The translations under genes and the position numbers were made by a program. This document shows positions 1 to 64,000 of a DNA stretch of 64,000 bases, piece by piece (the first letter of the stretch is position 1; each line of letters begins with the position of its first letter). Source of the stretch: an uncultured Acidobacteriota bacterium (GTDB lineage: Bacteria > Acidobacteriota > Terriglobia > Acidiferrales > UBA7541); contig CAWDRJ010000013.1 of assembly GCA_963804625.1 (NCBI GenBank), positions 10,065 to 74,064 of the forward strand, written 5' to 3'. The notes below the pieces were generated by a model. The model had not been told where the DNA came from and searched no databases. It saw nothing but the letters and a program-made list of their open reading frames with translations.

Positions 1-539
1 TGTCCGCCATCGCGCACCTTCACCCGCAATGCATCCATGTACAGGATCGGGTACACCTCATCCAGTACCCGGTTCTGCCACGTCTTGACTTCCTCCATCA
101 CCCCTTCGGTGACGTTGGAGATTAACGTCGGCGAAACCTCCACCCCGTAGATTTCCTGCAGGTGCCCTTCAATTTCTCGCGTAGTCATCCCTCGCGAGTA
201 CATCGAGATGATCTTGTCGTCAAAGCCGCTGAAGCGCGTTTGCCCTTTGCTCACAATGGCGGGCTCAAAGCTCCCGTTGCGATCCCGCGGTGTCTCCAGG
301 TCAATCTCGCCGAACTCGCCCTTCAGCTTCTTCGTAGTGCTCCCGTTTCTTGAGTTCCCACTATTGTGACCGACGGGATCATGCTTTTCGTAGCCCACAT
401 GCTCGGTCAGTTCCACTTTCAGTGCCCGTTCCAAAATCGCCTTGGTGATCTGCTTTAACAGTCCGTTCTCGCCGATAATGTCTTCCGGCTTCTTGTAGTC
501 GGCCAGAAGTTCATCAATCAGCTTCAGATTTATGGTCAT
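1..539 (-). CDS. IS256-family (Mutator-type) transposase, N-terminal ~179 codons, open at the left window edge
   Basis: Own translation of the minus strand from ATG 539-537 gives MTINLKLIDELLADYKKPEDIIGENGLLKQITKAILERALKVELTEHVGYEKHDPVGHNSGNSRNG...EIEGHLQEIYGVEVSPTLISNVTEGVMEEVKTWQNRVLDEVYPILYMDALRVKVRDGG. This is the conserved N-terminal half of IS256-type transposases. It is missing from the ORF track only because it has no stop inside the window. Confidence 0.85.
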   Translation of the reverse strand, partial: MTINLKLIDELLADYKKPEDIIGENGLLKQITKAILERALKVELTEHVGYEKHDPVGHNSGNSRNGSTTKKLKGEFGEIDLETPRDRNGSFEPAIVSKGQTRFSGFDDKIISMYSRGMTTREIEGHLQEIYGVEVSPTLISNVTEGVMEEVKTWQNRVLDEVYPILYMDALRVKVRDGG

Positions 540-610
540 CGGTTCTCCTTGTTCGACTCTGCCCCATGTGATGACCATTTACACAGTTTTCTTTACACCC
601 TCCTAAAACT
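1..610 (-). mobile_element. IS256-family element, right-hand portion (outer end approx 600-612)
   Basis: The transposase start is at 539. About 65 nt of non-coding end (..gaccatttacacagttttctttacaccctcc..) follows before the interrupted host ORF resumes. The exact terminus was not determined. Confidence 0.6.
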
Positions 611-1029
611 CGGACATCCTCATCACTCCCAAACACTATAAGGTAACCATGATTGCCCCTCGCTGAAAGTGTCTGGAAGAGCCTATTTACTGTTGCCACC
701 TGCGAATCCTGCAAATGGCGAGACGACCCGCTTGCATCAACTAAAAGTGAAAACACTAAAAGGTCGTCCTTCACGGGACGGAGTGCTTCAACTTGGGCGG
801 ACTTTCCGTCATCGTGAACGACCAGTTCGTCTTCACGTGGCTGCGAGGTCAGGTGGCCGTGATTGTCAGAAATCGTGACCAACACATGCGCTGTCGGTTT
901 CGGAACCGAGGGAGAGGCTATGTCAACGTTGCTACTCGAAGCTTGAGCAGCCTGCTGGGCGCTTGCCTGGCTAGAGACGATGAGGATCAAAACAAGGCAC
1001 ATCAAGGCGAGGTGGCGAGAAATTCTCAT
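604..1029 (-). pseudogene. Secreted VWA-domain protein, 3'-truncated by the IS256 insertion
   Basis: ORF 514-1029 begins with a signal peptide (MRISRHLALMCLVLILIVSSQASAQQ) and contains a VWA MIDAS-like LLVDASGSS motif. After ..GSDEDVRVL the reading frame runs into IS256 end sequence and loses similarity. Confidence 0.5.
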
Positions 1030-1232
1030 ACGGTCCGTCGTCGGGGCTGGGCAGATTCTACGCTTCCAAGAGTCCCGAATGTTGTGAATTGAGCGTGGAA
1101 AGTTCTGGTTCCAACTTAGGTCTTAGGAAGTCTGGTTCTACTATCCAGAAACGCCACAAACGACTCTAGCATATCGATCGTTCAATTTTGTGCTTGACCT
1201 CCAGACGCAAAGGTGGAGGTAACTCCTGTGTA

Positions 1233-1294
1233 GTCGCGTTACCGGAGATGTGAAGTAGCGCTTTATTTGTCTGATTGGGGCGTTAATCAGGACC
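1233..1294 (+). repeat. Repeat unit U1 (core GTCGCGTTACCGGA plus distal GATTGGGGCGTTAATCAGG)
   Basis: GTCGCGTTACCGGA is at 1233-1246. The hairpin GGTAAC(1218-1223)/GTTACC(1238-1243) overlaps it, and the distal motif CGTTAATCAGG is at 1281-1291. The unit lies 23 bp beyond the stop of minus-strand ORF 1317-2390. Confidence 0.7.
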
Positions 1295-1316
1295 TAGGAT
1301 AGGTCTGAGCTTCGGC

Positions 1317-2390
1317 TCATGCTGGTTGGCGCACCTCGGAGATCGTGATCCAATTGGAGACGCCGTCGCTCACGAACGTCCTCGATCCATGCTTGCCAAC
1401 GTGGACAGGAGCCGTATCCCCGTCGATCGTTTCGCCCGGAGCCGGGCGAACTTTCAACATGGATCCCCCAACTACTTCCGCGACGACCACCTCCTGACCA
1501 CCGGAATAAAGACCTACTGCGGTGGCCCCGATCTTGAATCCACCGGGAACGTCGGCAATCGGTGTAAGTTCTTGCGTAAACCCAGGATGAGTGCCATCGC
1601 ATCGAACCAGAACGTTCGGCGTGCTGATAGTCTGGCTCGCGGTTGCGGGCGGTGCCGGGGGACGAGGGATCACGAGGCGTTGAATTCGACCCTGCGGTCC
1701 GAAACTATAGCTGCCGCCGGCAGTAATGCTCGTCTGCACCGCTGCTACTTGAGCCGAGCTGCTGAGAGCACCAAAAAGTACCGAGGCGCCGTTCGCGCTC
1801 GATATCACGTTCTGACCGGTCTGGTTCTGACCCAACAGGTTGAGTGTCAGCATGCTCGTCGGACCGGTATGTCGGATCAGCGGGGTAGGATTCGGAACGT
1901 CTGTGGTCGGCATCCCGAAGAGGGAATTCTGTAAGAAGAACAGGGCTGACTGGCTTCCGAGATCGAACATGGGAACATCGAATTGGTTCACAAGCTGCGG
2001 GTTGCCACAATCGTCTCTCATCCCGATGTGTACGTGGTCGCGAGTGCCGAAATCCGAGATTGGCGCAGGATCGGGACTCTTTGCCAGGTTCACGATCGTG
2101 AGTTGGCCGCCGATCATGCGAAGGTCTGTAAACACGGCGCCGCTCAGGATGTGCACAGTGGTGCGGGGAACGGTCTGCCGCGGCCCAAATCCGGCCCACA
2201 TCACATCCTTCATTGGCCAAACGCCTGCGGGGATCTCGCAAAACGCCGGGGCCGGAAGAAGTGAGTCGTCGAACTCGAGGATCTTGCGCCCCTCCACGCA
2301 CGACATGGCTTTGATAAGCAACTGCCAATCAGTGAAAACGTTCCCTTCCGATGGCCCCCCGGGTCGGAACACGAAGAGATTTCCGTTCAT
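1317..2390 (-). CDS. Hypothetical protein, 357 aa, no recognisable domain
   Basis: A long ORF with a GGAGGG Shine-Dalgarno just upstream of ATG 2390. It has no signal peptide and includes a Gly/Ser/Thr/Gln-rich central region. It is bounded by repeat units U1 and U1b. Confidence 0.6.
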   Translation of the reverse strand: MNGNLFVFRPGGPSEGNVFTDWQLLIKAMSCVEGRKILEFDDSLLPAPAFCEIPAGVWPMKDVMWAGFGPRQTVPRTTVHILSGAVFTDLRMIGGQLTIVNLAKSPDPAPISDFGTRDHVHIGMRDDCGNPQLVNQFDVPMFDLGSQSALFFLQNSLFGMPTTDVPNPTPLIRHTGPTSMLTLNLLGQNQTGQNVISSANGASVLFGALSSSAQVAAVQTSITAGGSYSFGPQGRIQRLVIPRPPAPPATASQTISTPNVLVRCDGTHPGFTQELTPIADVPGGFKIGATAVGLYSGGQEVVVAEVVGGSMLKVRPAPGETIDGDTAPVHVGKHGSRTFVSDGVSNWITISEVRQPA

Positions 2391-2508
2391 CGCGCCCTCC
2401 TTGGCGTTGCGGAACGCGGTTTCGCCGGGCCGTTGCGCGATAGGGTCGAAGCTCTCCTTTAAGAAAGGTGTTTCTCGGTGAGCGACCGCCCTATCCGTCT
2501 TTAACCTA

Positions 2509-2538
2509 GCGCTTACCGTTCCGGAATGGTGAGATTAG
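2509..2538 (+). repeat. Repeat unit U1b (degenerate, U5-like)
   Basis: GCGCTTACCGttCCGGAatgGTGAGATTAG resembles U5 (TCGCCTTACCGGA...GTGTGATTAGGC). Confidence 0.45.
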
Positions 2539-2761
2539 TTTGCCTACGTCGGATTCTCCCGTACTCCTCGGTTTCGACTGGCGAGTACGCGGAATAGTCT
2601 GGTTAATAGTGCGCAATTGCGGCACATCGTTGCATCATTCTTAGAAATTGAAACCGTGGAGTGAAAGGAGTCCAAGCGGGCCTCGGAAAAAATCCCCCCA
2701 AAAGAATCGGACAATCGAAAACGAGCTTTTGCAGATGAGCCGGGTGATTGTGCGCTAAGTC

Positions 2762-2782
2762 CCGGTAAGTCGCGTTACCGGA
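2762..2782 (+). repeat. Repeat unit U2, 5' half (perfect hairpin CCGGTAA-gtcgcg-TTACCGG followed by A)
   Basis: The 7-bp stem spans 2762-2768/2775-2781. The group II intron starts 1 nt after it. Confidence 0.75.
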
Positions 2783-3011
2783 GTGCGACCTGTAAAGCTG
2801 CTGAATATGATTGTCTGGGGAGGAGGAAATCGATCAGACCGTGCGTCCCATCGCACGTAGCCTACAAAGCAGAGCGGGGAGGCAACGAACCGTTCTGGAG
2901 CCCTTGGACAATGTACCCATGCTCGTAAGAGCAGCGCCGAAACCGCGAGGCCACGGTGTATCTGCCAGCATTAGGTGGAGACGGGCCTAGGCTTGATCGT
3001 AGGGTCAGAAT

Positions 3012-4514
3012 CACTGCTGTCCAAATTAGCTGAGAACTCGGCTCGGACATATCCAGAATAAGGGCAAAAGTCGTCACCGGAGCCTTAGACGTGGGGCAGG
3101 TTGGCGGGCCCGAAGGGTTGCTCCTGTTCTGATGCTGTCTAAATTCTCCCCCCCTAAAATCTCGCAGTTACGCGTTTTTTTCGATGTAGATGATCGCTGC
3201 TGTCCAACCGATTGGCCCACTTAGGCCAATTGCAACGCCAACTGTTGTGGCGAGGTGGGTGGCATCGGCGGCGGTTGAAAGGGATCATCGATCCAAGTCC
3301 ACAGGTCACGGTAAACAAATAACTGCTGCCGTAGGAGTGCCACCAGATTCGAAAGGGACCAACCGAATGTCGACCGTAGTTGCAGATATTTCACCAGCAG
3401 CATGGCGATCAGCGCCGTCCAAAGCTGCGTCTTCAAGGCGTTAGCCGAAGTCCCTACAAACGTTTTCACCCGCAGCGACTGTTTTAAGGCCCGGAAAAAC
3501 AACTCTATTTGCCAGCGTTCCTGGTACACCGAGGCGATGGTAGCCGCCGCCAGTTCCAAGTGATTGGTCAGAAATACCAGCACGCGATCGCGCTCCTTAT
3601 CGTAAAACTCGATCCGCCGGAAGTAGGCATCCCTGCCCGCCTGGGCCAGCTTGTAGAAAAAGACCACTTCATCCCGTAGCACGCTGCGCCGCTGTGGAAC
3701 TTCACGCTTCTCCACCACTCCGTAGTCGGCGTTTTCCTTCAAGCGGGTCACAAAATAGACCGCTTGCTTGGTTAAGTTCGCAAACCATTCGTAATCCGTA
3801 TAGCCGCGGTCAAACACTAAAATCGCCCCCGGCGCAAACTGCATCTGCCGCGCCACGCGTACCTCATGCTTTTTGCCTTCCGTGATCACCGCGAAGGACG
3901 GCAAATAGCCATCGTGGTCCAGCAACAGGTGCAGCTTCACCGCACCTTTCGTCAGGCGAAACTTGGCCCAATCAAACATCGTGGCGCAGAGATCGATCAC
4001 CGTGGCATCCAAGCTCAGCAGCGGGTTCTTGAAACGGAATTTCCTCTTCTTCCTGGTTCCTGCTTGGCTGGCCGCCAGGATCTGGCACTTCGCCAGCAGT
4101 TGTTCAAATACCGTGCGCTGCAACTGCCAAGGCCGATGTTCGTTGGCATAAGCCAAGGTGGAGCGAGCCGGAGCGGTGGGCAAACCCAGATGGCGAAGTT
4201 TTCCTTCACTGGCGGCCAAGCCCCCACAGATTTCACGCAAGGACTTGGCGTGGCCCAGCTGACAAAAGAGCATAGCGATGAACTGGCCCCAACTACTGAA
4301 ACCGCGGGCATGCCACTCGGCCTGGTGCTGGCGCACGGCCGATTCAAATTCTAAACGAGGAATCAACTGCAGAATTTGTGAGAAAATACTGCTGACTCGA
4401 GTCAAGGCTGAGCCTCCTTAGCGTTGTGATTGGCTTTTGCAGAGCCCAACCTCAAGCTATCAGATGCTCGGCCTTTCTTACTTCACAAAACCAAATCCTA
4501 ATTTGGACAAGCGT
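3012..4514 (-). mobile_element. IS4-family insertion sequence (1503 bp) with 10-bp target duplication
   Basis: The terminal inverted repeats are CACTGCTGTCCAAATTAG (3012-) and the reverse complement of CTAATTTGGACAAGCGT (-4514). The direct repeat GGGTCAGAAT occurs at 3002-3011 and 4515-4524. Confidence 0.85.
3221..4405 (-). CDS. IS4-family DDE transposase (394 aa)
   Basis: The N-terminus is DUF4372-like (MTRVSSIFSQILQLIPRLEFESAV). DDE_Tnp_1 style blocks are present: LSLDATVIDL, ILVFDRGYTDYEWF, YQERWQIELFFRALKQ. Confidence 0.9.
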   Translation of the reverse strand: MTRVSSIFSQILQLIPRLEFESAVRQHQAEWHARGFSSWGQFIAMLFCQLGHAKSLREICGGLAASEGKLRHLGLPTAPARSTLAYANEHRPWQLQRTVFEQLLAKCQILAASQAGTRKKRKFRFKNPLLSLDATVIDLCATMFDWAKFRLTKGAVKLHLLLDHDGYLPSFAVITEGKKHEVRVARQMQFAPGAILVFDRGYTDYEWFANLTKQAVYFVTRLKENADYGVVEKREVPQRRSVLRDEVVFFYKLAQAGRDAYFRRIEFYDKERDRVLVFLTNHLELAAATIASVYQERWQIELFFRALKQSLRVKTFVGTSANALKTQLWTALIAMLLVKYLQLRSTFGWSLSNLVALLRQQLFVYRDLWTWIDDPFQPPPMPPTSPQQLALQLA

Positions 4515-5135
4515 GGGTCAGAATATACAAATGCTCCTAAGCGTCGTCACGCGAAGAGAGCCTAAAATGCTGCGCGGCTCTTCTTGCAGTGGGCACAGAG
4601 GCTTCCGGTTCCTCTGTCATGGGTAATCAACACTGCCGGCGTATAGAGCAGACCTAACCGATCGCGTCATTTCAGCGGAACAGGGTAAGCCCGGATCGCT
4701 CCCCGCAAGGGGAAGGACCATCGCAAGATGGCTCCAATGGCGATGCGGGCAACGGAGATGGGAGCAAGCGAAGGCTGCCCTGTAATCGGGCAGATAGAGG
4801 TTGCGTCGCCTCGTGGGGACAAGATCACCTCGCCGGAAACGGAGCTGACTTCCTGTTGGTGCTCAACTCGAGAACTCTTGAGGAACCGATGTATGAAGCA
4901 AAGCAAATGACGACGGCGCAAGCCGTTGGTGCAGCTTCACACACGACCGGTGGATTCTCCGCCGCTGTGCGAATCGGCAGCAAGTCAGTATCGAGTAGGT
5001 CTTGCTTCGTTTTGAATCAGGCCGCGTCCTCGTTTTTCAGGGGGGCGTTTTTGGGTGCTCGAGCCGGATGAGGGGAAACCTTCACGTCCGGTTCTTAGAG
5101 GGCTGGGCGTCAGCAATGGCGCCCGGCTACTCGAC

Positions 5136-5177
5136 AACTTGAAAAACCACTTGGACGATTAGCGTTGATCCGGCATG
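5136..5177 (+). repeat. Repeat unit U2, 3' half
   Basis: AACTTGAAAAACCACTTGGACGATTAGCGTTGATCCGGCATG aligns with U4 (AACTGAGAATTCCACTTCTCCGGTAACCGCGTTTATCAGGCATG) and with U3. Confidence 0.75.
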
Positions 5178-5225
5178 TCTCATGGCAATTGCGATCCACT
5201 GTGCGCCGTTGTATCGTTCTGAGCG

Positions 5226-5495
5226 GTGGATCTTCCCGAGCAATGGGCATTGATCGAAGCTGACCTTGAGCGGGCGCGGAGCACTCTGCCTCAAGAGGCT
5301 GCGACCAGCGAACCCGTTCGCTACTATCAAGCGTTTCTCAACCACAATGAACTTGAATTGGCGTGCGACATGCTCGAAGCGTATGCCGAGGATCATCAGG
5401 TCAGTAAAGAATTTTGGATCGCCCTTAGCGATGCCGCTACGAAAATGAACTTGCCGAGCGCAACACGATACACGAAATTTGCCGAAAGTACTTAG
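5226..5495 (+). CDS. Small orphan protein, MafI-like immunity protein (89 aa, GTG start)
   Basis: Its size and the motif ..YYQAFLNHNELELACDMLEAYAEDHQVSKEFWIALSDAATKMNL.. resemble MafI-family immunity proteins as I remember them. No toxin gene is adjacent. Confidence 0.45.
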   Translation: MDLPEQWALIEADLERARSTLPQEAATSEPVRYYQAFLNHNELELACDMLEAYAEDHQVSKEFWIALSDAATKMNLPSATRYTKFAEST

Positions 5496-5521
5496 CTTGG
5501 CCCCTGGTTTGATTGCTAGTG

Positions 5522-5594
5522 CCTGGTTTGTCGCCTAACCGGAAAAGTCAAATTGCCTGAAATCCACTTGGACGGTTACCGCGTTTATCGGGAG
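5522..5594 (+). repeat. Repeat unit U3
   Basis: The sequence is CCTGGTTTGTCGCCTAACCGGAAAAGTCAAATTGCCTGAAATCCACTTGGACGGTTACCGCGTTTATCGGGAG. The hairpin arms are CCtGGTT/AACCGG. The unit starts 27 bp after the stop of ORF 5226-5495. Confidence 0.75.
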
Positions 5595-5699
5595 CGAGTG
5601 GCTTTCGACTTCTCTAATCTTGGACCTCTTTCGCTCCGTCGAGTCTGCTTGGCTCGTTAGTTGTCACTACGGAACGTATGCAAGGGGTATACTGAGCGC

Positions 5700-6107
5700 A
5701 TGTCGCAAAGTGATTTAGTTGTTGTTCAATCGTACGGCACTGAAGGCGAGGCCGAGGTTGCGAAGGGCATCCTCGAATCTTCAGGCATCGATGCGATGAT
5801 TCAGGCGGATACGGCTGGTCGCATGCGAGAGCATCTGGCATGGAGCGGCCTGGGACATCGGGTGCTCGTGCGCGAAGAAGATGCCGCCGCGGCGCGAAGC
5901 CTTCTTGCCTTGCCCCAAAACGATGATCTCGTGCTACTTCAGAATGCAACGGAGATCCAAGTGGAAGATCTGCAAGGTGCGCTTTTGTCCGCAGGCATTT
6001 TCGCAACAGTCCGGTATGACGGCACTTATTATCAGATCCTCGTGAATGAAGAAGATGCAGCGGACGCTCGCAAGGTGCTTGATGCGCTCCCAGAAGCGCG
6101 ACCATAG
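5700..6107 (+). CDS. DUF2007-like (putative signal-transducing) protein, two tandem repeats
   Basis: From ATG 5700 the protein reads MSQSDLVVVQSYGTEGEAEVAKGILESSGIDAMIQ... and carries a second copy, ..LQGALLSAGIFATVRYDG..EEDAADARKVL. This pattern is typical of DUF2007. Confidence 0.6.
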   Translation: MSQSDLVVVQSYGTEGEAEVAKGILESSGIDAMIQADTAGRMREHLAWSGLGHRVLVREEDAAAARSLLALPQNDDLVLLQNATEIQVEDLQGALLSAGIFATVRYDGTYYQILVNEEDAADARKVLDALPEARP

Positions 6108-6165
6108 CGACAAACCAGTGGCCTGATTCCCAGCTCCCGATAAGCCCTGACTGCGTCTTCGACGC

Positions 6166-6223
6166 GTCGCTAGTGCCAGAAACTTGTCCAGAGTCTTCCT
6201 CTTTGCCAAAGTGATCCTGGGAT
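6166..6223 (+). repeat. Repeat unit U3b
   Basis: The sequence is GTCGCTAGTGCCAGAAACTTGTCCAGAGTCTTCCTCTTTGCCAAAGTGATCCTGGGAT. AGAAACTTG matches the joined U2 (GGAAACTTG), and GTGATCCTGGGAT matches GTTGATCCGGCAT. Confidence 0.6.
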
Positions 6224-7416
6224 TCGATTCGGCAAGCTAAGGCCGATATACGACATGGCGCTTCGTGCCCGACGGTTAGCATGGCTCCGGTACTGGCGAT
6301 CACTTGTTTGGTGGCAAGGACTGAATGTGCACAGTCCTTTGACCCCGTTGGAGAGTTTCTTAAACCGGTCGTCACCGGGCCGAACCGAATCCCTATTTCC
6401 ATCAAGGAGTACAGGGATGAGGACGGACACAAAGCTGTGGCGAAGTCGAAAGGCGAAGCAAGAACTGGCGCGGCGGTTGCAGTCTGAGAACCCAGGACTG
6501 GAGGTGGTCCAGCCACACGCCGCGGGAATCGATGTGGGCAATAGTGCGCACTACGCGGCCGTGAGACCGGATCGTGATTCGCAACCGGTACGCCGATTCG
6601 AGTGCTTCACCGCGGATCTGTATCGCTTAGCCGACTGGTTGCAGAACTGTGGTGTGCAGACCGTGGCTTTGCAGTCGACGGGGGTGTATTGGATTCCCTT
6701 GTACGACATTTTGGAAGAACGTGGGTTCCAGGTCTATCTGGTTAACGCCCGGCACACCAAGAATCTGCCGGGACGCAAGAGCGATGTGCAGGAAAGCCAG
6801 TGGCTATTGAAATTGCATACCTACGGGTTGTTGAATAATTCGTTCCAACCACCCTCGAAGATTCGGATCCTACGCACCTACTGGCGGCAGCGGTTACAAC
6901 ACGTCACGGGAGCAGCCACCTGTGTGCAACGCATGCAGAAAGCGCTGACGCAGATGAACATACAGTTAGCGAATGTGATCAGCGACCTGAGCGGGGTGAC
7001 TGGACAGCTGATTGTGCGGGCCATCGTCGCTGGTGAACGTGACCCGTGGAAGCTCGCCGAACTCAGTCACCCGCGGATTCAAGCCAGCCGCGAGGAGATT
7101 GCCAAAAGCCTAGAAGGCAACTGGCGCCAGGAGTTGATCTTTGTGCTGCAACAAGAAATCCAGATGTATGACACCTACCAGCGACGAGTTGCGGAATGCG
7201 ACCAGGAATTGCAGAAGCACCTGAGCGCTTTTGCCGATACTGTCTCGCCGCCAGGGAAGGAAGAACCACCCCCGAAAAAGAAGAAGAAACAAAACAAGAA
7301 TAATCCTCACTTCCATCTCGCTGCTGAACTGCAGCGCATCAGCGGAGTGGATCTGACGCGCATCGACGGCGTCGATGTGATGGTCGCGCAAACGCTCGTA
7401 AGTGAAGTGGGACTAG

Positions 7417-8687
7417 CAGCTTGTTGAAGAATTTGGTTTTCGAGGTTTTTCGTTCTGAGTTTTGAGTTATCGCTGAGTTGTGAAGGAGTGGTTTGGGTTG
7501 TTCTATCTACCGAGCCAGCGTATCGAAGCTCGCGTTTCATGTTCTGGCCATCAGGTTTCGCAATCGGCACAGATTGTAGGCAGCTCCGGTGAAGGTGAAC
7601 AGCCACCCCACCTTGTCGATCCCTCTCAACTTCACTTTCCTTAGCATCCCGACCATCTTCATCCACCCGAACAATTGCTCCACTCGTTTTCGCTTCCGCT
7701 GACTCACCTCATACCCCGCATGCCGCGTGGTCCGCTCGTCCACCGCGCTCCTGCGATTGCGTATTGTTCTGCGCCACATGCGGCGTGATGTTCATCCCGC
7801 GAAGTTCGCCTACGAATTCCTGCGTGTCGTAGTTCTTGTCCCCTCCCAACGTCACTCGCTTTCCCGGCGGGATCGCTTCGGCCATCAGCAGCGCCGCATC
7901 CCGCTCCGCTCTTCCATTCGCCTCGGTCAGAAACGTCTGCACCAAAAGCCCGTTGCGGTTCTCCATCAATACATGTCCCAGGTAGCTCAGCTTCGCCTCG
8001 CTCCCTTGGGACTTCCTGAACAGACGGGCATCGGGATCCGTCGTCGATTCATGGGTCTGGTTCTTTCTCTTTTCCCCGTGAAAGTCGACCTCTCCTCCCG
8101 CTCCAGGCGGCTTCCCCTTCCCGTCCTTCCGCCGGAAACTCTTCTGGCTGGCCCAGGCCTCGATCAGCGTTCCGTCCACCGTGAAATGTTCATCCGACAT
8201 AAACGGCCTGGCTCGTTCCAGCACCCGCCTGAAAAACGACTCCGCGATCTCTTCGTTCAGCAAGCGCTCCCGATTCTTGCTGTACACCGCGTGATTCCAC
8301 ACCGCCTCGTCCATCTCCATCCCCACAAACCACCGGAACAGCAGGTTGTACTGCAGTTGCTCGATCAGCATTCGTTCGCTGCGCACCGAATAGAAGATCT
8401 GCAACAGCAGAGACCGAAACAGCCGCTCCGGCGCAATCGATGGCCGCCCCACCTCCGAGTACAACTTCGCAAACTGCGGCGACATCTCCTTCAGAATCTC
8501 ATCCACCATCTTGCGGATCGGCCGCAACGGATGATCGGCCGGGACTCGCTTCTCGGGAGAAACGTAGCTGAACATTCCTTCTTGCTGGTTATCGTCTCCG
8601 CGCATTCACTCGTCTCCTTGGACTTCCTTCCTTCAGACGAGTTTTTTGAATTAAAGTTGCAGCGGAACTGCATTTTTCAACAAACTG
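7417..8687 (-). mobile_element. IS5-group element copy A (1271 bp), CTAG target duplication
   Basis: The ends are CAGCTTGTTGAAGAAT.. and ..ATTTTTCAACAAACTG. CTAG is present at 7413-7416 and 8688-8691. Confidence 0.85.
7537..8605 (-). pseudogene. IS5-family transposase, frameshifted (copy A)
   Basis: ORFs 7709-8605 and 7537-7779 together match the intact 355-aa copy D. The frame breaks after ..ITPHVAQNNT. Confidence 0.85.
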
Positions 8688-9116
8688 CTAGACATGAGTC
8701 GATGGAAAACCGAGGCACACTTTGCTTCCTGGTTGGGGCTCTGCCCAGACAATCGCATCAGCGGAGACAAAGTGCTCAGTCGAGGTACTCGCCATGTGCT
8801 CAACCGTGCGGCCACGGCACTTCGTCTGGGGGCCTCGACCCTACTGAAAAGCCAAACCTACCTCGGGGCGCAGTACCGCCGCTTGCGTAGCAGGCTCGGC
8901 GCCCCAAAAGCCATCACCGCCATGGCTCATCGCCTCGCTCGACTGGTCTATCGAATGTTGAAGTATGGTCAGCAGTACGTCGACAAAGGTGCAGAGTATT
9001 ACGAACGAAGGAACCGCCAACAACAAATCGAGTTCCTCAGAAAGAAGGCCGCCCAACTCGGCCTAAAGGTCACACCAGCCCATGCGTGAACCTCTCAATC
9101 AAGAAGTTTCTGGAGA

Positions 9117-9172
9117 GTCGTAATCGGAAACTGAGAATTCCACTTCTCCGGTAACCGCGTTTATCAGGCATG
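9117..9172 (+). repeat. Repeat unit U4
   Basis: The sequence is GTCGTAATCGGAAACTGAGAATTCCACTTCTCCGGTAACCGCGTTTATCAGGCATG. It starts 28 bp after the stop of IS110 gene no.1. Confidence 0.75.
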
Positions 9173-9241
9173 TGGGGCTAAAGTGATCGGCAACTCTCCG
9201 CCAACTCGTTTGTACCGTGAAGATGGTCAAGGCCTGATTTA

Positions 9242-9280
9242 TCGCCTTACCGGACATGTTCGGTAAGCGTGTGATTAGGC
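9242..9280 (+). repeat. Repeat unit U5
   Basis: The sequence is TCGCCTTACCGGACATGTTCGGTAAGCGTGTGATTAGGC, with the hairpin CTTACCG(9246-9252)/CGGTAAG(9261-9267). Confidence 0.65.
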
Positions 9281-9327
9281 ACGGTCACGTGCGCTGAACG
9301 CCTTTTCGAACTTCGCCGCGCTATAAT

Positions 9328-10197
9328 TTGCAATGGGAATCCCCTGATCTAGACTGCGGAGGCTCTAACTTGCGTCTTTTCTTGTCATTTTTGTTTTTCC
9401 TGGCCGCGGCTGCTGCGAGCGCGTTTGGCCAAAATGCCGCTTCGGATTCGATTGCACTTCCCTTGTGGGAATCCTCCAGGGTTACGTCGCTCGAGATGCT
9501 GGCTCCCGCCAAAGATCCGTCGTCGGAGCAGTCCGGAACATCGCCAACCGCCAGCAATCCGAAGCAAGTATCGCCGGAGACTAAGCCGCAGAGCGCCGTT
9601 CCCGCAGGACAGCAACCAAAGCGAATTATGGGCATCATGCCCAATTTTCGAGCGGTCAGTGCCGGCACAATCCCGCCGCCCCCGACCGCCAAGCAAGCTT
9701 TCATAATCGCTACGAAGAACAGCTTTGACTACTCATCGTTCATTTTTGTGGGGATGACCTCGGCCCTCGCTGAGTGGACGAACGCCCACCCGCAGCTGGG
9801 CCAGGGCATGGCAGGCTACGGCCAATATTACTGGCGAGGGTTTGTGGACAAAACGGACGGCAACTATCTCGTGATTTTTGCCTTCCCCACAATGCTGCAT
9901 CAGGACGAGCGTTATTACGCAATGGGCACGGGCGGTTTTTGGAAGCGAGCTTTTTACGCAGCCTCTCGTGTTGCCGTCGCTAAAAACTATGAAGGAAAGA
10001 ATGTCTTCAATGCGTCGGAGGTGATCGGTAGGGGCACCGCGCAAGCGATTTCACTATCGTATTACCCCAGCCAGACTCGGACGGCTAGTGGGTTCGCCTC
10101 AAAGTACGCATACGCGATTGGCCGCGATGCGCTCACGAATGTATTCCGCGAATTCTGGCCGGATATCGCCATACATGTATTGCATCGCCACCCGTAG
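9328..10197 (+). CDS. Hypothetical secreted protein (start uncertain; TTG 9328 or TTG 9370)
   Basis: The ORF has a signal-peptide-like LRLFLSFLFFLAAAAASAFGQ, a Pro/Ser-rich linker and then an aromatic-rich domain. I recognise no family. Confidence 0.55.
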   Translation: MQWESPDLDCGGSNLRLFLSFLFFLAAAAASAFGQNAASDSIALPLWESSRVTSLEMLAPAKDPSSEQSGTSPTASNPKQVSPETKPQSAVPAGQQPKRIMGIMPNFRAVSAGTIPPPPTAKQAFIIATKNSFDYSSFIFVGMTSALAEWTNAHPQLGQGMAGYGQYYWRGFVDKTDGNYLVIFAFPTMLHQDERYYAMGTGGFWKRAFYAASRVAVAKNYEGKNVFNASEVIGRGTAQAISLSYYPSQTRTASGFASKYAYAIGRDALTNVFREFWPDIAIHVLHRHP

Positions 10198-10263
10198 TCC
10201 ACCCCGGGGAAGCAACCTCGCAGGCGTGTATCCCTGTCTGCGGAAATACTTCTCGCTCTCTAG

Positions 10264-11571
10264 CAGGCTGCTGAAAAATTGAGTTGGGGCGGCAATTTCT
10301 TTCTGCCGTTGCGTTATTTGTGAGTTGCGACTGGCCCTTTGTTCGGTTTTCGGTGCCGCCGAATGCCCGAAGTGGCGTTTTCAGCACCGTGCAAAGACAC
10401 TACGGCCCGGACTTACTGCGCCCCAACCGCGACGGCCATCAGGTTTCGCATGCGCACCAAATTGTAGGCCGCGCACGCGAACGTAAACGTCCAGTCCACC
10501 TTCAAGGTTCCGCGATGACGCACCTTACGCAACAGAGCAATGGTCTTCAGCCAGCCGAAGCATTCTTCGATACGCTTCCTCTTCTTCTGGCTGATGTGGT
10601 AGCCCTCGTGTTGTGTCGTTCGTCCATCAACGGCGCTGCCGCCTCGCCGCGCCAGATTTTGCGCCACGTGTGGCGTCACGCGCATGTTCCGGCACTCGCG
10701 TACAAACTCCGCGGTATCGAAACCCTTGTCGCCACCCACTGTCACACGCTTTCTTCCTGGAACATCCTGCAACATGGTCATCGCCGCATCGCGTTCGGCC
10801 GTGCCTGTCGCTTCCCACACCAGGCTCGAAATGATCAATCCGTTGCGATTCTCCACCAGCAGATTCCCGCTGTAGCTCAACTTGGCCTCCTTGCCTGGGC
10901 CCTTGCGCGCCAACTGGGCTTCTGGATCACTGTTTGATTCGTGCGTCCGGTTCGAGCGCTTCTCCCCATGAAAATCCACCGTGGGATTTCCCGGATCCTC
11001 CGGCGGAGACGAATTCGTTTTGTCCCTCCGCTGAAAACTCTTCAAGCTGGCCCAGGCTTCCAGCAGCGTGCCGTCCACGCTGAAGTGCTCGTCCGACATC
11101 CACCCCTGCTCTCGCGCGTGTGCCACCACCCGCCCCAGAAATTCCTTCGCTACCTCGGCCTCCAGCAAGCGGTCCCGATTCTTGGTGAACACCGTCGCGT
11201 CCCACACCGGATCGTCCAAATTCAACCCTACAAACCAGCGGAACAATATGTTGTAGTCCATCTCTTCCATCAGCAGTCGCTCGCTGCGCACCGAATAGAA
11301 CATCTGCAACAACTGCGCGCGCAAGAGTTGCTCGGGCGGAATCGACGGGCGACCCACTTTCGCGTACATCTTGCTGAACTGCGGCGAGAGCTGCTTCAGG
11401 ATCTCGTCCACCATCGTGCGGATCGGTCGCAGCGGATGGTCCTTGCGTACCCGCTGCTCCGGAGAAATGTAGCTGAACACGTGATTTTGTTGCTGATCGG
11501 TTCCTCGCATGCGACATTGGACGCATCAAGAGCTGCTCCGTTGCAAAATTTCCGAGTTTTTCAGCAGCCTG
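10264..11571 (-). mobile_element. IS5-group element copy B (1308 bp, divergent from A/C/D), CTAG target duplication
   Basis: The ends are CAGGCTGCTGAAAAATTGAG.. and ..GAGTTTTTCAGCAGCCTG. CTAG is present at 10260-10263 and 11572-11575. Confidence 0.85.
10413..11510 (-). CDS. IS5-family transposase, intact (365 aa)
   Basis: The protein reads MRGTDQQQNHVFSYISPEQRVRKDHPLRPIRTMVDEILKQL.. and is collinear with copies A, C and D but clearly diverged. Confidence 0.9.
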   Translation of the reverse strand: MRGTDQQQNHVFSYISPEQRVRKDHPLRPIRTMVDEILKQLSPQFSKMYAKVGRPSIPPEQLLRAQLLQMFYSVRSERLLMEEMDYNILFRWFVGLNLDDPVWDATVFTKNRDRLLEAEVAKEFLGRVVAHAREQGWMSDEHFSVDGTLLEAWASLKSFQRRDKTNSSPPEDPGNPTVDFHGEKRSNRTHESNSDPEAQLARKGPGKEAKLSYSGNLLVENRNGLIISSLVWEATGTAERDAAMTMLQDVPGRKRVTVGGDKGFDTAEFVRECRNMRVTPHVAQNLARRGGSAVDGRTTQHEGYHISQKKRKRIEECFGWLKTIALLRKVRHRGTLKVDWTFTFACAAYNLVRMRNLMAVAVGAQ

Positions 11572-11963
11572 CTAGTACGCTACTGAAATTCCCCCGACAG
11601 GCGAAATACCTGTCACCTCGTGAGAAGTTCTATAAAAGTTGTCAAGAAAAAAATGTTCTCCCTTGGCCGGGGCTCTTCTTGCCTTCCAGCCCGCTGCATT
11701 GAACAGGATTGTTCTTGCCTTCCGTTCCGTGAGCTCGGGACGCTCCAAACAATTGCGTAGCGCTTTTGGTTTTCTCTACCAGTGGTTTTCATCGCCTCTT
11801 CACGACGAAGCCCGTCCGTTCTGAGACCAACAAAGCAGCAGCACGGTGGTCAGGTGGCAACCATGGTTCTATTGGGGACTCGTGGCCCATAGCTTTTTCG
11901 GGTTGTCCGAGGGGGACTAGGGTCGCGTGGGAGACTTCGCCGCCCGAGGCAGGCAAAGCCTAA

Positions 11964-13155
11964 CTAGCAGCTTGTTGAAGAATTTAGTTTTCGAAGTTTT
12001 TTCGTTCTCAGTTTTGAGTTTTCGCTGAGTTGTAAGGGAGTGGTTTGGGTTTTTCTATCTACCGAGCCGGCTCGTCGAAGCCACGGGTCAGTTCTGGCCA
12101 TCAGGTTTCGCAATCGGCACAAGTTGTAGGCGGCTCCGGTGAAGGTAAACAGCCACCCCACCTTGTCGATTCCTCGCAGCTTCACTTTCTTTAGCATCCC
12201 CACCATCTTCATCCACCCGAACGATTGCTCCACTCGTTTTCTCTTCCGCTGACTCACCTCATACCCCGCATGCCGTGTGGTCCGCTCGTCCATCGCGCTC
12301 CTGCGATTGGTGTTGTTCTGCGCCACATGCGGGGTGATGTTCATCCCGCGCAGTTCTCGTACGAATTCCCGCGTGTCGTAATTCTTGTCTCCTCCCAACG
12401 TCACGCGCTTTCCCGGCGGGATGGCTTCGGCCATCAGCAGCGCCGCATCTCGCTCCGCTCTTCCGTTCGCCTCGGTCAGAAAGGTCTGCGACCAAAAGCC
12501 CATTGCGGTTCTCCATCATTACATGTCCCATGTAGCTCAGCTTCGCCTCGCTGCCTCCGGACTTCTTGCACAGCCGGGCATCGGGATCCGTGGTCGATTC
12601 ATGGGTCTGGTTCTTTCTCTTTTCCCCGTGGAAGTCGACGTCTCCTCCCGGTCCCGCGGGCTTCCCACTCCCGTCCTTGCGCCGGAAACTCTTCTGACTG
12701 GCCCAGGCCTCGATCAGCGTTCCGTCCACCGTGAAATGTTCATCCGACATGAACGGCCTCGCTCGTTCCAGCACCCGCTCGAAAAATGACTCCGCGATCT
12801 CTTCGTTCAGCAAGCGCTCCCGATTCTTGCTGTACACCGCGTGATTCCAGACCGCCTCGTCCATCTCCATCCCCACAAACCACCGGAACAGCAGGTTGTA
12901 CTGCAGTTGCTCGATCAGCATTCGTTCGCTGCGCACCGAATAGAAGATCTGCAACAGCAGGGACCGAAACAGCCGTTCGGGCGCAATCGATGGTCGCCCC
13001 ACTTCGGAGTACAACTTCGCAAACTGCGGCGACATCTCCTTCAGAATCTCATCCACCATCTTGCGGATCGGCCGCAACGGATGATCGGCTGGTACGCGCT
13101 TCTCGGGAGAAACGTAGCTGAACATTCCTTCTTGCTGGTTATCGTCTCCGCGCAT
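11964..13155 (-). pseudogene. IS5-family transposase, frameshifted, native stop lost (copy C)
   Basis: ORFs 12259-13155 and 11964-12503 break after ..MENRNGLL. The native stop after ..NLMART is lost through a 1-nt deletion relative to copy D, so the frame reads on to the TAG in the flank. Confidence 0.85.
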
Positions 13156-13237
13156 TCACTCGTCTCCTTGACCTTCCTTACTTCAGACGAGTTTCTTGAA
13201 TTAAAGTTGCAGAAGAAAGGGGTTTTTCAACAAACTG
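11968..13237 (-). mobile_element. IS5-group element copy C (1270 bp), left member of a head-to-tail dimer
   Basis: It has the same ends as copy A. The left flank is CTAG (11964-11967). The right flank CTAA (13238-13241) is shared with copy D. Confidence 0.85.
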
Positions 13238-13241
13238 CTAA

Positions 13242-14511
13242 CAGCTTGTTGAAGAATTTAGTTTTCGAAGTTTTTTCGTTCTCAGTTTTGAGTTTTCGCT
13301 GAGTTGTAAGGGAGTGGTTTGAGTTTTTCTATCTACCGAGCCGGCTCGTCGAAGCCACGGGTCACGTTCTGGCCATCAGGTTTCGCAATCGGCACAAGTT
13401 GTAGGCGGCTCCGGTGAAGATAAACAGCCACCCCACCTTGTCGATTCCTCTCAACTTCACCTTCTTTAGCATCCCCACCATCTTCATCCACCCGAACGAT
13501 TGCTCCACTCGTTTTCTCTTCCGCTGACTCACCTCGTACCCCGCATGCCGTGTGGTCCGCTCGTCGATCGCGCTCCTCCGATTGGTGGTGTTCTGTGCCA
13601 CATGCGGGGTGATGTTCATCCCGCGCAGTTCTCGCACGAATTCTCGGGTGTCGTAATTCTTGTCTCCTCCCAACGTCACGCGCTTTCCCGGCGGGAGGGC
13701 CTCGGCCATCAGCAGCGCCGCATCTCGCTCCGCTCTTCCGTTCGCCTCGGTCAGAAAGGTCTCGACCAAAAGCCCATTGCGGTTCTCCATCATTACATGT
13801 CCCATGTAGCTCAGCTTCGCCGCGCTGCCTCCAGACTTCGTCCACAACCGGGCATCGGGATCCGTGGTCGATGCATGGGTCTGGTTCTTTCTCTTTTCCC
13901 CTTGGAAGTTGACGTCTCCTCCCGGTCCCGCGGGCTTCCCACTCCCATCCTTGGGTCGGAAACTCTTCTGACTGGCCCAGGCCTCAATCAGCGTTCCGTC
14001 CACCGTGAAATGTTCATCCGACAGGAACGGCCTCGCTCGTTCCAGCACCCGCGCGAAAAATGACGCCGCGACCTGTTCATTCAACAAGCGCTCCCGATTC
14101 TTGCTGTACACCGCGTGATTCCACACCGCCTCGTCCATCTCCATCCCCACGAACCACCGGAACAGCAGGTTGTACTGCAGTTGCTCGATCAGCATTCGTT
14201 CGCTGCGCACCGAATAGAAGATCTGCAACAGCAGGGACCGAAACAGCCGTTCGGGTGCAATCGATGGTCGCCCCACTTCGGAGTACAGCTTCGCAAACTG
14301 CGGAGACATTTCTTTCAGAATCTCATCCACCATCTTGCGGATCGGCCGCAACGGATGATCGGCTGGTACGCGCTTCTCGGGAGAAACGTAGCTGAACATT
14401 CCTTCTTGCTGGTTATCGTCTCCGCGCATTCACTCGCCTCCTTGACCTTCCTTACTTCAGACGAGTTTCTTGATTTAAAGTTGCAGAAGAAAGGGGTTTT
14501 TCAACAAACTG
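13242..14511 (-). mobile_element. IS5-group element copy D (1270 bp), right member of the dimer
   Basis: It has the same ends as copy A and is flanked by CTAA at 13238-13241 and 14512-14515. Confidence 0.85.
13362..14429 (-). CDS. IS5-family transposase, intact (355 aa)
   Basis: An uninterrupted ORF. It serves as the reference for frameshifted copies A and C. Confidence 0.9.
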   Translation of the reverse strand: MRGDDNQQEGMFSYVSPEKRVPADHPLRPIRKMVDEILKEMSPQFAKLYSEVGRPSIAPERLFRSLLLQIFYSVRSERMLIEQLQYNLLFRWFVGMEMDEAVWNHAVYSKNRERLLNEQVAASFFARVLERARPFLSDEHFTVDGTLIEAWASQKSFRPKDGSGKPAGPGGDVNFQGEKRKNQTHASTTDPDARLWTKSGGSAAKLSYMGHVMMENRNGLLVETFLTEANGRAERDAALLMAEALPPGKRVTLGGDKNYDTREFVRELRGMNITPHVAQNTTNRRSAIDERTTRHAGYEVSQRKRKRVEQSFGWMKMVGMLKKVKLRGIDKVGWLFIFTGAAYNLCRLRNLMART

Positions 14512-14609
14512 CTAATCAGCTGAGACTCGCCCTCGAACCCGAATGTCTCCCGAACCCAGCGGACCACCACCAGGAGGAATCCCAGGGATGGAACGGATTC
14601 CAGAGACAC

Positions 14610-15677
14610 TCAAGCTGTTTGTGGTTTCAGATGTTTGGCGTCGAAGTGCGCTCCTTTCTTCCAGAGGATCAACGTGATGGCGGCCATCTTGCGCGCCAAG
14701 GTCAGGCGCGCCATTTCCGGCCGAATCCCTTGGGCCACCAGTGCCTCATAAAACTCCTGGAACGGTCCGGGCTTGGCCGCGGCCACCGTGGCGGCACTCT
14801 TGAACAGGTTCTTCAGATCGTGATGGTGATTGCGATTCAGCCCACGAATCGAGACCGGCTTCTTCGCGCGCTTCAGTTCTCCCTGGATGCAGCGGTGCTC
14901 GGCGCTGCCGTGTGTCTCGATTCCAAACCCGCTGTAGGTCCAGAGCTGCCGCTTCGTACGAAACCGGTGCGGGGTCTGGATCAAAGCGATCAGCAGGGCC
15001 GCCCGGATCGGACCGATGAACGGAATCTCACGTAATAATTTCCGCGCGTCGTGCTTCCTGGCCTCGGCCAGCAGCTCGCGCCGTACTTCCTGACGCAACA
15101 TCCTTAATGCATCGAACTGCTGGTAGTAGAACTCCGCTCGGCGGTGCACCCCGGCTTCTCGAATCTTGGCGAGCCACTCCGAGCGATACCGCGGTGCGTA
15201 GACCTGCTTCCCCGCGCAGGGAATCCCCCAACTGCGGTAGATCGCCTTCAAGCGACTCATCACTCGTCCCAGATCTTTGCTGATCGCCAGGTAACTGCGC
15301 GCCAGCTCCTTCAGTGTCCGTACTCCGTGCTCCCCGTGATAGACCGAGCGGACCAGGTTCGCGCGCAACAACTCGGCTAGCTTGCGCGCATCGATGCGAT
15401 CACTCTTGCTCCCTTCTTTGAGCAGAGCATTCCGGCGGGGATTACATACCACCAGTTCGGTTACGTGCGGCTTGATGAGGTCATACAACCAGGCCGCCCA
15501 GGTGCCTTCTTCAAAAGTGACACGCAGGCTTCCGCGCAATCCCTTGAGGAAATCCAGAATGGTGCTGGCTTTCGTTTCGATCGTTGATTCCATCACCAGC
15601 TTGCCAGCAGAATTTAGAACTGCGAGGGAGATCGCTTCCTTGTGAACATCCATCCCGATATACTTCACGCTATCCAT
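14610..15677 (-). CDS. IS110-family recombinase no.2
   Basis: From ATG 15677, preceded by GGAG, the protein reads MDSVKYIGMDVHKEAISLAVL.. The C-terminal half carries ..IPFIGPIRAALLIALIQTPHRF... Confidence 0.9.
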   Translation of the reverse strand: MDSVKYIGMDVHKEAISLAVLNSAGKLVMESTIETKASTILDFLKGLRGSLRVTFEEGTWAAWLYDLIKPHVTELVVCNPRRNALLKEGSKSDRIDARKLAELLRANLVRSVYHGEHGVRTLKELARSYLAISKDLGRVMSRLKAIYRSWGIPCAGKQVYAPRYRSEWLAKIREAGVHRRAEFYYQQFDALRMLRQEVRRELLAEARKHDARKLLREIPFIGPIRAALLIALIQTPHRFRTKRQLWTYSGFGIETHGSAEHRCIQGELKRAKKPVSIRGLNRNHHHDLKNLFKSAATVAAAKPGPFQEFYEALVAQGIRPEMARLTLARKMAAITLILWKKGAHFDAKHLKPQTA

Positions 15678-15755
15678 TAGAGGGCGCTCCTTTGTGGTGA
15701 GGTTTGAGCCGAACACTCCAAACCCTACTCCATAAGGGGCGCCCTTTTATATCGC

Positions 15756-15769
15756 GTCGCGTTACCGGA
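15756..15769 (+). repeat. Repeat unit U6 (core only)
   Basis: GTCGCGTTACCGGA is identical to the U1 and U2 core. It lies 16 bp beyond the stop of minus-strand ORF 15785-16003 and directly abuts the 5' flank of IS110 no.2. Confidence 0.6.
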
Positions 15770-16016
15770 CATTGAGGGCCACGCTCACCAGAGCCATCTT
15801 TTGACAGCCGGCATTTCCATAGCTGGTTTACTGTAGTCCGGTGTGTAGGCGATGCATTCAATTTGAACATCCTCCCACCTCGACTGACAGCGAAACTCAC
15901 CAAGGTTTCGCGAGTCGTTCGGGTAACGAATAAGAAGCGTCCTCGCGTCTTTCCATTCAAGCTCTAGCAGCCGTGGGCCGTGTCCAACTGTGAAGACAGT
16001 CATCGAATGCCCTCGT

Positions 16017-18445
16017 TGTCGGTTCCGAAAATTCTGACCCTTTTCATTCCGGAAATTCTGAGCCGTCCGGCAATAGCCGGAAGGGCTAAAACTCTCTCTG
16101 TGCCCCCGGTCGGTGAACCGGTCGGGCGGAGGGAGGAGGATGTTAGGAATGCTAAAGCGTCACGAAGTCGAGATTCTACTGAAGGCTGGGCACCCCAAGG
16201 CCGAAGTGGCCCGTCTGGCGGGAGTTTCCCTGTGCTCTGTTAAGCGCATTGCAGAGGAAGTTCCGGTGGTTCATGTCGATGATGCCGCGGAGCGAGAGAA
16301 GCGGCGGATCGGCAGACCCAGCATCGTTGAGGATTTCCGGAAGCCCGTCTTAAAGATTCTAGAAGAAAAACCCGACCTACCCTCTCTGGAGATTCTTCGC
16401 CGGGTTCGGGAAGCGGGCTACCAGGGAGGCAAGACCGCCTTGTACGCTCTGGTGGCTTGTGTTCGTCCGAAAGAGATAAAACCGCTAATTCGTTTCGAAG
16501 GTCTGCCCGGAGAATTTAGCCAACATGACTTCGGAGAAGTAGAGGTTACCTTTCTCGACGGGTCGTCCCGTCGCACCCACTTTTTCGCTTCTCGCCTGAA
16601 GTACTCCCGATGGATCCGCGTCAGTGTAGTGAAGGACCAGACGGTAGAGAGCTTGGTGCGCAACCTGGCCGAGCATCTCGACAGTTGGGGTGGAGTTCCG
16701 CTGCTGTGCGTGTTCGATCGACCGAAAACGGTGGCTCTGAAGTGGCGGAGGAACGGCGAAGTCACGGAATGGAATCCGGTCTTCGCTTACGCCATGCTGG
16801 AGATGGGCATCGGGGTGGAGTTGTGCTGGCCTCAGCAGCCGCAGCAAAAAGGGGCTGTCGAGAACCTGGTGGGCTTCGTAAAATCTTCCTTCTTCAAAGT
16901 GCGGTGCTTCCACGATCAAGCGGATCTCGAGCAGCAACTCGTCGCATGGCATCGCGAAGTGAACCAGGAGCGTCCCTGCCGCGCGACGGGCATCATCCCC
17001 GCCGTGCGCCTTGCCGAAGAAGCCCCCAGACTGCGTTCCTTGAAGGTGCCCCCGAAAGATCTAGCGCTTCGCATTCCAGTCTATGTCGGCCCGACGGGCA
17101 CCGTTCTGCATGATGGTCATCCTTACTCGATGCCTCCCGAGGCCCTTAGCATGCCGGCGACGCTGTACTTGTATGCCGATCGCGTACGCATCGTGGCGGG
17201 CCGCTATGATGTCAAACATCCGCGGAAATTCATTGCCCACGAAGGCTCTACGCTCGCCGCGCATCGCGCGGCCCTGGTGGCGGCGGTATCCGGCAAGCGC
17301 GGCAAACGCTATCTGAAGCGTCAGCAGTTGCTCGAAATCGGAGAGCCTGCTTTTCTCTACCTCACCGAGATCGTTCATCGCCGGCCCGGGCAGTGGTTCC
17401 ACGACATCGATCGGCTGCACGACCTCCTGCAGAACCACGGAGCTGAGGTTCTTCGCCGTGCCATGCAACAGGGCCTGCAAGAGCAAGTTTTTAGTGCCAT
17501 CTACATTGAGAGTTCTCTTCAGCGTCCACTCGTTTTCCAGGAGGAGATGCCATGAGCAAAGAACAGGTTAAGAAAAATCCGCGCGAGGCATCGATGGCTA
17601 CAAAGCAGGACGACCACACGCTGAAGAGTCTGGAACTCTCCGAAGGCCAGCTCGAGGCGCACTTCCGGCGTCTAAATCTGGCGCACACGCGCCGGATCTA
17701 CCAGGAAGTTGCCGTTCGGGCGGAGAAGGAAAGTTGGTCGTATCGAGACTTCCTGGCTCTGCTGCTGGCCGAAGAAGTAGCGCGAAGGAAACAGACGCGA
17801 CTGCAGCGTTGTACGCGGAGCGCACACTTCCCGTTCTTCAAGACCATCGACGAGTTCGACTTCACCTTGCAGTCGACACTCCGGGAATCCGTGATCGGCT
17901 CCTACCTCGGGCTGGACTTCGTCACCGAGGGACGGTCGTTGATCCTGCACGGGAAGACCGGCAGAGGGAAGACCCATCTGGCGGTGGCCATCGGATACCG
18001 TGCCATCCAGAACGGCTTCGAGGCACTCTTCACGACGGCCGCAGAACTCATCGAAGATCTTTCCAATGCCAGCAAGAAGGGACACCTCCAGGAATCGCTG
18101 GCAACCTACACGCACCCTCACGCCCTCATCATCGATGAGGTTGGATATCTGACCTACGGGCCGGACGCTGCCAACGTGCTCTTCCACGTGGTGAATGATC
18201 GGCACCTGAGGAAGCGGCCGATGATCTTCACAACCAACAAGCCACTGAATGAGTGGGGCAAGGTATTACACGACGAAGATATGGCAGCGGCAATCCTCGA
18301 TCGGGTTCTCGAGCGCGGGCGCTTTATCCATCTCGATGGACCCTCGGGGAGAACCCGTCATCTCAACCTGGAAGAGACCTTGCCAGAAAATACAAAACGG
18401 CTCAGAATTTCCGGAATTGGCGGCTCAGAATTTCCGGAACCCACA
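16017..18445 (+). mobile_element. IS21-family element (2429 bp) with 5-bp target duplication CTCGT
   Basis: The left inverted repeat is TGTCGGTTCCGAAAATTCTGA. The right one is the reverse complement of TCAGAATTTCCGGAACCCACA (19/21 match). Internal repeats (TTCCGGAAATTCTGAGCCG) occur at both ends. CTCGT is present at 16012-16016 and 18446-18450. Confidence 0.9.
16140..17555 (+). CDS. istA: IS21-family transposase IstA
   Basis: A strong GGAGGGAGGAGG Shine-Dalgarno precedes ATG 16140. The protein has an HTH N-terminus and a DDE core (..FSQHDFGEV..VFDRPKTV..). Confidence 0.9.
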   Translation: MLGMLKRHEVEILLKAGHPKAEVARLAGVSLCSVKRIAEEVPVVHVDDAAEREKRRIGRPSIVEDFRKPVLKILEEKPDLPSLEILRRVREAGYQGGKTALYALVACVRPKEIKPLIRFEGLPGEFSQHDFGEVEVTFLDGSSRRTHFFASRLKYSRWIRVSVVKDQTVESLVRNLAEHLDSWGGVPLLCVFDRPKTVALKWRRNGEVTEWNPVFAYAMLEMGIGVELCWPQQPQQKGAVENLVGFVKSSFFKVRCFHDQADLEQQLVAWHREVNQERPCRATGIIPAVRLAEEAPRLRSLKVPPKDLALRIPVYVGPTGTVLHDGHPYSMPPEALSMPATLYLYADRVRIVAGRYDVKHPRKFIAHEGSTLAAHRAALVAAVSGKRGKRYLKRQQLLEIGEPAFLYLTEIVHRRPGQWFHDIDRLHDLLQNHGAEVLRRAMQQGLQEQVFSAIYIESSLQRPLVFQEEMP

Positions 18446-18544
18446 CTCGTTTTCCAAACACGTGCGCGGAGAGGCCTTGCTTCTCTTGCCAGAGCTGGAC
18501 GGAACTGTGAAACGAATCCACGGCACCGCAATCTTCTTCGCTGA
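17552..18544 (+). CDS. istB: IS21-family helper ATPase IstB (ORF reads through the right IS end)
   Basis: It shares an ATGA overlap with istA. Walker A is GKTGRGKTHL and Walker B is LIIDEVGY. There is no stop codon before the IS terminus at 18445, so the last ~33 codons come from flanking DNA. Confidence 0.85.
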   Translation: MSKEQVKKNPREASMATKQDDHTLKSLELSEGQLEAHFRRLNLAHTRRIYQEVAVRAEKESWSYRDFLALLLAEEVARRKQTRLQRCTRSAHFPFFKTIDEFDFTLQSTLRESVIGSYLGLDFVTEGRSLILHGKTGRGKTHLAVAIGYRAIQNGFEALFTTAAELIEDLSNASKKGHLQESLATYTHPHALIIDEVGYLTYGPDAANVLFHVVNDRHLRKRPMIFTTNKPLNEWGKVLHDEDMAAAILDRVLERGRFIHLDGPSGRTRHLNLEETLPENTKRLRISGIGGSEFPEPTLVFQTRARRGLASLARAGRNCETNPRHRNLLR

Positions 18545-18628
18545 CTTGAGCGATGAGACGTCCGTCGGCCGATGACACAGGGGGGAAGTCATACCGCCCG
18601 CACGAGCCAGCGCCAAACACTCCGGCCT

Positions 18629-21055
18629 CTAGAACGACGTAACAAGGCGGAATGTGTACTGCCGTGCCGGACCGATTGCGTTGCCGGAGAACAATCCTCC
18701 GAAGTCGATCAGTTCGAGCGCGTTGCTCAAGTTCTGAGCATCGGCCTGGAATCGAACCGAGCGGTTATCCCGCTTGTAGAGATCGACGCTCACCGAAGCA
18801 TTCTGCGTGAAGTACGGACTGATGCGGTCGCGATTAAAATTGAGGTGATTAACCACCACTTGACCGTATTCCGCGGCATATTGCTCAGGAGTCAAATCCG
18901 GTTGAAACGGCAGTCCCGTGTTGTAATCACATCCCAAAGCGACCCACAAGCGCGGAACGATCTGATAGCGGAAACGAGAGCGCGCGGTATTTCGCTGGTC
19001 CTGTGAGTCGGGAAAATGCCCGGTGGTTGGGTTAATCGCATTATCTCCCAAGAACAAGCCACCGGTCACCGGGAACCATGCGTTCCCGACGATGTAGGAG
19101 TAGCTAGCGAATCCTGAGAACCCCTTCCATTCCACGAGTTGCAGCTTGGCTTCGGCACCGTAGAGGATGGCGTGGTCAAATGCGATGGGAAAACTAATCC
19201 CGGTGCTCAGAATTTGAGAGTCGTCGGCGTAATTGTTCACTTGACGACGGAACATATTTGCATCCAGCCGCAGTCTCCCGAAAAATGCTTTCGTGGCTCC
19301 CAATTCATAATAATTGCCGTGAGAAGGCTGAACCGGCAGTTGCAGTGCGGGAACGCTGGTGTCTATGGCCTCCGCAGCCGGAGAACTGGCTAAAAGAATG
19401 TTTTCGAAGGAGGGCGTCTGGAAGACCCGGTCATAGGAGAAGTGAATATTTAAGCCAATAGTGGGGAAATAGCGCGAGACGGCAATGCGCGGGCTGACCG
19501 CATTCTGATTCACCAACAGTTGGTAGTGATCCCAGCGAAGGCCGGCGTTGACCGTCCAATTGCCGAGTCGGATTAAATCCTGAACATAGGCCGATTGTTC
19601 AACATCCGGACGCTGGCCTTGAAAGGCAAAGTTTATCGCGCCGGAATCTAAGATTCCCAGATTGATAGGACATTGCGGATTGGTAGGGTCTTCACAGTCG
19701 GGTATCACGTATTTGGTGTTTTCGTGTAGGAAGATGTTATCGGATTCGATTCCCGCTTTCCATTCCTGCCTCCGATGATGGATGGAGACGCTGCCGTTGA
19801 AGTAGATCTCCTTGAAGTCGTTGTGCTGAGTGGCAATAAGGGGCCAGGAAGCCTCGTTGGAATAGAAGTCGTTCGAGTTATCGCGGCCCATTCCGCGTAA
19901 CACGCCTATCGCGTCGGGAGAAAAAATGTGTTGGTAAGTGACGCTCCCCATGGTTTCAAAGTTGTCCCCGGTCTGGAGCTGCCCACCGGGAATAAACACG
20001 CAATCGCTTGGCTCCGGGGGAGCGGGTGGGCAGCCGGAGATGTTGTCCGCATTCGGTAGATATGCTCCGTTCTGTTGTACCAATTCGTTGGGGATTTGAT
20101 AGCGCGCCAGTTCATGGCGGACAATGAAAGTTAGACGGTCTTTTGGCGTGAACTCCCGCTCATAGCTCCCCGAAAAATTCGCGACGGTACCGGTGTTGGT
20201 GTAATTCTCAGGTACCACCGGGTTCAGATAGTGCCCGGCCATGTTCCCGGAGGCGCTCAGGCCAATCGTATTCTTACCCCACGTGTATTGGTCCTGGGTA
20301 CTGATCCCGGCCGTGTCGTAGGTGCCGCCGAAAAGGGTGAGTTGCCCGTGGAATCCCGGATCTTCGTTCTTGAGAGTAGTGACCTCAACCACGCCGCCCA
20401 TCTTGCGGCCAAATTCCGCAGGAATGCCGGCGGTATAAATCGTGAGGGATTCGACGTCATCGACTTCGGCAGGCTCCAGACCAAAGCTGGACGAACGGTT
20501 GTCTGTGAGCGGTATGCCGTCGACAACAAATTGCGTCTGATATTCCGATCCGCGTGGGTGCAAAACCGCATTGCCCTCGTAAAGCCAGCCCGGCTGTGAA
20601 TTTACCAAGTCCTGTAACGAACGACCCGGAAGCGAGCTGAGCCGGTTTTGGATGGTGTCTGCGCCTATCTGGCTGACGGCACCAGGTTGATCGGAGTCAA
20701 TCAGTGTATCACCTGCACTGACAGTGACGGATTGCTGGACCGACGGCAGCTTCAGTTGAATAAGGTGATCGATTGGAATGGAGGAGCGAATTTCCACGGA
20801 TTCGGATGCGACAGCAAAGCCGGGCTTGGTAATTTCCAGCCGATAGATTCCTAACGGCAGGAACTGCACGTCGAGGGTGCCCTGATCACTGGTAGCAAGT
20901 GAATCGCGATACTGGTTAGCCTCGCTCACGATCAGCACCGTCGTTTTCACGGCAAGACCGGATGGATCTGTCACCCTGAGACGCAATTCGCCGCTATTGC
21001 TTTGGCAATAGAGCGGGAAGGCACATAGAAAGAAAAGACACGCAATTCTCCTCAT
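18629..21055 (-). CDS. TonB-dependent receptor with N-terminal carboxypeptidase-regulatory-like domain
   Basis: From ATG 21055 the protein has a signal peptide (MRRIACLFFLCAFPLYCQ), a CarboxypepD_reg-like stretch (GELRLRVTDPSGLAV), a plug (..FVVDGIPLTD..) and a C-terminal ..YTFRLVTSF. Confidence 0.85.
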   Translation of the reverse strand: MRRIACLFFLCAFPLYCQSNSGELRLRVTDPSGLAVKTTVLIVSEANQYRDSLATSDQGTLDVQFLPLGIYRLEITKPGFAVASESVEIRSSIPIDHLIQLKLPSVQQSVTVSAGDTLIDSDQPGAVSQIGADTIQNRLSSLPGRSLQDLVNSQPGWLYEGNAVLHPRGSEYQTQFVVDGIPLTDNRSSSFGLEPAEVDDVESLTIYTAGIPAEFGRKMGGVVEVTTLKNEDPGFHGQLTLFGGTYDTAGISTQDQYTWGKNTIGLSASGNMAGHYLNPVVPENYTNTGTVANFSGSYEREFTPKDRLTFIVRHELARYQIPNELVQQNGAYLPNADNISGCPPAPPEPSDCVFIPGGQLQTGDNFETMGSVTYQHIFSPDAIGVLRGMGRDNSNDFYSNEASWPLIATQHNDFKEIYFNGSVSIHHRRQEWKAGIESDNIFLHENTKYVIPDCEDPTNPQCPINLGILDSGAINFAFQGQRPDVEQSAYVQDLIRLGNWTVNAGLRWDHYQLLVNQNAVSPRIAVSRYFPTIGLNIHFSYDRVFQTPSFENILLASSPAAEAIDTSVPALQLPVQPSHGNYYELGATKAFFGRLRLDANMFRRQVNNYADDSQILSTGISFPIAFDHAILYGAEAKLQLVEWKGFSGFASYSYIVGNAWFPVTGGLFLGDNAINPTTGHFPDSQDQRNTARSRFRYQIVPRLWVALGCDYNTGLPFQPDLTPEQYAAEYGQVVVNHLNFNRDRISPYFTQNASVSVDLYKRDNRSVRFQADAQNLSNALELIDFGGLFSGNAIGPARQYTFRLVTSF

Positions 21056-21280
21056 CAACAAGCACCCCTGTGGTTTCGCAATTGGTCTTGATAGATGGAA
21101 AAGGCCCCACGGCGCGGATTGCGCCCACACCAAGCCCGAGGCATTCCTGTGCGTTCACCCTTCATCTTGAATATTCCGTTCCCTCCCGTTTTGTTCAGCC
21201 TTTTTTTTTCGGCCCTGCGCGGAAGCTGAAAACGAAGTTCAAAAACCTTGAACAGAACTCGAGCTAAAGGAATATATGTA

Positions 21281-21883
21281 ATGGGGACGATGCTGATTCC
21301 TCCGAAAGATTTGATCGGCGAAGTGCTTTTTCCGAGGCGTGCGGCCGCCGCAGGTGCCGGCGGGCATTCCGAGATCGAGTGCCGGGTCATTGACCTGTTT
21401 GATCGATTTCGAAGTCCCCTTCTGCGCTATGCGTTGTCGCTGGGCCTATCCGTGCATGATGCAGAGGACGTCATTCAGGAGGTATTTTTGGCGCTCTTCG
21501 GGCACTTGCAACTTGGAAAATCTCGTCGAAACCTCCACGGCTGGATCTTTCGGGTGGCGCACAATCTCTCCCTGAAGAAGCGGACCGCCAACATACGGCT
21601 GCAAGACACGCTGGGTACAGACACGACCGTTGTGGAGGGGTTATTGGACGCGACTCCCAACCCAGAAGAGCAAATGGCTTCAGGCCAAGAGATGGGGCGT
21701 TTGCGAGCGACTCTGCGCGCCTTGCCGGAACAGGATCGCTGCTGCCTCACGCTCCGTGCGGAGGGTCTGCGTTACCGGGAGCTAGCAATGACTCTGGGGA
21801 TTTCTCTGGGGTCCGTATCGATTTCGCTCGCGCGTTCTTTAGCGCGCCTAAGAAGTGCAAGCCAAGGACAGACGTTATGGTAG
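21281..21883 (+). CDS. ECF-type RNA polymerase sigma-70 factor
   Basis: Region 2 reads DAEDVIQEVFLALF..WIFRVAHN. Region 4 reads LPEQDRCCLTLRAEGLRYRELAMTLGISLGSV. Confidence 0.85.
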   Translation: MGTMLIPPKDLIGEVLFPRRAAAAGAGGHSEIECRVIDLFDRFRSPLLRYALSLGLSVHDAEDVIQEVFLALFGHLQLGKSRRNLHGWIFRVAHNLSLKKRTANIRLQDTLGTDTTVVEGLLDATPNPEEQMASGQEMGRLRATLRALPEQDRCCLTLRAEGLRYRELAMTLGISLGSVSISLARSLARLRSASQGQTLW

Positions 21884-22854
21884 ACGAAGAGCTCCACGTA
21901 TCAGACCAGGACCTGCTGCGCGCCGCTGATGGCGAGCTTCCCCGAAGGCGAGCGAGGAAGATCGAAAAGCACCTGGCGTCTTGCTGGACTTGCCGGACCC
22001 GGTCGCGAGACATCGATTCCACCATAGCGGACTTCGTCCACTTCCATTGCGACACGCTGAATTCACAATTGCCTCCGGGCGCAGGCTCACGCGCTCTGCT
22101 CAAGGCCCAATTGGCCGAGTTGGCAGCCAAGCCTGTGCTGGGAGTGTGGCCGCAACTTCTGCAACTTATTCGACCCCGCCGCGCTGTGGCATATGTCTGC
22201 GTGACGCTCTTCCTCGCCGCCTTGGGAGGCGAGATTCTACTGCGGCATTCGCAACCGCAACGATCGGCGTCATCAACCGTTCTGTTCGATAACGCGGCCT
22301 TGCCAAATCACACCTTGACACCTGGGGTGACGTTGCCCGTTACCATCAACGACGTGTGTGCCGCGCTTCACGAAGAAGTGGTCCGCGAAGTTCCACCGTC
22401 GTTGCGTCAACAAGTTTTCCAGGAGTACGGGCTTGTGAATGCTCGCGCGGAAGACTACGAAATCGATTTCCTTATCGCCCCACGATTAGGAGGGGCAGAA
22501 AACATCCGTAACCTTTGGCCGGAGCCCTACTCTATGCCCGCATGGAACGCGCACAGGAAGGACGCTTTGGAAGAGTATCTTCATCAATTGGTTTGTGCGG
22601 GGAAACTCGACCTTCCGACCGCGCAACACGATATCGCGACCAACTGGATCGCGGCCTACAAGAAATACTTTCACACGAACGCTCCCGTTTCGACGGATTC
22701 GAAGCTAACTCCGTCAATCGAGGCGCCCGACGGCGCGCGGAATCGTGCCGTCCTTCCCCCTGTCGCTCAGCACCGAACAACGCACCGAAGAACGTCCGAA
22801 TCGTTGGTCGCGTTACTGCTGTCGGGGTTTTTCTGGAGCGGCAAGTGCGCGTAG
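21877..22854 (+). CDS. Anti-sigma factor (zf-HC2 type) with one TM segment and an unknown C-terminal domain
   Basis: It overlaps the end of the sigma gene. The zf-HC2 motif is HLASCWTCRTR and the TM segment is AVAYVCVTLFLAALGGEILL. Confidence 0.7.
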   Translation: MVDEELHVSDQDLLRAADGELPRRRARKIEKHLASCWTCRTRSRDIDSTIADFVHFHCDTLNSQLPPGAGSRALLKAQLAELAAKPVLGVWPQLLQLIRPRRAVAYVCVTLFLAALGGEILLRHSQPQRSASSTVLFDNAALPNHTLTPGVTLPVTINDVCAALHEEVVREVPPSLRQQVFQEYGLVNARAEDYEIDFLIAPRLGGAENIRNLWPEPYSMPAWNAHRKDALEEYLHQLVCAGKLDLPTAQHDIATNWIAAYKKYFHTNAPVSTDSKLTPSIEAPDGARNRAVLPPVAQHRTTHRRTSESLVALLLSGFFWSGKCA

Positions 22855-22861
22855 CCTGGCC

Positions 22862-23854
22862 TCAGCCAATCATTCGTTCAAGAACGAGGTGGACTGCACG
22901 AAAGATTGCAGGCCACGCGTTCAGCATGATCGCCGCCAAAGTCAGGAGGAGCAACTCTCCCCAATCACCCGCGCGGACCCGCCGGAACGACTCTTGTGAA
23001 GACGATTGAACCGAAGTGCCCGGCTCCATCAGCAATAAGCGGTTAACCCGTTCCTCTAGATTAGTGTCCCCGACCAGCGAGACCGAAAGGCGCGAACGGG
23101 GAGCTACACCCAAGCCTGCAACTCGAACCAATGCTTGGGCAAGTATGAGCGGCGCTTGGGCGTCCCCGCGTGTTGCATCGTCGTCCGCGGACCACTCGGC
23201 AAGTTTCATCCAGGCGCGTTCCAGGCGTGCAAAGCAACGCGAGACCGGCAGCGCCTCAGGCGCCAGCAAGATAAGGAGTCGCTTTAGGTTATCGCCGGAA
23301 ATTCGATGCGCCTTTTCATGACGTAACGCCACCGCAAATTCTTCAGGCGAAAGGGCCAGTTGAACATCTCGCGAGAAAATCACACGCGGGCGAAATATTC
23401 CGCACAACCCGAAAATCGGAGGGCTAGCGCAAGCCACCGCGGTTAGAGACGAATCCCCGGCGAGAGACGTCGCACGGCCTGCCAGTTCGGCAGAGCGGGC
23501 GAACTCAGCCGAGAGCATTAACGCGTAAATGGTTCGCGAGATCGAGACGGCCCAAATCGCCAGCCCGCAAAGCGCGGCTGCCGAGCACAGCAGATTCATA
23601 CGCTCGTCGGACACGCGGGGCTCAAAAAGCAAATAGCTGGGGGCGCATAGACCGGCCACTATCACCAACGAGAGAGAGACAGGCAAAACACGGAGAAACA
23701 ATAGGAAGCGAGCGCCCTGACGGGCAGGCATCTTTTCCGCGAAGCGAATGGCCATCGGGGCCGCGCCCAAAGCAGCGAATCCCAAGAAGCCGTGAACCAG
23801 GAAGAAGGCGGCCGCGCAGCAAGCCAGCAGTTTCAAGGCGTAAGGAAGAATCAT
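22862..23854 (-). CDS. BlaR1/MecR1-like M56 peptidase sensor
   Basis: It has multiple TM segments, an HEKAH zinc motif and an overlap with the upstream blaI-like gene. Confidence 0.8.
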   Translation of the reverse strand: MILPYALKLLACCAAAFFLVHGFLGFAALGAAPMAIRFAEKMPARQGARFLLFLRVLPVSLSLVIVAGLCAPSYLLFEPRVSDERMNLLCSAAALCGLAIWAVSISRTIYALMLSAEFARSAELAGRATSLAGDSSLTAVACASPPIFGLCGIFRPRVIFSRDVQLALSPEEFAVALRHEKAHRISGDNLKRLLILLAPEALPVSRCFARLERAWMKLAEWSADDDATRGDAQAPLILAQALVRVAGLGVAPRSRLSVSLVGDTNLEERVNRLLLMEPGTSVQSSSQESFRRVRAGDWGELLLLTLAAIMLNAWPAIFRAVHLVLERMIG

Positions 23855-24312
23855 TGACGCTCCCGCCGTGCAAGCTCCTGGCGCCTCGCTTGAATTTTGT
23901 TTTCGAGCACGTCGAGAAGCGCCTTATCATGCTGGCCCAGCGCGTCCACTAGGGTTGAAAACAACAACTCACGTGAGGACCCGGAGCCATCGACGAATGC
24001 CATCACCAAATCTCCGGCTCGTCCTTGTTCCCATTCCTGCCGCGACAATCGGGGAGAATACAGAAAGGCCCGCCCAACCCTGCGCCGGCCCAAGAGGAAT
24101 TTCTTGTACAAACGCTCCAGGGTGGTCATCACAGTGGTATAGGCCAGCGGCCTGTTGAGCCGCTCGCGAACGTCACGGACGCTGCTTTCCCCAAGGTCCC
24201 AGAGAATTTCCATCACGCTGAATTCCAGGTGGCCCAAGGCCGCAGGCGAAACTTCCGCCTGGTTCTTCGCGACTGGAGTTTTCAAGAGGCGGAACATTGT
24301 TTTGCGCAGCAA
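23851..24312 (-). CDS. BlaI/MecI/CopY-family transcriptional repressor
   Basis: The winged-helix region reads LEFSVMEILWDLGESSVRDVRERLNRPLAYTTVMTTLERLYKK. Confidence 0.85.
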   Translation of the reverse strand: MLRKTMFRLLKTPVAKNQAEVSPAALGHLEFSVMEILWDLGESSVRDVRERLNRPLAYTTVMTTLERLYKKFLLGRRRVGRAFLYSPRLSRQEWEQGRAGDLVMAFVDGSGSSRELLFSTLVDALGQHDKALLDVLENKIQARRQELARRERQ

Positions 24313-24358
24313 TCATACCAAACACAACAGGAAAGGAGTGCACAGCCGGCTGGTGGTA

Positions 24359-27300
24359 TCAGAAAGTCAGCTTGGCGGAAAATTGGAGCGAGCGTGCCGG
24401 AAGTTGGTTGGTGATGCCCGCCAGCGGCAGGCCGAAGCCGGTGCCAGGAGTCTCGCCATTCCCGAACGTTCCGTTGAAGCCCACGAAGTTGGGATGATTG
24501 AAAACGTTGAAAGCCTCGGCGCGAAAATTGAGTATGACGCGGTCGGTGCCGAGGGCGAAGGGACGCTCGACGAAGGGATCGAAACTGTAGATCGGGCGCC
24601 CATGGCCGGCGTTCCGTCCCACCACAACTCCGTCGATCACCGGACGATCCGTCGTCGCGCCGGTGTCGCCGCTATTCGTGGTTCCGGTCGTGAGGTTGTA
24701 GGGAAGGCCAGACGCCAGCGTTGCTATGCCGCCCACTCTGATTTTCCAAGGAGCGGTATAGAAGCCGCTGAGCACGAACCGATTCCGTTGGTCGTAGATC
24801 GCGTTGCCTTTCTCTTGCGCGCCCGTGAAGTTGGGATCGTTGGGGTTTTGGCTGGGAATGTCTGGATCCACGTTATCAATTGCATGGGACCAGGTGTAGC
24901 TCGCCAGCATCGAGAATCCGTTGCTGAAACGATGGCTCAGGTCCAAGTCCACCGCGTTATAAAAAGCGAATCCGTCGTTCACATCGCTTTGAATCGTGCT
25001 GTAGCCGGGAGTGATGCCGTTCGCCGCGTCATAGATCCATAGAGGGCGCGTGGCGTTGGCGGCATTCGCGGCGCAGGCGGCGAGCGGCGTGTTCGCGGTG
25101 TTGCCGACGGCGGGATTGGGGATGCATTGCTCGACTCCCGAGCTGTTCGGCGCGGCACCGCGAAATTGGTTCGGCATCGTTCGCACGAAGGACGCCGGCG
25201 GATCCACGTCCAAGGGACGATTGATTTTCAAGGTGTGCGCGCCAACGTAATCGGCGCTGAGCACCCAACCTTGCCCGAGCTCGCGTTGCACCCCGATTGT
25301 CCATTGCTCTGTGTAGGGGTTCAGCAATTTCCCGGGGTAACCAATCAAAACGGAGGTCGGGAAGAATTGGTCGAGAAAGGCGCTGCTCCCTGGGCGAATG
25401 TAAAGGCTGCGAAGTGGCACAACGGCTCCTGGCGGGAACGCCGGCAATGGCGCGTCCGCTATGCTCGCTGGAAATCCGACTTGGCCGGGCGTGGCCGTGT
25501 AATTGAAAACTCCGGTGGGCCCCGTCAGCGCGTAGTTGGCCTCGGAATTGTCCACGATCTGGGAATAGTAGATGCCGAACCCGCCCCGTATCACGGTGCG
25601 CCCATCGCCGTGCAGGTTGTAGGCAAAGCCCACCCGCGGTGCGAAATCCTTATCCGAGTTGGTAAAGGTCTGGCGCTCGTAGCGCAATCCCAGATTCAAC
25701 GTCAGGTCGGGCCGCACGCGGTAATCGTCTTGCACGAAGAGAGACCACAGCGTGTCGTCCACCGTGTAGTTTGCGTTGCCGAAGCTCTGCGTATATTTCT
25801 GGACGTTGCTGATGTCGTCCAGGTAAGTCGGGCTTTCGCAAACGGAAGCCGGGTCCGAGCAGACGTTGTAGGTGAACTGCCCGAGAAAGATCGGACCGCC
25901 GAACTCTTTGCTATCACCGCCGTTGTGCGCATGGATTACGTCCATGCCGAACTTAATGCTGTGCCGCGCATGAATGGACGAAACTGTGTCGTTCACTTCA
26001 TATTGCCGGTTCAGCAGCAAAGCCGATTGCGAAGTGCCCGTAGTGAACGTGCCGCAAGCGACCGCCCCGCAGGCCGAGGTGATCGGAACGGAAAACTGCG
26101 TCCCGAAAGCAACCGGGCTGAATTGCGTGATGGGGGAAGCCAATTGGAACTGCACACGAACTTCATTGAGCCAGGACCGGCTCAACACCGCGGTTTCGCC
26201 GAGTTCTTCGGAATAAGTGCGCCGCTTGAAAATCCGGTCCACGCTTGGAAGACTGTTGCCTCCGACAATTCCGTTGGGGTTGGTATCGTAGAAGCTGTCC
26301 ACATCGCTACGGAAAAAAAGATTGTTGCTGTTGTTGATCTGATGGTCGATCCGCAACAGCGCCAGCCACCCGCGATAGTGTCCCACGAAGATTCCCGGCT
26401 CCAGCGGAGATGTGATCGGAGAACCGCGGTTCTCCCAGCTGTATTCTCCGCTGGCGAAAAATTGGGAGCGGCCATTGCTTCCGATAGGCCCGGACAGCGA
26501 AGCAGCTGTCTGACTTAACGAATCACTGGCGACGTCGTTGCCGCTGCTAGCCGTGTCGGGAGTGAACCCCGAAAGTGATGCGGACGTAGCCTTGGGCCGC
26601 CACATTCCCAACACGTCGCCATGGAAATCGTGGCCGCCGCTTTTCGTCACGATGTTGACGACGCTTCCGGCCGTGAATCCATATTCCGCCGAGAATGCAT
26701 TGGTCAAGATTGTCATTTCGTCCACGGCGTCGAGCGGCACGCTCGCGAAAATCGTCTGCCGCCCCCAGGCATCCACGCCGTTGCTTCCGTCCACTTCGAA
26801 CCAAGTCTGGCGGCGTCCGGTGCCGTTGGTGGTGAAGAGGTCTTCGTTCATGAAGACGTCGCCTTGATTGATGGCGGGACGATTGGCAGCCTCGAGCAGC
26901 GGCAGATAGGTGGTGCGCCGATTGAGCAGCGGCGTTTCTTCCGCTTGCGTCGCGCTGAGATGATCGCCCAGTTGCGGTTCGTCCGTGCGCACGCCGCCCA
27001 CGGTTCCGGTCACCACGATTTCTTCCTTGCCCGCCGCGACGTTGAGTTGCAAGTGCAGGCTCGCCGTTGTACCGCCAGCCAAGGCGACGTCGGTCAGCTT
27101 TGCTTCCGCGAAACCCTGCTTGTGCACCGTAACATCGTAGTGCCCGGCAACCGGCAATCCGGCCACCGAAAAACTTCCGGAACCGTCTGTGTGGACCTGT
27201 CGTTGCAGTCCGATGAGCGTATTCGTCAGGGTCACTTCCGCGTCCGCAACCGGCGCCTGGCTCTGATCCACAACTTCGCCGCGCACCGTTGCTGTATCTG

Positions 27301-27388
27301 GGGTCTGGGCTCGAACGCCGCTAGCAACCAGGAAACTCACCGCCAGAAAAACAGAATAGAAGCCTGCCCTGCGTCGGAATTCAGTCAT
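24359..27388 (-). CDS. TonB-dependent receptor (1009 aa) with carboxypeptidase-regulatory-like N-terminus
   Basis: It has a signal peptide, the stretch TATVRGEVVDQSQAPVADAEVTL.., beta-barrel-type repeats and a C-terminal ..LQFSAKLTF. Confidence 0.85.
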   Translation of the reverse strand: MTEFRRRAGFYSVFLAVSFLVASGVRAQTPDTATVRGEVVDQSQAPVADAEVTLTNTLIGLQRQVHTDGSGSFSVAGLPVAGHYDVTVHKQGFAEAKLTDVALAGGTTASLHLQLNVAAGKEEIVVTGTVGGVRTDEPQLGDHLSATQAEETPLLNRRTTYLPLLEAANRPAINQGDVFMNEDLFTTNGTGRRQTWFEVDGSNGVDAWGRQTIFASVPLDAVDEMTILTNAFSAEYGFTAGSVVNIVTKSGGHDFHGDVLGMWRPKATSASLSGFTPDTASSGNDVASDSLSQTAASLSGPIGSNGRSQFFASGEYSWENRGSPITSPLEPGIFVGHYRGWLALLRIDHQINNSNNLFFRSDVDSFYDTNPNGIVGGNSLPSVDRIFKRRTYSEELGETAVLSRSWLNEVRVQFQLASPITQFSPVAFGTQFSVPITSACGAVACGTFTTGTSQSALLLNRQYEVNDTVSSIHARHSIKFGMDVIHAHNGGDSKEFGGPIFLGQFTYNVCSDPASVCESPTYLDDISNVQKYTQSFGNANYTVDDTLWSLFVQDDYRVRPDLTLNLGLRYERQTFTNSDKDFAPRVGFAYNLHGDGRTVIRGGFGIYYSQIVDNSEANYALTGPTGVFNYTATPGQVGFPASIADAPLPAFPPGAVVPLRSLYIRPGSSAFLDQFFPTSVLIGYPGKLLNPYTEQWTIGVQRELGQGWVLSADYVGAHTLKINRPLDVDPPASFVRTMPNQFRGAAPNSSGVEQCIPNPAVGNTANTPLAACAANAANATRPLWIYDAANGITPGYSTIQSDVNDGFAFYNAVDLDLSHRFSNGFSMLASYTWSHAIDNVDPDIPSQNPNDPNFTGAQEKGNAIYDQRNRFVLSGFYTAPWKIRVGGIATLASGLPYNLTTGTTNSGDTGATTDRPVIDGVVVGRNAGHGRPIYSFDPFVERPFALGTDRVILNFRAEAFNVFNHPNFVGFNGTFGNGETPGTGFGLPLAGITNQLPARSLQFSAKLTF

Positions 27389-27418
27389 GAGATTTAGAAA
27401 GCTAGCGTAGGCTGCGAA

Positions 27419-27437
27419 CTACTACCATTGATAGTAG
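27419..27437. promoter_or_regulatory. 19-bp near-perfect palindrome CTACTAcCAtTGaTAGTAG, candidate operator
   Basis: It has 8 of 9 symmetric pairs. It sits in the divergent promoter region between the TBDR-blaI-blaR1 string and the DUF1579 gene. Confidence 0.3.
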
Positions 27438-27543
27438 AGCGCTTGGCATTTCCTAGGATTTTCGATCTCACCTACTGCGAAGGTCGGCTCGCCAAGCTAA
27501 AAAGGCGTGCAAGGCTTAAGACTTTCGCATATCATCGCGTGCC

Positions 27544-28101
27544 ATGAAGAAATGGATTGTCGCAACGCTGCTCATTGCCACTGCCGCGGTCGCTGTCGCG
27601 CAAGAAACTCACAAGCAATATGAGCCGCCGAACGCGCCGGGCGCCGGTCAGAAGCTGCTCGCGCAATTTGTGGGCGATTGGGACCTCGTCAAGACGTTCT
27701 TCCCGCAGAACGGCGCCCCGAAAGTGACGAAAGGCACGTGCAAGCAGTACATGATCCAGGATGGCAAGTTTCTGCAGTCGGATTTTATTTTCTCCGATTC
27801 TGACGGAACGCAGAGCACCGGCACCGGAATCTCCGGCTTCGATTCCAAATCCAATCGCTTCACCACCGTGTGGTACGACTCGCGGCAGACGACGATGTCG
27901 ATTCGCCAGAGCGACGGCACGTTTGACGGCCAGAATATTGTCCTGTGGGCGACGCCCCTCGATCCCGATCGTCCTGGGCGCAAGACCGTCGCGCGCGCAC
28001 ACCTCGAGGAAGGCGGCCGCGTTCTCCTCCATCGCCATTTTCTGATCGATGACAAAGGGAACGAGCGGATGATGATCGAGTTGCGGCTGACGCGGAAGTA
28101 G
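27544..28101 (+). CDS. DUF1579-family secreted protein
   Basis: It has a signal peptide and the blocks ..FVGDWD.., ..GKFLQSDF.. and ..TTVWYDS... Confidence 0.6.
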   Translation: MKKWIVATLLIATAAVAVAQETHKQYEPPNAPGAGQKLLAQFVGDWDLVKTFFPQNGAPKVTKGTCKQYMIQDGKFLQSDFIFSDSDGTQSTGTGISGFDSKSNRFTTVWYDSRQTTMSIRQSDGTFDGQNIVLWATPLDPDRPGRKTVARAHLEEGGRVLLHRHFLIDDKGNERMMIELRLTRK

Positions 28102-28570
28102 TTTCCCCCAGAGTGTTGCGCGATAGAAAAAATCACTTCAGAATCAAAATATTTCTTATCACATTCCAAGTATGCGTAAGTCGGCAGACAAGAAATGATT
28201 CACTTCGTTCAGGTTCGCCCTTGATCCGGACGCGAACCATCCTGCTGCCGCAGAACTTCGTGGCAAAGATGCTATGTCACAGAGAAGCGGACCGTACGCT
28301 TGAATAGGCCAAAACTCAATGTTCCTTGAACCAGCGCAATTCGTTCCTCAGTGCAATGAGCCGTTCTTGGCTGCTTTTGGTGAGATTTCGCGTGCCTGAA
28401 GAACACTTTGCTATTGATAAGGCTCGAGTAGTGGGTTGAAAGCCTACCGCCCGAACTAAATCTACCTACGGCAGTATTATCTGACATGATTTCATAACAA
28501 TGCTGGCTCCCTCGACCCGAGTAGACTGTGGTTTATCGACGACCATAGGCTCGGGAGAAAGGAGCCAGAC

Positions 28571-29626
28571 ATGTTGATTATAGGCGTAGATTATCACCCG
28601 AGCTTTCAGCAAATCTCTTTTCTGGATCAGGAAACTGGTGAGTGCGGCGATCGGCGATTGAATCACAGCGATGGAGAAGCCGAGCGGTTCTACAAGGAGC
28701 TAAAGGAGAGAGGGGTCAGCGTGCGTGTGGGATTGGAGGCCACTGGATATTCACGCTGGTTCGAGCGGTTACTGGCGGAGTTGGGTTTCGAGGTATGGAT
28801 TGGGGATGCCGCGGAGATCAAGAGACAGCGAGGCCGGAAGCAGAAAACCGACCGCGAGGACGGCCGACTCCTGTTGCGGTTGCTTCTGGAGAATCGCTTT
28901 CCTCGCATCTGGGTACCGAATCCAGAGAATCGAGATCTACGACAACTACTTTGGCACCGGCATCGGCTGGTGCAGATGCGCACGCGGATCATGAATCAGC
29001 TGCAGGCCGTGGCCATGAACGAAGGCTATCGCTGGAAGAAAAAGCTGTTCAGCGAAAAGGGACGAGCCCTGCTAGAGAAACTCTCGTTGGCTCCCTGGGC
29101 CAGTCGGCGCCGGAAAGAATTATTGGAGCTGCTGGACCAGTTGGATCCCAAGATTGCGGAGTTAACCAGAGCCGTCGAGCAGGAAGCCGATAAACGGACC
29201 GAGGTGGTGCGATTGATGACCCATCCCGGCGTGGGACCCATCACGGGGCTGGCCTATGTGCTGGTCATCGGGACTCCCGATCGGTTTCCTTGTGGCAAGA
29301 AGATCGGCAGCTACACGGGGCTCATTCCCAGTGAAGACTCCAGTGCCGGCCGTCAACGGTTGGGACACATCAGTAAGCAAGGCAACGCGTTGTTGCGCTA
29401 CTTGCTGGGAGAAGCAGCGCAAGCTGCCGCACGGTGTAACCCCGACTGGCGACGTCGGTATGTGCATCTGACGATGCGCCGGGAAAAAAGCATTGCCAAG
29501 GTGGCCATGGCCAGGAAACTCGCGGTTCGGTTGTACTGGATGTGGCGCAACCATTGGCAATATGCGCAGTTGGTTGAATTCGGTTCGAACGCGGGAAAGC
29601 TCGGAACCGGACATGGCGTGCAGTAG
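28571..29626 (+). CDS. IS110-family recombinase no.3
   Basis: The protein reads MLIIGVDYHPSFQQISFLD.. and includes ..LMTHPGVGPITGLAYVLVIG.. and ..HISKQGNALLRYLLGEAA... Confidence 0.9.
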   Translation: MLIIGVDYHPSFQQISFLDQETGECGDRRLNHSDGEAERFYKELKERGVSVRVGLEATGYSRWFERLLAELGFEVWIGDAAEIKRQRGRKQKTDREDGRLLLRLLLENRFPRIWVPNPENRDLRQLLWHRHRLVQMRTRIMNQLQAVAMNEGYRWKKKLFSEKGRALLEKLSLAPWASRRRKELLELLDQLDPKIAELTRAVEQEADKRTEVVRLMTHPGVGPITGLAYVLVIGTPDRFPCGKKIGSYTGLIPSEDSSAGRQRLGHISKQGNALLRYLLGEAAQAAARCNPDWRRRYVHLTMRREKSIAKVAMARKLAVRLYWMWRNHWQYAQLVEFGSNAGKLGTGHGVQ

Positions 29627-29691
29627 TGCGTCGCGGACTTGATTGGGCATCCCGCTCTCTCGCGAGAGGGAGTTTGAACTAGTAATTATGG

Positions 29692-31623
29692 GTGCGCCGG
29701 GATAAACCGGCGTGGAGTAGTGGATGAAAGAGCCATACGGTGAAGGCCTAGCGAGTCACACCGGCTCCGAGTTATGCGCGGCTGACCGAGCTAATCGCGA
29801 GGTTAGACAGGTTAGACGTGAAGCGTTGACAGGAGCACAGGCAGGCGGGGTATTCAGCCGCGTAATCTATGAATCAGAGGGCCGACGCCGTCCATGATGG
29901 CGGAAGGCAACAACGGTGGATGCGAAATCGCGAGCATCCATCGGACTCTGCGAGGTCAGAGACCCCCGCATGCAGGGAAACTCCACGCGCGAGAACCGGG
30001 AGGCCCTACCAACACCCGACACGAAGTAGTGAACGGGCCGGTTGGAGAAGGCGATGAACCATAAGTCCAACATGCACGTTGGTGGGGAGTCGGACGGTCG
30101 TGTAGTACCTGCGAAGTACCCGAACAAGGACGGAAAGTCGTCGGCGGAGGGTGCAGAGGGAAGACGACCGACCAAGGAGAACACGGGACAGACGGCCGCG
30201 TCCCAGATCCAAAGCTGGGGGAACGCGCAGAACGGGCTGCGCCGTGTGCGGGAAGCAGCAAAGAGGGATAAGCGGTTACGATTCACCGCGCTCCTACACC
30301 ACGTATCCGTCGCGCTTCTCTCGAACAGTTTCTATGCCTTGAAGCGAGAAGCTGCTCCGGGAGTGGACGGGTTGACGTGGCAGGTATACGAAACGGACTT
30401 GGACAAGCGGCTGGAGGATTTGCACAGTCGCGTGCACCGGAGCACGTATCGAGCGCTACCTTCCAAGAGAACCTACATTCCCAAGCCGGATGGACGACAG
30501 CGACCCCTGGGCATAGCAGCCCTGGAGGATAAAATCGTTCAACAGGCAGTGGGAACGGTCCTCAGTCAGATTTACGAGGAGGACTTCTTGGGGTTCTCCT
30601 ATGGTTTCCGACCTGGGCGCGGCACACACGACGCGCTGGACGCGCTTTGGATCGGGATCATGAGGAAGAAGGTGAATTGGGTGCTGGATGCCGACATTCG
30701 TGATTTCTTTGGGTCAATTTCACACGAATGGATGGTGAAGTTCCTCCAGCACCGAATCGCGGATCGACGGATCCTCCGGCTGATCGAGAAATGGCTGAGG
30801 GCCGGCGTATCGGAAGATGGGAAATGGTCGAAGACGGAAGTAGGGACTCCGCAAGGCTCGGTGATTTCGCCGCTGCTCGCGAACGTTTACCTGCATTACG
30901 TTTTCGATCTTTGGGTGCAGCACTGGCGGACGCACCGGACCACGGGCGATGTCATCGTGGTCCGCTATGCGGACGATATGGTGCTGGGGTTCCAGCATCG
31001 TGGCGATGCAGAGCGGTTCCTCCAGGACTGGCGGGACCGTCTGCAGAAGTTCGGACTGGAACTACATCCGGATAAAACGCGCCTGATCGAATTCGGGCGT
31101 TTTGCCGCAGGAAGCCGGAAGCAGCGTGGAGAGGGCAAGCCGGAAACGTTTAACTTTCTGGGGTTCACGCATATCTGCGGACAAGCCAGGAAGAACGGCA
31201 AGTTCCTCATGCTGCGCAAGAGTATCCGAAAGCGACTCCTGGCTAAGCTGAAACAGGTAAAGGACGAGCTTCGGATGCGCATGCATCAGCCGCTGGCGGA
31301 AGTCGGGAAATGGTTGAGGAACGTCGTTCGAGGCTACTTCAACTATCATGCCGTTCCCGGAAACTTCGCCAGTCTGCAGAGCTTTCGGCTGGAGGTGAGC
31401 AAACGCTGGCTGCGAGTGCTCCAACGTCGCAGTCAGAAGAACCGGATGTCGTGGAAGCAGATGGCTGGTTTTGTTAAGCAATGGCTTCCCGTTCCCAAAA
31501 TCCTTCATCCGTATCCCTACCTGCGCTTCGACGCCAAGCATCCGCGGTAAGAGCCGCATGCAGGAAAACTGCACGTGCGGCTCTGTGCGGGGGGCGCTGG
31601 GCAACTGGCGTCCCTACCGCGAC
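29692..31623 (+). mobile_element. Complete group II intron (1932 nt) encoding an RT/maturase
   Basis: The 5' end is GTGCGCC at 29692. Domain V is at 31551-31584 (GAGCCGCATGCAGGAAAACTGCACGTGCGGCTCT). Domain VI has a 10-bp stem, a GCAA loop, a bulged A at 31616 and an end ..CCGCGAC at 31623. An EBS1-like loop CCATGAT (29892-29898) is complementary to the 5' exon end ATTATGG (29685-29691). Confidence 0.85.
30054..31550 (+). CDS. Group II intron reverse transcriptase/maturase, no endonuclease domain seen
   Basis: RT blocks are present, including ..RTYIPKPDGRQRPLGIAALEDKIVQ.. and YADD (VRYADDMVLGF). Domain X is ..LRNVVRGYFNYHAV... No HNH motif follows. Confidence 0.9.
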   Translation: MNHKSNMHVGGESDGRVVPAKYPNKDGKSSAEGAEGRRPTKENTGQTAASQIQSWGNAQNGLRRVREAAKRDKRLRFTALLHHVSVALLSNSFYALKREAAPGVDGLTWQVYETDLDKRLEDLHSRVHRSTYRALPSKRTYIPKPDGRQRPLGIAALEDKIVQQAVGTVLSQIYEEDFLGFSYGFRPGRGTHDALDALWIGIMRKKVNWVLDADIRDFFGSISHEWMVKFLQHRIADRRILRLIEKWLRAGVSEDGKWSKTEVGTPQGSVISPLLANVYLHYVFDLWVQHWRTHRTTGDVIVVRYADDMVLGFQHRGDAERFLQDWRDRLQKFGLELHPDKTRLIEFGRFAAGSRKQRGEGKPETFNFLGFTHICGQARKNGKFLMLRKSIRKRLLAKLKQVKDELRMRMHQPLAEVGKWLRNVVRGYFNYHAVPGNFASLQSFRLEVSKRWLRVLQRRSQKNRMSWKQMAGFVKQWLPVPKILHPYPYLRFDAKHPR

Positions 31624-32024
31624 TCGAAGTTTTGATCGGAGAGATGTTTGGGTCGGACTGAATCCGCCCGACAGATTACGAACGAGCCGTGGTCGTCGAT
31701 GCAGAGCGTCAAAGAAAACAGAACAAGACCACTCTTCGGAGTGAGTGGAGAAGTCTGCTCAGAAAAAGCTCAAAACGAGCTTGACAGAGTCAGCATTGTT
31801 AGAGATGTCCGGTTAGCGCTGCCAGCTCAACCGGTCGATGCAACACCATCCAGCGCATTGATTCGACAATGCTTCCGCGGGAGAACTATCTGTTTGGCTG
31901 CACTCGGTCAAAACCTAGCCAGAGCAGCGTTCCGGCCGGTCTAGCCCTAGCGGGCGACTTTAGCATTTGTTTTCAATGCGAGGTCGATGCGAGCTTGGTG
32001 TTGCGTCGACCCATTGAGACCACC

Positions 32025-32037
32025 GCGTTAATCAGGG
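32025..32037 (+). repeat. Repeat-unit distal motif (U7), GCGTTAATCAGGG
   Basis: ACCGCGTTAATCAGG matches ACCGCGTTTATCAGG of U4 at 14 of 15 positions. It lies 11 bp beyond the stop of IS110 gene no.4. Confidence 0.4.
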
Positions 32038-32047
32038 TCGAAAATCA

Positions 32048-33334
32048 CTACGCCGGTGCTTGGCTGGGTTGAGGATTCGGTGATTCGATCCGATATCCCA
32101 GCTGTCGGAGTTGCCGAATCATTCTCCATGTGCGCTGATACTTGGATTGTTTCGTGACCGCTGGGCCGCGTTCTTCGTAACGGACTCCCTGATGCAGGAT
32201 TAACCAGATCAGACGACACTGTCGATGGGCAATGACTCCGATGGCTTGATTGTGTCCCAGGCGCGGGACCGAGCGGCGATAGATAATCTCGAAGATACCT
32301 CCTTTGGCTTTCACGGCGGCGTTGGCAGCTTGATTGAGTAAGCGCCGCATCTGACGATTGCCCTTCGGAGATCGGTGGCTGTAGTTTACGCCTGCGCTCT
32401 CTTCGTCGCCGGGACAGGCGCCCACCCACGAGGAGAGCTGCTCCCCCGACGGAAAGGTCGCTGCGGTGGGACCAACTTCAGCAATGATTTGTTGCGCTGA
32501 GTCCACTCCCAGACCCGGCACCTCCGCTAACCGCTGGACGGCATCCTGGTGCGGATGGAGCAAAGTGGCTAGCTCTTGGTCGAGTTGACCGATCTGCTGC
32601 TCGAGGAATTGCAACTGCTCGAGTGCCATTTTCAGGAGCCGTCGGTACACAGGCTTGAGGTCCGTACACGCGCCGAGCGCATCACACAATTGTTCCGGCG
32701 TGGCTCGCAACCTCTCATGGGCCAGAGCGGCCAGAGCTGCTGGATTGGTTTCTCCGTCAGCTAGCGCCTTCAACATGCGCCTGGCACTGACGCCAAGCAG
32801 ATCGGAGACCAGGCTGGACAACTTAATATGGGCCTCTTCCAGAAGTGACTCCAATTGGTTGTGCAACCGCACCCGGTCGCGCCTCAATTGGTACTTCTTG
32901 CGTGTTACCGTCCGCCACAAACGCTGCTCGGCATCGGGCACAAAGCTCAACGTCAGTTCCCGGGCCACCAGCCGCTTCACCAGGCGTTCGGCATCGGGAA
33001 AATCTCTCTTGCGTCCCCGCCGCCCGCGATTGGACTGCGCTTGTGCCAGATGCAGCGTTCCCGACTTACGGCGCGCTCCTTCTCGCTTCTCGCGTATCGG
33101 CTTCCAATACCGTTCCAGTGCTCCCCAAACTGGTTTCCAATATTGCGCCGTTGATTCCATGACGACTTCCTCGGCCTCTTGCTCGACGAGCCAAGCTGCC
33201 AGCGAGCGCAATTGTTCGGGGTTGCTGCCAAACATTCGTCGCTCAAACTGGAACTCGCTTTCGATTTCGACGTCAGACACAACTACGGCCAGCACCCTTT
33301 TATGAACATCGATTCCCGCTATCCTGTAAGGCAT
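32048..33334 (-). CDS. IS110-family recombinase no.4 (428 aa)
   Basis: The protein reads MPYRIAGIDVHKRVLAVVVSD.. and includes ..LAEVPGLGVDSAQQIIAEVG... Confidence 0.9.
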   Translation of the reverse strand: MPYRIAGIDVHKRVLAVVVSDVEIESEFQFERRMFGSNPEQLRSLAAWLVEQEAEEVVMESTAQYWKPVWGALERYWKPIREKREGARRKSGTLHLAQAQSNRGRRGRKRDFPDAERLVKRLVARELTLSFVPDAEQRLWRTVTRKKYQLRRDRVRLHNQLESLLEEAHIKLSSLVSDLLGVSARRMLKALADGETNPAALAALAHERLRATPEQLCDALGACTDLKPVYRRLLKMALEQLQFLEQQIGQLDQELATLLHPHQDAVQRLAEVPGLGVDSAQQIIAEVGPTAATFPSGEQLSSWVGACPGDEESAGVNYSHRSPKGNRQMRRLLNQAANAAVKAKGGIFEIIYRRSVPRLGHNQAIGVIAHRQCRLIWLILHQGVRYEERGPAVTKQSKYQRTWRMIRQLRQLGYRIESPNPQPSQAPA

Positions 33335-33669
33335 TAGTTCCTCCTGGCCGGGAGCGGAGAGCGCGCTGCGATTACCTTAACCAGGGTCACGGGCTATCGC
33401 CGCTCCCTTAGGGGGAGACAACGACGCCCAATTATTCGCTCAAGCACGCACGCTCCGGATCAGACAGATGGACGGCCTCGAACTCTCCACTGATAAGCTC
33501 GACCTCGCCGCTCCTGGCTGTTCCGATCTTACCGCGCAGTGATTTTCATGAGCTTTCGCGGGCCGCAGGCCCTAAAGGACAGATGGGATGAGAAGGCCGG
33601 TCTCCAGCGGGATGCGATACGCTCCCAATGATCGACGCGCTCGAAGCGCACGAGAAAAGGAGAGCGGCT

Positions 33670-34770
33670 ATGAAGAAGCTTAGCACTGTGGCGATAGACA
33701 TCATCGAGATTTTCAAAGGGCACCAGCTAACCCTCGGATTGGATCTGGGAGACCGCACCAGTCATTACTGCATTTTGAATGAAGCGGGCGAAGTGATTCT
33801 GGAACAGAAACTACCGACGACACCGGAAGCGATGAAGCAGACCTTTGCGAAGATACCGCGAAGTCTCATCGCGCTGGAGACCGGAACACATGCGCCTTGG
33901 GTCAGCCGGCTGTTAACGGAGCTGGGACACCAGATGCTGGTGGCGCACGCCCAGAAGGTGCAATTGATTACCAAGAGCACTGGAAAAGATGATCGACACG
34001 ATGCGCGGACCCTGGCACGGCTGGCCAGAATCGATCCTGAGCTGTTGGGGCCGGTGCGGCATCGCAGCGCGAAAGCACAAATTCATCTGACGGTGATTCG
34101 GGCCCGGGCGGAATTGGTGAGTGCACGAACCGCCCTGGTGAACGCGGCGCGCGGGTTGGCGAAGTCTTATGGGGAACGGCTGCACAAATGTGGCACGCAG
34201 CAAGTGAGCCGGGAGCTGGCCGGTGAATGGAGCACAGAGTTACGGGATGTTCTGGAGCCGTGGCTCCAAGAAATCGAATCGTTGAACGAGCGCATCCAGG
34301 AATACGACGCACGGATGGAGAAAATCGCCAGGGAGAGCTACCCGCAAGTCGAGCTGCTCAAACCAGTGAAGGGTGTAGGAACACAGATCGCGCTGACGTA
34401 TGTGCTGACCCTCGAAGACCCGCAGCGCTTGCGGAAGAGTCGGGAGGTCGGCTGTTTTCTGGGGTTGCGACCTGGGCGTCGGAACTCTGGGCAGAGCGAA
34501 CCACACAGGCACATCAGTAAAGAAGGAGACCGGTATTTGAGGACCATGCTGGTGCAGGGGGCGCACTACATCCTGGGACCCTTTGGAGAAGACAGTGATC
34601 TACGGCGTTGGGGGCTAAAACTGGCGGAGCGCGGAGGAAAAAATGCCAAGAAGCGAGCCGTTGTGGCGGTCGCGAGAAAGCTCGCGGTACTGCTGCATCG
34701 GTTGTGGGTGAGTGGAGAGGTGTACGAACCCCTGCGCAATAGCCACCCAGCGATGCGTGCGGTGGCCTAG
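33670..34770 (+). CDS. IS110-family recombinase no.5
   Basis: AAGGAG precedes ATG 33670. The protein includes ..LTLGLDLGDRTSHYCIL.. and ..LLKPVKGVGTQIALTYVL... Confidence 0.9.
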   Translation: MKKLSTVAIDIIEIFKGHQLTLGLDLGDRTSHYCILNEAGEVILEQKLPTTPEAMKQTFAKIPRSLIALETGTHAPWVSRLLTELGHQMLVAHAQKVQLITKSTGKDDRHDARTLARLARIDPELLGPVRHRSAKAQIHLTVIRARAELVSARTALVNAARGLAKSYGERLHKCGTQQVSRELAGEWSTELRDVLEPWLQEIESLNERIQEYDARMEKIARESYPQVELLKPVKGVGTQIALTYVLTLEDPQRLRKSREVGCFLGLRPGRRNSGQSEPHRHISKEGDRYLRTMLVQGAHYILGPFGEDSDLRRWGLKLAERGGKNAKKRAVVAVARKLAVLLHRLWVSGEVYEPLRNSHPAMRAVA

Positions 34771-34859
34771 CGAGAAGAGCTTGCCACAAAACGGGGGATG
34801 CTAAAGGTCGCGGGAGTTGGCGATCGTCGTTGCTAGGCGATCCTGGCGCGAAATTTCTC

Positions 34860-34919
34860 GGGGAAAAACTGGGAAAGGCAGGAAGAAAGAGAAAAGGAGC
34901 AAAAAAGAGAGAAGGGAGA
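34860..34919 (+). repeat. Polypurine (A/G) tract 1, ~60 nt
   Basis: The sequence is ggggaaaaactgggaaaggcaggaagaaagagaaaaggagcaaaaaagagagaagggagat, with only a handful of pyrimidines. Confidence 0.8.
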
Positions 34920-35131
34920 TTCTATCCAAGAGCCGAGCTCGACCGCCGAGAGCAGGTGACTGCGACAGTGCCTGGACCAGTTCCCTTCGCAAGGGGGAAC
35001 AGAGGTCGATTACCAGGTAGCAGCACCTACTGAATCGAGTACACCCAACTTGCACCGAGCGACCATCGCTCAACAAAGAGTGCGGATGGAAGGGTGGCGA
35101 CAGAGGCGGCTTGGCTCCATGGGAACAATTT

Positions 35132-35187
35132 GGAAAAAGAAGAAATGAAGAAGAAAGAAGAAAAAGAGAGAAAAATGAAAGAAATGG
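35132..35187 (+). repeat. Polypurine (A/G) tract 2, ~56 nt
   Basis: The sequence is ggaaaaagaagaaatgaagaagaaagaagaaaaagagagaaaaatgaaagaaatgg. Its only pyrimidines are three T. Confidence 0.8.
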
Positions 35188-35312
35188 CTTGACACTCACC
35201 GGCCTTCTCATGGAAGGCACTGAGTGCATTAGCTGGTGATAGTCCCAGTTATCGAAAGCTATGCGGTTCCGTTGTTTCAGGAGTGCGACTTTAGGGATTG
35301 AATCAATGCCTT

Positions 35313-37736
35313 TCATTCGTACCGCAGCGCGATCATCGGATCAACGCTCATCGCGCGGCGCGCCGGAAAATAGCAGGCCAGCAGAGTGACGCCCGCCAAA
35401 AGCAGGGTGACGAGGACGAATGACGCCGGATCGGTCGCGCTCACGCCATAGAGCAAATGTTCGAGCGTGCGCGAAAGAGCGAACGCAGCGGCCAATCCGA
35501 TAACGGCGCCCAAAATAAAGAGCCGGACACCCTGTGAGAACACCATGTGGAGAACATCGCCGGGTTGCGCTCCCAGAGCCATGCGCACGCCGAATTCCTG
35601 AGTGCGTTGCGTGACGGTGAACGACAACACCGCATAGATTCCCAGCGCGGCAAGCAGTAGCGCGAGCATGGCGAAACCGGCCAGCAAACCCGCTTGTGTC
35701 TTGCGCGGAGCGAGCGTATCGTCCACCAAATCTTCCAGCGGCATCGCGTCGGCGACGGGCTGCTCTTTGTCAACGGCCCAGACCTGCTGACGGACTGCGT
35801 CTACCATGCGCATCGGATCTCCGATCGTGCGCACGACAAGATATTCCGGTTCAAATCCGAAGTCCTGCTGCAGGTAGGGCAGGTACACCTCGGGTCGGGC
35901 TGGAGAATCAAGCCCCGCTTGGTGCACGTCTCCGACAATCCCGACGATCGTGATCCACGGCGAATGCTCGACGTAGCTTCCCTGCTTGAAGCGCCTGCCG
36001 ATGGCGTTTTCTTCAGGCCACAAATTTCGCGCCATGGTCTGGTTGATCAGCGCTACTGGCGGCGCCGTGGTACCGTCGCGCTCGTCGAGAACGCGCCCAG
36101 CGATGAGCTTCATGCCCAGCGCGCGAATGTAGTCGTCGCTGATGATGCGGCAGTTCGGAATCGGAATTTGACCGGGCGCAGGTTGCGGCCGGCCTTCGAC
36201 GGTGATGCCCGTGGCGCCTCCGGCATTGGTGAGTGGAACCCAGGTGGTGTAACCAGCCGCAGTGACGCCGGGCAATCGTGCGACGCGCGCGAGGACGTCG
36301 CTATAGAAAGCGGCGCGCGGCGCAAACGCTTCGTATTTCTGGCGCGGCAACGGTGTGCGGACGACCAGAACATGATCCGCGCGGAAGCCTGGATCGAGAT
36401 GCAACAATTTCTCGAAACTGCGCATCATCAGCGCCGCTCCCGCGAGCAGAACGATCGCGAGCGCTACTTCGGAAACCACGAGCGCATCGCGCAAGCGGCG
36501 CCCCGACCCAACGCCGCTGCGCCCACCCTGATTCAGGGACGTGACGAGATCAAGCCGCGACACCCGGAGCGCGGGAAGAATTCCAAAAACGATTCCAGTG
36601 GCCACTGAAATTATCAGCGTGGCGACAAGAACATTGCTATCCGCGCCGGATCCGTTCAACGGCGGGATGCCCTCTGGAATCAAGCTCGCTAGGAACCGCG
36701 TTACGAATGTCGAGAGCAGCAAGCCCCCGGCGCCGGCAAGCGCGGCGAGCAACAGGCTTTCGGTCAAAAGTTGCCGCGCAATTCGCCCGCGGCTGGCGCC
36801 GAGCGTCAGGCGCATGGCAATTTCGTGCCGCCGACCGGAGGCGCGCGCAAGCAACAGGTTGGCAACATTGGCGCAGGCGATGAGCAGCACGAAGGAAACA
36901 GCTCCGATCAGGACGAGAAGCGCGGGACGCGTCTTCCCCGTAAGTTCTTCGCGCAGGGGGATCGCGTACGCGCCGACTTTGGCGTTCTCGGACGGATACT
37001 CTTGCTCCAGTTGCTTCGCGATGGCGGCCAGATTGGCATTCGCGACTTTCAGCGAAACGCCGGGCTTGAGTCGCGCAATGACCTGGAGATGATGGTTCCC
37101 ATGATTGGCCAGTTGCGCAGCCGTAAATTGCACGGGAGTCCAAAGCTGGGGATCGCGGTCGGGAAATTGGAAACCGCGCGGCATGACGCCAACCACATCG
37201 TACTTTTCGTAGTTGAGCCAGAGCTGCTTGCCGATGATTTGCGGATCGCCGCCAAACCTTCGCAAGAAAAGTCCCTGGCTTAAGATCACCACGCGCGGCG
37301 CTCCCGGCACATCGTCGGAGGCGCTGAAGTCGCGGCCGAGAGCAGGGCGAGCACCGAGCACCGAAAAAAGATTCGCGGTGACGAAATCTCCGGGAATCTC
37401 TTCGGGGGTTCCTTCACCGGTGAGGTTGAACGAACCACTGAATGACGACGCGGCCATATCCTCAAACACCTGGTTGCGCGCTTTCCAGTCAGCAAAATTT
37501 CCGGCCGCCGGTGTATCGCGCGGAAACCCGTATGACGAAGCGTCTTCCCAGACCATCACCAGGCGATCCGCCTGCCGATAAGGGAGTGAGCGCACGAGCA
37601 CCGCGTCCGCGATGCTGAAGATAGCCGTATTCGCGGCGATGCCCAGCGCCAATGCGGCCACCACGAAAAATGTGAAGGCGGGATTTTTCGCCATCATCCG
37701 AAGACCGTAGCGAATATCTTGAAATAAAGTTCGCAC
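35313..37736 (-). CDS. ADOP-type (MacB/FtsX-like duplicated) permease, GTG start
   Basis: From GTG 37736, preceded by GGAG, the protein reads VRTLFQDIRYGLRMMAKNPAFTFFVVAALALGIAANTAIF.. It has two FtsX-type TM bundles and a C-terminal ..MSVDPMIALRYE. Confidence 0.8.
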   Translation of the reverse strand: MRTLFQDIRYGLRMMAKNPAFTFFVVAALALGIAANTAIFSIADAVLVRSLPYRQADRLVMVWEDASSYGFPRDTPAAGNFADWKARNQVFEDMAASSFSGSFNLTGEGTPEEIPGDFVTANLFSVLGARPALGRDFSASDDVPGAPRVVILSQGLFLRRFGGDPQIIGKQLWLNYEKYDVVGVMPRGFQFPDRDPQLWTPVQFTAAQLANHGNHHLQVIARLKPGVSLKVANANLAAIAKQLEQEYPSENAKVGAYAIPLREELTGKTRPALLVLIGAVSFVLLIACANVANLLLARASGRRHEIAMRLTLGASRGRIARQLLTESLLLAALAGAGGLLLSTFVTRFLASLIPEGIPPLNGSGADSNVLVATLIISVATGIVFGILPALRVSRLDLVTSLNQGGRSGVGSGRRLRDALVVSEVALAIVLLAGAALMMRSFEKLLHLDPGFRADHVLVVRTPLPRQKYEAFAPRAAFYSDVLARVARLPGVTAAGYTTWVPLTNAGGATGITVEGRPQPAPGQIPIPNCRIISDDYIRALGMKLIAGRVLDERDGTTAPPVALINQTMARNLWPEENAIGRRFKQGSYVEHSPWITIVGIVGDVHQAGLDSPARPEVYLPYLQQDFGFEPEYLVVRTIGDPMRMVDAVRQQVWAVDKEQPVADAMPLEDLVDDTLAPRKTQAGLLAGFAMLALLLAALGIYAVLSFTVTQRTQEFGVRMALGAQPGDVLHMVFSQGVRLFILGAVIGLAAAFALSRTLEHLLYGVSATDPASFVLVTLLLAGVTLLACYFPARRAMSVDPMIALRYE

Positions 37737-37744
37737 GATTTCTC

Positions 37745-40192
37745 CTACTCGTAGCGCAGCGCCACCATCGGGTCCACGCGCATGGCGCGGCGCGCGGGCA
37801 AATAACACGCGAGAAGCGCGATTCCGACCAACGCCAACGAAACACCGGTGAGAACTGCCGGGTCGGTGGGCGCTACTTCGTAGAGCAAGCCCGTCAGTAC
37901 CCGCGTGAGCGCGAAAGTGCCGGCGAGTCCTGCGGCGACGCCTACTAGCGCGACCCACAATCCGTGGCCAATGACGAGTCGAAATACGTCCTTGCGTTGG
38001 GCGCCTAGCGCGAGGCGAATGCCGAGTTCATGCGTGCGCTGAGTGACAGCATATGCCATCACACCGTAGATGCCGATCGCTGCGAGGCTCAACGCTAGAG
38101 CGGCGAACAGAGCGAGAAGCAGAGTGTAGGAGCGCGTCTCGGCGGAATCTTCGTACATGCGTTGGTCGACGGTCGCGATGTTCGAGACAGGCACGTCGGG
38201 ACCGATTTTCTGAATGGCCGCACGCAGTGAATCGATCATCGTTTCCGGCGTAGGACGGGTCCGGACAATTACGCTCATGTCGATGATTACTTCGCTCTGG
38301 AGCAGCGGACCGTAAAAAACGGGTTGGGTTGCGGCATTCTGACGTAGCGATTTGAACTTTATATTTCCAACAATACCAACGATGTCCATCCACGGGTACT
38401 TCGAATCTGGCGCCCCGTACCTGATCCGTTTGCCGATTGGATTTTCACCGGGATAGAATTTACGTGCAAAGGCCTCGCTGACCATCACGACGTGCGGCTT
38501 ATCAAGAGTATCCGTCATCGTGAAATCACGTCCGGACAGAATGGGAATGCCCATTGTGTGAAAATAGTTCGAGCCGATCTCCTGGTAATACGTGGAGTCC
38601 TGATCGGCAGTTGAAGGTCGCGGATGATTCTCAGTGGTAAAGTCGCGCGAGAAACCGCCCCATACGAACGGGTCGATGAAAGTCACGGCAGCGGACTCGA
38701 CGCCGGGAACAGCGGCTATTTTCTGAGCGAGCTCCGGACCGAAGCGATTGCGCTGATCATCCTTGTAATCACGGGCGGGGACGTAAAATCTCATGGTAAT
38801 CAAATGATCGGGCCGGAAACCGGGATTCGCGCTAAGCAGCCGTTGAACACTTTTCAGAAGCAAGCCCACTCCGGCAAGCAACACGAGCGCTAGGGCGATT
38901 TCGGACACGACGAGCGCCGCGCCAATTCTTCGGCCGCGTAAGCCGGTAGTGCCCTTGGCGCCTTCCTTCAGCGGCTCGTTGAGCGAGTCGCGGCCGGCGG
39001 TGAGTGCGGGAATCAAGCCGATCAGAATCCCGGTCGCCATCATGAGGACGCAAGTGAAGACGAGCACGCCGAGGTCGAGACGCACGTGCGTAAAAGTTGG
39101 AAACGTGACAGGAAGCGCTGCAACGAGCAGACTCAGCCCCCATTCGGCGATTGCAAAACCGAGAAGCGCGCCCGCGGCAGATAGAAGTAGGCTTTCCGTG
39201 ATGAATTGGCGCATCAGGCGCGAGCGACCGGCACCGAGGGCGAGGCGAATTGCTATCTCGCGTTCGCGAGAAGCGGTGCGCGTGAGAACAAGGTTCGCAA
39301 CATTCGCGCACCCGATCAGCAAGACGAATCCGACCGCGGAGAGCAGAATGTAGAGCGGCGAACGGAAGCTGCCGATGTATTCCTCTTTCGCAGATTTTAC
39401 GGCAGCGCCGCGATCGCGATTTTCGTTAGGAAACGCGGCGGCGAGGTTCGAGGCAATCGTGCTCATCTCCGTTTGCGCCTGCGCGATTGAAACGCCGCGT
39501 TTGAGAACGGCGATGCCACGGAGCCAGTGAACGCCGCGGTTGTGTAGGAAATCGAACTTCGCAACTTCGGGCCACGCAGCGTCGCGCATCATCACCGGTA
39601 TCCAGGCTTCGGATTGATCGGAAATTCCAAGAAACCCTCTTGGCGCGACGCCTACAATCGTAAACTTCGCGTGATTGAGCGTAATCGATTTCCCGACGAT
39701 ATCCGGGTTAGAACCAAATCGGCGTTCCCAGAGCCCGTAGCCAATCATCGCAACCGCGTCTCTCAACGGCGTCCGGTTTTCTCCCGGCAGAAAGACGCGG
39801 CCCTTCGTGGCGGAAATCCCTAAAATATCGAAATAGTTCTGCGAGACCTCTTCGCCGTAGATGCACTCTGAGCTTGTCACGCCGCTAACAATGAATACGG
39901 CATCCGTATAGGCCGCCATCCGGCTGAAAACGTGATTTTGTTTTTCCCAATCCTGGAAGTTTGGGAAGGAGATGGATTCGGCGCCGCGATTTTTCACATC
40001 TTCGCGGAGAACCACGAGCTGGTCCGCGTTCTTGAAAGGAAGCGAGTGCAGGAGAACCGCTTTTACGACGCTAAAAATTGCGGTGTTCGCGCCGATACCG
40101 AGTGCGAGCGTCAGGATGGCAATCCCGGCAAACCCAGGTGCTTTCGCGATCATCCGCAGGCTGTACCGTATGTCTTGCCAGAACGAGGTCAT
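37745..40192 (-). CDS. ADOP-type (MacB/FtsX-like duplicated) permease
   Basis: The protein starts MTSFWQDIRYSLRMIAKAPGFAGIAILTLALGIGANTAIF.. and ends ..MRVDPMVALRYE. Confidence 0.85.
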   Translation of the reverse strand: MTSFWQDIRYSLRMIAKAPGFAGIAILTLALGIGANTAIFSVVKAVLLHSLPFKNADQLVVLREDVKNRGAESISFPNFQDWEKQNHVFSRMAAYTDAVFIVSGVTSSECIYGEEVSQNYFDILGISATKGRVFLPGENRTPLRDAVAMIGYGLWERRFGSNPDIVGKSITLNHAKFTIVGVAPRGFLGISDQSEAWIPVMMRDAAWPEVAKFDFLHNRGVHWLRGIAVLKRGVSIAQAQTEMSTIASNLAAAFPNENRDRGAAVKSAKEEYIGSFRSPLYILLSAVGFVLLIGCANVANLVLTRTASREREIAIRLALGAGRSRLMRQFITESLLLSAAGALLGFAIAEWGLSLLVAALPVTFPTFTHVRLDLGVLVFTCVLMMATGILIGLIPALTAGRDSLNEPLKEGAKGTTGLRGRRIGAALVVSEIALALVLLAGVGLLLKSVQRLLSANPGFRPDHLITMRFYVPARDYKDDQRNRFGPELAQKIAAVPGVESAAVTFIDPFVWGGFSRDFTTENHPRPSTADQDSTYYQEIGSNYFHTMGIPILSGRDFTMTDTLDKPHVVMVSEAFARKFYPGENPIGKRIRYGAPDSKYPWMDIVGIVGNIKFKSLRQNAATQPVFYGPLLQSEVIIDMSVIVRTRPTPETMIDSLRAAIQKIGPDVPVSNIATVDQRMYEDSAETRSYTLLLALFAALALSLAAIGIYGVMAYAVTQRTHELGIRLALGAQRKDVFRLVIGHGLWVALVGVAAGLAGTFALTRVLTGLLYEVAPTDPAVLTGVSLALVGIALLACYLPARRAMRVDPMVALRYE

Positions 40193-40476
40193 TTGCGCAC
40201 CTCCAACCGCATATTACAGCGATTCAAAGCATGTCCCTGCCCATCCAAGCTAACCCCAAGACGTTGGCTGGCAAGCCACTTAGGGTTCTTTCGATTGGCC
40301 AATTGCATGCAGCTGTCCGCTCGTGGGACTTGCCACTAGCGAGATCGAACATCTGATTGAATCTGGTTAATGCGACGTGTCGAGCGGCCACCAAGTAGAA
40401 CGATAGCCGGCGCAGTCGCTGGTACATGTTGATAAATCCTCTTCCCACCAGCAATCGGCTGCTGTAGGCCAGTGTT

Positions 40477-40707
40477 TCAATTCACGGGCACGTTTTTCGT
40501 TCTTTCGGTCTCAAGCATGTGGCGAAGTTTGCGAATCTCGCGTAGCAGGTCCACCACGACATTGCGGGTGTCGTCATCGTCCAAGATGTCGCGGTGGGCA
40601 AGGTCGTTGACGCCCGATGTCCACTTCTGTTCAAGGTCCATGATTTCTTTGTCGGTGAAGTATAATTCCTCTCCGACCAACTCAAATTCTCGGTTTGTTG
40701 TCGCCAT
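40477..40707 (-). CDS. Small hypothetical protein (76 aa)
   Basis: AAGGAG precedes ATG 40707. The protein starts MATTNREFELVGEELYFTDKEIMDLEQKW... The longer 161-aa reading in the ORF track is low-complexity. Confidence 0.5.
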   Translation of the reverse strand: MATTNREFELVGEELYFTDKEIMDLEQKWTSGVNDLAHRDILDDDDTRNVVVDLLREIRKLRHMLETERTKNVPVN

Positions 40708-40956
40708 TGCAGTTCTCCTTTGTCCGAGCCCGCGGGTCGTGCTTGCAGGTCGCGGTTTACTGCTTTGCTTGCATCCATCAAAACGCCTCGCCTTTGCACT
40801 AGCGTCGACGCGAATCGCCAGCAGACTAGACGACGTTTGCCAAGGAGACTCTTTCCAAGCATCTCGGTTGCTCCCAGGTTGCGGTTTCTGCCGGACTTTT
40901 CCTTGCTTTGCAGGGGTAACTGATTTATCTTCTTTCGCCTCAGACGGCACCGGAGA

Positions 40957-41002
40957 ACTCATAATCCGTTGGTCCTAGGTTCGAATCCTAGCGGGCCCAC
41001 CA
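40957..41002 (+). pseudogene. tRNA-Met(CAT) 3' fragment: anticodon loop to CCA end, no 5' half
   Basis: The fragment reads CTCATAA-TCCGT-TGGTC-CTAGG-TTCGAAT-CCTAG-CGGGCCC-A-CCA. It has a perfect T arm and the 3' acceptor strand, but no complementary GGGCCCG and no D arm lie upstream. Confidence 0.6.
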
Positions 41003-41073
41003 ACGCATCGCATTTGGAGACGATTTGCGATGAGCGGGCGCAAGCGATTCCACGTAACGCCGTCGAACGGGGC

Positions 41074-42375
41074 TTGAACCTGGCGCAGCCGCTCCCCAAT
41101 CCTTCTGGCCTTCCCCGCAGGCGCTGGAGAATCGCGTTCCTCCTTTCCTTTGGCGTCCTGGTGAATTTTTTCGATCGCGTGAATCTTTCGGTATCGCAGG
41201 ACGCGCTGCACGCTTCGTTTGGCTTGTCCATGATCGCCTTTGGCTTCCTTTCCAGCGCTTATAGCTGGACGTACGCGTTGATGCAGATACCCGCCGGAGT
41301 CTTGCTCGATCGCTGGGGTGTGCGCAAGGTAGGTTGCGTCAGCACGCTGCTTTGGAGCGCCGCTTCCTTCGGCGCGGCCGTTTCCAGCGGACTCGCGGGA
41401 TTTTTTGGTGCGCGTTTTCTTCTCGGTATCGGCGAATCTCCCACTTTTCCCGCCAATGCCAAGGCGATCGGCTACTGGTTTCCGGAAAGCGAACGCAGCT
41501 TGGCCACCGCCATCACCGACGCCGCCGCGAAATTCTCCACTGCAATCGGCGTGCCGTTTCTCGGCGTAGTGCTTTTGCGTTTTGGATGGCGCTGGAGTTT
41601 CGCGGCCACTGGTCTGATCAGTTTTTTCTACTTTGTCCTTTTCTTTTGGACCTACTACAACCCCAGCGCAGACAGATTGCTATCCACCGAAGAACTTCAA
41701 TTCATGCAACAAGGCCGCGTGCAACCGGAAGGGACCTCGACTGCCGCGCGCGGCGCTTCGCTTGGCTATCTGCTGCGCCAGCCGAAAGTCTGGGGCCTCG
41801 GCCTCGGCTGGGGCGCGTACAATTACTGTTTCTATCTCCTGCTGACCTGGCTGCCCAGCTACCTCTCGATTTCGCTGCATGTTGATCTGCTGCATTCGGT
41901 GCTCTACACCAGCGTGCCGTGGCTTTTCGCGACCCTGACGGATCTCGTGGTGGGCGGGTGGCTGGTGGACGCCCTGATTCGCGGCGGAGCGGATCCGAGC
42001 CGCGTTCGCCAGACGGTGCTGGTCGTCGGCACGGGCCTAGGGCTTGGAATTTTGGGCGCGGCGCACGCGCACTCTCCGCTGACGGCCCTGATCTGGATCA
42101 GCATTTCGCTCGGTGGGTTGGCCGCCGCTGCCCCAGTCGCTTGGACTGTTCCATCGCTGATCGCGCCGCGGGAAAGCGTCGGTCGTCTCGGCGGAATCGT
42201 CAATCTCTGCGGACAACTGGGTGCAATTTCAGCGCCCATTATGACGGGATACGTCGCGGCGATCACACACGCGTTTGCGTCGGCGTTCGTCGCCGCCACT
42301 GTGATTTTGTTGCTCGGCATCGCCGGATATATTTTCTTACTGAGCCGCATCGAACCAATCCCCGAGCCGCAATAA
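41074..42375 (+). CDS. MFS transporter (ACS/anion:cation symporter-like); start uncertain (TTG 41074 proposed)
   Basis: It has 12-TM-type sequence, ..FFDRVNLSV.. and ..GARFLLGIGESPTFPA... The only in-frame ATG (40969) lies inside the tRNA fragment. Confidence 0.75.
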   Translation: MNLAQPLPNPSGLPRRRWRIAFLLSFGVLVNFFDRVNLSVSQDALHASFGLSMIAFGFLSSAYSWTYALMQIPAGVLLDRWGVRKVGCVSTLLWSAASFGAAVSSGLAGFFGARFLLGIGESPTFPANAKAIGYWFPESERSLATAITDAAAKFSTAIGVPFLGVVLLRFGWRWSFAATGLISFFYFVLFFWTYYNPSADRLLSTEELQFMQQGRVQPEGTSTAARGASLGYLLRQPKVWGLGLGWGAYNYCFYLLLTWLPSYLSISLHVDLLHSVLYTSVPWLFATLTDLVVGGWLVDALIRGGADPSRVRQTVLVVGTGLGLGILGAAHAHSPLTALIWISISLGGLAAAAPVAWTVPSLIAPRESVGRLGGIVNLCGQLGAISAPIMTGYVAAITHAFASAFVAATVILLLGIAGYIFLLSRIEPIPEPQ

Positions 42376-42439
42376 AATGAATGTCGCAGGCAATCGAGGA
42401 CTTTGCGAGAATCAGCACCCAGTTCGGAGGACTTCCCTT

Positions 42440-43627
42440 ATGAAGACGGAGCTTTCGGCAGGTCGCGTTGCGATTGTGCAACGCCTTTTTTTAGCGGCAG
42501 TTATCGCGCTCGCCGCAATTCTTTCCGCGCACGCCGCCGCCGCCACCAAGGATCGCGTCTATATTGGAACTTATACCGATCACCGCAGCCAAGGCATTTA
42601 CGTTTGCGAATTTGATCCGTCGAACGGCGCGCTAACGTCGCCCGAACTCGCCGCAGCGACTGTGGATCCATCGTTCCTGGCCGTTTCGCCAGATCGCCAT
42701 TTCTTATACGCGATCAATGAAACCGATCATTTCAATGGCCAGCCGACCGGAGGTGTAACCGCATTTTCGATTGCTCCGGCGACCGGAAAACTTACTTTGC
42801 TGAATCAGGTCTCTTCGCTCGCGCCCGGGCCTGCGTACATCACGCTCGATCGCAGTGGACATTTCGTCCTCGTTGCCAATTACGATGAGGGCAGCGTCGC
42901 GGTATATCGCATTCAGCCCGACGGAAGAATTGGCGATTCCACGGCGTTCGTCCGCCATTATGGCTCGAGCGTAAATCCGGACCGGCAGAAAGGTCCGCAC
43001 GCACACTCGATCGCGATGTCGCCAGATAATCGCTTCGCCGTCGTCGCTGACCTCGGCCTCGATGAGCTGCTCGTATACCCGTTTGACGCGGCACAAGGCG
43101 CGCTGGGCGCTCCTCGCGTGATCAAGACGGACCCCGGCGTCGGCCCGCGCCATCTCACGCTCGCTTCCAGCGGCAAGTTCGTCTATGTGGTCAACGAAAT
43201 GCAATCTTCGCTCACGGTCTATTCCTACGACGCGAACAATGGAGCGATGGCACCGCTGCAAAAAATCTCGACACTTCCCAGCAGCTTTCACGGCGAAAAC
43301 ACGGCTGCGGAAGTCGTGGTTGCTCCTTCCGGAAAGTTTCTCTATGCTTCGAATCGCGGGGACGACAATAGCATCGCCGTTTTCAGGGTGAATCAAGCGA
43401 AAGGCACGCTTACTCTGGTCGAATTCGTTCCCACCGGAGGGAAGACGCCACGCAATTTTGCGATTGACCCGTCCGGCAAATGGCTGCTCGCTGCCAATCA
43501 GGATTCCAACGATATCGTCACATTTCGCATCAACCCGAAAACCGGCCGCCTGACCCAGACAGGAAAATCGATTGAGGTGAATTCTCCCACGATCGTGGAT
43601 TTCGTGCCGCTGGACGGCGAAAAGTAG
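42440..43627 (+). CDS. Lactonase, 7-bladed beta-propeller family (secreted)
   Basis: GGAGGA precedes ATG 42440. After a signal peptide come ..YIGTYTDHRSQGIYVCEFD.., ..GPHAHSI.. and ..GPRHL.., which are typical blocks of this family. Confidence 0.75.
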   Translation: MKTELSAGRVAIVQRLFLAAVIALAAILSAHAAAATKDRVYIGTYTDHRSQGIYVCEFDPSNGALTSPELAAATVDPSFLAVSPDRHFLYAINETDHFNGQPTGGVTAFSIAPATGKLTLLNQVSSLAPGPAYITLDRSGHFVLVANYDEGSVAVYRIQPDGRIGDSTAFVRHYGSSVNPDRQKGPHAHSIAMSPDNRFAVVADLGLDELLVYPFDAAQGALGAPRVIKTDPGVGPRHLTLASSGKFVYVVNEMQSSLTVYSYDANNGAMAPLQKISTLPSSFHGENTAAEVVVAPSGKFLYASNRGDDNSIAVFRVNQAKGTLTLVEFVPTGGKTPRNFAIDPSGKWLLAANQDSNDIVTFRINPKTGRLTQTGKSIEVNSPTIVDFVPLDGEK

Positions 43628-43656
43628 ATGCAAACGAAGGCGCGCCGCCAATTTCG

Positions 43657-43685
43657 TTGACATTCGCCGGGCTGTGCGCTAGGTT
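43657..43685 (+). promoter_or_regulatory. Candidate sigma-70-type promoter of the his leader (TTGACA-17 nt-TAGGTT)
   Basis: TTGACA is at 43657-43662 and TAGGTT at 43680-43685. The leader ATG lies only 9 nt further on, so the transcript would be near-leaderless. Confidence 0.3.
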
Positions 43686-43694
43686 TCAATTGTC

Positions 43695-43763
43695 ATGAAC
43701 GTGCGGGCACACATTCTTCACCATCATCATCACACCCTACCGTGCCCGCGGTGGTGTGACTAG
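43695..43763 (+). CDS. Candidate his-operon leader peptide MNVRAHILHHHHHTLPCPRWCD
   Basis: A 22-codon ORF holds five consecutive His codons (CAC CAT CAT CAT CAC, 43719-43733) plus one more at codon 6. It sits between the lactonase gene and hisI and is followed by an intrinsic terminator. Confidence 0.65.
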   Translation: MNVRAHILHHHHHTLPCPRWCD

Positions 43764-43790
43764 CTAGACGCAAAATAGCTGGACTCATCG

Positions 43791-43830
43791 GCCCGCTGGC
43801 GCAACACGCGCCAGCGGGCTTTTTGTTTTT
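43791..43830 (+). terminator. Intrinsic terminator (attenuator) upstream of hisI
   Basis: A perfect 12-bp stem GCCCGCTGGCGC/GCGCCAGCGGGC with loop AACAC is followed by TTTTTGTTTTT. It ends 12 nt before the hisI ATG. Confidence 0.8.
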
Positions 43831-43841
43831 CGGGAGATGAA

Positions 43842-44231
43842 ATGGACCTCAACTTCAAAAAGGAAAATGGACTGATACCGGCGATCGTGCAGGACTGCGC
43901 GAACGACGAGGTATTGATGCTGGGTTTTATGAATCGCGAGGCCCTGGACAAGACCCGCGAGACCGGCTTCGTAACCTTCTACAGCCGCTCGCGCAAAAAA
44001 TTGTGGACGAAGGGAGAAAGCAGCGGGCAGAAGCTGCTGCTCCGCGAGCTGCGCGTGGATTGCGACGCCGACGCACTCCTGGTTCGCGCGGAACTTTCCG
44101 GTGGCGCCGTTTGCCACGAAGGCTATCGCAGCTGCTTTTTCCGGCGTCTGGAAGCCGACGATGCAACCCCGGCGATAGCCGAACGAGTGATTTCTCCGGC
44201 GGAACTATACGGCGAGGGCAGAGCGCAATGA
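43842..44231 (+). CDS. hisI: Phosphoribosyl-AMP cyclohydrolase (monofunctional)
   Basis: The protein includes ..[51 protein letters not shown]... Confidence 0.9.
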
Positions 44232-45100
44232 GCGCGCTGAAGCTGGGCATCCCCAAGGGCAGTCTGCAGGAATCCACGGTGGAATTATTTGCGCGAGCGG
44301 GCTGGCGGATTGCGGTGAACTCGCGAAATTATTTTCCCGCCATAGATGATACGGAAGTCGAATGCATGCTGGTGCGCGCGCAGGAAATGGCACGTTACGT
44401 CGGCAGCGGCGCGCTCGATGCGGGAATCACTGGGAAAGATTGGATCCTCGAGACCAGCGGCGAAGTGCAGGAAGTCGCCGAGCTTGTGTACGCCAAAAGC
44501 AGCCTGGGACGCGTGCGCTGGGTGCTCGCGGTGGCCGAGGATTCGCCGGTAAAGAGCGTCCGCGACCTGGAAGGTAAAGTGATCGCCACGGAAGCGGTAC
44601 ACCTGACGGAGCGGTACCTGGAACGCAACGGAGTTCGCGCGCGCGTGGAATTTTCGTGGGGCGCGACGGAAGTGAAAGTTCCACAACTGGCCGACGCCAT
44701 CGTCGAAGTCACCGAAACGGGCGCTTCGCTGCGCGCCAATCATCTGCGCATCGTGGAGACGCTGCTCGAATCCGCGCCGTGGTTCATCGCGAATCGCGCG
44801 TCGTGGCAAGTCAATTGGAAGCGCGAAAAAATCGAGAATATGGTGCTGCTGCTCGAAGGAGCCATCAAGGCCCACAACCGCGTGGGCCTGATGCTGAACG
44901 TGCGCCGCGTAGATCTTCCCGGCGTGCTTTCGGTCCTGCCCGCTTTGCGCAATCCAACCATCGCGCAATTGAGCGATCCTGCGTGGGCAGCGATCAACAC
45001 CATCGTCGAAGAACGTACGGTGCGGCAGTTAATTCCGAAACTCAAATCGGCGCGCGCCGAAGGGATTGTTGAGTACCCGCTCAACAAAATCGTGTACTGA
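44228..45100 (+). CDS. hisG: ATP phosphoribosyltransferase, long form
   Basis: It shares an ATGA overlap with hisI. The protein starts [21 protein letters not shown].. and carries a C-terminal regulatory domain. Confidence 0.9.
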
Positions 45101-46353
45101 TGCGTGTGCTCCGGCTCACCAGCGCGATCGCAGAAAAGATTTTGGCGCGGCGGCGCAACCGTGATCGCGCAGCGGAAGGGATTGCTTCGAGGATTATTCG
45201 CGACGTGCACCGCCGCGGCGATGCTGCTCTGTTTGCGTGGACCAAGCGCTTCGATCGGTTGGCGCTGAATCGCGCTAGCGCCTGGGTGTCAGCGCGGGAA
45301 ATGCAGGACGCATCGCGCCGTGTTTCCGCCGATTTTCTGGACGCAGTGAATCATGCCGCGCGCAATATTCGCGCGGTGGCGCGCCGCCAGAAGCCGCAAG
45401 CCTGGGCGATAGAAGTCGAACCCGGCGTGCGCGTCAGACAACGAGTGCAGCCAATTGAAACCGTCGGGCTTTACATTCCCGGCGGCAGACTCTCGCTGGT
45501 CTCGACCCTGCTGATGACCGTCATCCCGGCGCAGGAAGCCGGCGTGCGGAAAATCGTGGTAGTCAGTCCTCAGCCGGGCGACCAACTTCTTGCGACGGCA
45601 AGTCTGCTGGGTTTGCGGCACGTTGCGCGCGTCAGCGGTGCGCAGGCGATCGCGGCCCTTGCCTACGGCACTGCAACGATTCCGCGCGTGGACAAAATCT
45701 ACGGCCCGGGAAATCGCTACGTCACGACGGCGAAACGCCTGGTCAGTGGAGATTGTGCGATTGATATGCTCGCCGGGCCGACGGAAGCAATCGTTTTCGC
45801 CGACCGCGGCAATCCATGCTTCATCGCGGCGGATTTGCTCGCGCAGAGCGAACATGACCCGGACGCTGTAGCGCTCTTCGTCACCACGTCCACGCCGTTC
45901 GCGCGCACTGTCGCAGCCGAACTCGAGCGCCAACTATCGGCGCTCCCTAAAACGAATCTGGCTTGGCGTGCCCTCGCGAAAAATGGCCGCGTGCTCATCG
46001 CGCGCACGTTTGCAGACGCAGCACGATTCATCAACCGCTTTGCGCCGGAGCATTTGACGTTGAGCGGAACAGCGGTCGCACGCGCAGATCGCTTTGAAAG
46101 CGCGGGCAGCATTTTCCTGGGCGATTGGAGCACGCAATCTTTCGGCGATTATGCCACCGGCACGAACCACGTGCTTCCCACCGGCGGCGGCGCGCGCTCG
46201 CGCGGTGGCCTCTCCGCGGCTGATTTTGTGAAATGCATCAGCATGCAGAAAGTATCGCGATCCGGCTGCGCGAGGCTGGCACCGGTAGTCGAGCAATTTG
46301 CTAAGGCCGAGGGCCTGCTCGCGCATGGACGCTCCGTCGAGGTACGCCGATGA
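45100..46353 (+). CDS. hisD: Histidinol dehydrogenase
   Basis: The 417-aa protein includes ..VGLYIPGG.. and ..LAGPTE..AQSEHD.. Confidence 0.9.
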   Translation: MRVLRLTSAIAEKILARRRNRDRAAEGIASRIIRDVHRRGDAALFAWTKRFDRLALNRASAWVSAREMQDASRRVSADFLDAVNHAARNIRAVARRQKPQAWAIEVEPGVRVRQRVQPIETVGLYIPGGRLSLVSTLLMTVIPAQEAGVRKIVVVSPQPGDQLLATASLLGLRHVARVSGAQAIAALAYGTATIPRVDKIYGPGNRYVTTAKRLVSGDCAIDMLAGPTEAIVFADRGNPCFIAADLLAQSEHDPDAVALFVTTSTPFARTVAAELERQLSALPKTNLAWRALAKNGRVLIARTFADAARFINRFAPEHLTLSGTAVARADRFESAGSIFLGDWSTQSFGDYATGTNHVLPTGGGARSRGGLSAADFVKCISMQKVSRSGCARLAPVVEQFAKAEGLLAHGRSVEVRR

Positions 46354-47411
46354 AGCCGAGCATCCGGGTGCGATGTGCCGTCGAGCTCATGCGCCCGTAT
46401 CATCCGCCGCTCGAAGACCGCGGCGGCAAGCTGCGTCTGGATTTCAACGAGAACACGGCCGGCTGCTCGCCGGCGGTGCTCAGAGCGCTACGCAAACTCA
46501 GTTCCGCAGACGTTTCCATGTATCCAGAACAGGAAACCGTGCGCCGCGAACTCGCGCGATATTTCGGCGTGGACGCCGACGAGTTGCTGCTGAGCAACGG
46601 CACCGACGAAGCGCTGCATTTGATCGCCGATACTTTTCTGGGACCCGGCGATCCCGTATTGCTCGTCGAGCCCACATTCGCGATGTACCGGTTCTACGCA
46701 GAATTGTCGGGCGCGCGCATCCAGGCGCTGCGTTATGGCGCCAACTTGCAATTTCCAAGGGACGAGCTTCTGCGGAAGCTTCGCTCACGCTCCGCTCCGC
46801 GAATCTTTTTTCTTGCGAATCCGAACAACCCCACCGGCAATGTGTTGAAGCCTGCTCAATTGCGCCGAATCCTGCTAGCGGCGGCGAAAACGCTGGTGGT
46901 CGTGGACGAAGCCTATTTTGAATATTCCGGAACCACGATTCTTCCGTGGATTCGACGGCACAAGAACCTGGTGCTCACTCGTACTTTCTCTAAAGCAGCC
47001 GGCCTCGCTGGCCTGCGTTTGGGCTGCATCTTCGCGCGCTGCGAACTTGCCGCGATTTTCAGGAAAGCCCAATCGCCTTACCCGGTGAACATCGCCGCAC
47101 TGGTGGCAGCGCGCGCCACGATAGGCGATCGGTCCTACATGCGCCGTACGTTGCGCGAATTTCGCCGCAGCCGCGAGGAACTGCAAGGCGGCCTGGCTAG
47201 GCTGGGAATCAAATTCTTTCCTGGCGCCGCGAATTTCATCCTGCTGAATCTCGGAGACCGCGCAAAGTCGGTCGTGGCCTCGCTCGCTCGCGCCGGCACG
47301 CTGATCCGCGATCGCTCGTCCGATTTTGCCGGGCAGGGTTACGTGCGCATCACAATTGGCACGCTCACCCACACTCGTCGCGTTCTTCGCCAACTGAAGG
47401 AGTGCCTATGA
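46350..47411 (+). CDS. hisC: Histidinol-phosphate aminotransferase
   Basis: The protein includes ..LDFNENTAGCSP.., ..NPNNPTG.. and ..TFSKAAGLAGLRLG.., the last containing the PLP lysine. Confidence 0.9.
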   Translation: MKPSIRVRCAVELMRPYHPPLEDRGGKLRLDFNENTAGCSPAVLRALRKLSSADVSMYPEQETVRRELARYFGVDADELLLSNGTDEALHLIADTFLGPGDPVLLVEPTFAMYRFYAELSGARIQALRYGANLQFPRDELLRKLRSRSAPRIFFLANPNNPTGNVLKPAQLRRILLAAAKTLVVVDEAYFEYSGTTILPWIRRHKNLVLTRTFSKAAGLAGLRLGCIFARCELAAIFRKAQSPYPVNIAALVAARATIGDRSYMRRTLREFRRSREELQGGLARLGIKFFPGAANFILLNLGDRAKSVVASLARAGTLIRDRSSDFAGQGYVRITIGTLTHTRRVLRQLKECL

Positions 47412-47995
47412 GAAAAGCGTCGCTGCATCGCAAAACCAAGGAAACCGACGTCCGCGTGAAGCTGAATCTCGACGGCCGCGGCAAGGCGCGCATTGATACG
47501 GGCATTCGCTTCTTCGATCACATGCTCGAACAAATCGCGCGCCATGGCGGCCTCGATCTGGAACTCATCGCCCGGGGCGACCTCGACGTGGACCAGCATC
47601 ACACGGTCGAAGACACCGGAATCGCGCTCGGCGAGGCCGTGAAACAAGCCCTCGGTTCCAAGCGCGGAATTCTGCGCGCCGGCTATTTCCTGATGCCCAT
47701 GGACGAATCGCTCGCGATGGCCGCACTCGATTTTTCGGGGCGCGCGCATTTCGTCTGCAAGTGGCGGCCGCTCGCGCGTCGCGTTGGTGATTTTCAGACC
47801 GAACTGCTCGAGGACTTTTTCCAAGCTTTTGCGCAGGCCGCCACCGCCAACGTTCATTTGCGTTTCATGTATGGACGGTCCTCGCACCACCAGATTGAAG
47901 TGATGTTCAAGGCTTTCGCCCGCGCGCTGCGCTTTGCTGTGACGCGCGATCGCCAGCTGCGCCGGGTGCTGCCTAGCACCAAGGGGCTGCTATGA
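47402..47995 (+). CDS. hisB: Imidazoleglycerol-phosphate dehydratase
   Basis: The protein includes ..RKTKETDV.., ..FFDHML.., ..DQHHTVEDTGIALG.. and ..SHHQIE... Confidence 0.9.
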   Translation: MPMRKASLHRKTKETDVRVKLNLDGRGKARIDTGIRFFDHMLEQIARHGGLDLELIARGDLDVDQHHTVEDTGIALGEAVKQALGSKRGILRAGYFLMPMDESLAMAALDFSGRAHFVCKWRPLARRVGDFQTELLEDFFQAFAQAATANVHLRFMYGRSSHHQIEVMFKAFARALRFAVTRDRQLRRVLPSTKGLL

Positions 47996-48597
47996 AGATC
48001 GCCATCATTGATTACGGCGAAGGAAATTTGCCATCCGTGGAGCGGGCGTTCGCTCAGCTGGGCGTGGAAGCCGAGCGCGTCTCGACGCCGGAGCAGCTTC
48101 ACGTTGCTAAAGCAATTGTGCTTCCGGGGGTCGGACACTTCTCCGCGTTCGTTGCCGGCTTACGCGAACGCAATCTCACCTCCGCATTGCGCGCCGCAAT
48201 TGATTCGCGCGTGCCGGTGCTCGGAATTTGCCTCGGCTTGCAGGTGCTGTTCGCGTCTAGCGAAGAAGCACCCGTAGAAATCGGCCTCGATCTCATTCAC
48301 CAGAAGGTGAAGGCGTTGCCGACAAATGTGAAGTCTCCGCACATCGGCTGGAACCAGGTGCGAGCGCTGCGTCCGGGAATTTTGCTGCAAGGAATTGCGG
48401 ACGACGCTCATTTTTATTTCGCACATTCCTACGCCGCGGCGGTTTGTGAGCCGCATACCGCCGCCGTCTGCGACCACGGCTTCCCTTTTGCCGCGGTGGT
48501 CGAACACGAGAATCTGCTGGCCGTGCAATTCCATCCCGAAAAATCCGGCGCGGCGGGAGCTGCCGTCCTGCGCAATTTCGTGGAGTGGGTGCAATGA
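47992..48597 (+). CDS. hisH: Imidazole glycerol phosphate synthase, glutaminase subunit
   Basis: The protein starts [16 protein letters not shown].. and includes ..LPGVG.F.., ..GICLGLQ.. and ..QFHPEKS... Confidence 0.9.
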
Positions 48598-49358
48598 CTC
48601 TGGCGCACCGCATCATTCCCTGCCTTGACGTAAATGCCGGCCGCGTGGTGAAAGGTATCGAGTTTCAGGCTCTGCGCGATATGGGAGACCCGGAAGCGCT
48701 GGCCGCGCGCTACAACCGCGAAGGCGCCGACGAATTGATCCTGCTGGATATTACCGCTTCGCGCGATGGACGCGCTACGTTTCTCGATACAGTGCGCGGG
48801 GTGGCCCGCCAATTGAATATTCCATTCACCGCTGGCGGCGGCATTCGCAGCCTCGAGGACGGACGGGCCGTGTTGCGCGCCGGCGCCGACAAAGTGACCA
48901 TTAACACCGCCGCGATCGAGCGTCCGGAATTAATTTCGGAACTCGCGGCGCAATTCGGCTCGCAGGCCGTCGTTCTGTCACTGGACGCGAAAAAGACCGG
49001 CGATCATTGGGAAGTATTCATTCGCGGCGGAAGCCAGGCGACGGGACTCAACGCCGCAAAATGGGTGCAGGAGGGGGTGACGCGCGGCGCGGGCGAAATT
49101 CTCCTGACTTCCATGGATCGCGACGGCACCTGCAGCGGATTCGACTGCGATTTGACGGCGGGCATCGCCGCGCTGGTATCCGTTCCGGTAATTGCGTCCG
49201 GCGGCGCGAAAAAGTTCGAGGATTTTCTCGACGTTTTCGGCAAAGGCGGAGCGGACGCCGCGCTGGCCGCCTCCATTTTCCATTCTGCCGAACAATCCCT
49301 CGGCGGCCTTAAGCAATATCTCGCCGCGCAAGGCGTGCCGGTGCGCCTGAGCCAGTGA
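48594..49358 (+). CDS. hisF: Imidazole glycerol phosphate synthase, cyclase subunit
   Basis: It shares an ATGA overlap with hisH. The protein reads [33 protein letters not shown]... Confidence 0.9.
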
Positions 49359-49376
49359 AATGAGCAAAATCACGCG

Positions 49377-50060
49377 ATGATTATTCCCTGCATTGATCTG
49401 CAAGGCGGCGAAGCCGTCCAATTGGTGCGCGGGCGCAAGCGCGCGCTATCGGTGGACGACGTCCTCGGCTTACTCGAGCGTTTTCGCGACTACCCGATTC
49501 TGCATGTGATTGACCTGGACGCGGCCATCGGCACAGGCTCCAACGGCCGCTTGATCAAGCTTCTTTCTAGCGGCGCCACAATGAAGATTCGCGTGGGCGG
49601 CGGTGTACGCACCGTGGCACGCGCCGAAAAACTGCTCACCTGGGGCGCGGAGAAAATCATCGTGGGTAGCGCCGCGTTTCGCGACGGGCAAGTAGCGCAC
49701 GATTTTCTCAGCGAACTGCGGAAGCGCGTCGGCCGCAAGCCCGTGATCATCGCGATAGACACGGAGGCTGGCCACATCGTCGTGCGCGGCTGGCGCGAGC
49801 GGCTGGCGCTGCGCCCCGCCGACGTGATCCCTGAGCTCGAGGCGTATGGTTCCGAATTTCTCGCCACCTACGTGGACCGCGAAGGAACGATGCAAGGTAC
49901 GAATCTCGCATGGTTCCGAAAGCTCCGGAGCCTGACGAAATTCCCGATCACTGCCGCCGGCGGAATTCGCAGCAAAAGAGAAGTTCGCGCGCTTGAAAAG
50001 CTGGGGATGAACGCAGCGGTCGGCATGGCGCTCTATTTGGGGAAGATGTCCGACGATTGA
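49377..50060 (+). CDS. hisA: HisA-like ProFAR isomerase (227 aa)
   Basis: The protein reads MIIPCIDLQGGEAVQLVRG..HVIDLDAA..KIIVGSAA... It is somewhat short and divergent, so the HisA assignment is by position and motifs. Confidence 0.7.
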   Translation: MIIPCIDLQGGEAVQLVRGRKRALSVDDVLGLLERFRDYPILHVIDLDAAIGTGSNGRLIKLLSSGATMKIRVGGGVRTVARAEKLLTWGAEKIIVGSAAFRDGQVAHDFLSELRKRVGRKPVIIAIDTEAGHIVVRGWRERLALRPADVIPELEAYGSEFLATYVDREGTMQGTNLAWFRKLRSLTKFPITAAGGIRSKREVRALEKLGMNAAVGMALYLGKMSDD

Positions 50061-50073
50061 TAGGCGGGAAATT

Positions 50074-50859
50074 TTACTTCAGCTGCTTTCCAGGATCGCA
50101 GTCCTCTTTCACGGAATAGCCGCTCGCGCCGAGCTTCATCATCCGCGCGCACAAATTCAGAATGCGCGCGGCCGCGTCCTTAGCATTCAATCCTCGTGCG
50201 TGAATATTCGAAATCAGGTTGCGATCCGCGTCGGAATGCGCCGCTCGGGGCTGGTACGCCATGTAGGCCGACAAACTCTCCGCAGTGGCAAGTCCGGGGC
50301 GTTCGCCGATCAGCAGAACGGCGACGCGCGGTTTAAGCAGCGCGCCAATCTCATTCAAAATTCCCACGCGGCAGTACTTGATGGCAAACGTCTGCCCTAC
50401 ACTCCAGCTGCGCGCCTCGGCTCCAGCAATAAGCAATGGCAAAAGCGCCGGGACCTGCGCTCGAACCGCCGGAACCGACAGACCATCGCCGACCGCGATC
50501 TGCAAATCGCGCCCTGGTGCGCAGCATCGCGATATCTCTGCGCGCGCGGTGTCGCTGAATTCCCGGCCGAGCGACGGGTGCAGCAAATATTCATCCTTGC
50601 TGGAAGCGCGCGTTCGGACTTCGAAGAGTTTCCATTTCTCGATGAATTCCGCGGCGAAAGCATCGCGCATATCGAAGTCCGCGCGCACGGCGTCGCGCGC
50701 CGCGGCGTGATCTTCCCGCAATTGGATTTGAGTTTCCGTCCGATAGGCAGCGCCAGCGCGGCCCGCGAGCACGCGCGCCGGAGTGCGCGCGCGAATTCTG
50801 CGTACCAGCTCGGACCACCCGGAATTCGCGGCCAGTTCGTCGTGGCGATTGGCCATCAA
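50074..50859 (-). CDS. eutC: Ethanolamine ammonia-lyase small subunit
   Basis: It follows eutB with a 4-nt overlap. The protein includes ..RAGAAYRT.. and ..LIGERPGL... Confidence 0.85.
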   Translation of the reverse strand: MMANRHDELAANSGWSELVRRIRARTPARVLAGRAGAAYRTETQIQLREDHAAARDAVRADFDMRDAFAAEFIEKWKLFEVRTRASSKDEYLLHPSLGREFSDTARAEISRCCAPGRDLQIAVGDGLSVPAVRAQVPALLPLLIAGAEARSWSVGQTFAIKYCRVGILNEIGALLKPRVAVLLIGERPGLATAESLSAYMAYQPRAAHSDADRNLISNIHARGLNAKDAAARILNLCARMMKLGASGYSVKEDCDPGKQLK

Positions 50860-52175
50860 GCAATCCCCTCGAGCGACGATTCCAGCCCCTGCATAAGCCG
50901 CCTCCGCACCGACACGTCGAATTTCGCCGGTTCGCCATCGCGATAGATTCCCGCCTCTTCAAGCCAAGCGAGAAATTCCGGTGCAGGACGCAGCTTGAAA
51001 ATCCTCCTCACGCCAATCGCATCGTGATAACTCGTGGATTGATAATTCAGCATCACGTCGTCCCCGCACGGTACGCCCATGAAGTAGTTGCAACCCGCTG
51101 CCGCAAGGAGCAACAGAAGATTGTCCACGGAATTTTGATCGGCCTCCGCGTGATTCGTGTAGCAAACGTCGCAACCCATCGGCAATCCCAAAAGCTTGCC
51201 CATGAAATGGTCTTCCAGGCCTGCGCGAATGATTTGGCGTTCATTGAAAAGATATTCCGGTCCGATAAATCCGACGACGCTATTCACCAGAAACGGATTG
51301 AACACTCGAGCGACTCCATAGGCCCGCGCTTCCAGCGTCAGTTGATCCACTCCGCAGTGCGCTTCCGCGGAAAGCGCGCTGCCCTGCCCCGTTTCAAAAT
51401 ACATCACGTTCGTGCCCTTCCACGCGACGTCGTTCCGCTCGCGGTGATGCGCGAGCACTTGCTCGCGGCCTTCGCGCAACATAGCAAGGGTGACGCCGAA
51501 ACTGCGATTCGCGGCTTCCGTTCCGGCCACCGATTGAAACAGCAAATCCACGGGGGCACCTCGGCGGAGCGCAGCGATTTGCGTTGAAATGTGCGCCAGG
51601 CAACAAGTTTGCGTCGGCACTTTGCAGGCAGTCACCAGGCGATCGAGCGAGTGCAGGATCGCGCCGACCGTCTCGACGGAATCCGCTGAGGGATTCACGC
51701 CAATCACTGCGTCGCCACAGCCGTAAAACAAACCCTCCAGCGCCGCAAGTAGAATGCTGCCGACATCGTCCACCGGATGATTCGGCTGCACGCGAATGCC
51801 CAGCACGCCGCGCTCTCCCATGGTGTTGCGGCAACGCGTGACGTTGCGAATCTTGGCCGCTGCAAGCACCAGATCCTTGTTGCTCATGATTTTCGCCACC
51901 GCTGCGGCGATTTCCGGAATAATCGCGCGCTGAATCTGGCGCAGCTCGGCTTCCCCCGTTGAATCCTCCAGAAGGAACTCGCGGAATTCGCCAACGGCCA
52001 TGCTTTTGAGCGGCTGGAAAGCCTGCTGGTCGAAGGAATCGAGAATCAGCCGGCTGACGTCATCGCCATCCGGATCAATCAGCGGCTGCCGCACAATTTC
52101 GTCGAGGGGCAAATCGGCAAGTTGGCGTTTGGCGGCGACTCGCTCGCGTTCCGATGCCGCAGCGATTCCGGCCAA
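50856..52175 (-). CDS. eutB: Ethanolamine ammonia-lyase large subunit (5' end unresolved, see finding)
   Basis: The protein includes ..LAGIAAASERERVAAK.., ..VGFIGPEYLFNERQIIRAGLEDHF.. and ..GCDVCYTNHAEADQN... EutB-like codons continue upstream to 52250 without an in-frame canonical start. Confidence 0.85.
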   Translation of the reverse strand: MAGIAAASERERVAAKRQLADLPLDEIVRQPLIDPDGDDVSRLILDSFDQQAFQPLKSMAVGEFREFLLEDSTGEAELRQIQRAIIPEIAAAVAKIMSNKDLVLAAAKIRNVTRCRNTMGERGVLGIRVQPNHPVDDVGSILLAALEGLFYGCGDAVIGVNPSADSVETVGAILHSLDRLVTACKVPTQTCCLAHISTQIAALRRGAPVDLLFQSVAGTEAANRSFGVTLAMLREGREQVLAHHRERNDVAWKGTNVMYFETGQGSALSAEAHCGVDQLTLEARAYGVARVFNPFLVNSVVGFIGPEYLFNERQIIRAGLEDHFMGKLLGLPMGCDVCYTNHAEADQNSVDNLLLLLAAAGCNYFMGVPCGDDVMLNYQSTSYHDAIGVRRIFKLRPAPEFLAWLEEAGIYRDGEPAKFDVSVRRRLMQGLESSLEGIA

Positions 52176-52385
52176 TTGATCGCCAGACTTCTCCTCATTG
52201 GCCTTGGCAAAAAGTTCGCGGAGTCCGGAGAATACGAAATCGCTCGGGCATATAAGCTTCGCGAAAAATCAGGCTGCGAGTTTCATCCGCAAACTAACAT
52301 CAATCGGCACTCAAAGATAGCTGACAGCACCGCACGCGGCTCGCTTTCCTGCCCGCTCTCGTGCGGCCGTGGCTCGAGTGCTAAA

Positions 52386-53051
52386 ATGAAGGGGATGGAA
52401 AATAAAACGATCTCGCAAGACGAAATCTTCTGGGCGGTGGACGCGCAAGAGGATTTCATGAAGCCGGGCGGAAAACTCTACGTACCCGGTGCCGAGAAGA
52501 TTCTGCCGAATCTCCGGCGCCTCACGAATGCCGCGCGTGAGGGGCGAGTGTTCCTGGTTTCCCACGGCTGCATCCACGACGCGGACGATCCGGAATTCGC
52601 GCAATTTCCACCGCACTGCATCCGCGGCTCGGCAGGCGCGAAATTGGTGCCCGAAGCGTTGAGTGACAATTTTGTTGCGATACCGAACGACCGCAGCGCC
52701 GAGCTTCCGGAAAACCTCGCGCAGTACCAGCAAATCGTCTTGGAAAAGCAAACTCTGGATATCTTCCAAAGCCGCCACGCGGAGTCGCTATTAACGCGAC
52801 TCCCGCGCGACGCGGAATTCATCGTGTTTGGAGTCGTCACCGAATATTGCGTGCGCCTCGCTGCCAAAGGGTTGCTGGAGCGCGGGCGCCGCGTGTCCGT
52901 GGTGCGAGACGCCATCGAAACGCTGAACCCGGAAGAGTCGAAACGCACGCTCGATGAGCTGAAAACGTTGGGCGCATCATTGATTGCGACGGATGATGCG
53001 CTCAACCGAGTCGGTGCCCTCACGAAACCGATTCAAAGCAAGTGGAGCTAA
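52386..53051 (+). CDS. Isochorismatase-family cysteine hydrolase (nicotinamidase-like)
   Basis: From ATG 52386 the protein includes ..WAVDAQEDF.., ..FPPHCI.. and ..VFGVVTEYCV.., the last containing the catalytic Cys context. Confidence 0.7.
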   Translation: MKGMENKTISQDEIFWAVDAQEDFMKPGGKLYVPGAEKILPNLRRLTNAAREGRVFLVSHGCIHDADDPEFAQFPPHCIRGSAGAKLVPEALSDNFVAIPNDRSAELPENLAQYQQIVLEKQTLDIFQSRHAESLLTRLPRDAEFIVFGVVTEYCVRLAAKGLLERGRRVSVVRDAIETLNPEESKRTLDELKTLGASLIATDDALNRVGALTKPIQSKWS

Positions 53052-53322
53052 AGTGACACTGATTTTGGGGCTCCTCCGGTCGCCAAACAATCACGACGTG
53101 ATTTTCAGCGGCAATATACAAGCGTCGTTCACCCTACATATCTATTTATGCGCCTTCGCGCGCTCTTCACCAGTAAAACGCTGTATTCAACATTGCGTAG
53201 TTTTGGCGATAGCTGCGATCGGGTTTGCCACGCAACTTACAGCATTCGCCCGATGGCGTGACCGGCCGCTCTCCACTAAATTTTAGCGCTGCCGCGCGCC
53301 AGCCCGCGCCGGCCGGGGACCC

Positions 53323-54057
53323 ATGCCACTTCGAAAAGTTTTCCGCTTTCGCCGTATCTCCGAATTACTAGTTTCAATCGTCACACTGTGTGAACTCCTG
53401 TTGTGCGTGGCTTTGCCGGGAACCGTTCACGCTGACAGCAAGAAGTTTGTAACGCAAATTCGCGGCGATGCCTTTGACGCCGCAGCTGTCGGAGCAACGG
53501 ACTCCGCGACGCCGACAATTGCGAAGATCCGGCTCGAAGAAGCCGGCCTCGTATCTGAGGACAATACGCCGCTGAACCGCGCAGCGGCGATTTGGAGCGA
53601 TTCGTCACCCGCCGCAATTCAGCCGACCGTCTCCAACTCGTCGAATCCTTCGGGAGAAGATCAGCAGTTAACGTACGGTGCACCCGCTTACGACGCAGGT
53701 TTCAATCAGGGCACGAACGATGGTTCAACCGCGTCTCTGTGGGCGGCGAATTTCTATGGCGGCGGAGGCTTCTACTACTACGCAGGCGTTCCTGCAGGCT
53801 CGGGACCGTCCGGGCAGCCCTTGACGGGCGCAGAATCCGATCGAATCGATTTGGGCTCTGGGCACCCCGGTGACGGTGGTTTGAGTTCTGCCGATGGCCC
53901 GGGCCGGCTTCGCAATGGACTGATGCCAAGGATTAAGTGGCCGCTGCGAATACTGACTGGTCAGCCCGCGGCGGTGCCGGAGCCTTCGTCGCTGCTTCTG
54001 TTCGGGTGCGGAGTGCTTGCGGTGGGATTGAAACGAAAATTGCATTCGGCGAAATGA
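53323..54057 (+). CDS. PEP-CTERM sorting-signal protein
   Basis: It has an N-terminal signal peptide and a C-terminal VPEPSSLLLFGCGVLAVGLKRKL. Confidence 0.8.
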   Translation: MPLRKVFRFRRISELLVSIVTLCELLLCVALPGTVHADSKKFVTQIRGDAFDAAAVGATDSATPTIAKIRLEEAGLVSEDNTPLNRAAAIWSDSSPAAIQPTVSNSSNPSGEDQQLTYGAPAYDAGFNQGTNDGSTASLWAANFYGGGGFYYYAGVPAGSGPSGQPLTGAESDRIDLGSGHPGDGGLSSADGPGRLRNGLMPRIKWPLRILTGQPAAVPEPSSLLLFGCGVLAVGLKRKLHSAK

Positions 54058-54220
54058 GGCTGCGCTGCGCGCAAGCTGCGCAACCGTCAGAGCGCATCTC
54101 TAAATCCCGCGGGTTCTCGCGCGACGAGCGCAGCGGGTCATGCTTTGTCATCGCTTGCAAAAAAGTCCTTAGAAACTTCGCCGCCCCCGCGGCGAAGCCT
54201 GCCGCGACTCCCGCGAAATC

Positions 54221-54415
54221 CTAACGCAACGCCTTCTGCAATTTCTTGGTGGCTTTCTGCAACCTTTTCTTGAGCGCGTCCACTTCTTTCGACAAGTCTT
54301 CCAGTTCTTTCTTGGCGACAATTCCCGCTTTCGCTACTTTGTGCGCCGTGCGATCCGCGCGGCCGATGGCGCCGCCGATTCCTTCCGCTACTTTCGTAAG
54401 CCTGCTCTTTGCCAT
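54221..54415 (-). CDS. Small coiled-coil protein (64 aa)
   Basis: GGAGG precedes ATG 54415. The protein reads MAKSRLTKVAEGIGGAIGRADRTAHKVAKAGIVAKKELEDLSKEVDALKKRLQKATKKLQKALR. Confidence 0.5.
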   Translation of the reverse strand: MAKSRLTKVAEGIGGAIGRADRTAHKVAKAGIVAKKELEDLSKEVDALKKRLQKATKKLQKALR

Positions 54416-54559
54416 ATTGCCTCCGTATAAAAATGAAATCGCTGCCATCCTATACGCCGCCCGCACCTATCGTCAATCATTCTTGCGCTGTACGCGTGCA
54501 TTTCTCTCAGGGTGAAATCAAAAAATCCAGCGTTGGCCGGCGAACTTTCGAGCAGGGAC

Positions 54560-56395
54560 CTACTTCGGCAGGCGGAACACGAAACTGACGTCTTCTTGCG
54601 TCTCGATGGGCTTGCCGTTCAATGTCGTGGGATTGTATTTCCATTCGCGTACCGCCGTCATTGCGGCTTGAATCAGAAGCTCAGGCCCGCTCCGCGGCTC
54701 CAAACTCTTGATAGCACCGTCCGCTCCGATCACCGCATGTAGTTTCACGGTCCCTTCAACGCGGTGCTGCAGCGCATCCGGCGGATAAACGGGTTCCACG
54801 AGATTCGTGAGTTGACCAATCTGCAGGTTACGACCCTCTTGCGCGGATTTCGCGGCGCCCTGTGGGACGGGAACTTCTCCACGCGAGCGAATCGCCACCG
54901 AACCCGACGCGCTGATCGGCGTTTCGGGCAACGTCAACATCAGCGGTGCGCTCGATTTATCGGCGCCAGCGGTCGCGGGCGACGCGTCTTGCGGCGCTCC
55001 CGATTGCTCAGCGGGTTTGTGCGCAGGGGCCGCATCGTTTGTAGCCGGCGGGGCGGCTTCGCTTGGTGGCGACGAGTGTTCAGCGCTCGCATCCGCATGA
55101 CTCGTCCCGGACACAGCTGGAATCTCCCACCGCCTGCCGCTCGAATCTACTATCTCAATCTCGAGCGGCTTCGCTGGGGCCTCGGCCGATTCAGCGGATG
55201 CCGCGTCGGGCGGTGGGCCCGCTTGCGGTGTAGTCGTCGCGAGTGGCGGAGCGCTCTGCGGATGTGCAGGCTCGTCGTGCTGGCCGATCACGCTGTTCAA
55301 CGCTCCCCGCCGCACCGCCATACCGGCGATAAATGAAATCAGGGCGAGCAAGAATACGAGAGCTGCGAGAAACCATCCGCTCTGCAGCTTCACTCGGTAG
55401 CTCTTGGAGTCGTCGTCCGCCGGGACTTGCGCCGCGCGGTGCGGCCGGACGAACAGCGGCGCATCACCGGCGACAGGCGCAGGCCCTGGCGCAATGCGCG
55501 CCGAAGAGGAAAGTCCGAGGCTTGGTGCTCCGTGAGTGCCGCTGATTCCGTTGAAAACGGAAACTGGAAGCTCATCGGTCTCGGGCGGCATCGGAGCTGC
55601 AACCTCGGCTGCGGCATGTTGAGGCGCTGCTGTCTTGCGCACTTCCGGAATTCGCAAACTTGGTGCTTCCGGCTCTATCACGCGCGCTGCGATCGGTGCG
55701 GATGTCTCTACCGGCTGCGGTCTGGCTTCAACGATCTCTTCGGGCGCCTCCTCGACGTCCGAAGTTTCGAAATCATCGACAGCAGCCTCATCCGGCTCAG
55801 CTGCGGCCGCTTCTTCAGCGCTCCCGTTGGGGTTCAGAACCCGTTCATTTTCTGGCGCGTAGTCGTCGTCAAACGCAAGCCCGTCGTCAACTGCGGGTTC
55901 CCGCAGCGCCGCAAACGCAGCCTCTGCCGGCGCCTCTTCCTCGAGGGCCGCCTCGGCGCGCGTCGGCTCGGCGTCATGTTCGATTTCTTCTTCCTCGGAC
56001 GTGGCGCCCGGCGACGCCTCGCGCGCCATCCATTTCTGGATCTGCCGCTGCGCGCCGTCGGAAAGATCCACGAAGCGCAGCCCCGCTTCCTTGCGCGACT
56101 CGCCGACCCACACGACCTCGGCGTTCACCTCCAGCCGCTTGCGGCTCCCCGGAAGCTGCAGGCGGATCGAAATCGGTCCTTCTTCCAGCCCGGCCGCCGC
56201 TTGTATGCGAATACCCGCTTCGCTGACGTTGAGCACAATTCCGCCATTATCCTCGCCCAAGTCCACGTAGGTAAGCGAGGAAACGCGCTGTCGCGGGTGC
56301 AAGCGCCGGTCTTTGACCGGTACTGATGCCGGACTAGAACCACCATTTTGTTCTGGAATCTCAGCCATGGATGGCGTCTGTCGTCCAAGGGCCAC
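54560..56395 (-). CDS. PilZ domain - acidic/Pro-rich linker - TM - TonB C-terminal domain fusion protein
   Basis: The N-terminus carries RRLHPR ... NVSEAG, matching the PilZ RxxxR and D/NxSxxG motifs. A single TM segment is WFLAALVFLLALISFIAGMAV. The C-terminus ..EPVYPPDALQHRVEGTVKLHAVIGADGAIKSL..REWKYNPTTLNGKPIE.. matches TonB_C. Confidence 0.75.
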   Translation of the reverse strand: MALGRQTPSMAEIPEQNGGSSPASVPVKDRRLHPRQRVSSLTYVDLGEDNGGIVLNVSEAGIRIQAAAGLEEGPISIRLQLPGSRKRLEVNAEVVWVGESRKEAGLRFVDLSDGAQRQIQKWMAREASPGATSEEEEIEHDAEPTRAEAALEEEAPAEAAFAALREPAVDDGLAFDDDYAPENERVLNPNGSAEEAAAAEPDEAAVDDFETSDVEEAPEEIVEARPQPVETSAPIAARVIEPEAPSLRIPEVRKTAAPQHAAAEVAAPMPPETDELPVSVFNGISGTHGAPSLGLSSSARIAPGPAPVAGDAPLFVRPHRAAQVPADDDSKSYRVKLQSGWFLAALVFLLALISFIAGMAVRRGALNSVIGQHDEPAHPQSAPPLATTTPQAGPPPDAASAESAEAPAKPLEIEIVDSSGRRWEIPAVSGTSHADASAEHSSPPSEAAPPATNDAAPAHKPAEQSGAPQDASPATAGADKSSAPLMLTLPETPISASGSVAIRSRGEVPVPQGAAKSAQEGRNLQIGQLTNLVEPVYPPDALQHRVEGTVKLHAVIGADGAIKSLEPRSGPELLIQAAMTAVREWKYNPTTLNGKPIETQEDVSFVFRLPK

Positions 56396-56477
56396 ACGCC
56401 CTGGTTTTGATCATTTTACGATGGCGCTGTGCCTGGTTCAACGCCGGGACAATCTATCTGCAGCACCGCTAAATGCT

Positions 56478-57062
56478 TCAGTCAAAACCCGCAGTCGTCA
56501 CCGGAACCTGCAATTCCTGCCAGCCGCCCGGCAGCTCAATTTGGATGTGCTTGGCCTGGTCAAATAGCACGAATCCGCTCACGCTTCCCACTTCTTGCGT
56601 CACGAGAGTCCGGAATTTGTCCTGGTTTACAGGCCCGATTTGCCCCGCCTGCATTCCCGAAGGCCAGCCAAAAACCTGCGTGGTTTGCAGCGAAATGCGC
56701 GTGCGGTTTCGCGCCGGCAGAAACACGGAGTGGTCGAGCTCCATCGGTTCGTCGGAACTCAAGCTGCCGTTGGATTTCAGTCGCGTCATAACGACGGTTT
56801 CCGGCCCTTTGGTGAGCTGATAATCCGCATCGCTCTCGTTATCGAGGTCATAGTAAAAAATCAGCTGGACGTGCCCGGGATCCACTTCATGAACTTGCAG
56901 ACCGGCAAAACTGCCGCGTACCGAGGCGGAATTCCATGCGGGGGCTTGCGTGGCTTTTGCGGCCGGCTCCTGGCGCGGCGACCTAGGAAAAAACTCGATC
57001 GCGACGAGCGCCAGGACGCACAGAAACAGCACGAAAATCAGCAGCTTTCGCATGGCAGCCAT
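56478..57062 (-). CDS. Membrane-anchored hypothetical protein (194 aa)
   Basis: It has an N-terminal TM anchor, LLIFVLFLCVLALVAIEFF. I recognise no family. Confidence 0.5.
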   Translation of the reverse strand: MAAMRKLLIFVLFLCVLALVAIEFFPRSPRQEPAAKATQAPAWNSASVRGSFAGLQVHEVDPGHVQLIFYYDLDNESDADYQLTKGPETVVMTRLKSNGSLSSDEPMELDHSVFLPARNRTRISLQTTQVFGWPSGMQAGQIGPVNQDKFRTLVTQEVGSVSGFVLFDQAKHIQIELPGGWQELQVPVTTAGFD

Positions 57063-57158
57063 TTAACTGCGAATTTACCACAATGGCCAACCTACCATGA
57101 AACGGCTCTGCGATAGGCGCGATTCGCCGTTACTACCTGCGAGCCTCCAGCCGGCGAT

Positions 57159-57991
57159 TTATTCCTCGAGGTATTTCACAAACACCACTTCGTTCTGTTT
57201 CTCGTTGTAAAGAAGCTCATCCACGTTGGCTTGCGTCAGCAGCAAACCAAATCCGCCCGGGCGCAGCCCCTTGTCCTGGCGAATCTGGTCGTGCTTGGTG
57301 GGCTCATCGGCTTCGTGGGAGATCGCGGCGTGTTCCAGGTCGCTAAACTTAAAGCCGGGGCCCGGATCGGCGATGCGATACATCAACATTCGCCGCGCGC
57401 GTAAATACGAAATTCGCACCTTGCGATTGGGATCCAGCTTTCCGCCCCATTCCACGGCGTTCAGCAGCAATTCGTGAAACGCCTGCCCCACTGAGCGGCG
57501 CACGTCCTCTGAAAGCCCGGTCTTCAAATGCGCCATGAACGCTTCAATCCGTTCCGCCTCTTCCAGCGAACACGGAACGACTAGTTCCACCCAATTGGGG
57601 CTTGCGGACACCACTTCGATGGAGCCCTGCCCCGGTTTTTTCGCCAACGTTTCCTTCACCAGCACAACCAGCGCCTGCGGATCCACTGGCTTCGCAACGT
57701 AGGTATATGCTTCCTCGCGGATCGCGCTGAGCAATGTCTGCGGCGTGTCGTCGGAGGTCATCACGATCACTTTCGGACGCGTCTTCGCGTTGCGCAGTTT
57801 CGCCAGCACTTCCAGACCGTTCATCTTCGGCATCCACACATCCAGCAGCGCCAGGTCGAACTTACTCTCTTTCAATTTTTTCAGAGTCGTCGCGCCGTCT
57901 TCCACCGCGACCACAGTATATTTTTGCGCCCGTAGCGTCTCGGAAAGGAGCAGGCGAGTGGTGCGGTCATCATCGGCGACCAGAATGCGCG

Positions 57992-57995
<4 letters not shown>
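57159..57995 (-). CDS. Response-regulator receiver fused to an RsbW/SpoIIAB-like ATP-binding (HATPase_c_2-type) domain
   Basis: GGAGG precedes ATG 57995, with an ATGA overlap onto the upstream kinase gene. The REC domain reads [23 protein letters not shown]... The C-terminus reads ..[22 protein letters not shown]... Confidence 0.75.
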
Positions 57996-61483
<3,488 letters not shown>

Positions 61484-61579
61484 GGCAGGCGGGCAGGGTC
61501 CCGGCTGCGCGTCATCTTATGGCGGCTGCCAAGGCGAAGTCAACGGAAGTGGAAGTCTGGGCAGCTACGTGTAAGGAAC

Positions 61580-61792
61580 TCAAGCGCAAATCTTACCCTC
61601 ACGATCCGATCGGTCAGGGCTGTTTTTCCCGATGACCACCGCGAAACGTAGCGCGGCAAGGACGAGAATCGCGACGGCGCCCAACGCCGCAGCGACGATC
61701 ACGAAGATGACGACAGCAGTCGGTCCATGAATATTGATATTCACAAGTTCGCCGAGCAAGAATGCTACGAATCCAAGGGAAAATCCGAACAA
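61580..61792 (-). CDS. Small 2-TM membrane protein (70 aa)
   Basis: It contains two hydrophobic helices. It is in tandem with 61823-62020. Confidence 0.4.
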   Translation of the reverse strand: MFGFSLGFVAFLLGELVNINIHGPTAVVIFVIVAAALGAVAILVLAALRFAVVIGKNSPDRSDREGKICA

Positions 61793-61822
61793 GACTACGG
61801 ACTCGAGCGGCGCTCGATAAGC

Positions 61823-62020
61823 TCAAGCGAGCGCGCCTCCCAATGCTGCTAGCGGGCCGAAAATCATGAGGGCAAGGCTCAAGAGCGACAGCGTGTTGAG
61901 GACGCTGAGACTGAAGCGAAGTTCAACGATCCTATCCAGCTGGCCGTAAAGCAAAATTCCCAGCACGAATGCTGATAGGCCAATTCTTATCGACCATCGC
62001 GTAAAAACGCGTGCGGACAT
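61823..62020 (-). CDS. Small 2-TM membrane protein (65 aa)
   Basis: It contains two hydrophobic helices. Confidence 0.4.
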   Translation of the reverse strand: MSARVFTRWSIRIGLSAFVLGILLYGQLDRIVELRFSLSVLNTLSLLSLALMIFGPLAALGGALA

Positions 62021-62138
62021 GCGGGCATCTTACTGTGATCTTATTCAACTTGTCAGTACTGAAGGCTCGCGACGACCCTCGGGCTTCAGTTTCCACCGGA
62101 GAAAATAAGACTGGTTTAACTGCGACTTCAGCCGCTCG

Positions 62139-63542
62139 GTGTACAATTTCATTCGGAGCGAAAATCAGAACGAAGACTCCGGTAAATCATTTGGCGTCGG
62201 TAATTTCTTGAGAATCTCTCTGCCACTGGCTGCGCTGCTCGTTTCGGCCATTGCCGGGGCTCTATTCGCGCAGCAAAATTCGAATGCGCCACCGCATCCA
62301 GCGGCAACTCCGACTTTCTATCGCGATGTCCTGCCGATATTGCAGCAACATTGCCAGAGCTGCCATCGCCCCGGCGAAATTGGTCCCATGCCGCTCGTGA
62401 CCTACGAACAAACTCGCCCTTTCGCGCGCGCCATCGCGGCAGCTGTCAGCAAACGCGAGATGCCTCCGTGGTTCGCTGATCCGGACGTCGGGCACTTTTC
62501 AAACGATCCTTCGCTCGCACAGCAAGAAATTGACGCGGTCGTCGCCTGGGCTAATGCCAACGCGCCCGCCGGCAATCCCGAAGACGCGCCGCGTGTGCGC
62601 AACTGGCCGCAAGGTTGGATGATTCCGCAGCCGGACGCAGTCGTGCAGATGCCCAAGCCCGTCGCGCTGCCCGCGGAGGGCGACATTGATTACACGTACG
62701 AAATCGTGCCGACGGACTTCACCGAAGACAAATGGGTGCAGATGTCCGAGATTCGTCCGTCGAGTCGCGCGAACGTCCATCACGCAGTCGTGTACGTTCG
62801 TCCGCCCGGTTCCAACTGGCTGCGTCACGCGCCGGTCGGCGTGCCGTTCACCGGCGCGGATATGAGCGACGCGCAAGACCGCGCGGACACGCACTTCAGC
62901 ACGGCCGAGATCTTGCTCGTCTACGCGCCGGGAAGTTCGCCGGACAATTGGCTGCCAGGGATGGCGAAATTCGTGCCGAAGGGTTCCGATCTGGTTTTTC
63001 AAATGCATTACATGGCGCGCGGCAAACCCGCCAGCGATCAGACCAGCATCGGCATCATTTTCGCGAAACAGCCGCCGCAGAAGCGCGTCCTGACGCTGCA
63101 ATTGACCAACGACCGCTTCATCATTCCGCCCGGCGTGGACGATTACCGCGTGGAAGTCCACGGCTCGCTGCCAAACGACGCGCTGCTGCTCAGTTTCTTC
63201 CCGCACATGCACCTACGCGGAAAGCGCTTCGAATACAACATCCTGCACAAAGACGGCAGCGTCGAGCCGCTGCTCCGCGTGCATTACAATTTCTACTGGC
63301 AGCTAAGTTATCGCCTGGCCGAGCCGCGCCCGCTGCAAGCCAGCACAGTCCTGCAGGCCGTCGCCTGGTACGACAATTCGAAAAATAATCCGCACAATCC
63401 GGATCCAGACGCAGCCGTGCGCTGGGGCGATCAAACCTACGATGAAATGATGGTGGGCTTTTTCGACGTAGCCGTGCGCGCGGATTTAGATAAGCCGCAC
63501 TACTTCATCCGCAGTGGAAACGCCCCGGGCCAAAAGCCGTAG
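62139..63542 (+). CDS. Secreted CxxCH (heme c motif) protein with a C-terminal copper monooxygenase (DBH/PHM)-like region; start uncertain
   Basis: After a signal peptide the protein includes ..PILQQHCQSCHRPGEIGPMPL.., ..VHHAVVY.. and ..FFPHMHLRGKRFEY... Confidence 0.6.
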   Translation: MYNFIRSENQNEDSGKSFGVGNFLRISLPLAALLVSAIAGALFAQQNSNAPPHPAATPTFYRDVLPILQQHCQSCHRPGEIGPMPLVTYEQTRPFARAIAAAVSKREMPPWFADPDVGHFSNDPSLAQQEIDAVVAWANANAPAGNPEDAPRVRNWPQGWMIPQPDAVVQMPKPVALPAEGDIDYTYEIVPTDFTEDKWVQMSEIRPSSRANVHHAVVYVRPPGSNWLRHAPVGVPFTGADMSDAQDRADTHFSTAEILLVYAPGSSPDNWLPGMAKFVPKGSDLVFQMHYMARGKPASDQTSIGIIFAKQPPQKRVLTLQLTNDRFIIPPGVDDYRVEVHGSLPNDALLLSFFPHMHLRGKRFEYNILHKDGSVEPLLRVHYNFYWQLSYRLAEPRPLQASTVLQAVAWYDNSKNNPHNPDPDAAVRWGDQTYDEMMVGFFDVAVRADLDKPHYFIRSGNAPGQKP

Positions 63543-63703
63543 AGTCTCGAGCGAATTGTCACCCAACAGACGCGACTCCAGATTCCATGCGAGCAACCGG
63601 TTTCGCTGCGGTCTCCCGGTTTTCTCTGCGTCCTCTGCGTTAAATCTTTCGACTTTTGCTTTCGACTTATAACTGTCGACTGTTAACTTTGAACTCGAGT
63701 TTG

Positions 63704-64000
63704 TCAGTACCCTTCGGCCTTCCCCGGTCCCCGCTCATCATGCCCGCCTTGCAACCAGCCATCGCTGATCTCGATCGCTTCCACCCGAGCCGTCACTTCC
63801 GGATTCCCAACCTCGACCGTGTGGCCCATGTGCTGCAACAAAGCAATCGTGTCCGGCGAAACGCCCTTTTCCACATCGAGCCGGTCCGGCTTCCATTGTT
63901 CATGCACGCGCGGAAAATCCACCGCATCTTGCGCATTCATCCCGAAATCAATCACGTTCAGAATCGCCTGCAAAACGGCCGTGATGATCACCGGGCCGCC
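63704..64000 (-). CDS. ggt: Gamma-glutamyltransferase, C-terminal part, open at the right window edge
   Basis: The C-terminal sequence reads ..MIITAVLQAILNVIDFGMNAQDAVDFPRVHEQW..GGHDERGPGKAEGY. Confidence 0.7.
   Translation of the reverse strand, partial: GGPVIITAVLQAILNVIDFGMNAQDAVDFPRVHEQWKPDRLDVEKGVSPDTIALLQHMGHTVEVGNPEVTARVEAIEISDGWLQGGHDERGPGKAEGY

Follow-up and report, generated by a model that had tools for sequence, protein, structure and literature searches.

Single orphan genes in the left 16 kb of the window (the whole stretch of 64,000 nt analysed here) are separated by short repeats, and the locus raises the question of what these repeats are and whether the genes between them are mobile. 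The initial annotation described a cassette-like array of same-orientation hairpins with no recombinase in view, an interpretation that is, as a whole, partly supported by the analysis presented below: its central reading stands and draws strong support from related loci, whereas parts of the unit anatomy, two of the listed units and the claim of compensatory change do not stand.

A repeat family on one strand

The repeats do form a true family, one more extensive than first described. Its core motif, GTCGCSTWACCGGA, has four exact copies and one copy with a single mismatch, at 1233, 2769, 5530, 9241 and 15756, all on the + strand, and this count was reached in none of 100 shuffles. Arm models, which are profile HMMs made from 113 related units and run with nhmmer, locate left arms at 1221-1249, 2757-2782, 5518-5545, 9229-9257 and 15756-15772, and right arms at 1268-1298, 5568-5596, 9145-9174 and 32022-32037. 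By these models there are six units within 16 kb, every one on the + strand, while the other 48 kb of the window contain one remnant.

Unit U1 is complete (1221..1298, +), with a left arm at 1221-1249 (E=3e-6) and a right arm at 1268-1298 (E=3e-4). Module 1, a 357-aa ORF without a Pfam family, runs opposite to the units (1317..2390, -); a second sample has an identical 1627-nt contig, which breaks at the intron junction described next. A proposed unit U1b at 2509-2538 has no arm-model match at E<=1. The left arm of U2 (2757..2782, +; arm model and core motif), with the local fold CCGGTAA/TTACCGG, is followed by an ORF-less group II intron (2783..5135, +; Rfam RF02012 at 2839-2986, RF00029 at 5059-5135) inserted directly 3' of ...TTACCGGA and containing an IS4-like element at about 3012-4514, the transposase of which has DUF4372 and DDE_Tnp_1 domains. 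The loop and degenerate right arm of U2 (CCACTTGGACGATTAGCGTTGATCCGGC) lie beyond it (5136..5177, +), matching the small model at E=0.67 and giving no match to the large arm model. Module 2 is an 89-aa ORF (5226..5495, +) that belongs to no Pfam family, leaving its former label of 'MafI-like' without Pfam support. Unit U3 is again complete (5518..5596, +; left arm E=4e-5, right arm E=6e-5) and precedes module 3, a DUF2007 protein (5700..6107, +; PF09413, E=2e-11), an arrangement that recurs in a second sample.

Two repeats listed separately as U3b and U4 turn out to be the halves of one unit, U4. The outer part of its left arm (GCTAGTGC; 6169..6176, +), with a flank that reads as in U3 (GCTAGTGCCTGG), is truncated by IS110-family element 1 (6177..9109, +; DEDD_Tnp_IS110, E=1e-18), which lies in the outer stem, has the end sequences CAGAAACTT...AAGTTTCTG and contains a nested IS5/IS1182-like copy (7417-8687, CTAG duplication). 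The remainder of U4 (CTGGAGAGTCGTAATCGGAAAC ... CCGGTAACCGCGTTTATCAGGC) follows at 9110..9174 (+; right arm E=2e-6). Unit U5 (9229..9284, +; arm model) is a short-loop form and the best single hairpin of the window (DNA fold -10.1 kcal/mol, z=-2.7). Module 4 encodes a 289-aa putative secreted protein without a Pfam family (9328..10197, +); a homologue in L022 likewise has units on its flanks, with other neighbours. Copy B of the IS5/IS1182-like element (10264..11571, -; DUF772 and DDE_Tnp_1 domains, CTAG duplication, junctions read) had been thought to split a degenerate unit, which we could not support; it sits in the spacer 3' of module 4, outside any unit. The missing left part of U6 is instead CACCTCGTGAGAAG at 11614..11627 (+), recognized as the outer left arm from L040, which reads CTAACTCCTGATAAG and then TTCTATAAAAGG. 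In the window, the two are parted by IS110-family element 2 (11628..15756, -; DEDD_Tnp_IS110 and Transposase_20 domains), located between ...WAG and TCGCG, about 1.65 kb when intact and here enlarged by two tandem IS5-like copies (11968-13237 and 13242-14511). The inner left arm, short loop and degenerate right arm of U6 are at 15757..15797 (+; core motif and arm model). The remnant is an isolated right arm (GAGACCACCGCGTTAATCAGGGTCG; 32017..32039, +; arm model E=0.07) that directly adjoins the third IS110-family element of the window (at about 32040-33560, -).

Anatomy of the unit

The repeat was originally described as a short hairpin with a tail. Comparison of related units shows an imperfect palindrome of ~60-85 bp with two arms, in which the former tail box 'GCGTTNATCNGG' is the right arm. 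Across 132 units, the left-arm consensus is (a)aCTCCTGrTwAG-TCGC-GTwACCGGAcA and the right-arm consensus is tGTcCGGTwAC-sGC-GTTwATCrGGAc. An outer stem (CTCCTGATTA / TAATCAGGAG) leads into a short, mismatched centre (GTCGC vs sGCGT), longer by one base on its 3' side, then an inner stem (GTTACCGGACA / TGTCCGGTAAC) and a variable loop of 10-35 nt, and GCGTT is invariant where the 3' outer arm begins. The unit thus has the architecture of an integron attC site. Half units are also frequent, with 76 left-only and 105 right-only matches.

Both arms are visible in an alignment of 111 units, where the proposed structure pairs in 71% of cells as opposed to 29-41% when the partners are slid. The compensatory changes formerly seen in the 5' arm relied on partners chosen ad hoc, one of them across the core; in the 111 units covariation is weak (71.3% paired vs 70.6% in shuffles), and the pairing mostly reflects conserved sequence. 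Folding as single-stranded DNA gives a single long hairpin for 70 of 108 units (on average -12.9 kcal/mol and z -2.3).

The right arm, CCGGTAAC-sGC-GTTAATC, is similar to GCUUAAC-UCGAGC-GUUAGGC, the L'-spacer-R' half of the attC model published for Acidobacteria. In R'', the units have AGT where attC sites have an invariant AAC. Background scores with attC models had been named in advance as counting against a cassette-like array, and with the one model that was run, the published Acidobacteria one, the conserved boxes do stay at background level on the units: the mean for the best pair is -21 bits, compared with about +40 for model-drawn sequences and -31 for background. This refutes a canonical attC but not a cassette-like array, and it agrees with the initial annotation, which had held that the array is not a canonical integron.

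Arrays and modules in Acidobacteriota

MAGs of Acidobacteriota (Terriglobia) carry the family at more than 100 loci. A two-box pattern search returned at least 119 stretches, about 85% of them from Acidobacteriota MAGs, with ~34 matches estimated to be due to chance, and about 0.95 Mb of sequence holds 212 left-arm and 241 right-arm matches. In 86 loci of 8 kb there are on average 3.2 sites at a median spacing of 910 bp, and contiguous blocks contain arrays of at least 24 kb. Unit strand is uniform within 73 of 75 loci (binomial p=1.5e-19) and is not tied to GC skew (44:37), while the ORFs face either way relative to the units (about 50/50). Most genes sit between units (R...gene...L) and not within them.

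That the repeats bound single orphan genes was borne out by these co-oriented arrays and by the behaviour of the modules. Gene synteny breaks at every unit examined across genomes: the neighbouring ORF was homologous in 0 of 151 cases with a unit between and in 11 of 104 without (Fisher p=4e-5). A 3434-nt module, reaching from ...AG|TCGC to ...GGTAAC|sGCGTT, is 99% identical between two species-level MAGs and has unrelated flanks. Another module, with 97% identity, is 3 kb away from this one in one genome and 480 kb away in the other, where its array is on the opposite strand and its polarity relative to the units is retained. Additional shared modules likewise end at unit arms, and their break points fall on both arms, which a single crossover at R' does not predict; homologous recombination between the conserved 80-bp repeats could account for some of these boundaries. 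The cargo (GNAT, DinB, SnoaL, hexapeptide acetyltransferase, receiver domain and many family-less ORFs) is typical of cassettes. Some 'modules' are large, ordinary-looking genes, including a 713-aa PQQ dehydrogenase, 1000-aa kinases and 1166-aa proteins.

Mobile elements that land in units

The adjacency of mobile elements to units was confirmed and extended. In the window, three of the six units are split, one by the group II intron and two by IS110-family elements. The type of IS110 element 2 occupies the identical unit position in seven other loci, with 84-87% identity in five (L031, L032, L040, L048 and L056) and its end or start sequence present at that position in L081 and L087. The junctions of two other IS110 types with units are conserved as well. 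The junction of the third IS110-family element of the window, GCGTTAATCAG|AGTCGAAAATCACT, recurs in L101. An intact 843-nt homologue of the intron in L097 likewise lies 3' of ...AAACCGGA (...ACCGGA). At least four IS110 lineages use units, at four different positions.

Integron recombination sites are homing targets of IS1111-attC elements and group IIC-attC introns. The elements described here resemble them in that IS110-family elements take one fixed position and orientation of the repeat in independent genomes, and in that a group II intron directly follows a stem-loop of the repeat. They differ in that the target is not a canonical attC, several IS110 lineages use separate positions, and the U2 group II intron lacks an ORF. 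The structure-plus-sequence target of the unit is used, apparently as a safe landing site, by the IS110-family lineages, the ORF-less intron, and IS91-like, IS30-like and IS5-like elements; such a shared target would explain why half of the units in the window are interrupted.

What the units may be

We tentatively read the units as non-canonical attC-like recombination sites delimiting mobile gene modules (cassettes), a possibility to which we give slightly less than an even chance. Among known systems, integron cassette arrays, especially integrase-less ones (CALIN), come close: they share the two-stem imperfect palindrome, in which the centre is unpaired, one arm is a base longer and the loop varies, the GTT that never changes at the 3' box, co-oriented sites spaced at about 0.5-1.5 kb usually with one ORF between, accessory cargo reshuffled between genomes, and invasion by IS110-family elements and a group II intron. 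Acidobacteria also carry chromosomal integrons with taxon-specific attC sites (PMC8352920). It is nonetheless improbable that the units are ordinary attC sites of sedentary chromosomal integrons with an IntI integrase lying outside all stretches examined. They misfit the R''/R' consensus, R'' lacking its AAC, and their spacers are shorter; the R''/L'' and L'/R' boxes score at background; no Rfam family matches; they are conserved in sequence more than in structure; ORF polarity is random; and break points also fall in the left arm. No IntI, attI or Pc platform was found in the unit loci, and the roughly 1 Mb surrounding some 280 sites encodes no tyrosine recombinase save in three integron-unrelated matches (L021, L088 and L049): in two loci the recombinases are linked to IS91-like transposase genes, and the third locus is itself a chance match. 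Upstream of one array start (L113) there is no recombinase. The absence of a recombinase gene nearby recalls the pdif (Xer) modules of Acinetobacter plasmids, in which short recombination sites likewise enclose discrete groups of genes that move without a dedicated recombinase gene close by. The pdif sites, however, are 28 bp long, are recognized by XerC/XerD and alternate in orientation, whereas the units are co-oriented and lack a dif-like 11-6-11 organisation.

The main rival is a REP/REPIN-like selfish palindrome, in which an arm would correspond to a REP-like singlet and two arms together to an inverted doublet (the full unit). A HUH transposase of RAYT/TIRYT type, present in single copy and acting on single-stranded DNA, would spread them, and they would accumulate in accessory regions, the cassette-like look being a by-product. 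We regard this as unlikely, though it deserves serious weight. IS110-family elements target REPs, which are intergenic palindromes of high copy number and conserved sequence, found singly, as inverted doublets and in clusters. The two-arm units with their variable spacer and many half units mirror this organisation, and their strong sequence conservation with little covariation, as well as the random ORF orientation, also fits. The WAG motif 5' of the inner palindrome is reminiscent of GTAG-tagged REPs (PMC3733652), and a separate RAYT-like group, the TIRYTs, is encoded in Acidobacteria, in part together with repeated TIR families. However, a search with five Acidobacteria TIRYT sequences, a sixth TIRYT from Koribacter and E. 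coli YafM found no RAYT/TIRYT in about 0.95 Mb of unit-bearing loci, and units are absent from three distinct TIRYT loci of Terriglobia (L122-L132), the one that was read having a different palindrome on its flanks (GGGTGCCCCAGGTCTC...). REPINs would not be expected to show the local 73:2 co-orientation, untied to GC skew, nor confinement to arrays in variable regions (here one end of the window), nor loss of synteny across every unit, nor near-identical modules of different species that stop in the arms, and a REP is one short GC-rich hairpin as opposed to two nested stems. More improbable still is a non-autonomous transposon or MITE family, with the arms as terminal inverted repeats, the ~80-bp units as cargo-less miniatures and L-cargo-R arrangements as cargo-carrying forms moved in trans by a transposase into a palindromic target. 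The arms are indeed inverted repeats conserved chiefly in sequence, L-cargo-R arrangements exist (L029/L020 at 3.4 kb, L114, L111 at 6578-7130 and an L087 kinase), and 'empty' outer palindromes occur, one of them (L077) at a site homologous to a full unit in L013, with an indel of the inner element. Such palindromes number only two (L077 and L105) among about 190, however, and genes mostly lie between units. Transposons insert in either orientation, in conflict with the co-oriented arrays; the junctions read show no target duplication, and no transposase recurs in unit loci except IS elements with their own ends.

If the units are attC-like sites, each probably acts as a single strand folded on itself or as a cruciform extruded from the duplex, and we infer site-specific recombination in which cutting and rejoining would take place where the outer stem meets the centre, through an enzyme that would not be encoded beside the arrays. 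Modules could in this way be excised, inserted and reshuffled between arrays and species with their polarity kept. The left 16 kb of the window may then form the end part of a cassette array, one of a kind that is common across Acidobacteriota of the class Terriglobia, a conclusion that we offer as plausible but somewhat doubtful.

Units of the window

The 14-nt core GTCGCSTWACCGGA was found in the window by motif search as four exact copies and one copy with a single mismatch, all on the + strand (1233, 2769, 5530, 9241, and 15756), a count reached in 0 of 100 shuffles. The same-orientation repeat family that the initial annotation had reported in the left 16 kb is therefore real. Its description as a short hairpin plus a tail restricted to one subtype requires revision, as flank alignment shows that nearly all units carry the tail, GCGTTNATCNGG, which forms a second conserved box. 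Since this box approximately matches, in reverse complement, what lies upstream of the core, the unit is a two-arm imperfect palindrome of 60–85 bp.

After removal of nested mobile elements, six units were delimited, all on the + strand. U1 (1221–1298), U3 (5518–5596), and U5 (9229–9284) are uninterrupted. U2 (2757–2782 plus 5136–5177) is broken by a group II intron without an ORF (2783–5135), while U4 (6169–6176 plus 9110–9174) and U6 (11614–11627 plus 15757–15797) are each split by an IS110-family element, at 6177–9109 (element 1) and 11628–15756 (element 2), respectively. Other loci contain full-length (~1.65 kb) relatives of element 2, and these, with the junction CTCCTGATAAG/TTCTATAAAAGG in L040, one of the comparison loci, revealed the split of U6. 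An isolated right arm, also on the + strand (32017–32039), abuts a third IS110-family element. Because element 1 lies within U4, whose left flank, GCTAGTGC, is identical to that of U3, the two units originally listed on either side of the element (U3b and U4) are halves of one. Two further proposals gained no support: the degenerate unit thought to be split by IS5 copy B (10264–11571), which lies in ordinary spacer at CTAG, and U1b, where the arm models give no match.

The modules between these units consist of two ORFs of 357 aa (opposite strand) and 89 aa, a DUF2007 protein, one empty interval of 55 nt, and a 289-aa putative secreted protein, and only DUF2007 has a Pfam family. Units are limited to the left 16 kb, with six there versus one remnant in the other 48 kb, and the arm models found none among the his, eut, and ABC-permease genes right of the array. 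Exact-protein matches of the window ORFs led only to two short contigs, both with the same arrangement, and two ORFs were matchless. Two further elements were read from translated sequences only: at the left edge, a probable partial IS256-family transposase gene (1–600) seems to truncate a 171-aa ORF (514–1029), and a probable IS21-like istA/istB pair (16113–18544) appears to close the array on the right.

Architecture and distribution of the family

The consensus of 132 extracted units reads (a)aCTCCTGrTwAG TCGC GTwACCGGAcA [10-35 nt] tGTcCGGTwAC sGC GTTwATCrGGActtg. RNAalifold on 111 units predicted the invariant CGC/GCG pairs alone, so a hand-defined structure was tested instead, comprising an outer stem, a central CGC/GCG with mismatches on its flanks and an additional base on the 3' side, an inner stem, and a variable loop. 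This structure is paired in 71% of cells versus 29–41% when partners are slid, with the outer and inner stems at 59–85% against the same controls. Column shuffling left 70.6% paired, near the observed value, indicating that the palindrome is carried by conserved sequence with little covariation. Two W positions per arm vary independently, the 3' arm has a conserved additional base (alignment column 78), and the loop ranges from 10 to 35 nt. Folded as single-stranded DNA, 70 of 108 units form one long hairpin (mean −12.9 kcal/mol, mean z −2.3), and the window units folded singly have energies near background, U5 excepted. Rfam matched no unit, either at gathering thresholds in the window, where group II introns were the sole matches, or at E≤1 in three dense arrays. 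The four half-arms were also considered as repeats of a single 9-bp protein-binding motif, an idea that was dropped because outer and inner half-sites differ in spacing.

A scan of one genome per species with the two-box pattern matched at least 119 stretches, with chance matches estimated at ~34. Among the matches listed, Acidobacteriota MAGs account for ~85% of the stretches, namely Ca. Acidoferrum/Acidiferrales, Terracidiphilus, Acidobacteriaceae, Ca. Sulfotelmatobacter, and 'gp2'. Arm profiles over ~0.95 Mb recovered 212 left arms and 241 right arms. Across the 86 full-length Acidobacteriota loci, the mean is 3.2 sites per 8 kb and the median spacing 910 bp, densities that are conditional on the loci having been picked for containing a unit. 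One locus, L117, has ~11 sites in 8 kb, and arrays extend over at least 24 kb across neighboring 8-kb blocks. All arms lie on one strand in 73 of 75 loci (p=1.5e-19). With crude ORF calls (longest ORFs), flanking genes show no link to unit orientation (upstream 71 same and 56 opposite, downstream 62 and 64, about 50/50 overall). A replication-strand cause of the co-orientation was rejected, as GC skew oriented by unit strand was positive in 44 cases versus negative in 37, within 8-kb windows of limited power. A literature search with the repeat sequence returned primer matches only, and no description of this unit family was found in the literature on Acidobacteriota repeats or on CALINs, cassette arrays without an integrase.

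Two sources stand apart. The sole match among viral contigs, L133 (IMGVR_UViG_3300037364_000022, 11629–13246), carries three co-oriented units with single ORFs between them at its right end, and may be a provirus-host junction or phage-carried cassettes. Units and a 1.5-kb stretch (94% identity) are common to a contig labelled Ca. Binatus (L042, 2780–4291) and an Acidobacteriota MAG (L014, 2829–4341), which reflects either mis-binning or transfer between phyla.

Behavior of unit-bounded modules

Synteny was assessed from ORF pairs that are homologous between different genomes, by asking whether the adjacent ORF is also homologous. This was the case in 0 of 151 comparisons with a unit between the ORFs versus 11 of 104 without one (Fisher p=4e-5). 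Two species-level MAGs share, at 99% identity and between unrelated flanks, a 3434-nt module for a hexapeptide acetyltransferase and a PQQ dehydrogenase, and the identity starts at AG/TCGC of a left arm and stops directly after GGTAAC of a right arm. A second shared module (97% identity) is 3 kb away from the first in one genome and 480 kb away in the other, where the array is on the opposite strand and the polarity of the module relative to its units is kept. Six further shared segments end within the arms or a few nt from them. At a homologous site in loci L013 and L077, one locus has a full unit and the other a bare outer palindrome, CCCGATAAGT-TC-GTTAATCAGG; a second such empty site is present in L105. 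Half units are common and take the form of a left arm followed by a module, a module followed by a right arm from the hairpin apex, or cargo between left and right arms. The break points on the two arms face each other at the boundary of outer stem and center, and this is the most informative feature lacking an explanation.

The cargo includes GNAT, DinB, SnoaL, hexapeptide acetyltransferase, and receiver-domain families as well as many ORFs without a family. In 25 cases, Ser/Thr kinase paralogues share an 8-kb locus with units. These paralogues are large, ~800–1000 aa (for example L087 2156–5188, L004 3590–5950, and L011 2441–5323), and that of L087 lies between a left and a right arm. There are hints here that the arrays contribute to expansion of the Ser/Thr kinase gene family.

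Mobile elements at units

The initial annotation held that IS110 elements and a group II intron target the units, and the recurrence of identical junctions in other loci upholds this. Relatives of element 2 occupy the identical position (WAG/TCGCG) in seven loci (L031, L032, L040, L048, L056, L081, and L087), and the IS110 types of window positions 32040 and 33575 recur directly after GCGTTAATCAG in L101 and directly after GCGTTAATC in L094 and L063, respectively. Element 1 sits in the outer left stem of U4. IS110-family genes are the only recurring recombinase-type family, with 32 members in 23 sources, the window counted. The group II intron directly follows ACCGGA in both the window and L097, whose intact homologue (2169–3005) sets the intron size at about 843 nt; the ORF-less window intron (Rfam RF02012, RF00029) is interrupted by an IS4-like element (~3012–4514) with a duplication of roughly 10 bp. 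In L021 (812–2869), with a close homologue in L088 (7264–8000), a 291-aa tyrosine recombinase gene lies immediately upstream of a 393-aa gene resembling an IS91-family transposase, and in both loci this IS91-like element ends (in GGCTTCGTTCAAG) at AG/TCGC, abutting the unit's TCGCG at the position used by element 2. IS30-like and IS5-like elements interrupt units in other loci. A k-mer search of two IS110 elements for bridge-RNA guides matching the unit gave nothing interpretable, and the targeting claim therefore rests on the repeated identical junctions.

The window also contains four IS5/IS1182-like copies with CTAG/CTAA duplications, one in element 1 (7417–8687), two in direct tandem in element 2 (11968–13237 and 13242–14511), and a fourth, only about 75% related, at 10264–11571; nesting reaches three levels within 16 kb. 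Two back-to-back IS110-family elements of different lineages (~32040–33560, − strand; ~33575–34800, + strand) are the types found at fixed right-arm positions in other genomes. A further IS110-family gene (28571–29626) has in its 3' flank a second group II intron (~29689–31623; RF02005, RF00029), which encodes a reverse transcriptase and is inserted about 20 nt past a GC-rich hairpin.

Comparison with known systems

Integron attC sites have two boxes, R'' (RYYYAAC) and R' (GTTRRRY), with conserved AAC and GTT, and fold as imperfect palindromes in which two boxes are paired, the central spacer is unpaired, one or more bases are extrahelical, and the terminal loop varies. The units share this architecture, including two stems, an unpaired center, an extra base, a loop of 10–35 nt, and GTT at the 3' box, with weak covariation. 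The Acidobacteria attC consensus is GCCUAAC-AacuC-GUUgAAGC ... cGCUUAAc-UCGagC-GUUAGGC, in which AAC and GUU are essentially invariant (PMC8352920, Supplementary Data 1). In its right arm, CCGGTAAC-sGC-GTTAATC, the unit is similar to the 3' half of this model, and its left arm reads TGATTAG-TCGC-GTTACCGG. At R' the units read GTTwATC with GTT invariant (GCGTT was demanded by the search pattern), whereas the R'' position reads GrTwAGT, not RYYYAAC, so that units lack the R''/R' box pair. The two conserved boxes of the model score ~−9 bits per box on units versus ~+20 on model-derived sequences, and the best ordered box pair averages −21 versus −31 for background, as measured with ungapped boxes of one published taxon model and not with the IntegronFinder covariance model. 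The earlier judgment that these are not canonical attC sites stands; of the two boxes that it saw as a partial fit, the GTT of R' is present and R'' is not.

A complete integron has an intI tyrosine recombinase with attI beside the first cassette. Searches for intI beside the arrays used tblastn, phmmer, and an HMM, with IntI1 and XerD sequences (as search probes only) and the recombinases found here as queries, and covered the window and all loci, both as ORFs and in six-frame translation. They recovered three tyrosine recombinases and no more. Those of L021 and L088 have a link to an IS91-like transposase gene (adjacent in the former, a close homologue in the latter), and the third is in L049, a chance-match locus outside Acidobacteriota. 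The initial report of no recombinase in view holds up. The upstream end of one array (L113) contains no recombinase, and serine recombinases, seen in four loci, were set aside as the array enzyme because they occur too rarely. Cassette arrays and CALINs have at least two co-oriented sites less than 4 kb apart and promoterless ORFs mostly in the sites' orientation. Our loci show co-orientation (73:2) and close spacing (median 910 bp) with ORFs oriented about 50/50. A bona fide integron served by a distant IntI would account for the array geometry and 3' GTT, but is improbable, as boxes, integrase, ORF polarity, and a single crossover point all fail.

REP/REPIN systems with RAYT have a Y1 HUH transposase gene flanked by repeats, and their extragenic copies are dispersed with no fixed orientation in otherwise syntenic regions. 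REP/REPIN-like elements, the main rival reading of the units, are less likely, given the 73:2 co-orientation, the loss of synteny across units (0 of 151), and six units within 16 kb. Seven queries, namely five TIRYT (the RAYT-like transposase group of Acidobacteria), a sixth from Koribacter, and E. coli YafM (sequences from PMC3733652), matched no RAYT/TIRYT in the Acidobacteriota unit loci, and the 10-kb loci around three distinct Terriglobia TIRYT genes contain no units. The TIRYT locus whose flanks were read carries a different palindrome. In L122 (4700–5000), tandem palindromes of the type GGGTGCCCCAGGTCTCGC...GAGACCTGGG, a separate family unrelated to the units, precede a TIRYT gene. A search-pattern match ~230 nt from a RAYT gene in a Pseudomonadales MAG (L050, 4436–5239) is probably a coincidence. 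Of the initial label, cassette-like or REP-like, the first half gains from synteny and the shared modules and the second loses on dispersal and RAYT. MITEs and TIR transposons have terminal inverted repeats and target-site duplications and insert in either orientation; the unit arms are indeed inverted repeats, but no duplication was seen at the junctions read and orientation is uniform within loci, making a TIR-bounded non-autonomous transposon quite improbable.

Regional arrays, strict co-orientation, ~0.9-kb spacing, loss of synteny at every unit, near-identical arm-bounded modules in different species with polarity kept, cassette-type cargo, and a site on which both IS110 elements and a group II intron converge point to a cassette system, and we know of no REP, REPIN, or MITE family that combines these features. 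Together with the attC-like architecture and the failing integron features, this leads us to favor, tentatively, the reading that the units are non-canonical attC-like recombination sites defining gene cassettes, a reading that names neither enzyme nor chemistry. A more ambitious version, which is somewhat doubtful, is that Terriglobia carry a phylum-specific, integrase-independent cassette system with ~80-bp two-stem sites unrelated in sequence to attC. An enzyme encoded elsewhere, perhaps a host enzyme or even an RNA-guided recombinase of IS110 type, would cut at the outer-stem/center boundary of the unit, and this cutting would give rise to arrays tens of kilobases long and to the exchange of single-gene modules between species.

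Significance

For several IS110-family (bridge-RNA) recombinases and for a group II intron, the units amount to a natural catalogue of programmed targets, which is useful for the study of target choice. Should they prove REPIN-like, REPINs would gain two new properties, strict local co-orientation and synteny breaks at the level of modules. Acidobacteriota rank with the most abundant bacteria of soil, and the ways in which they acquire and reshuffle accessory genes are poorly understood. If the units are recombination sites, they would represent a second, independent case of hairpin-type sites organizing gene arrays, and a large, unrecognized pool of mobile gene cassettes that current integron tools would probably miss.
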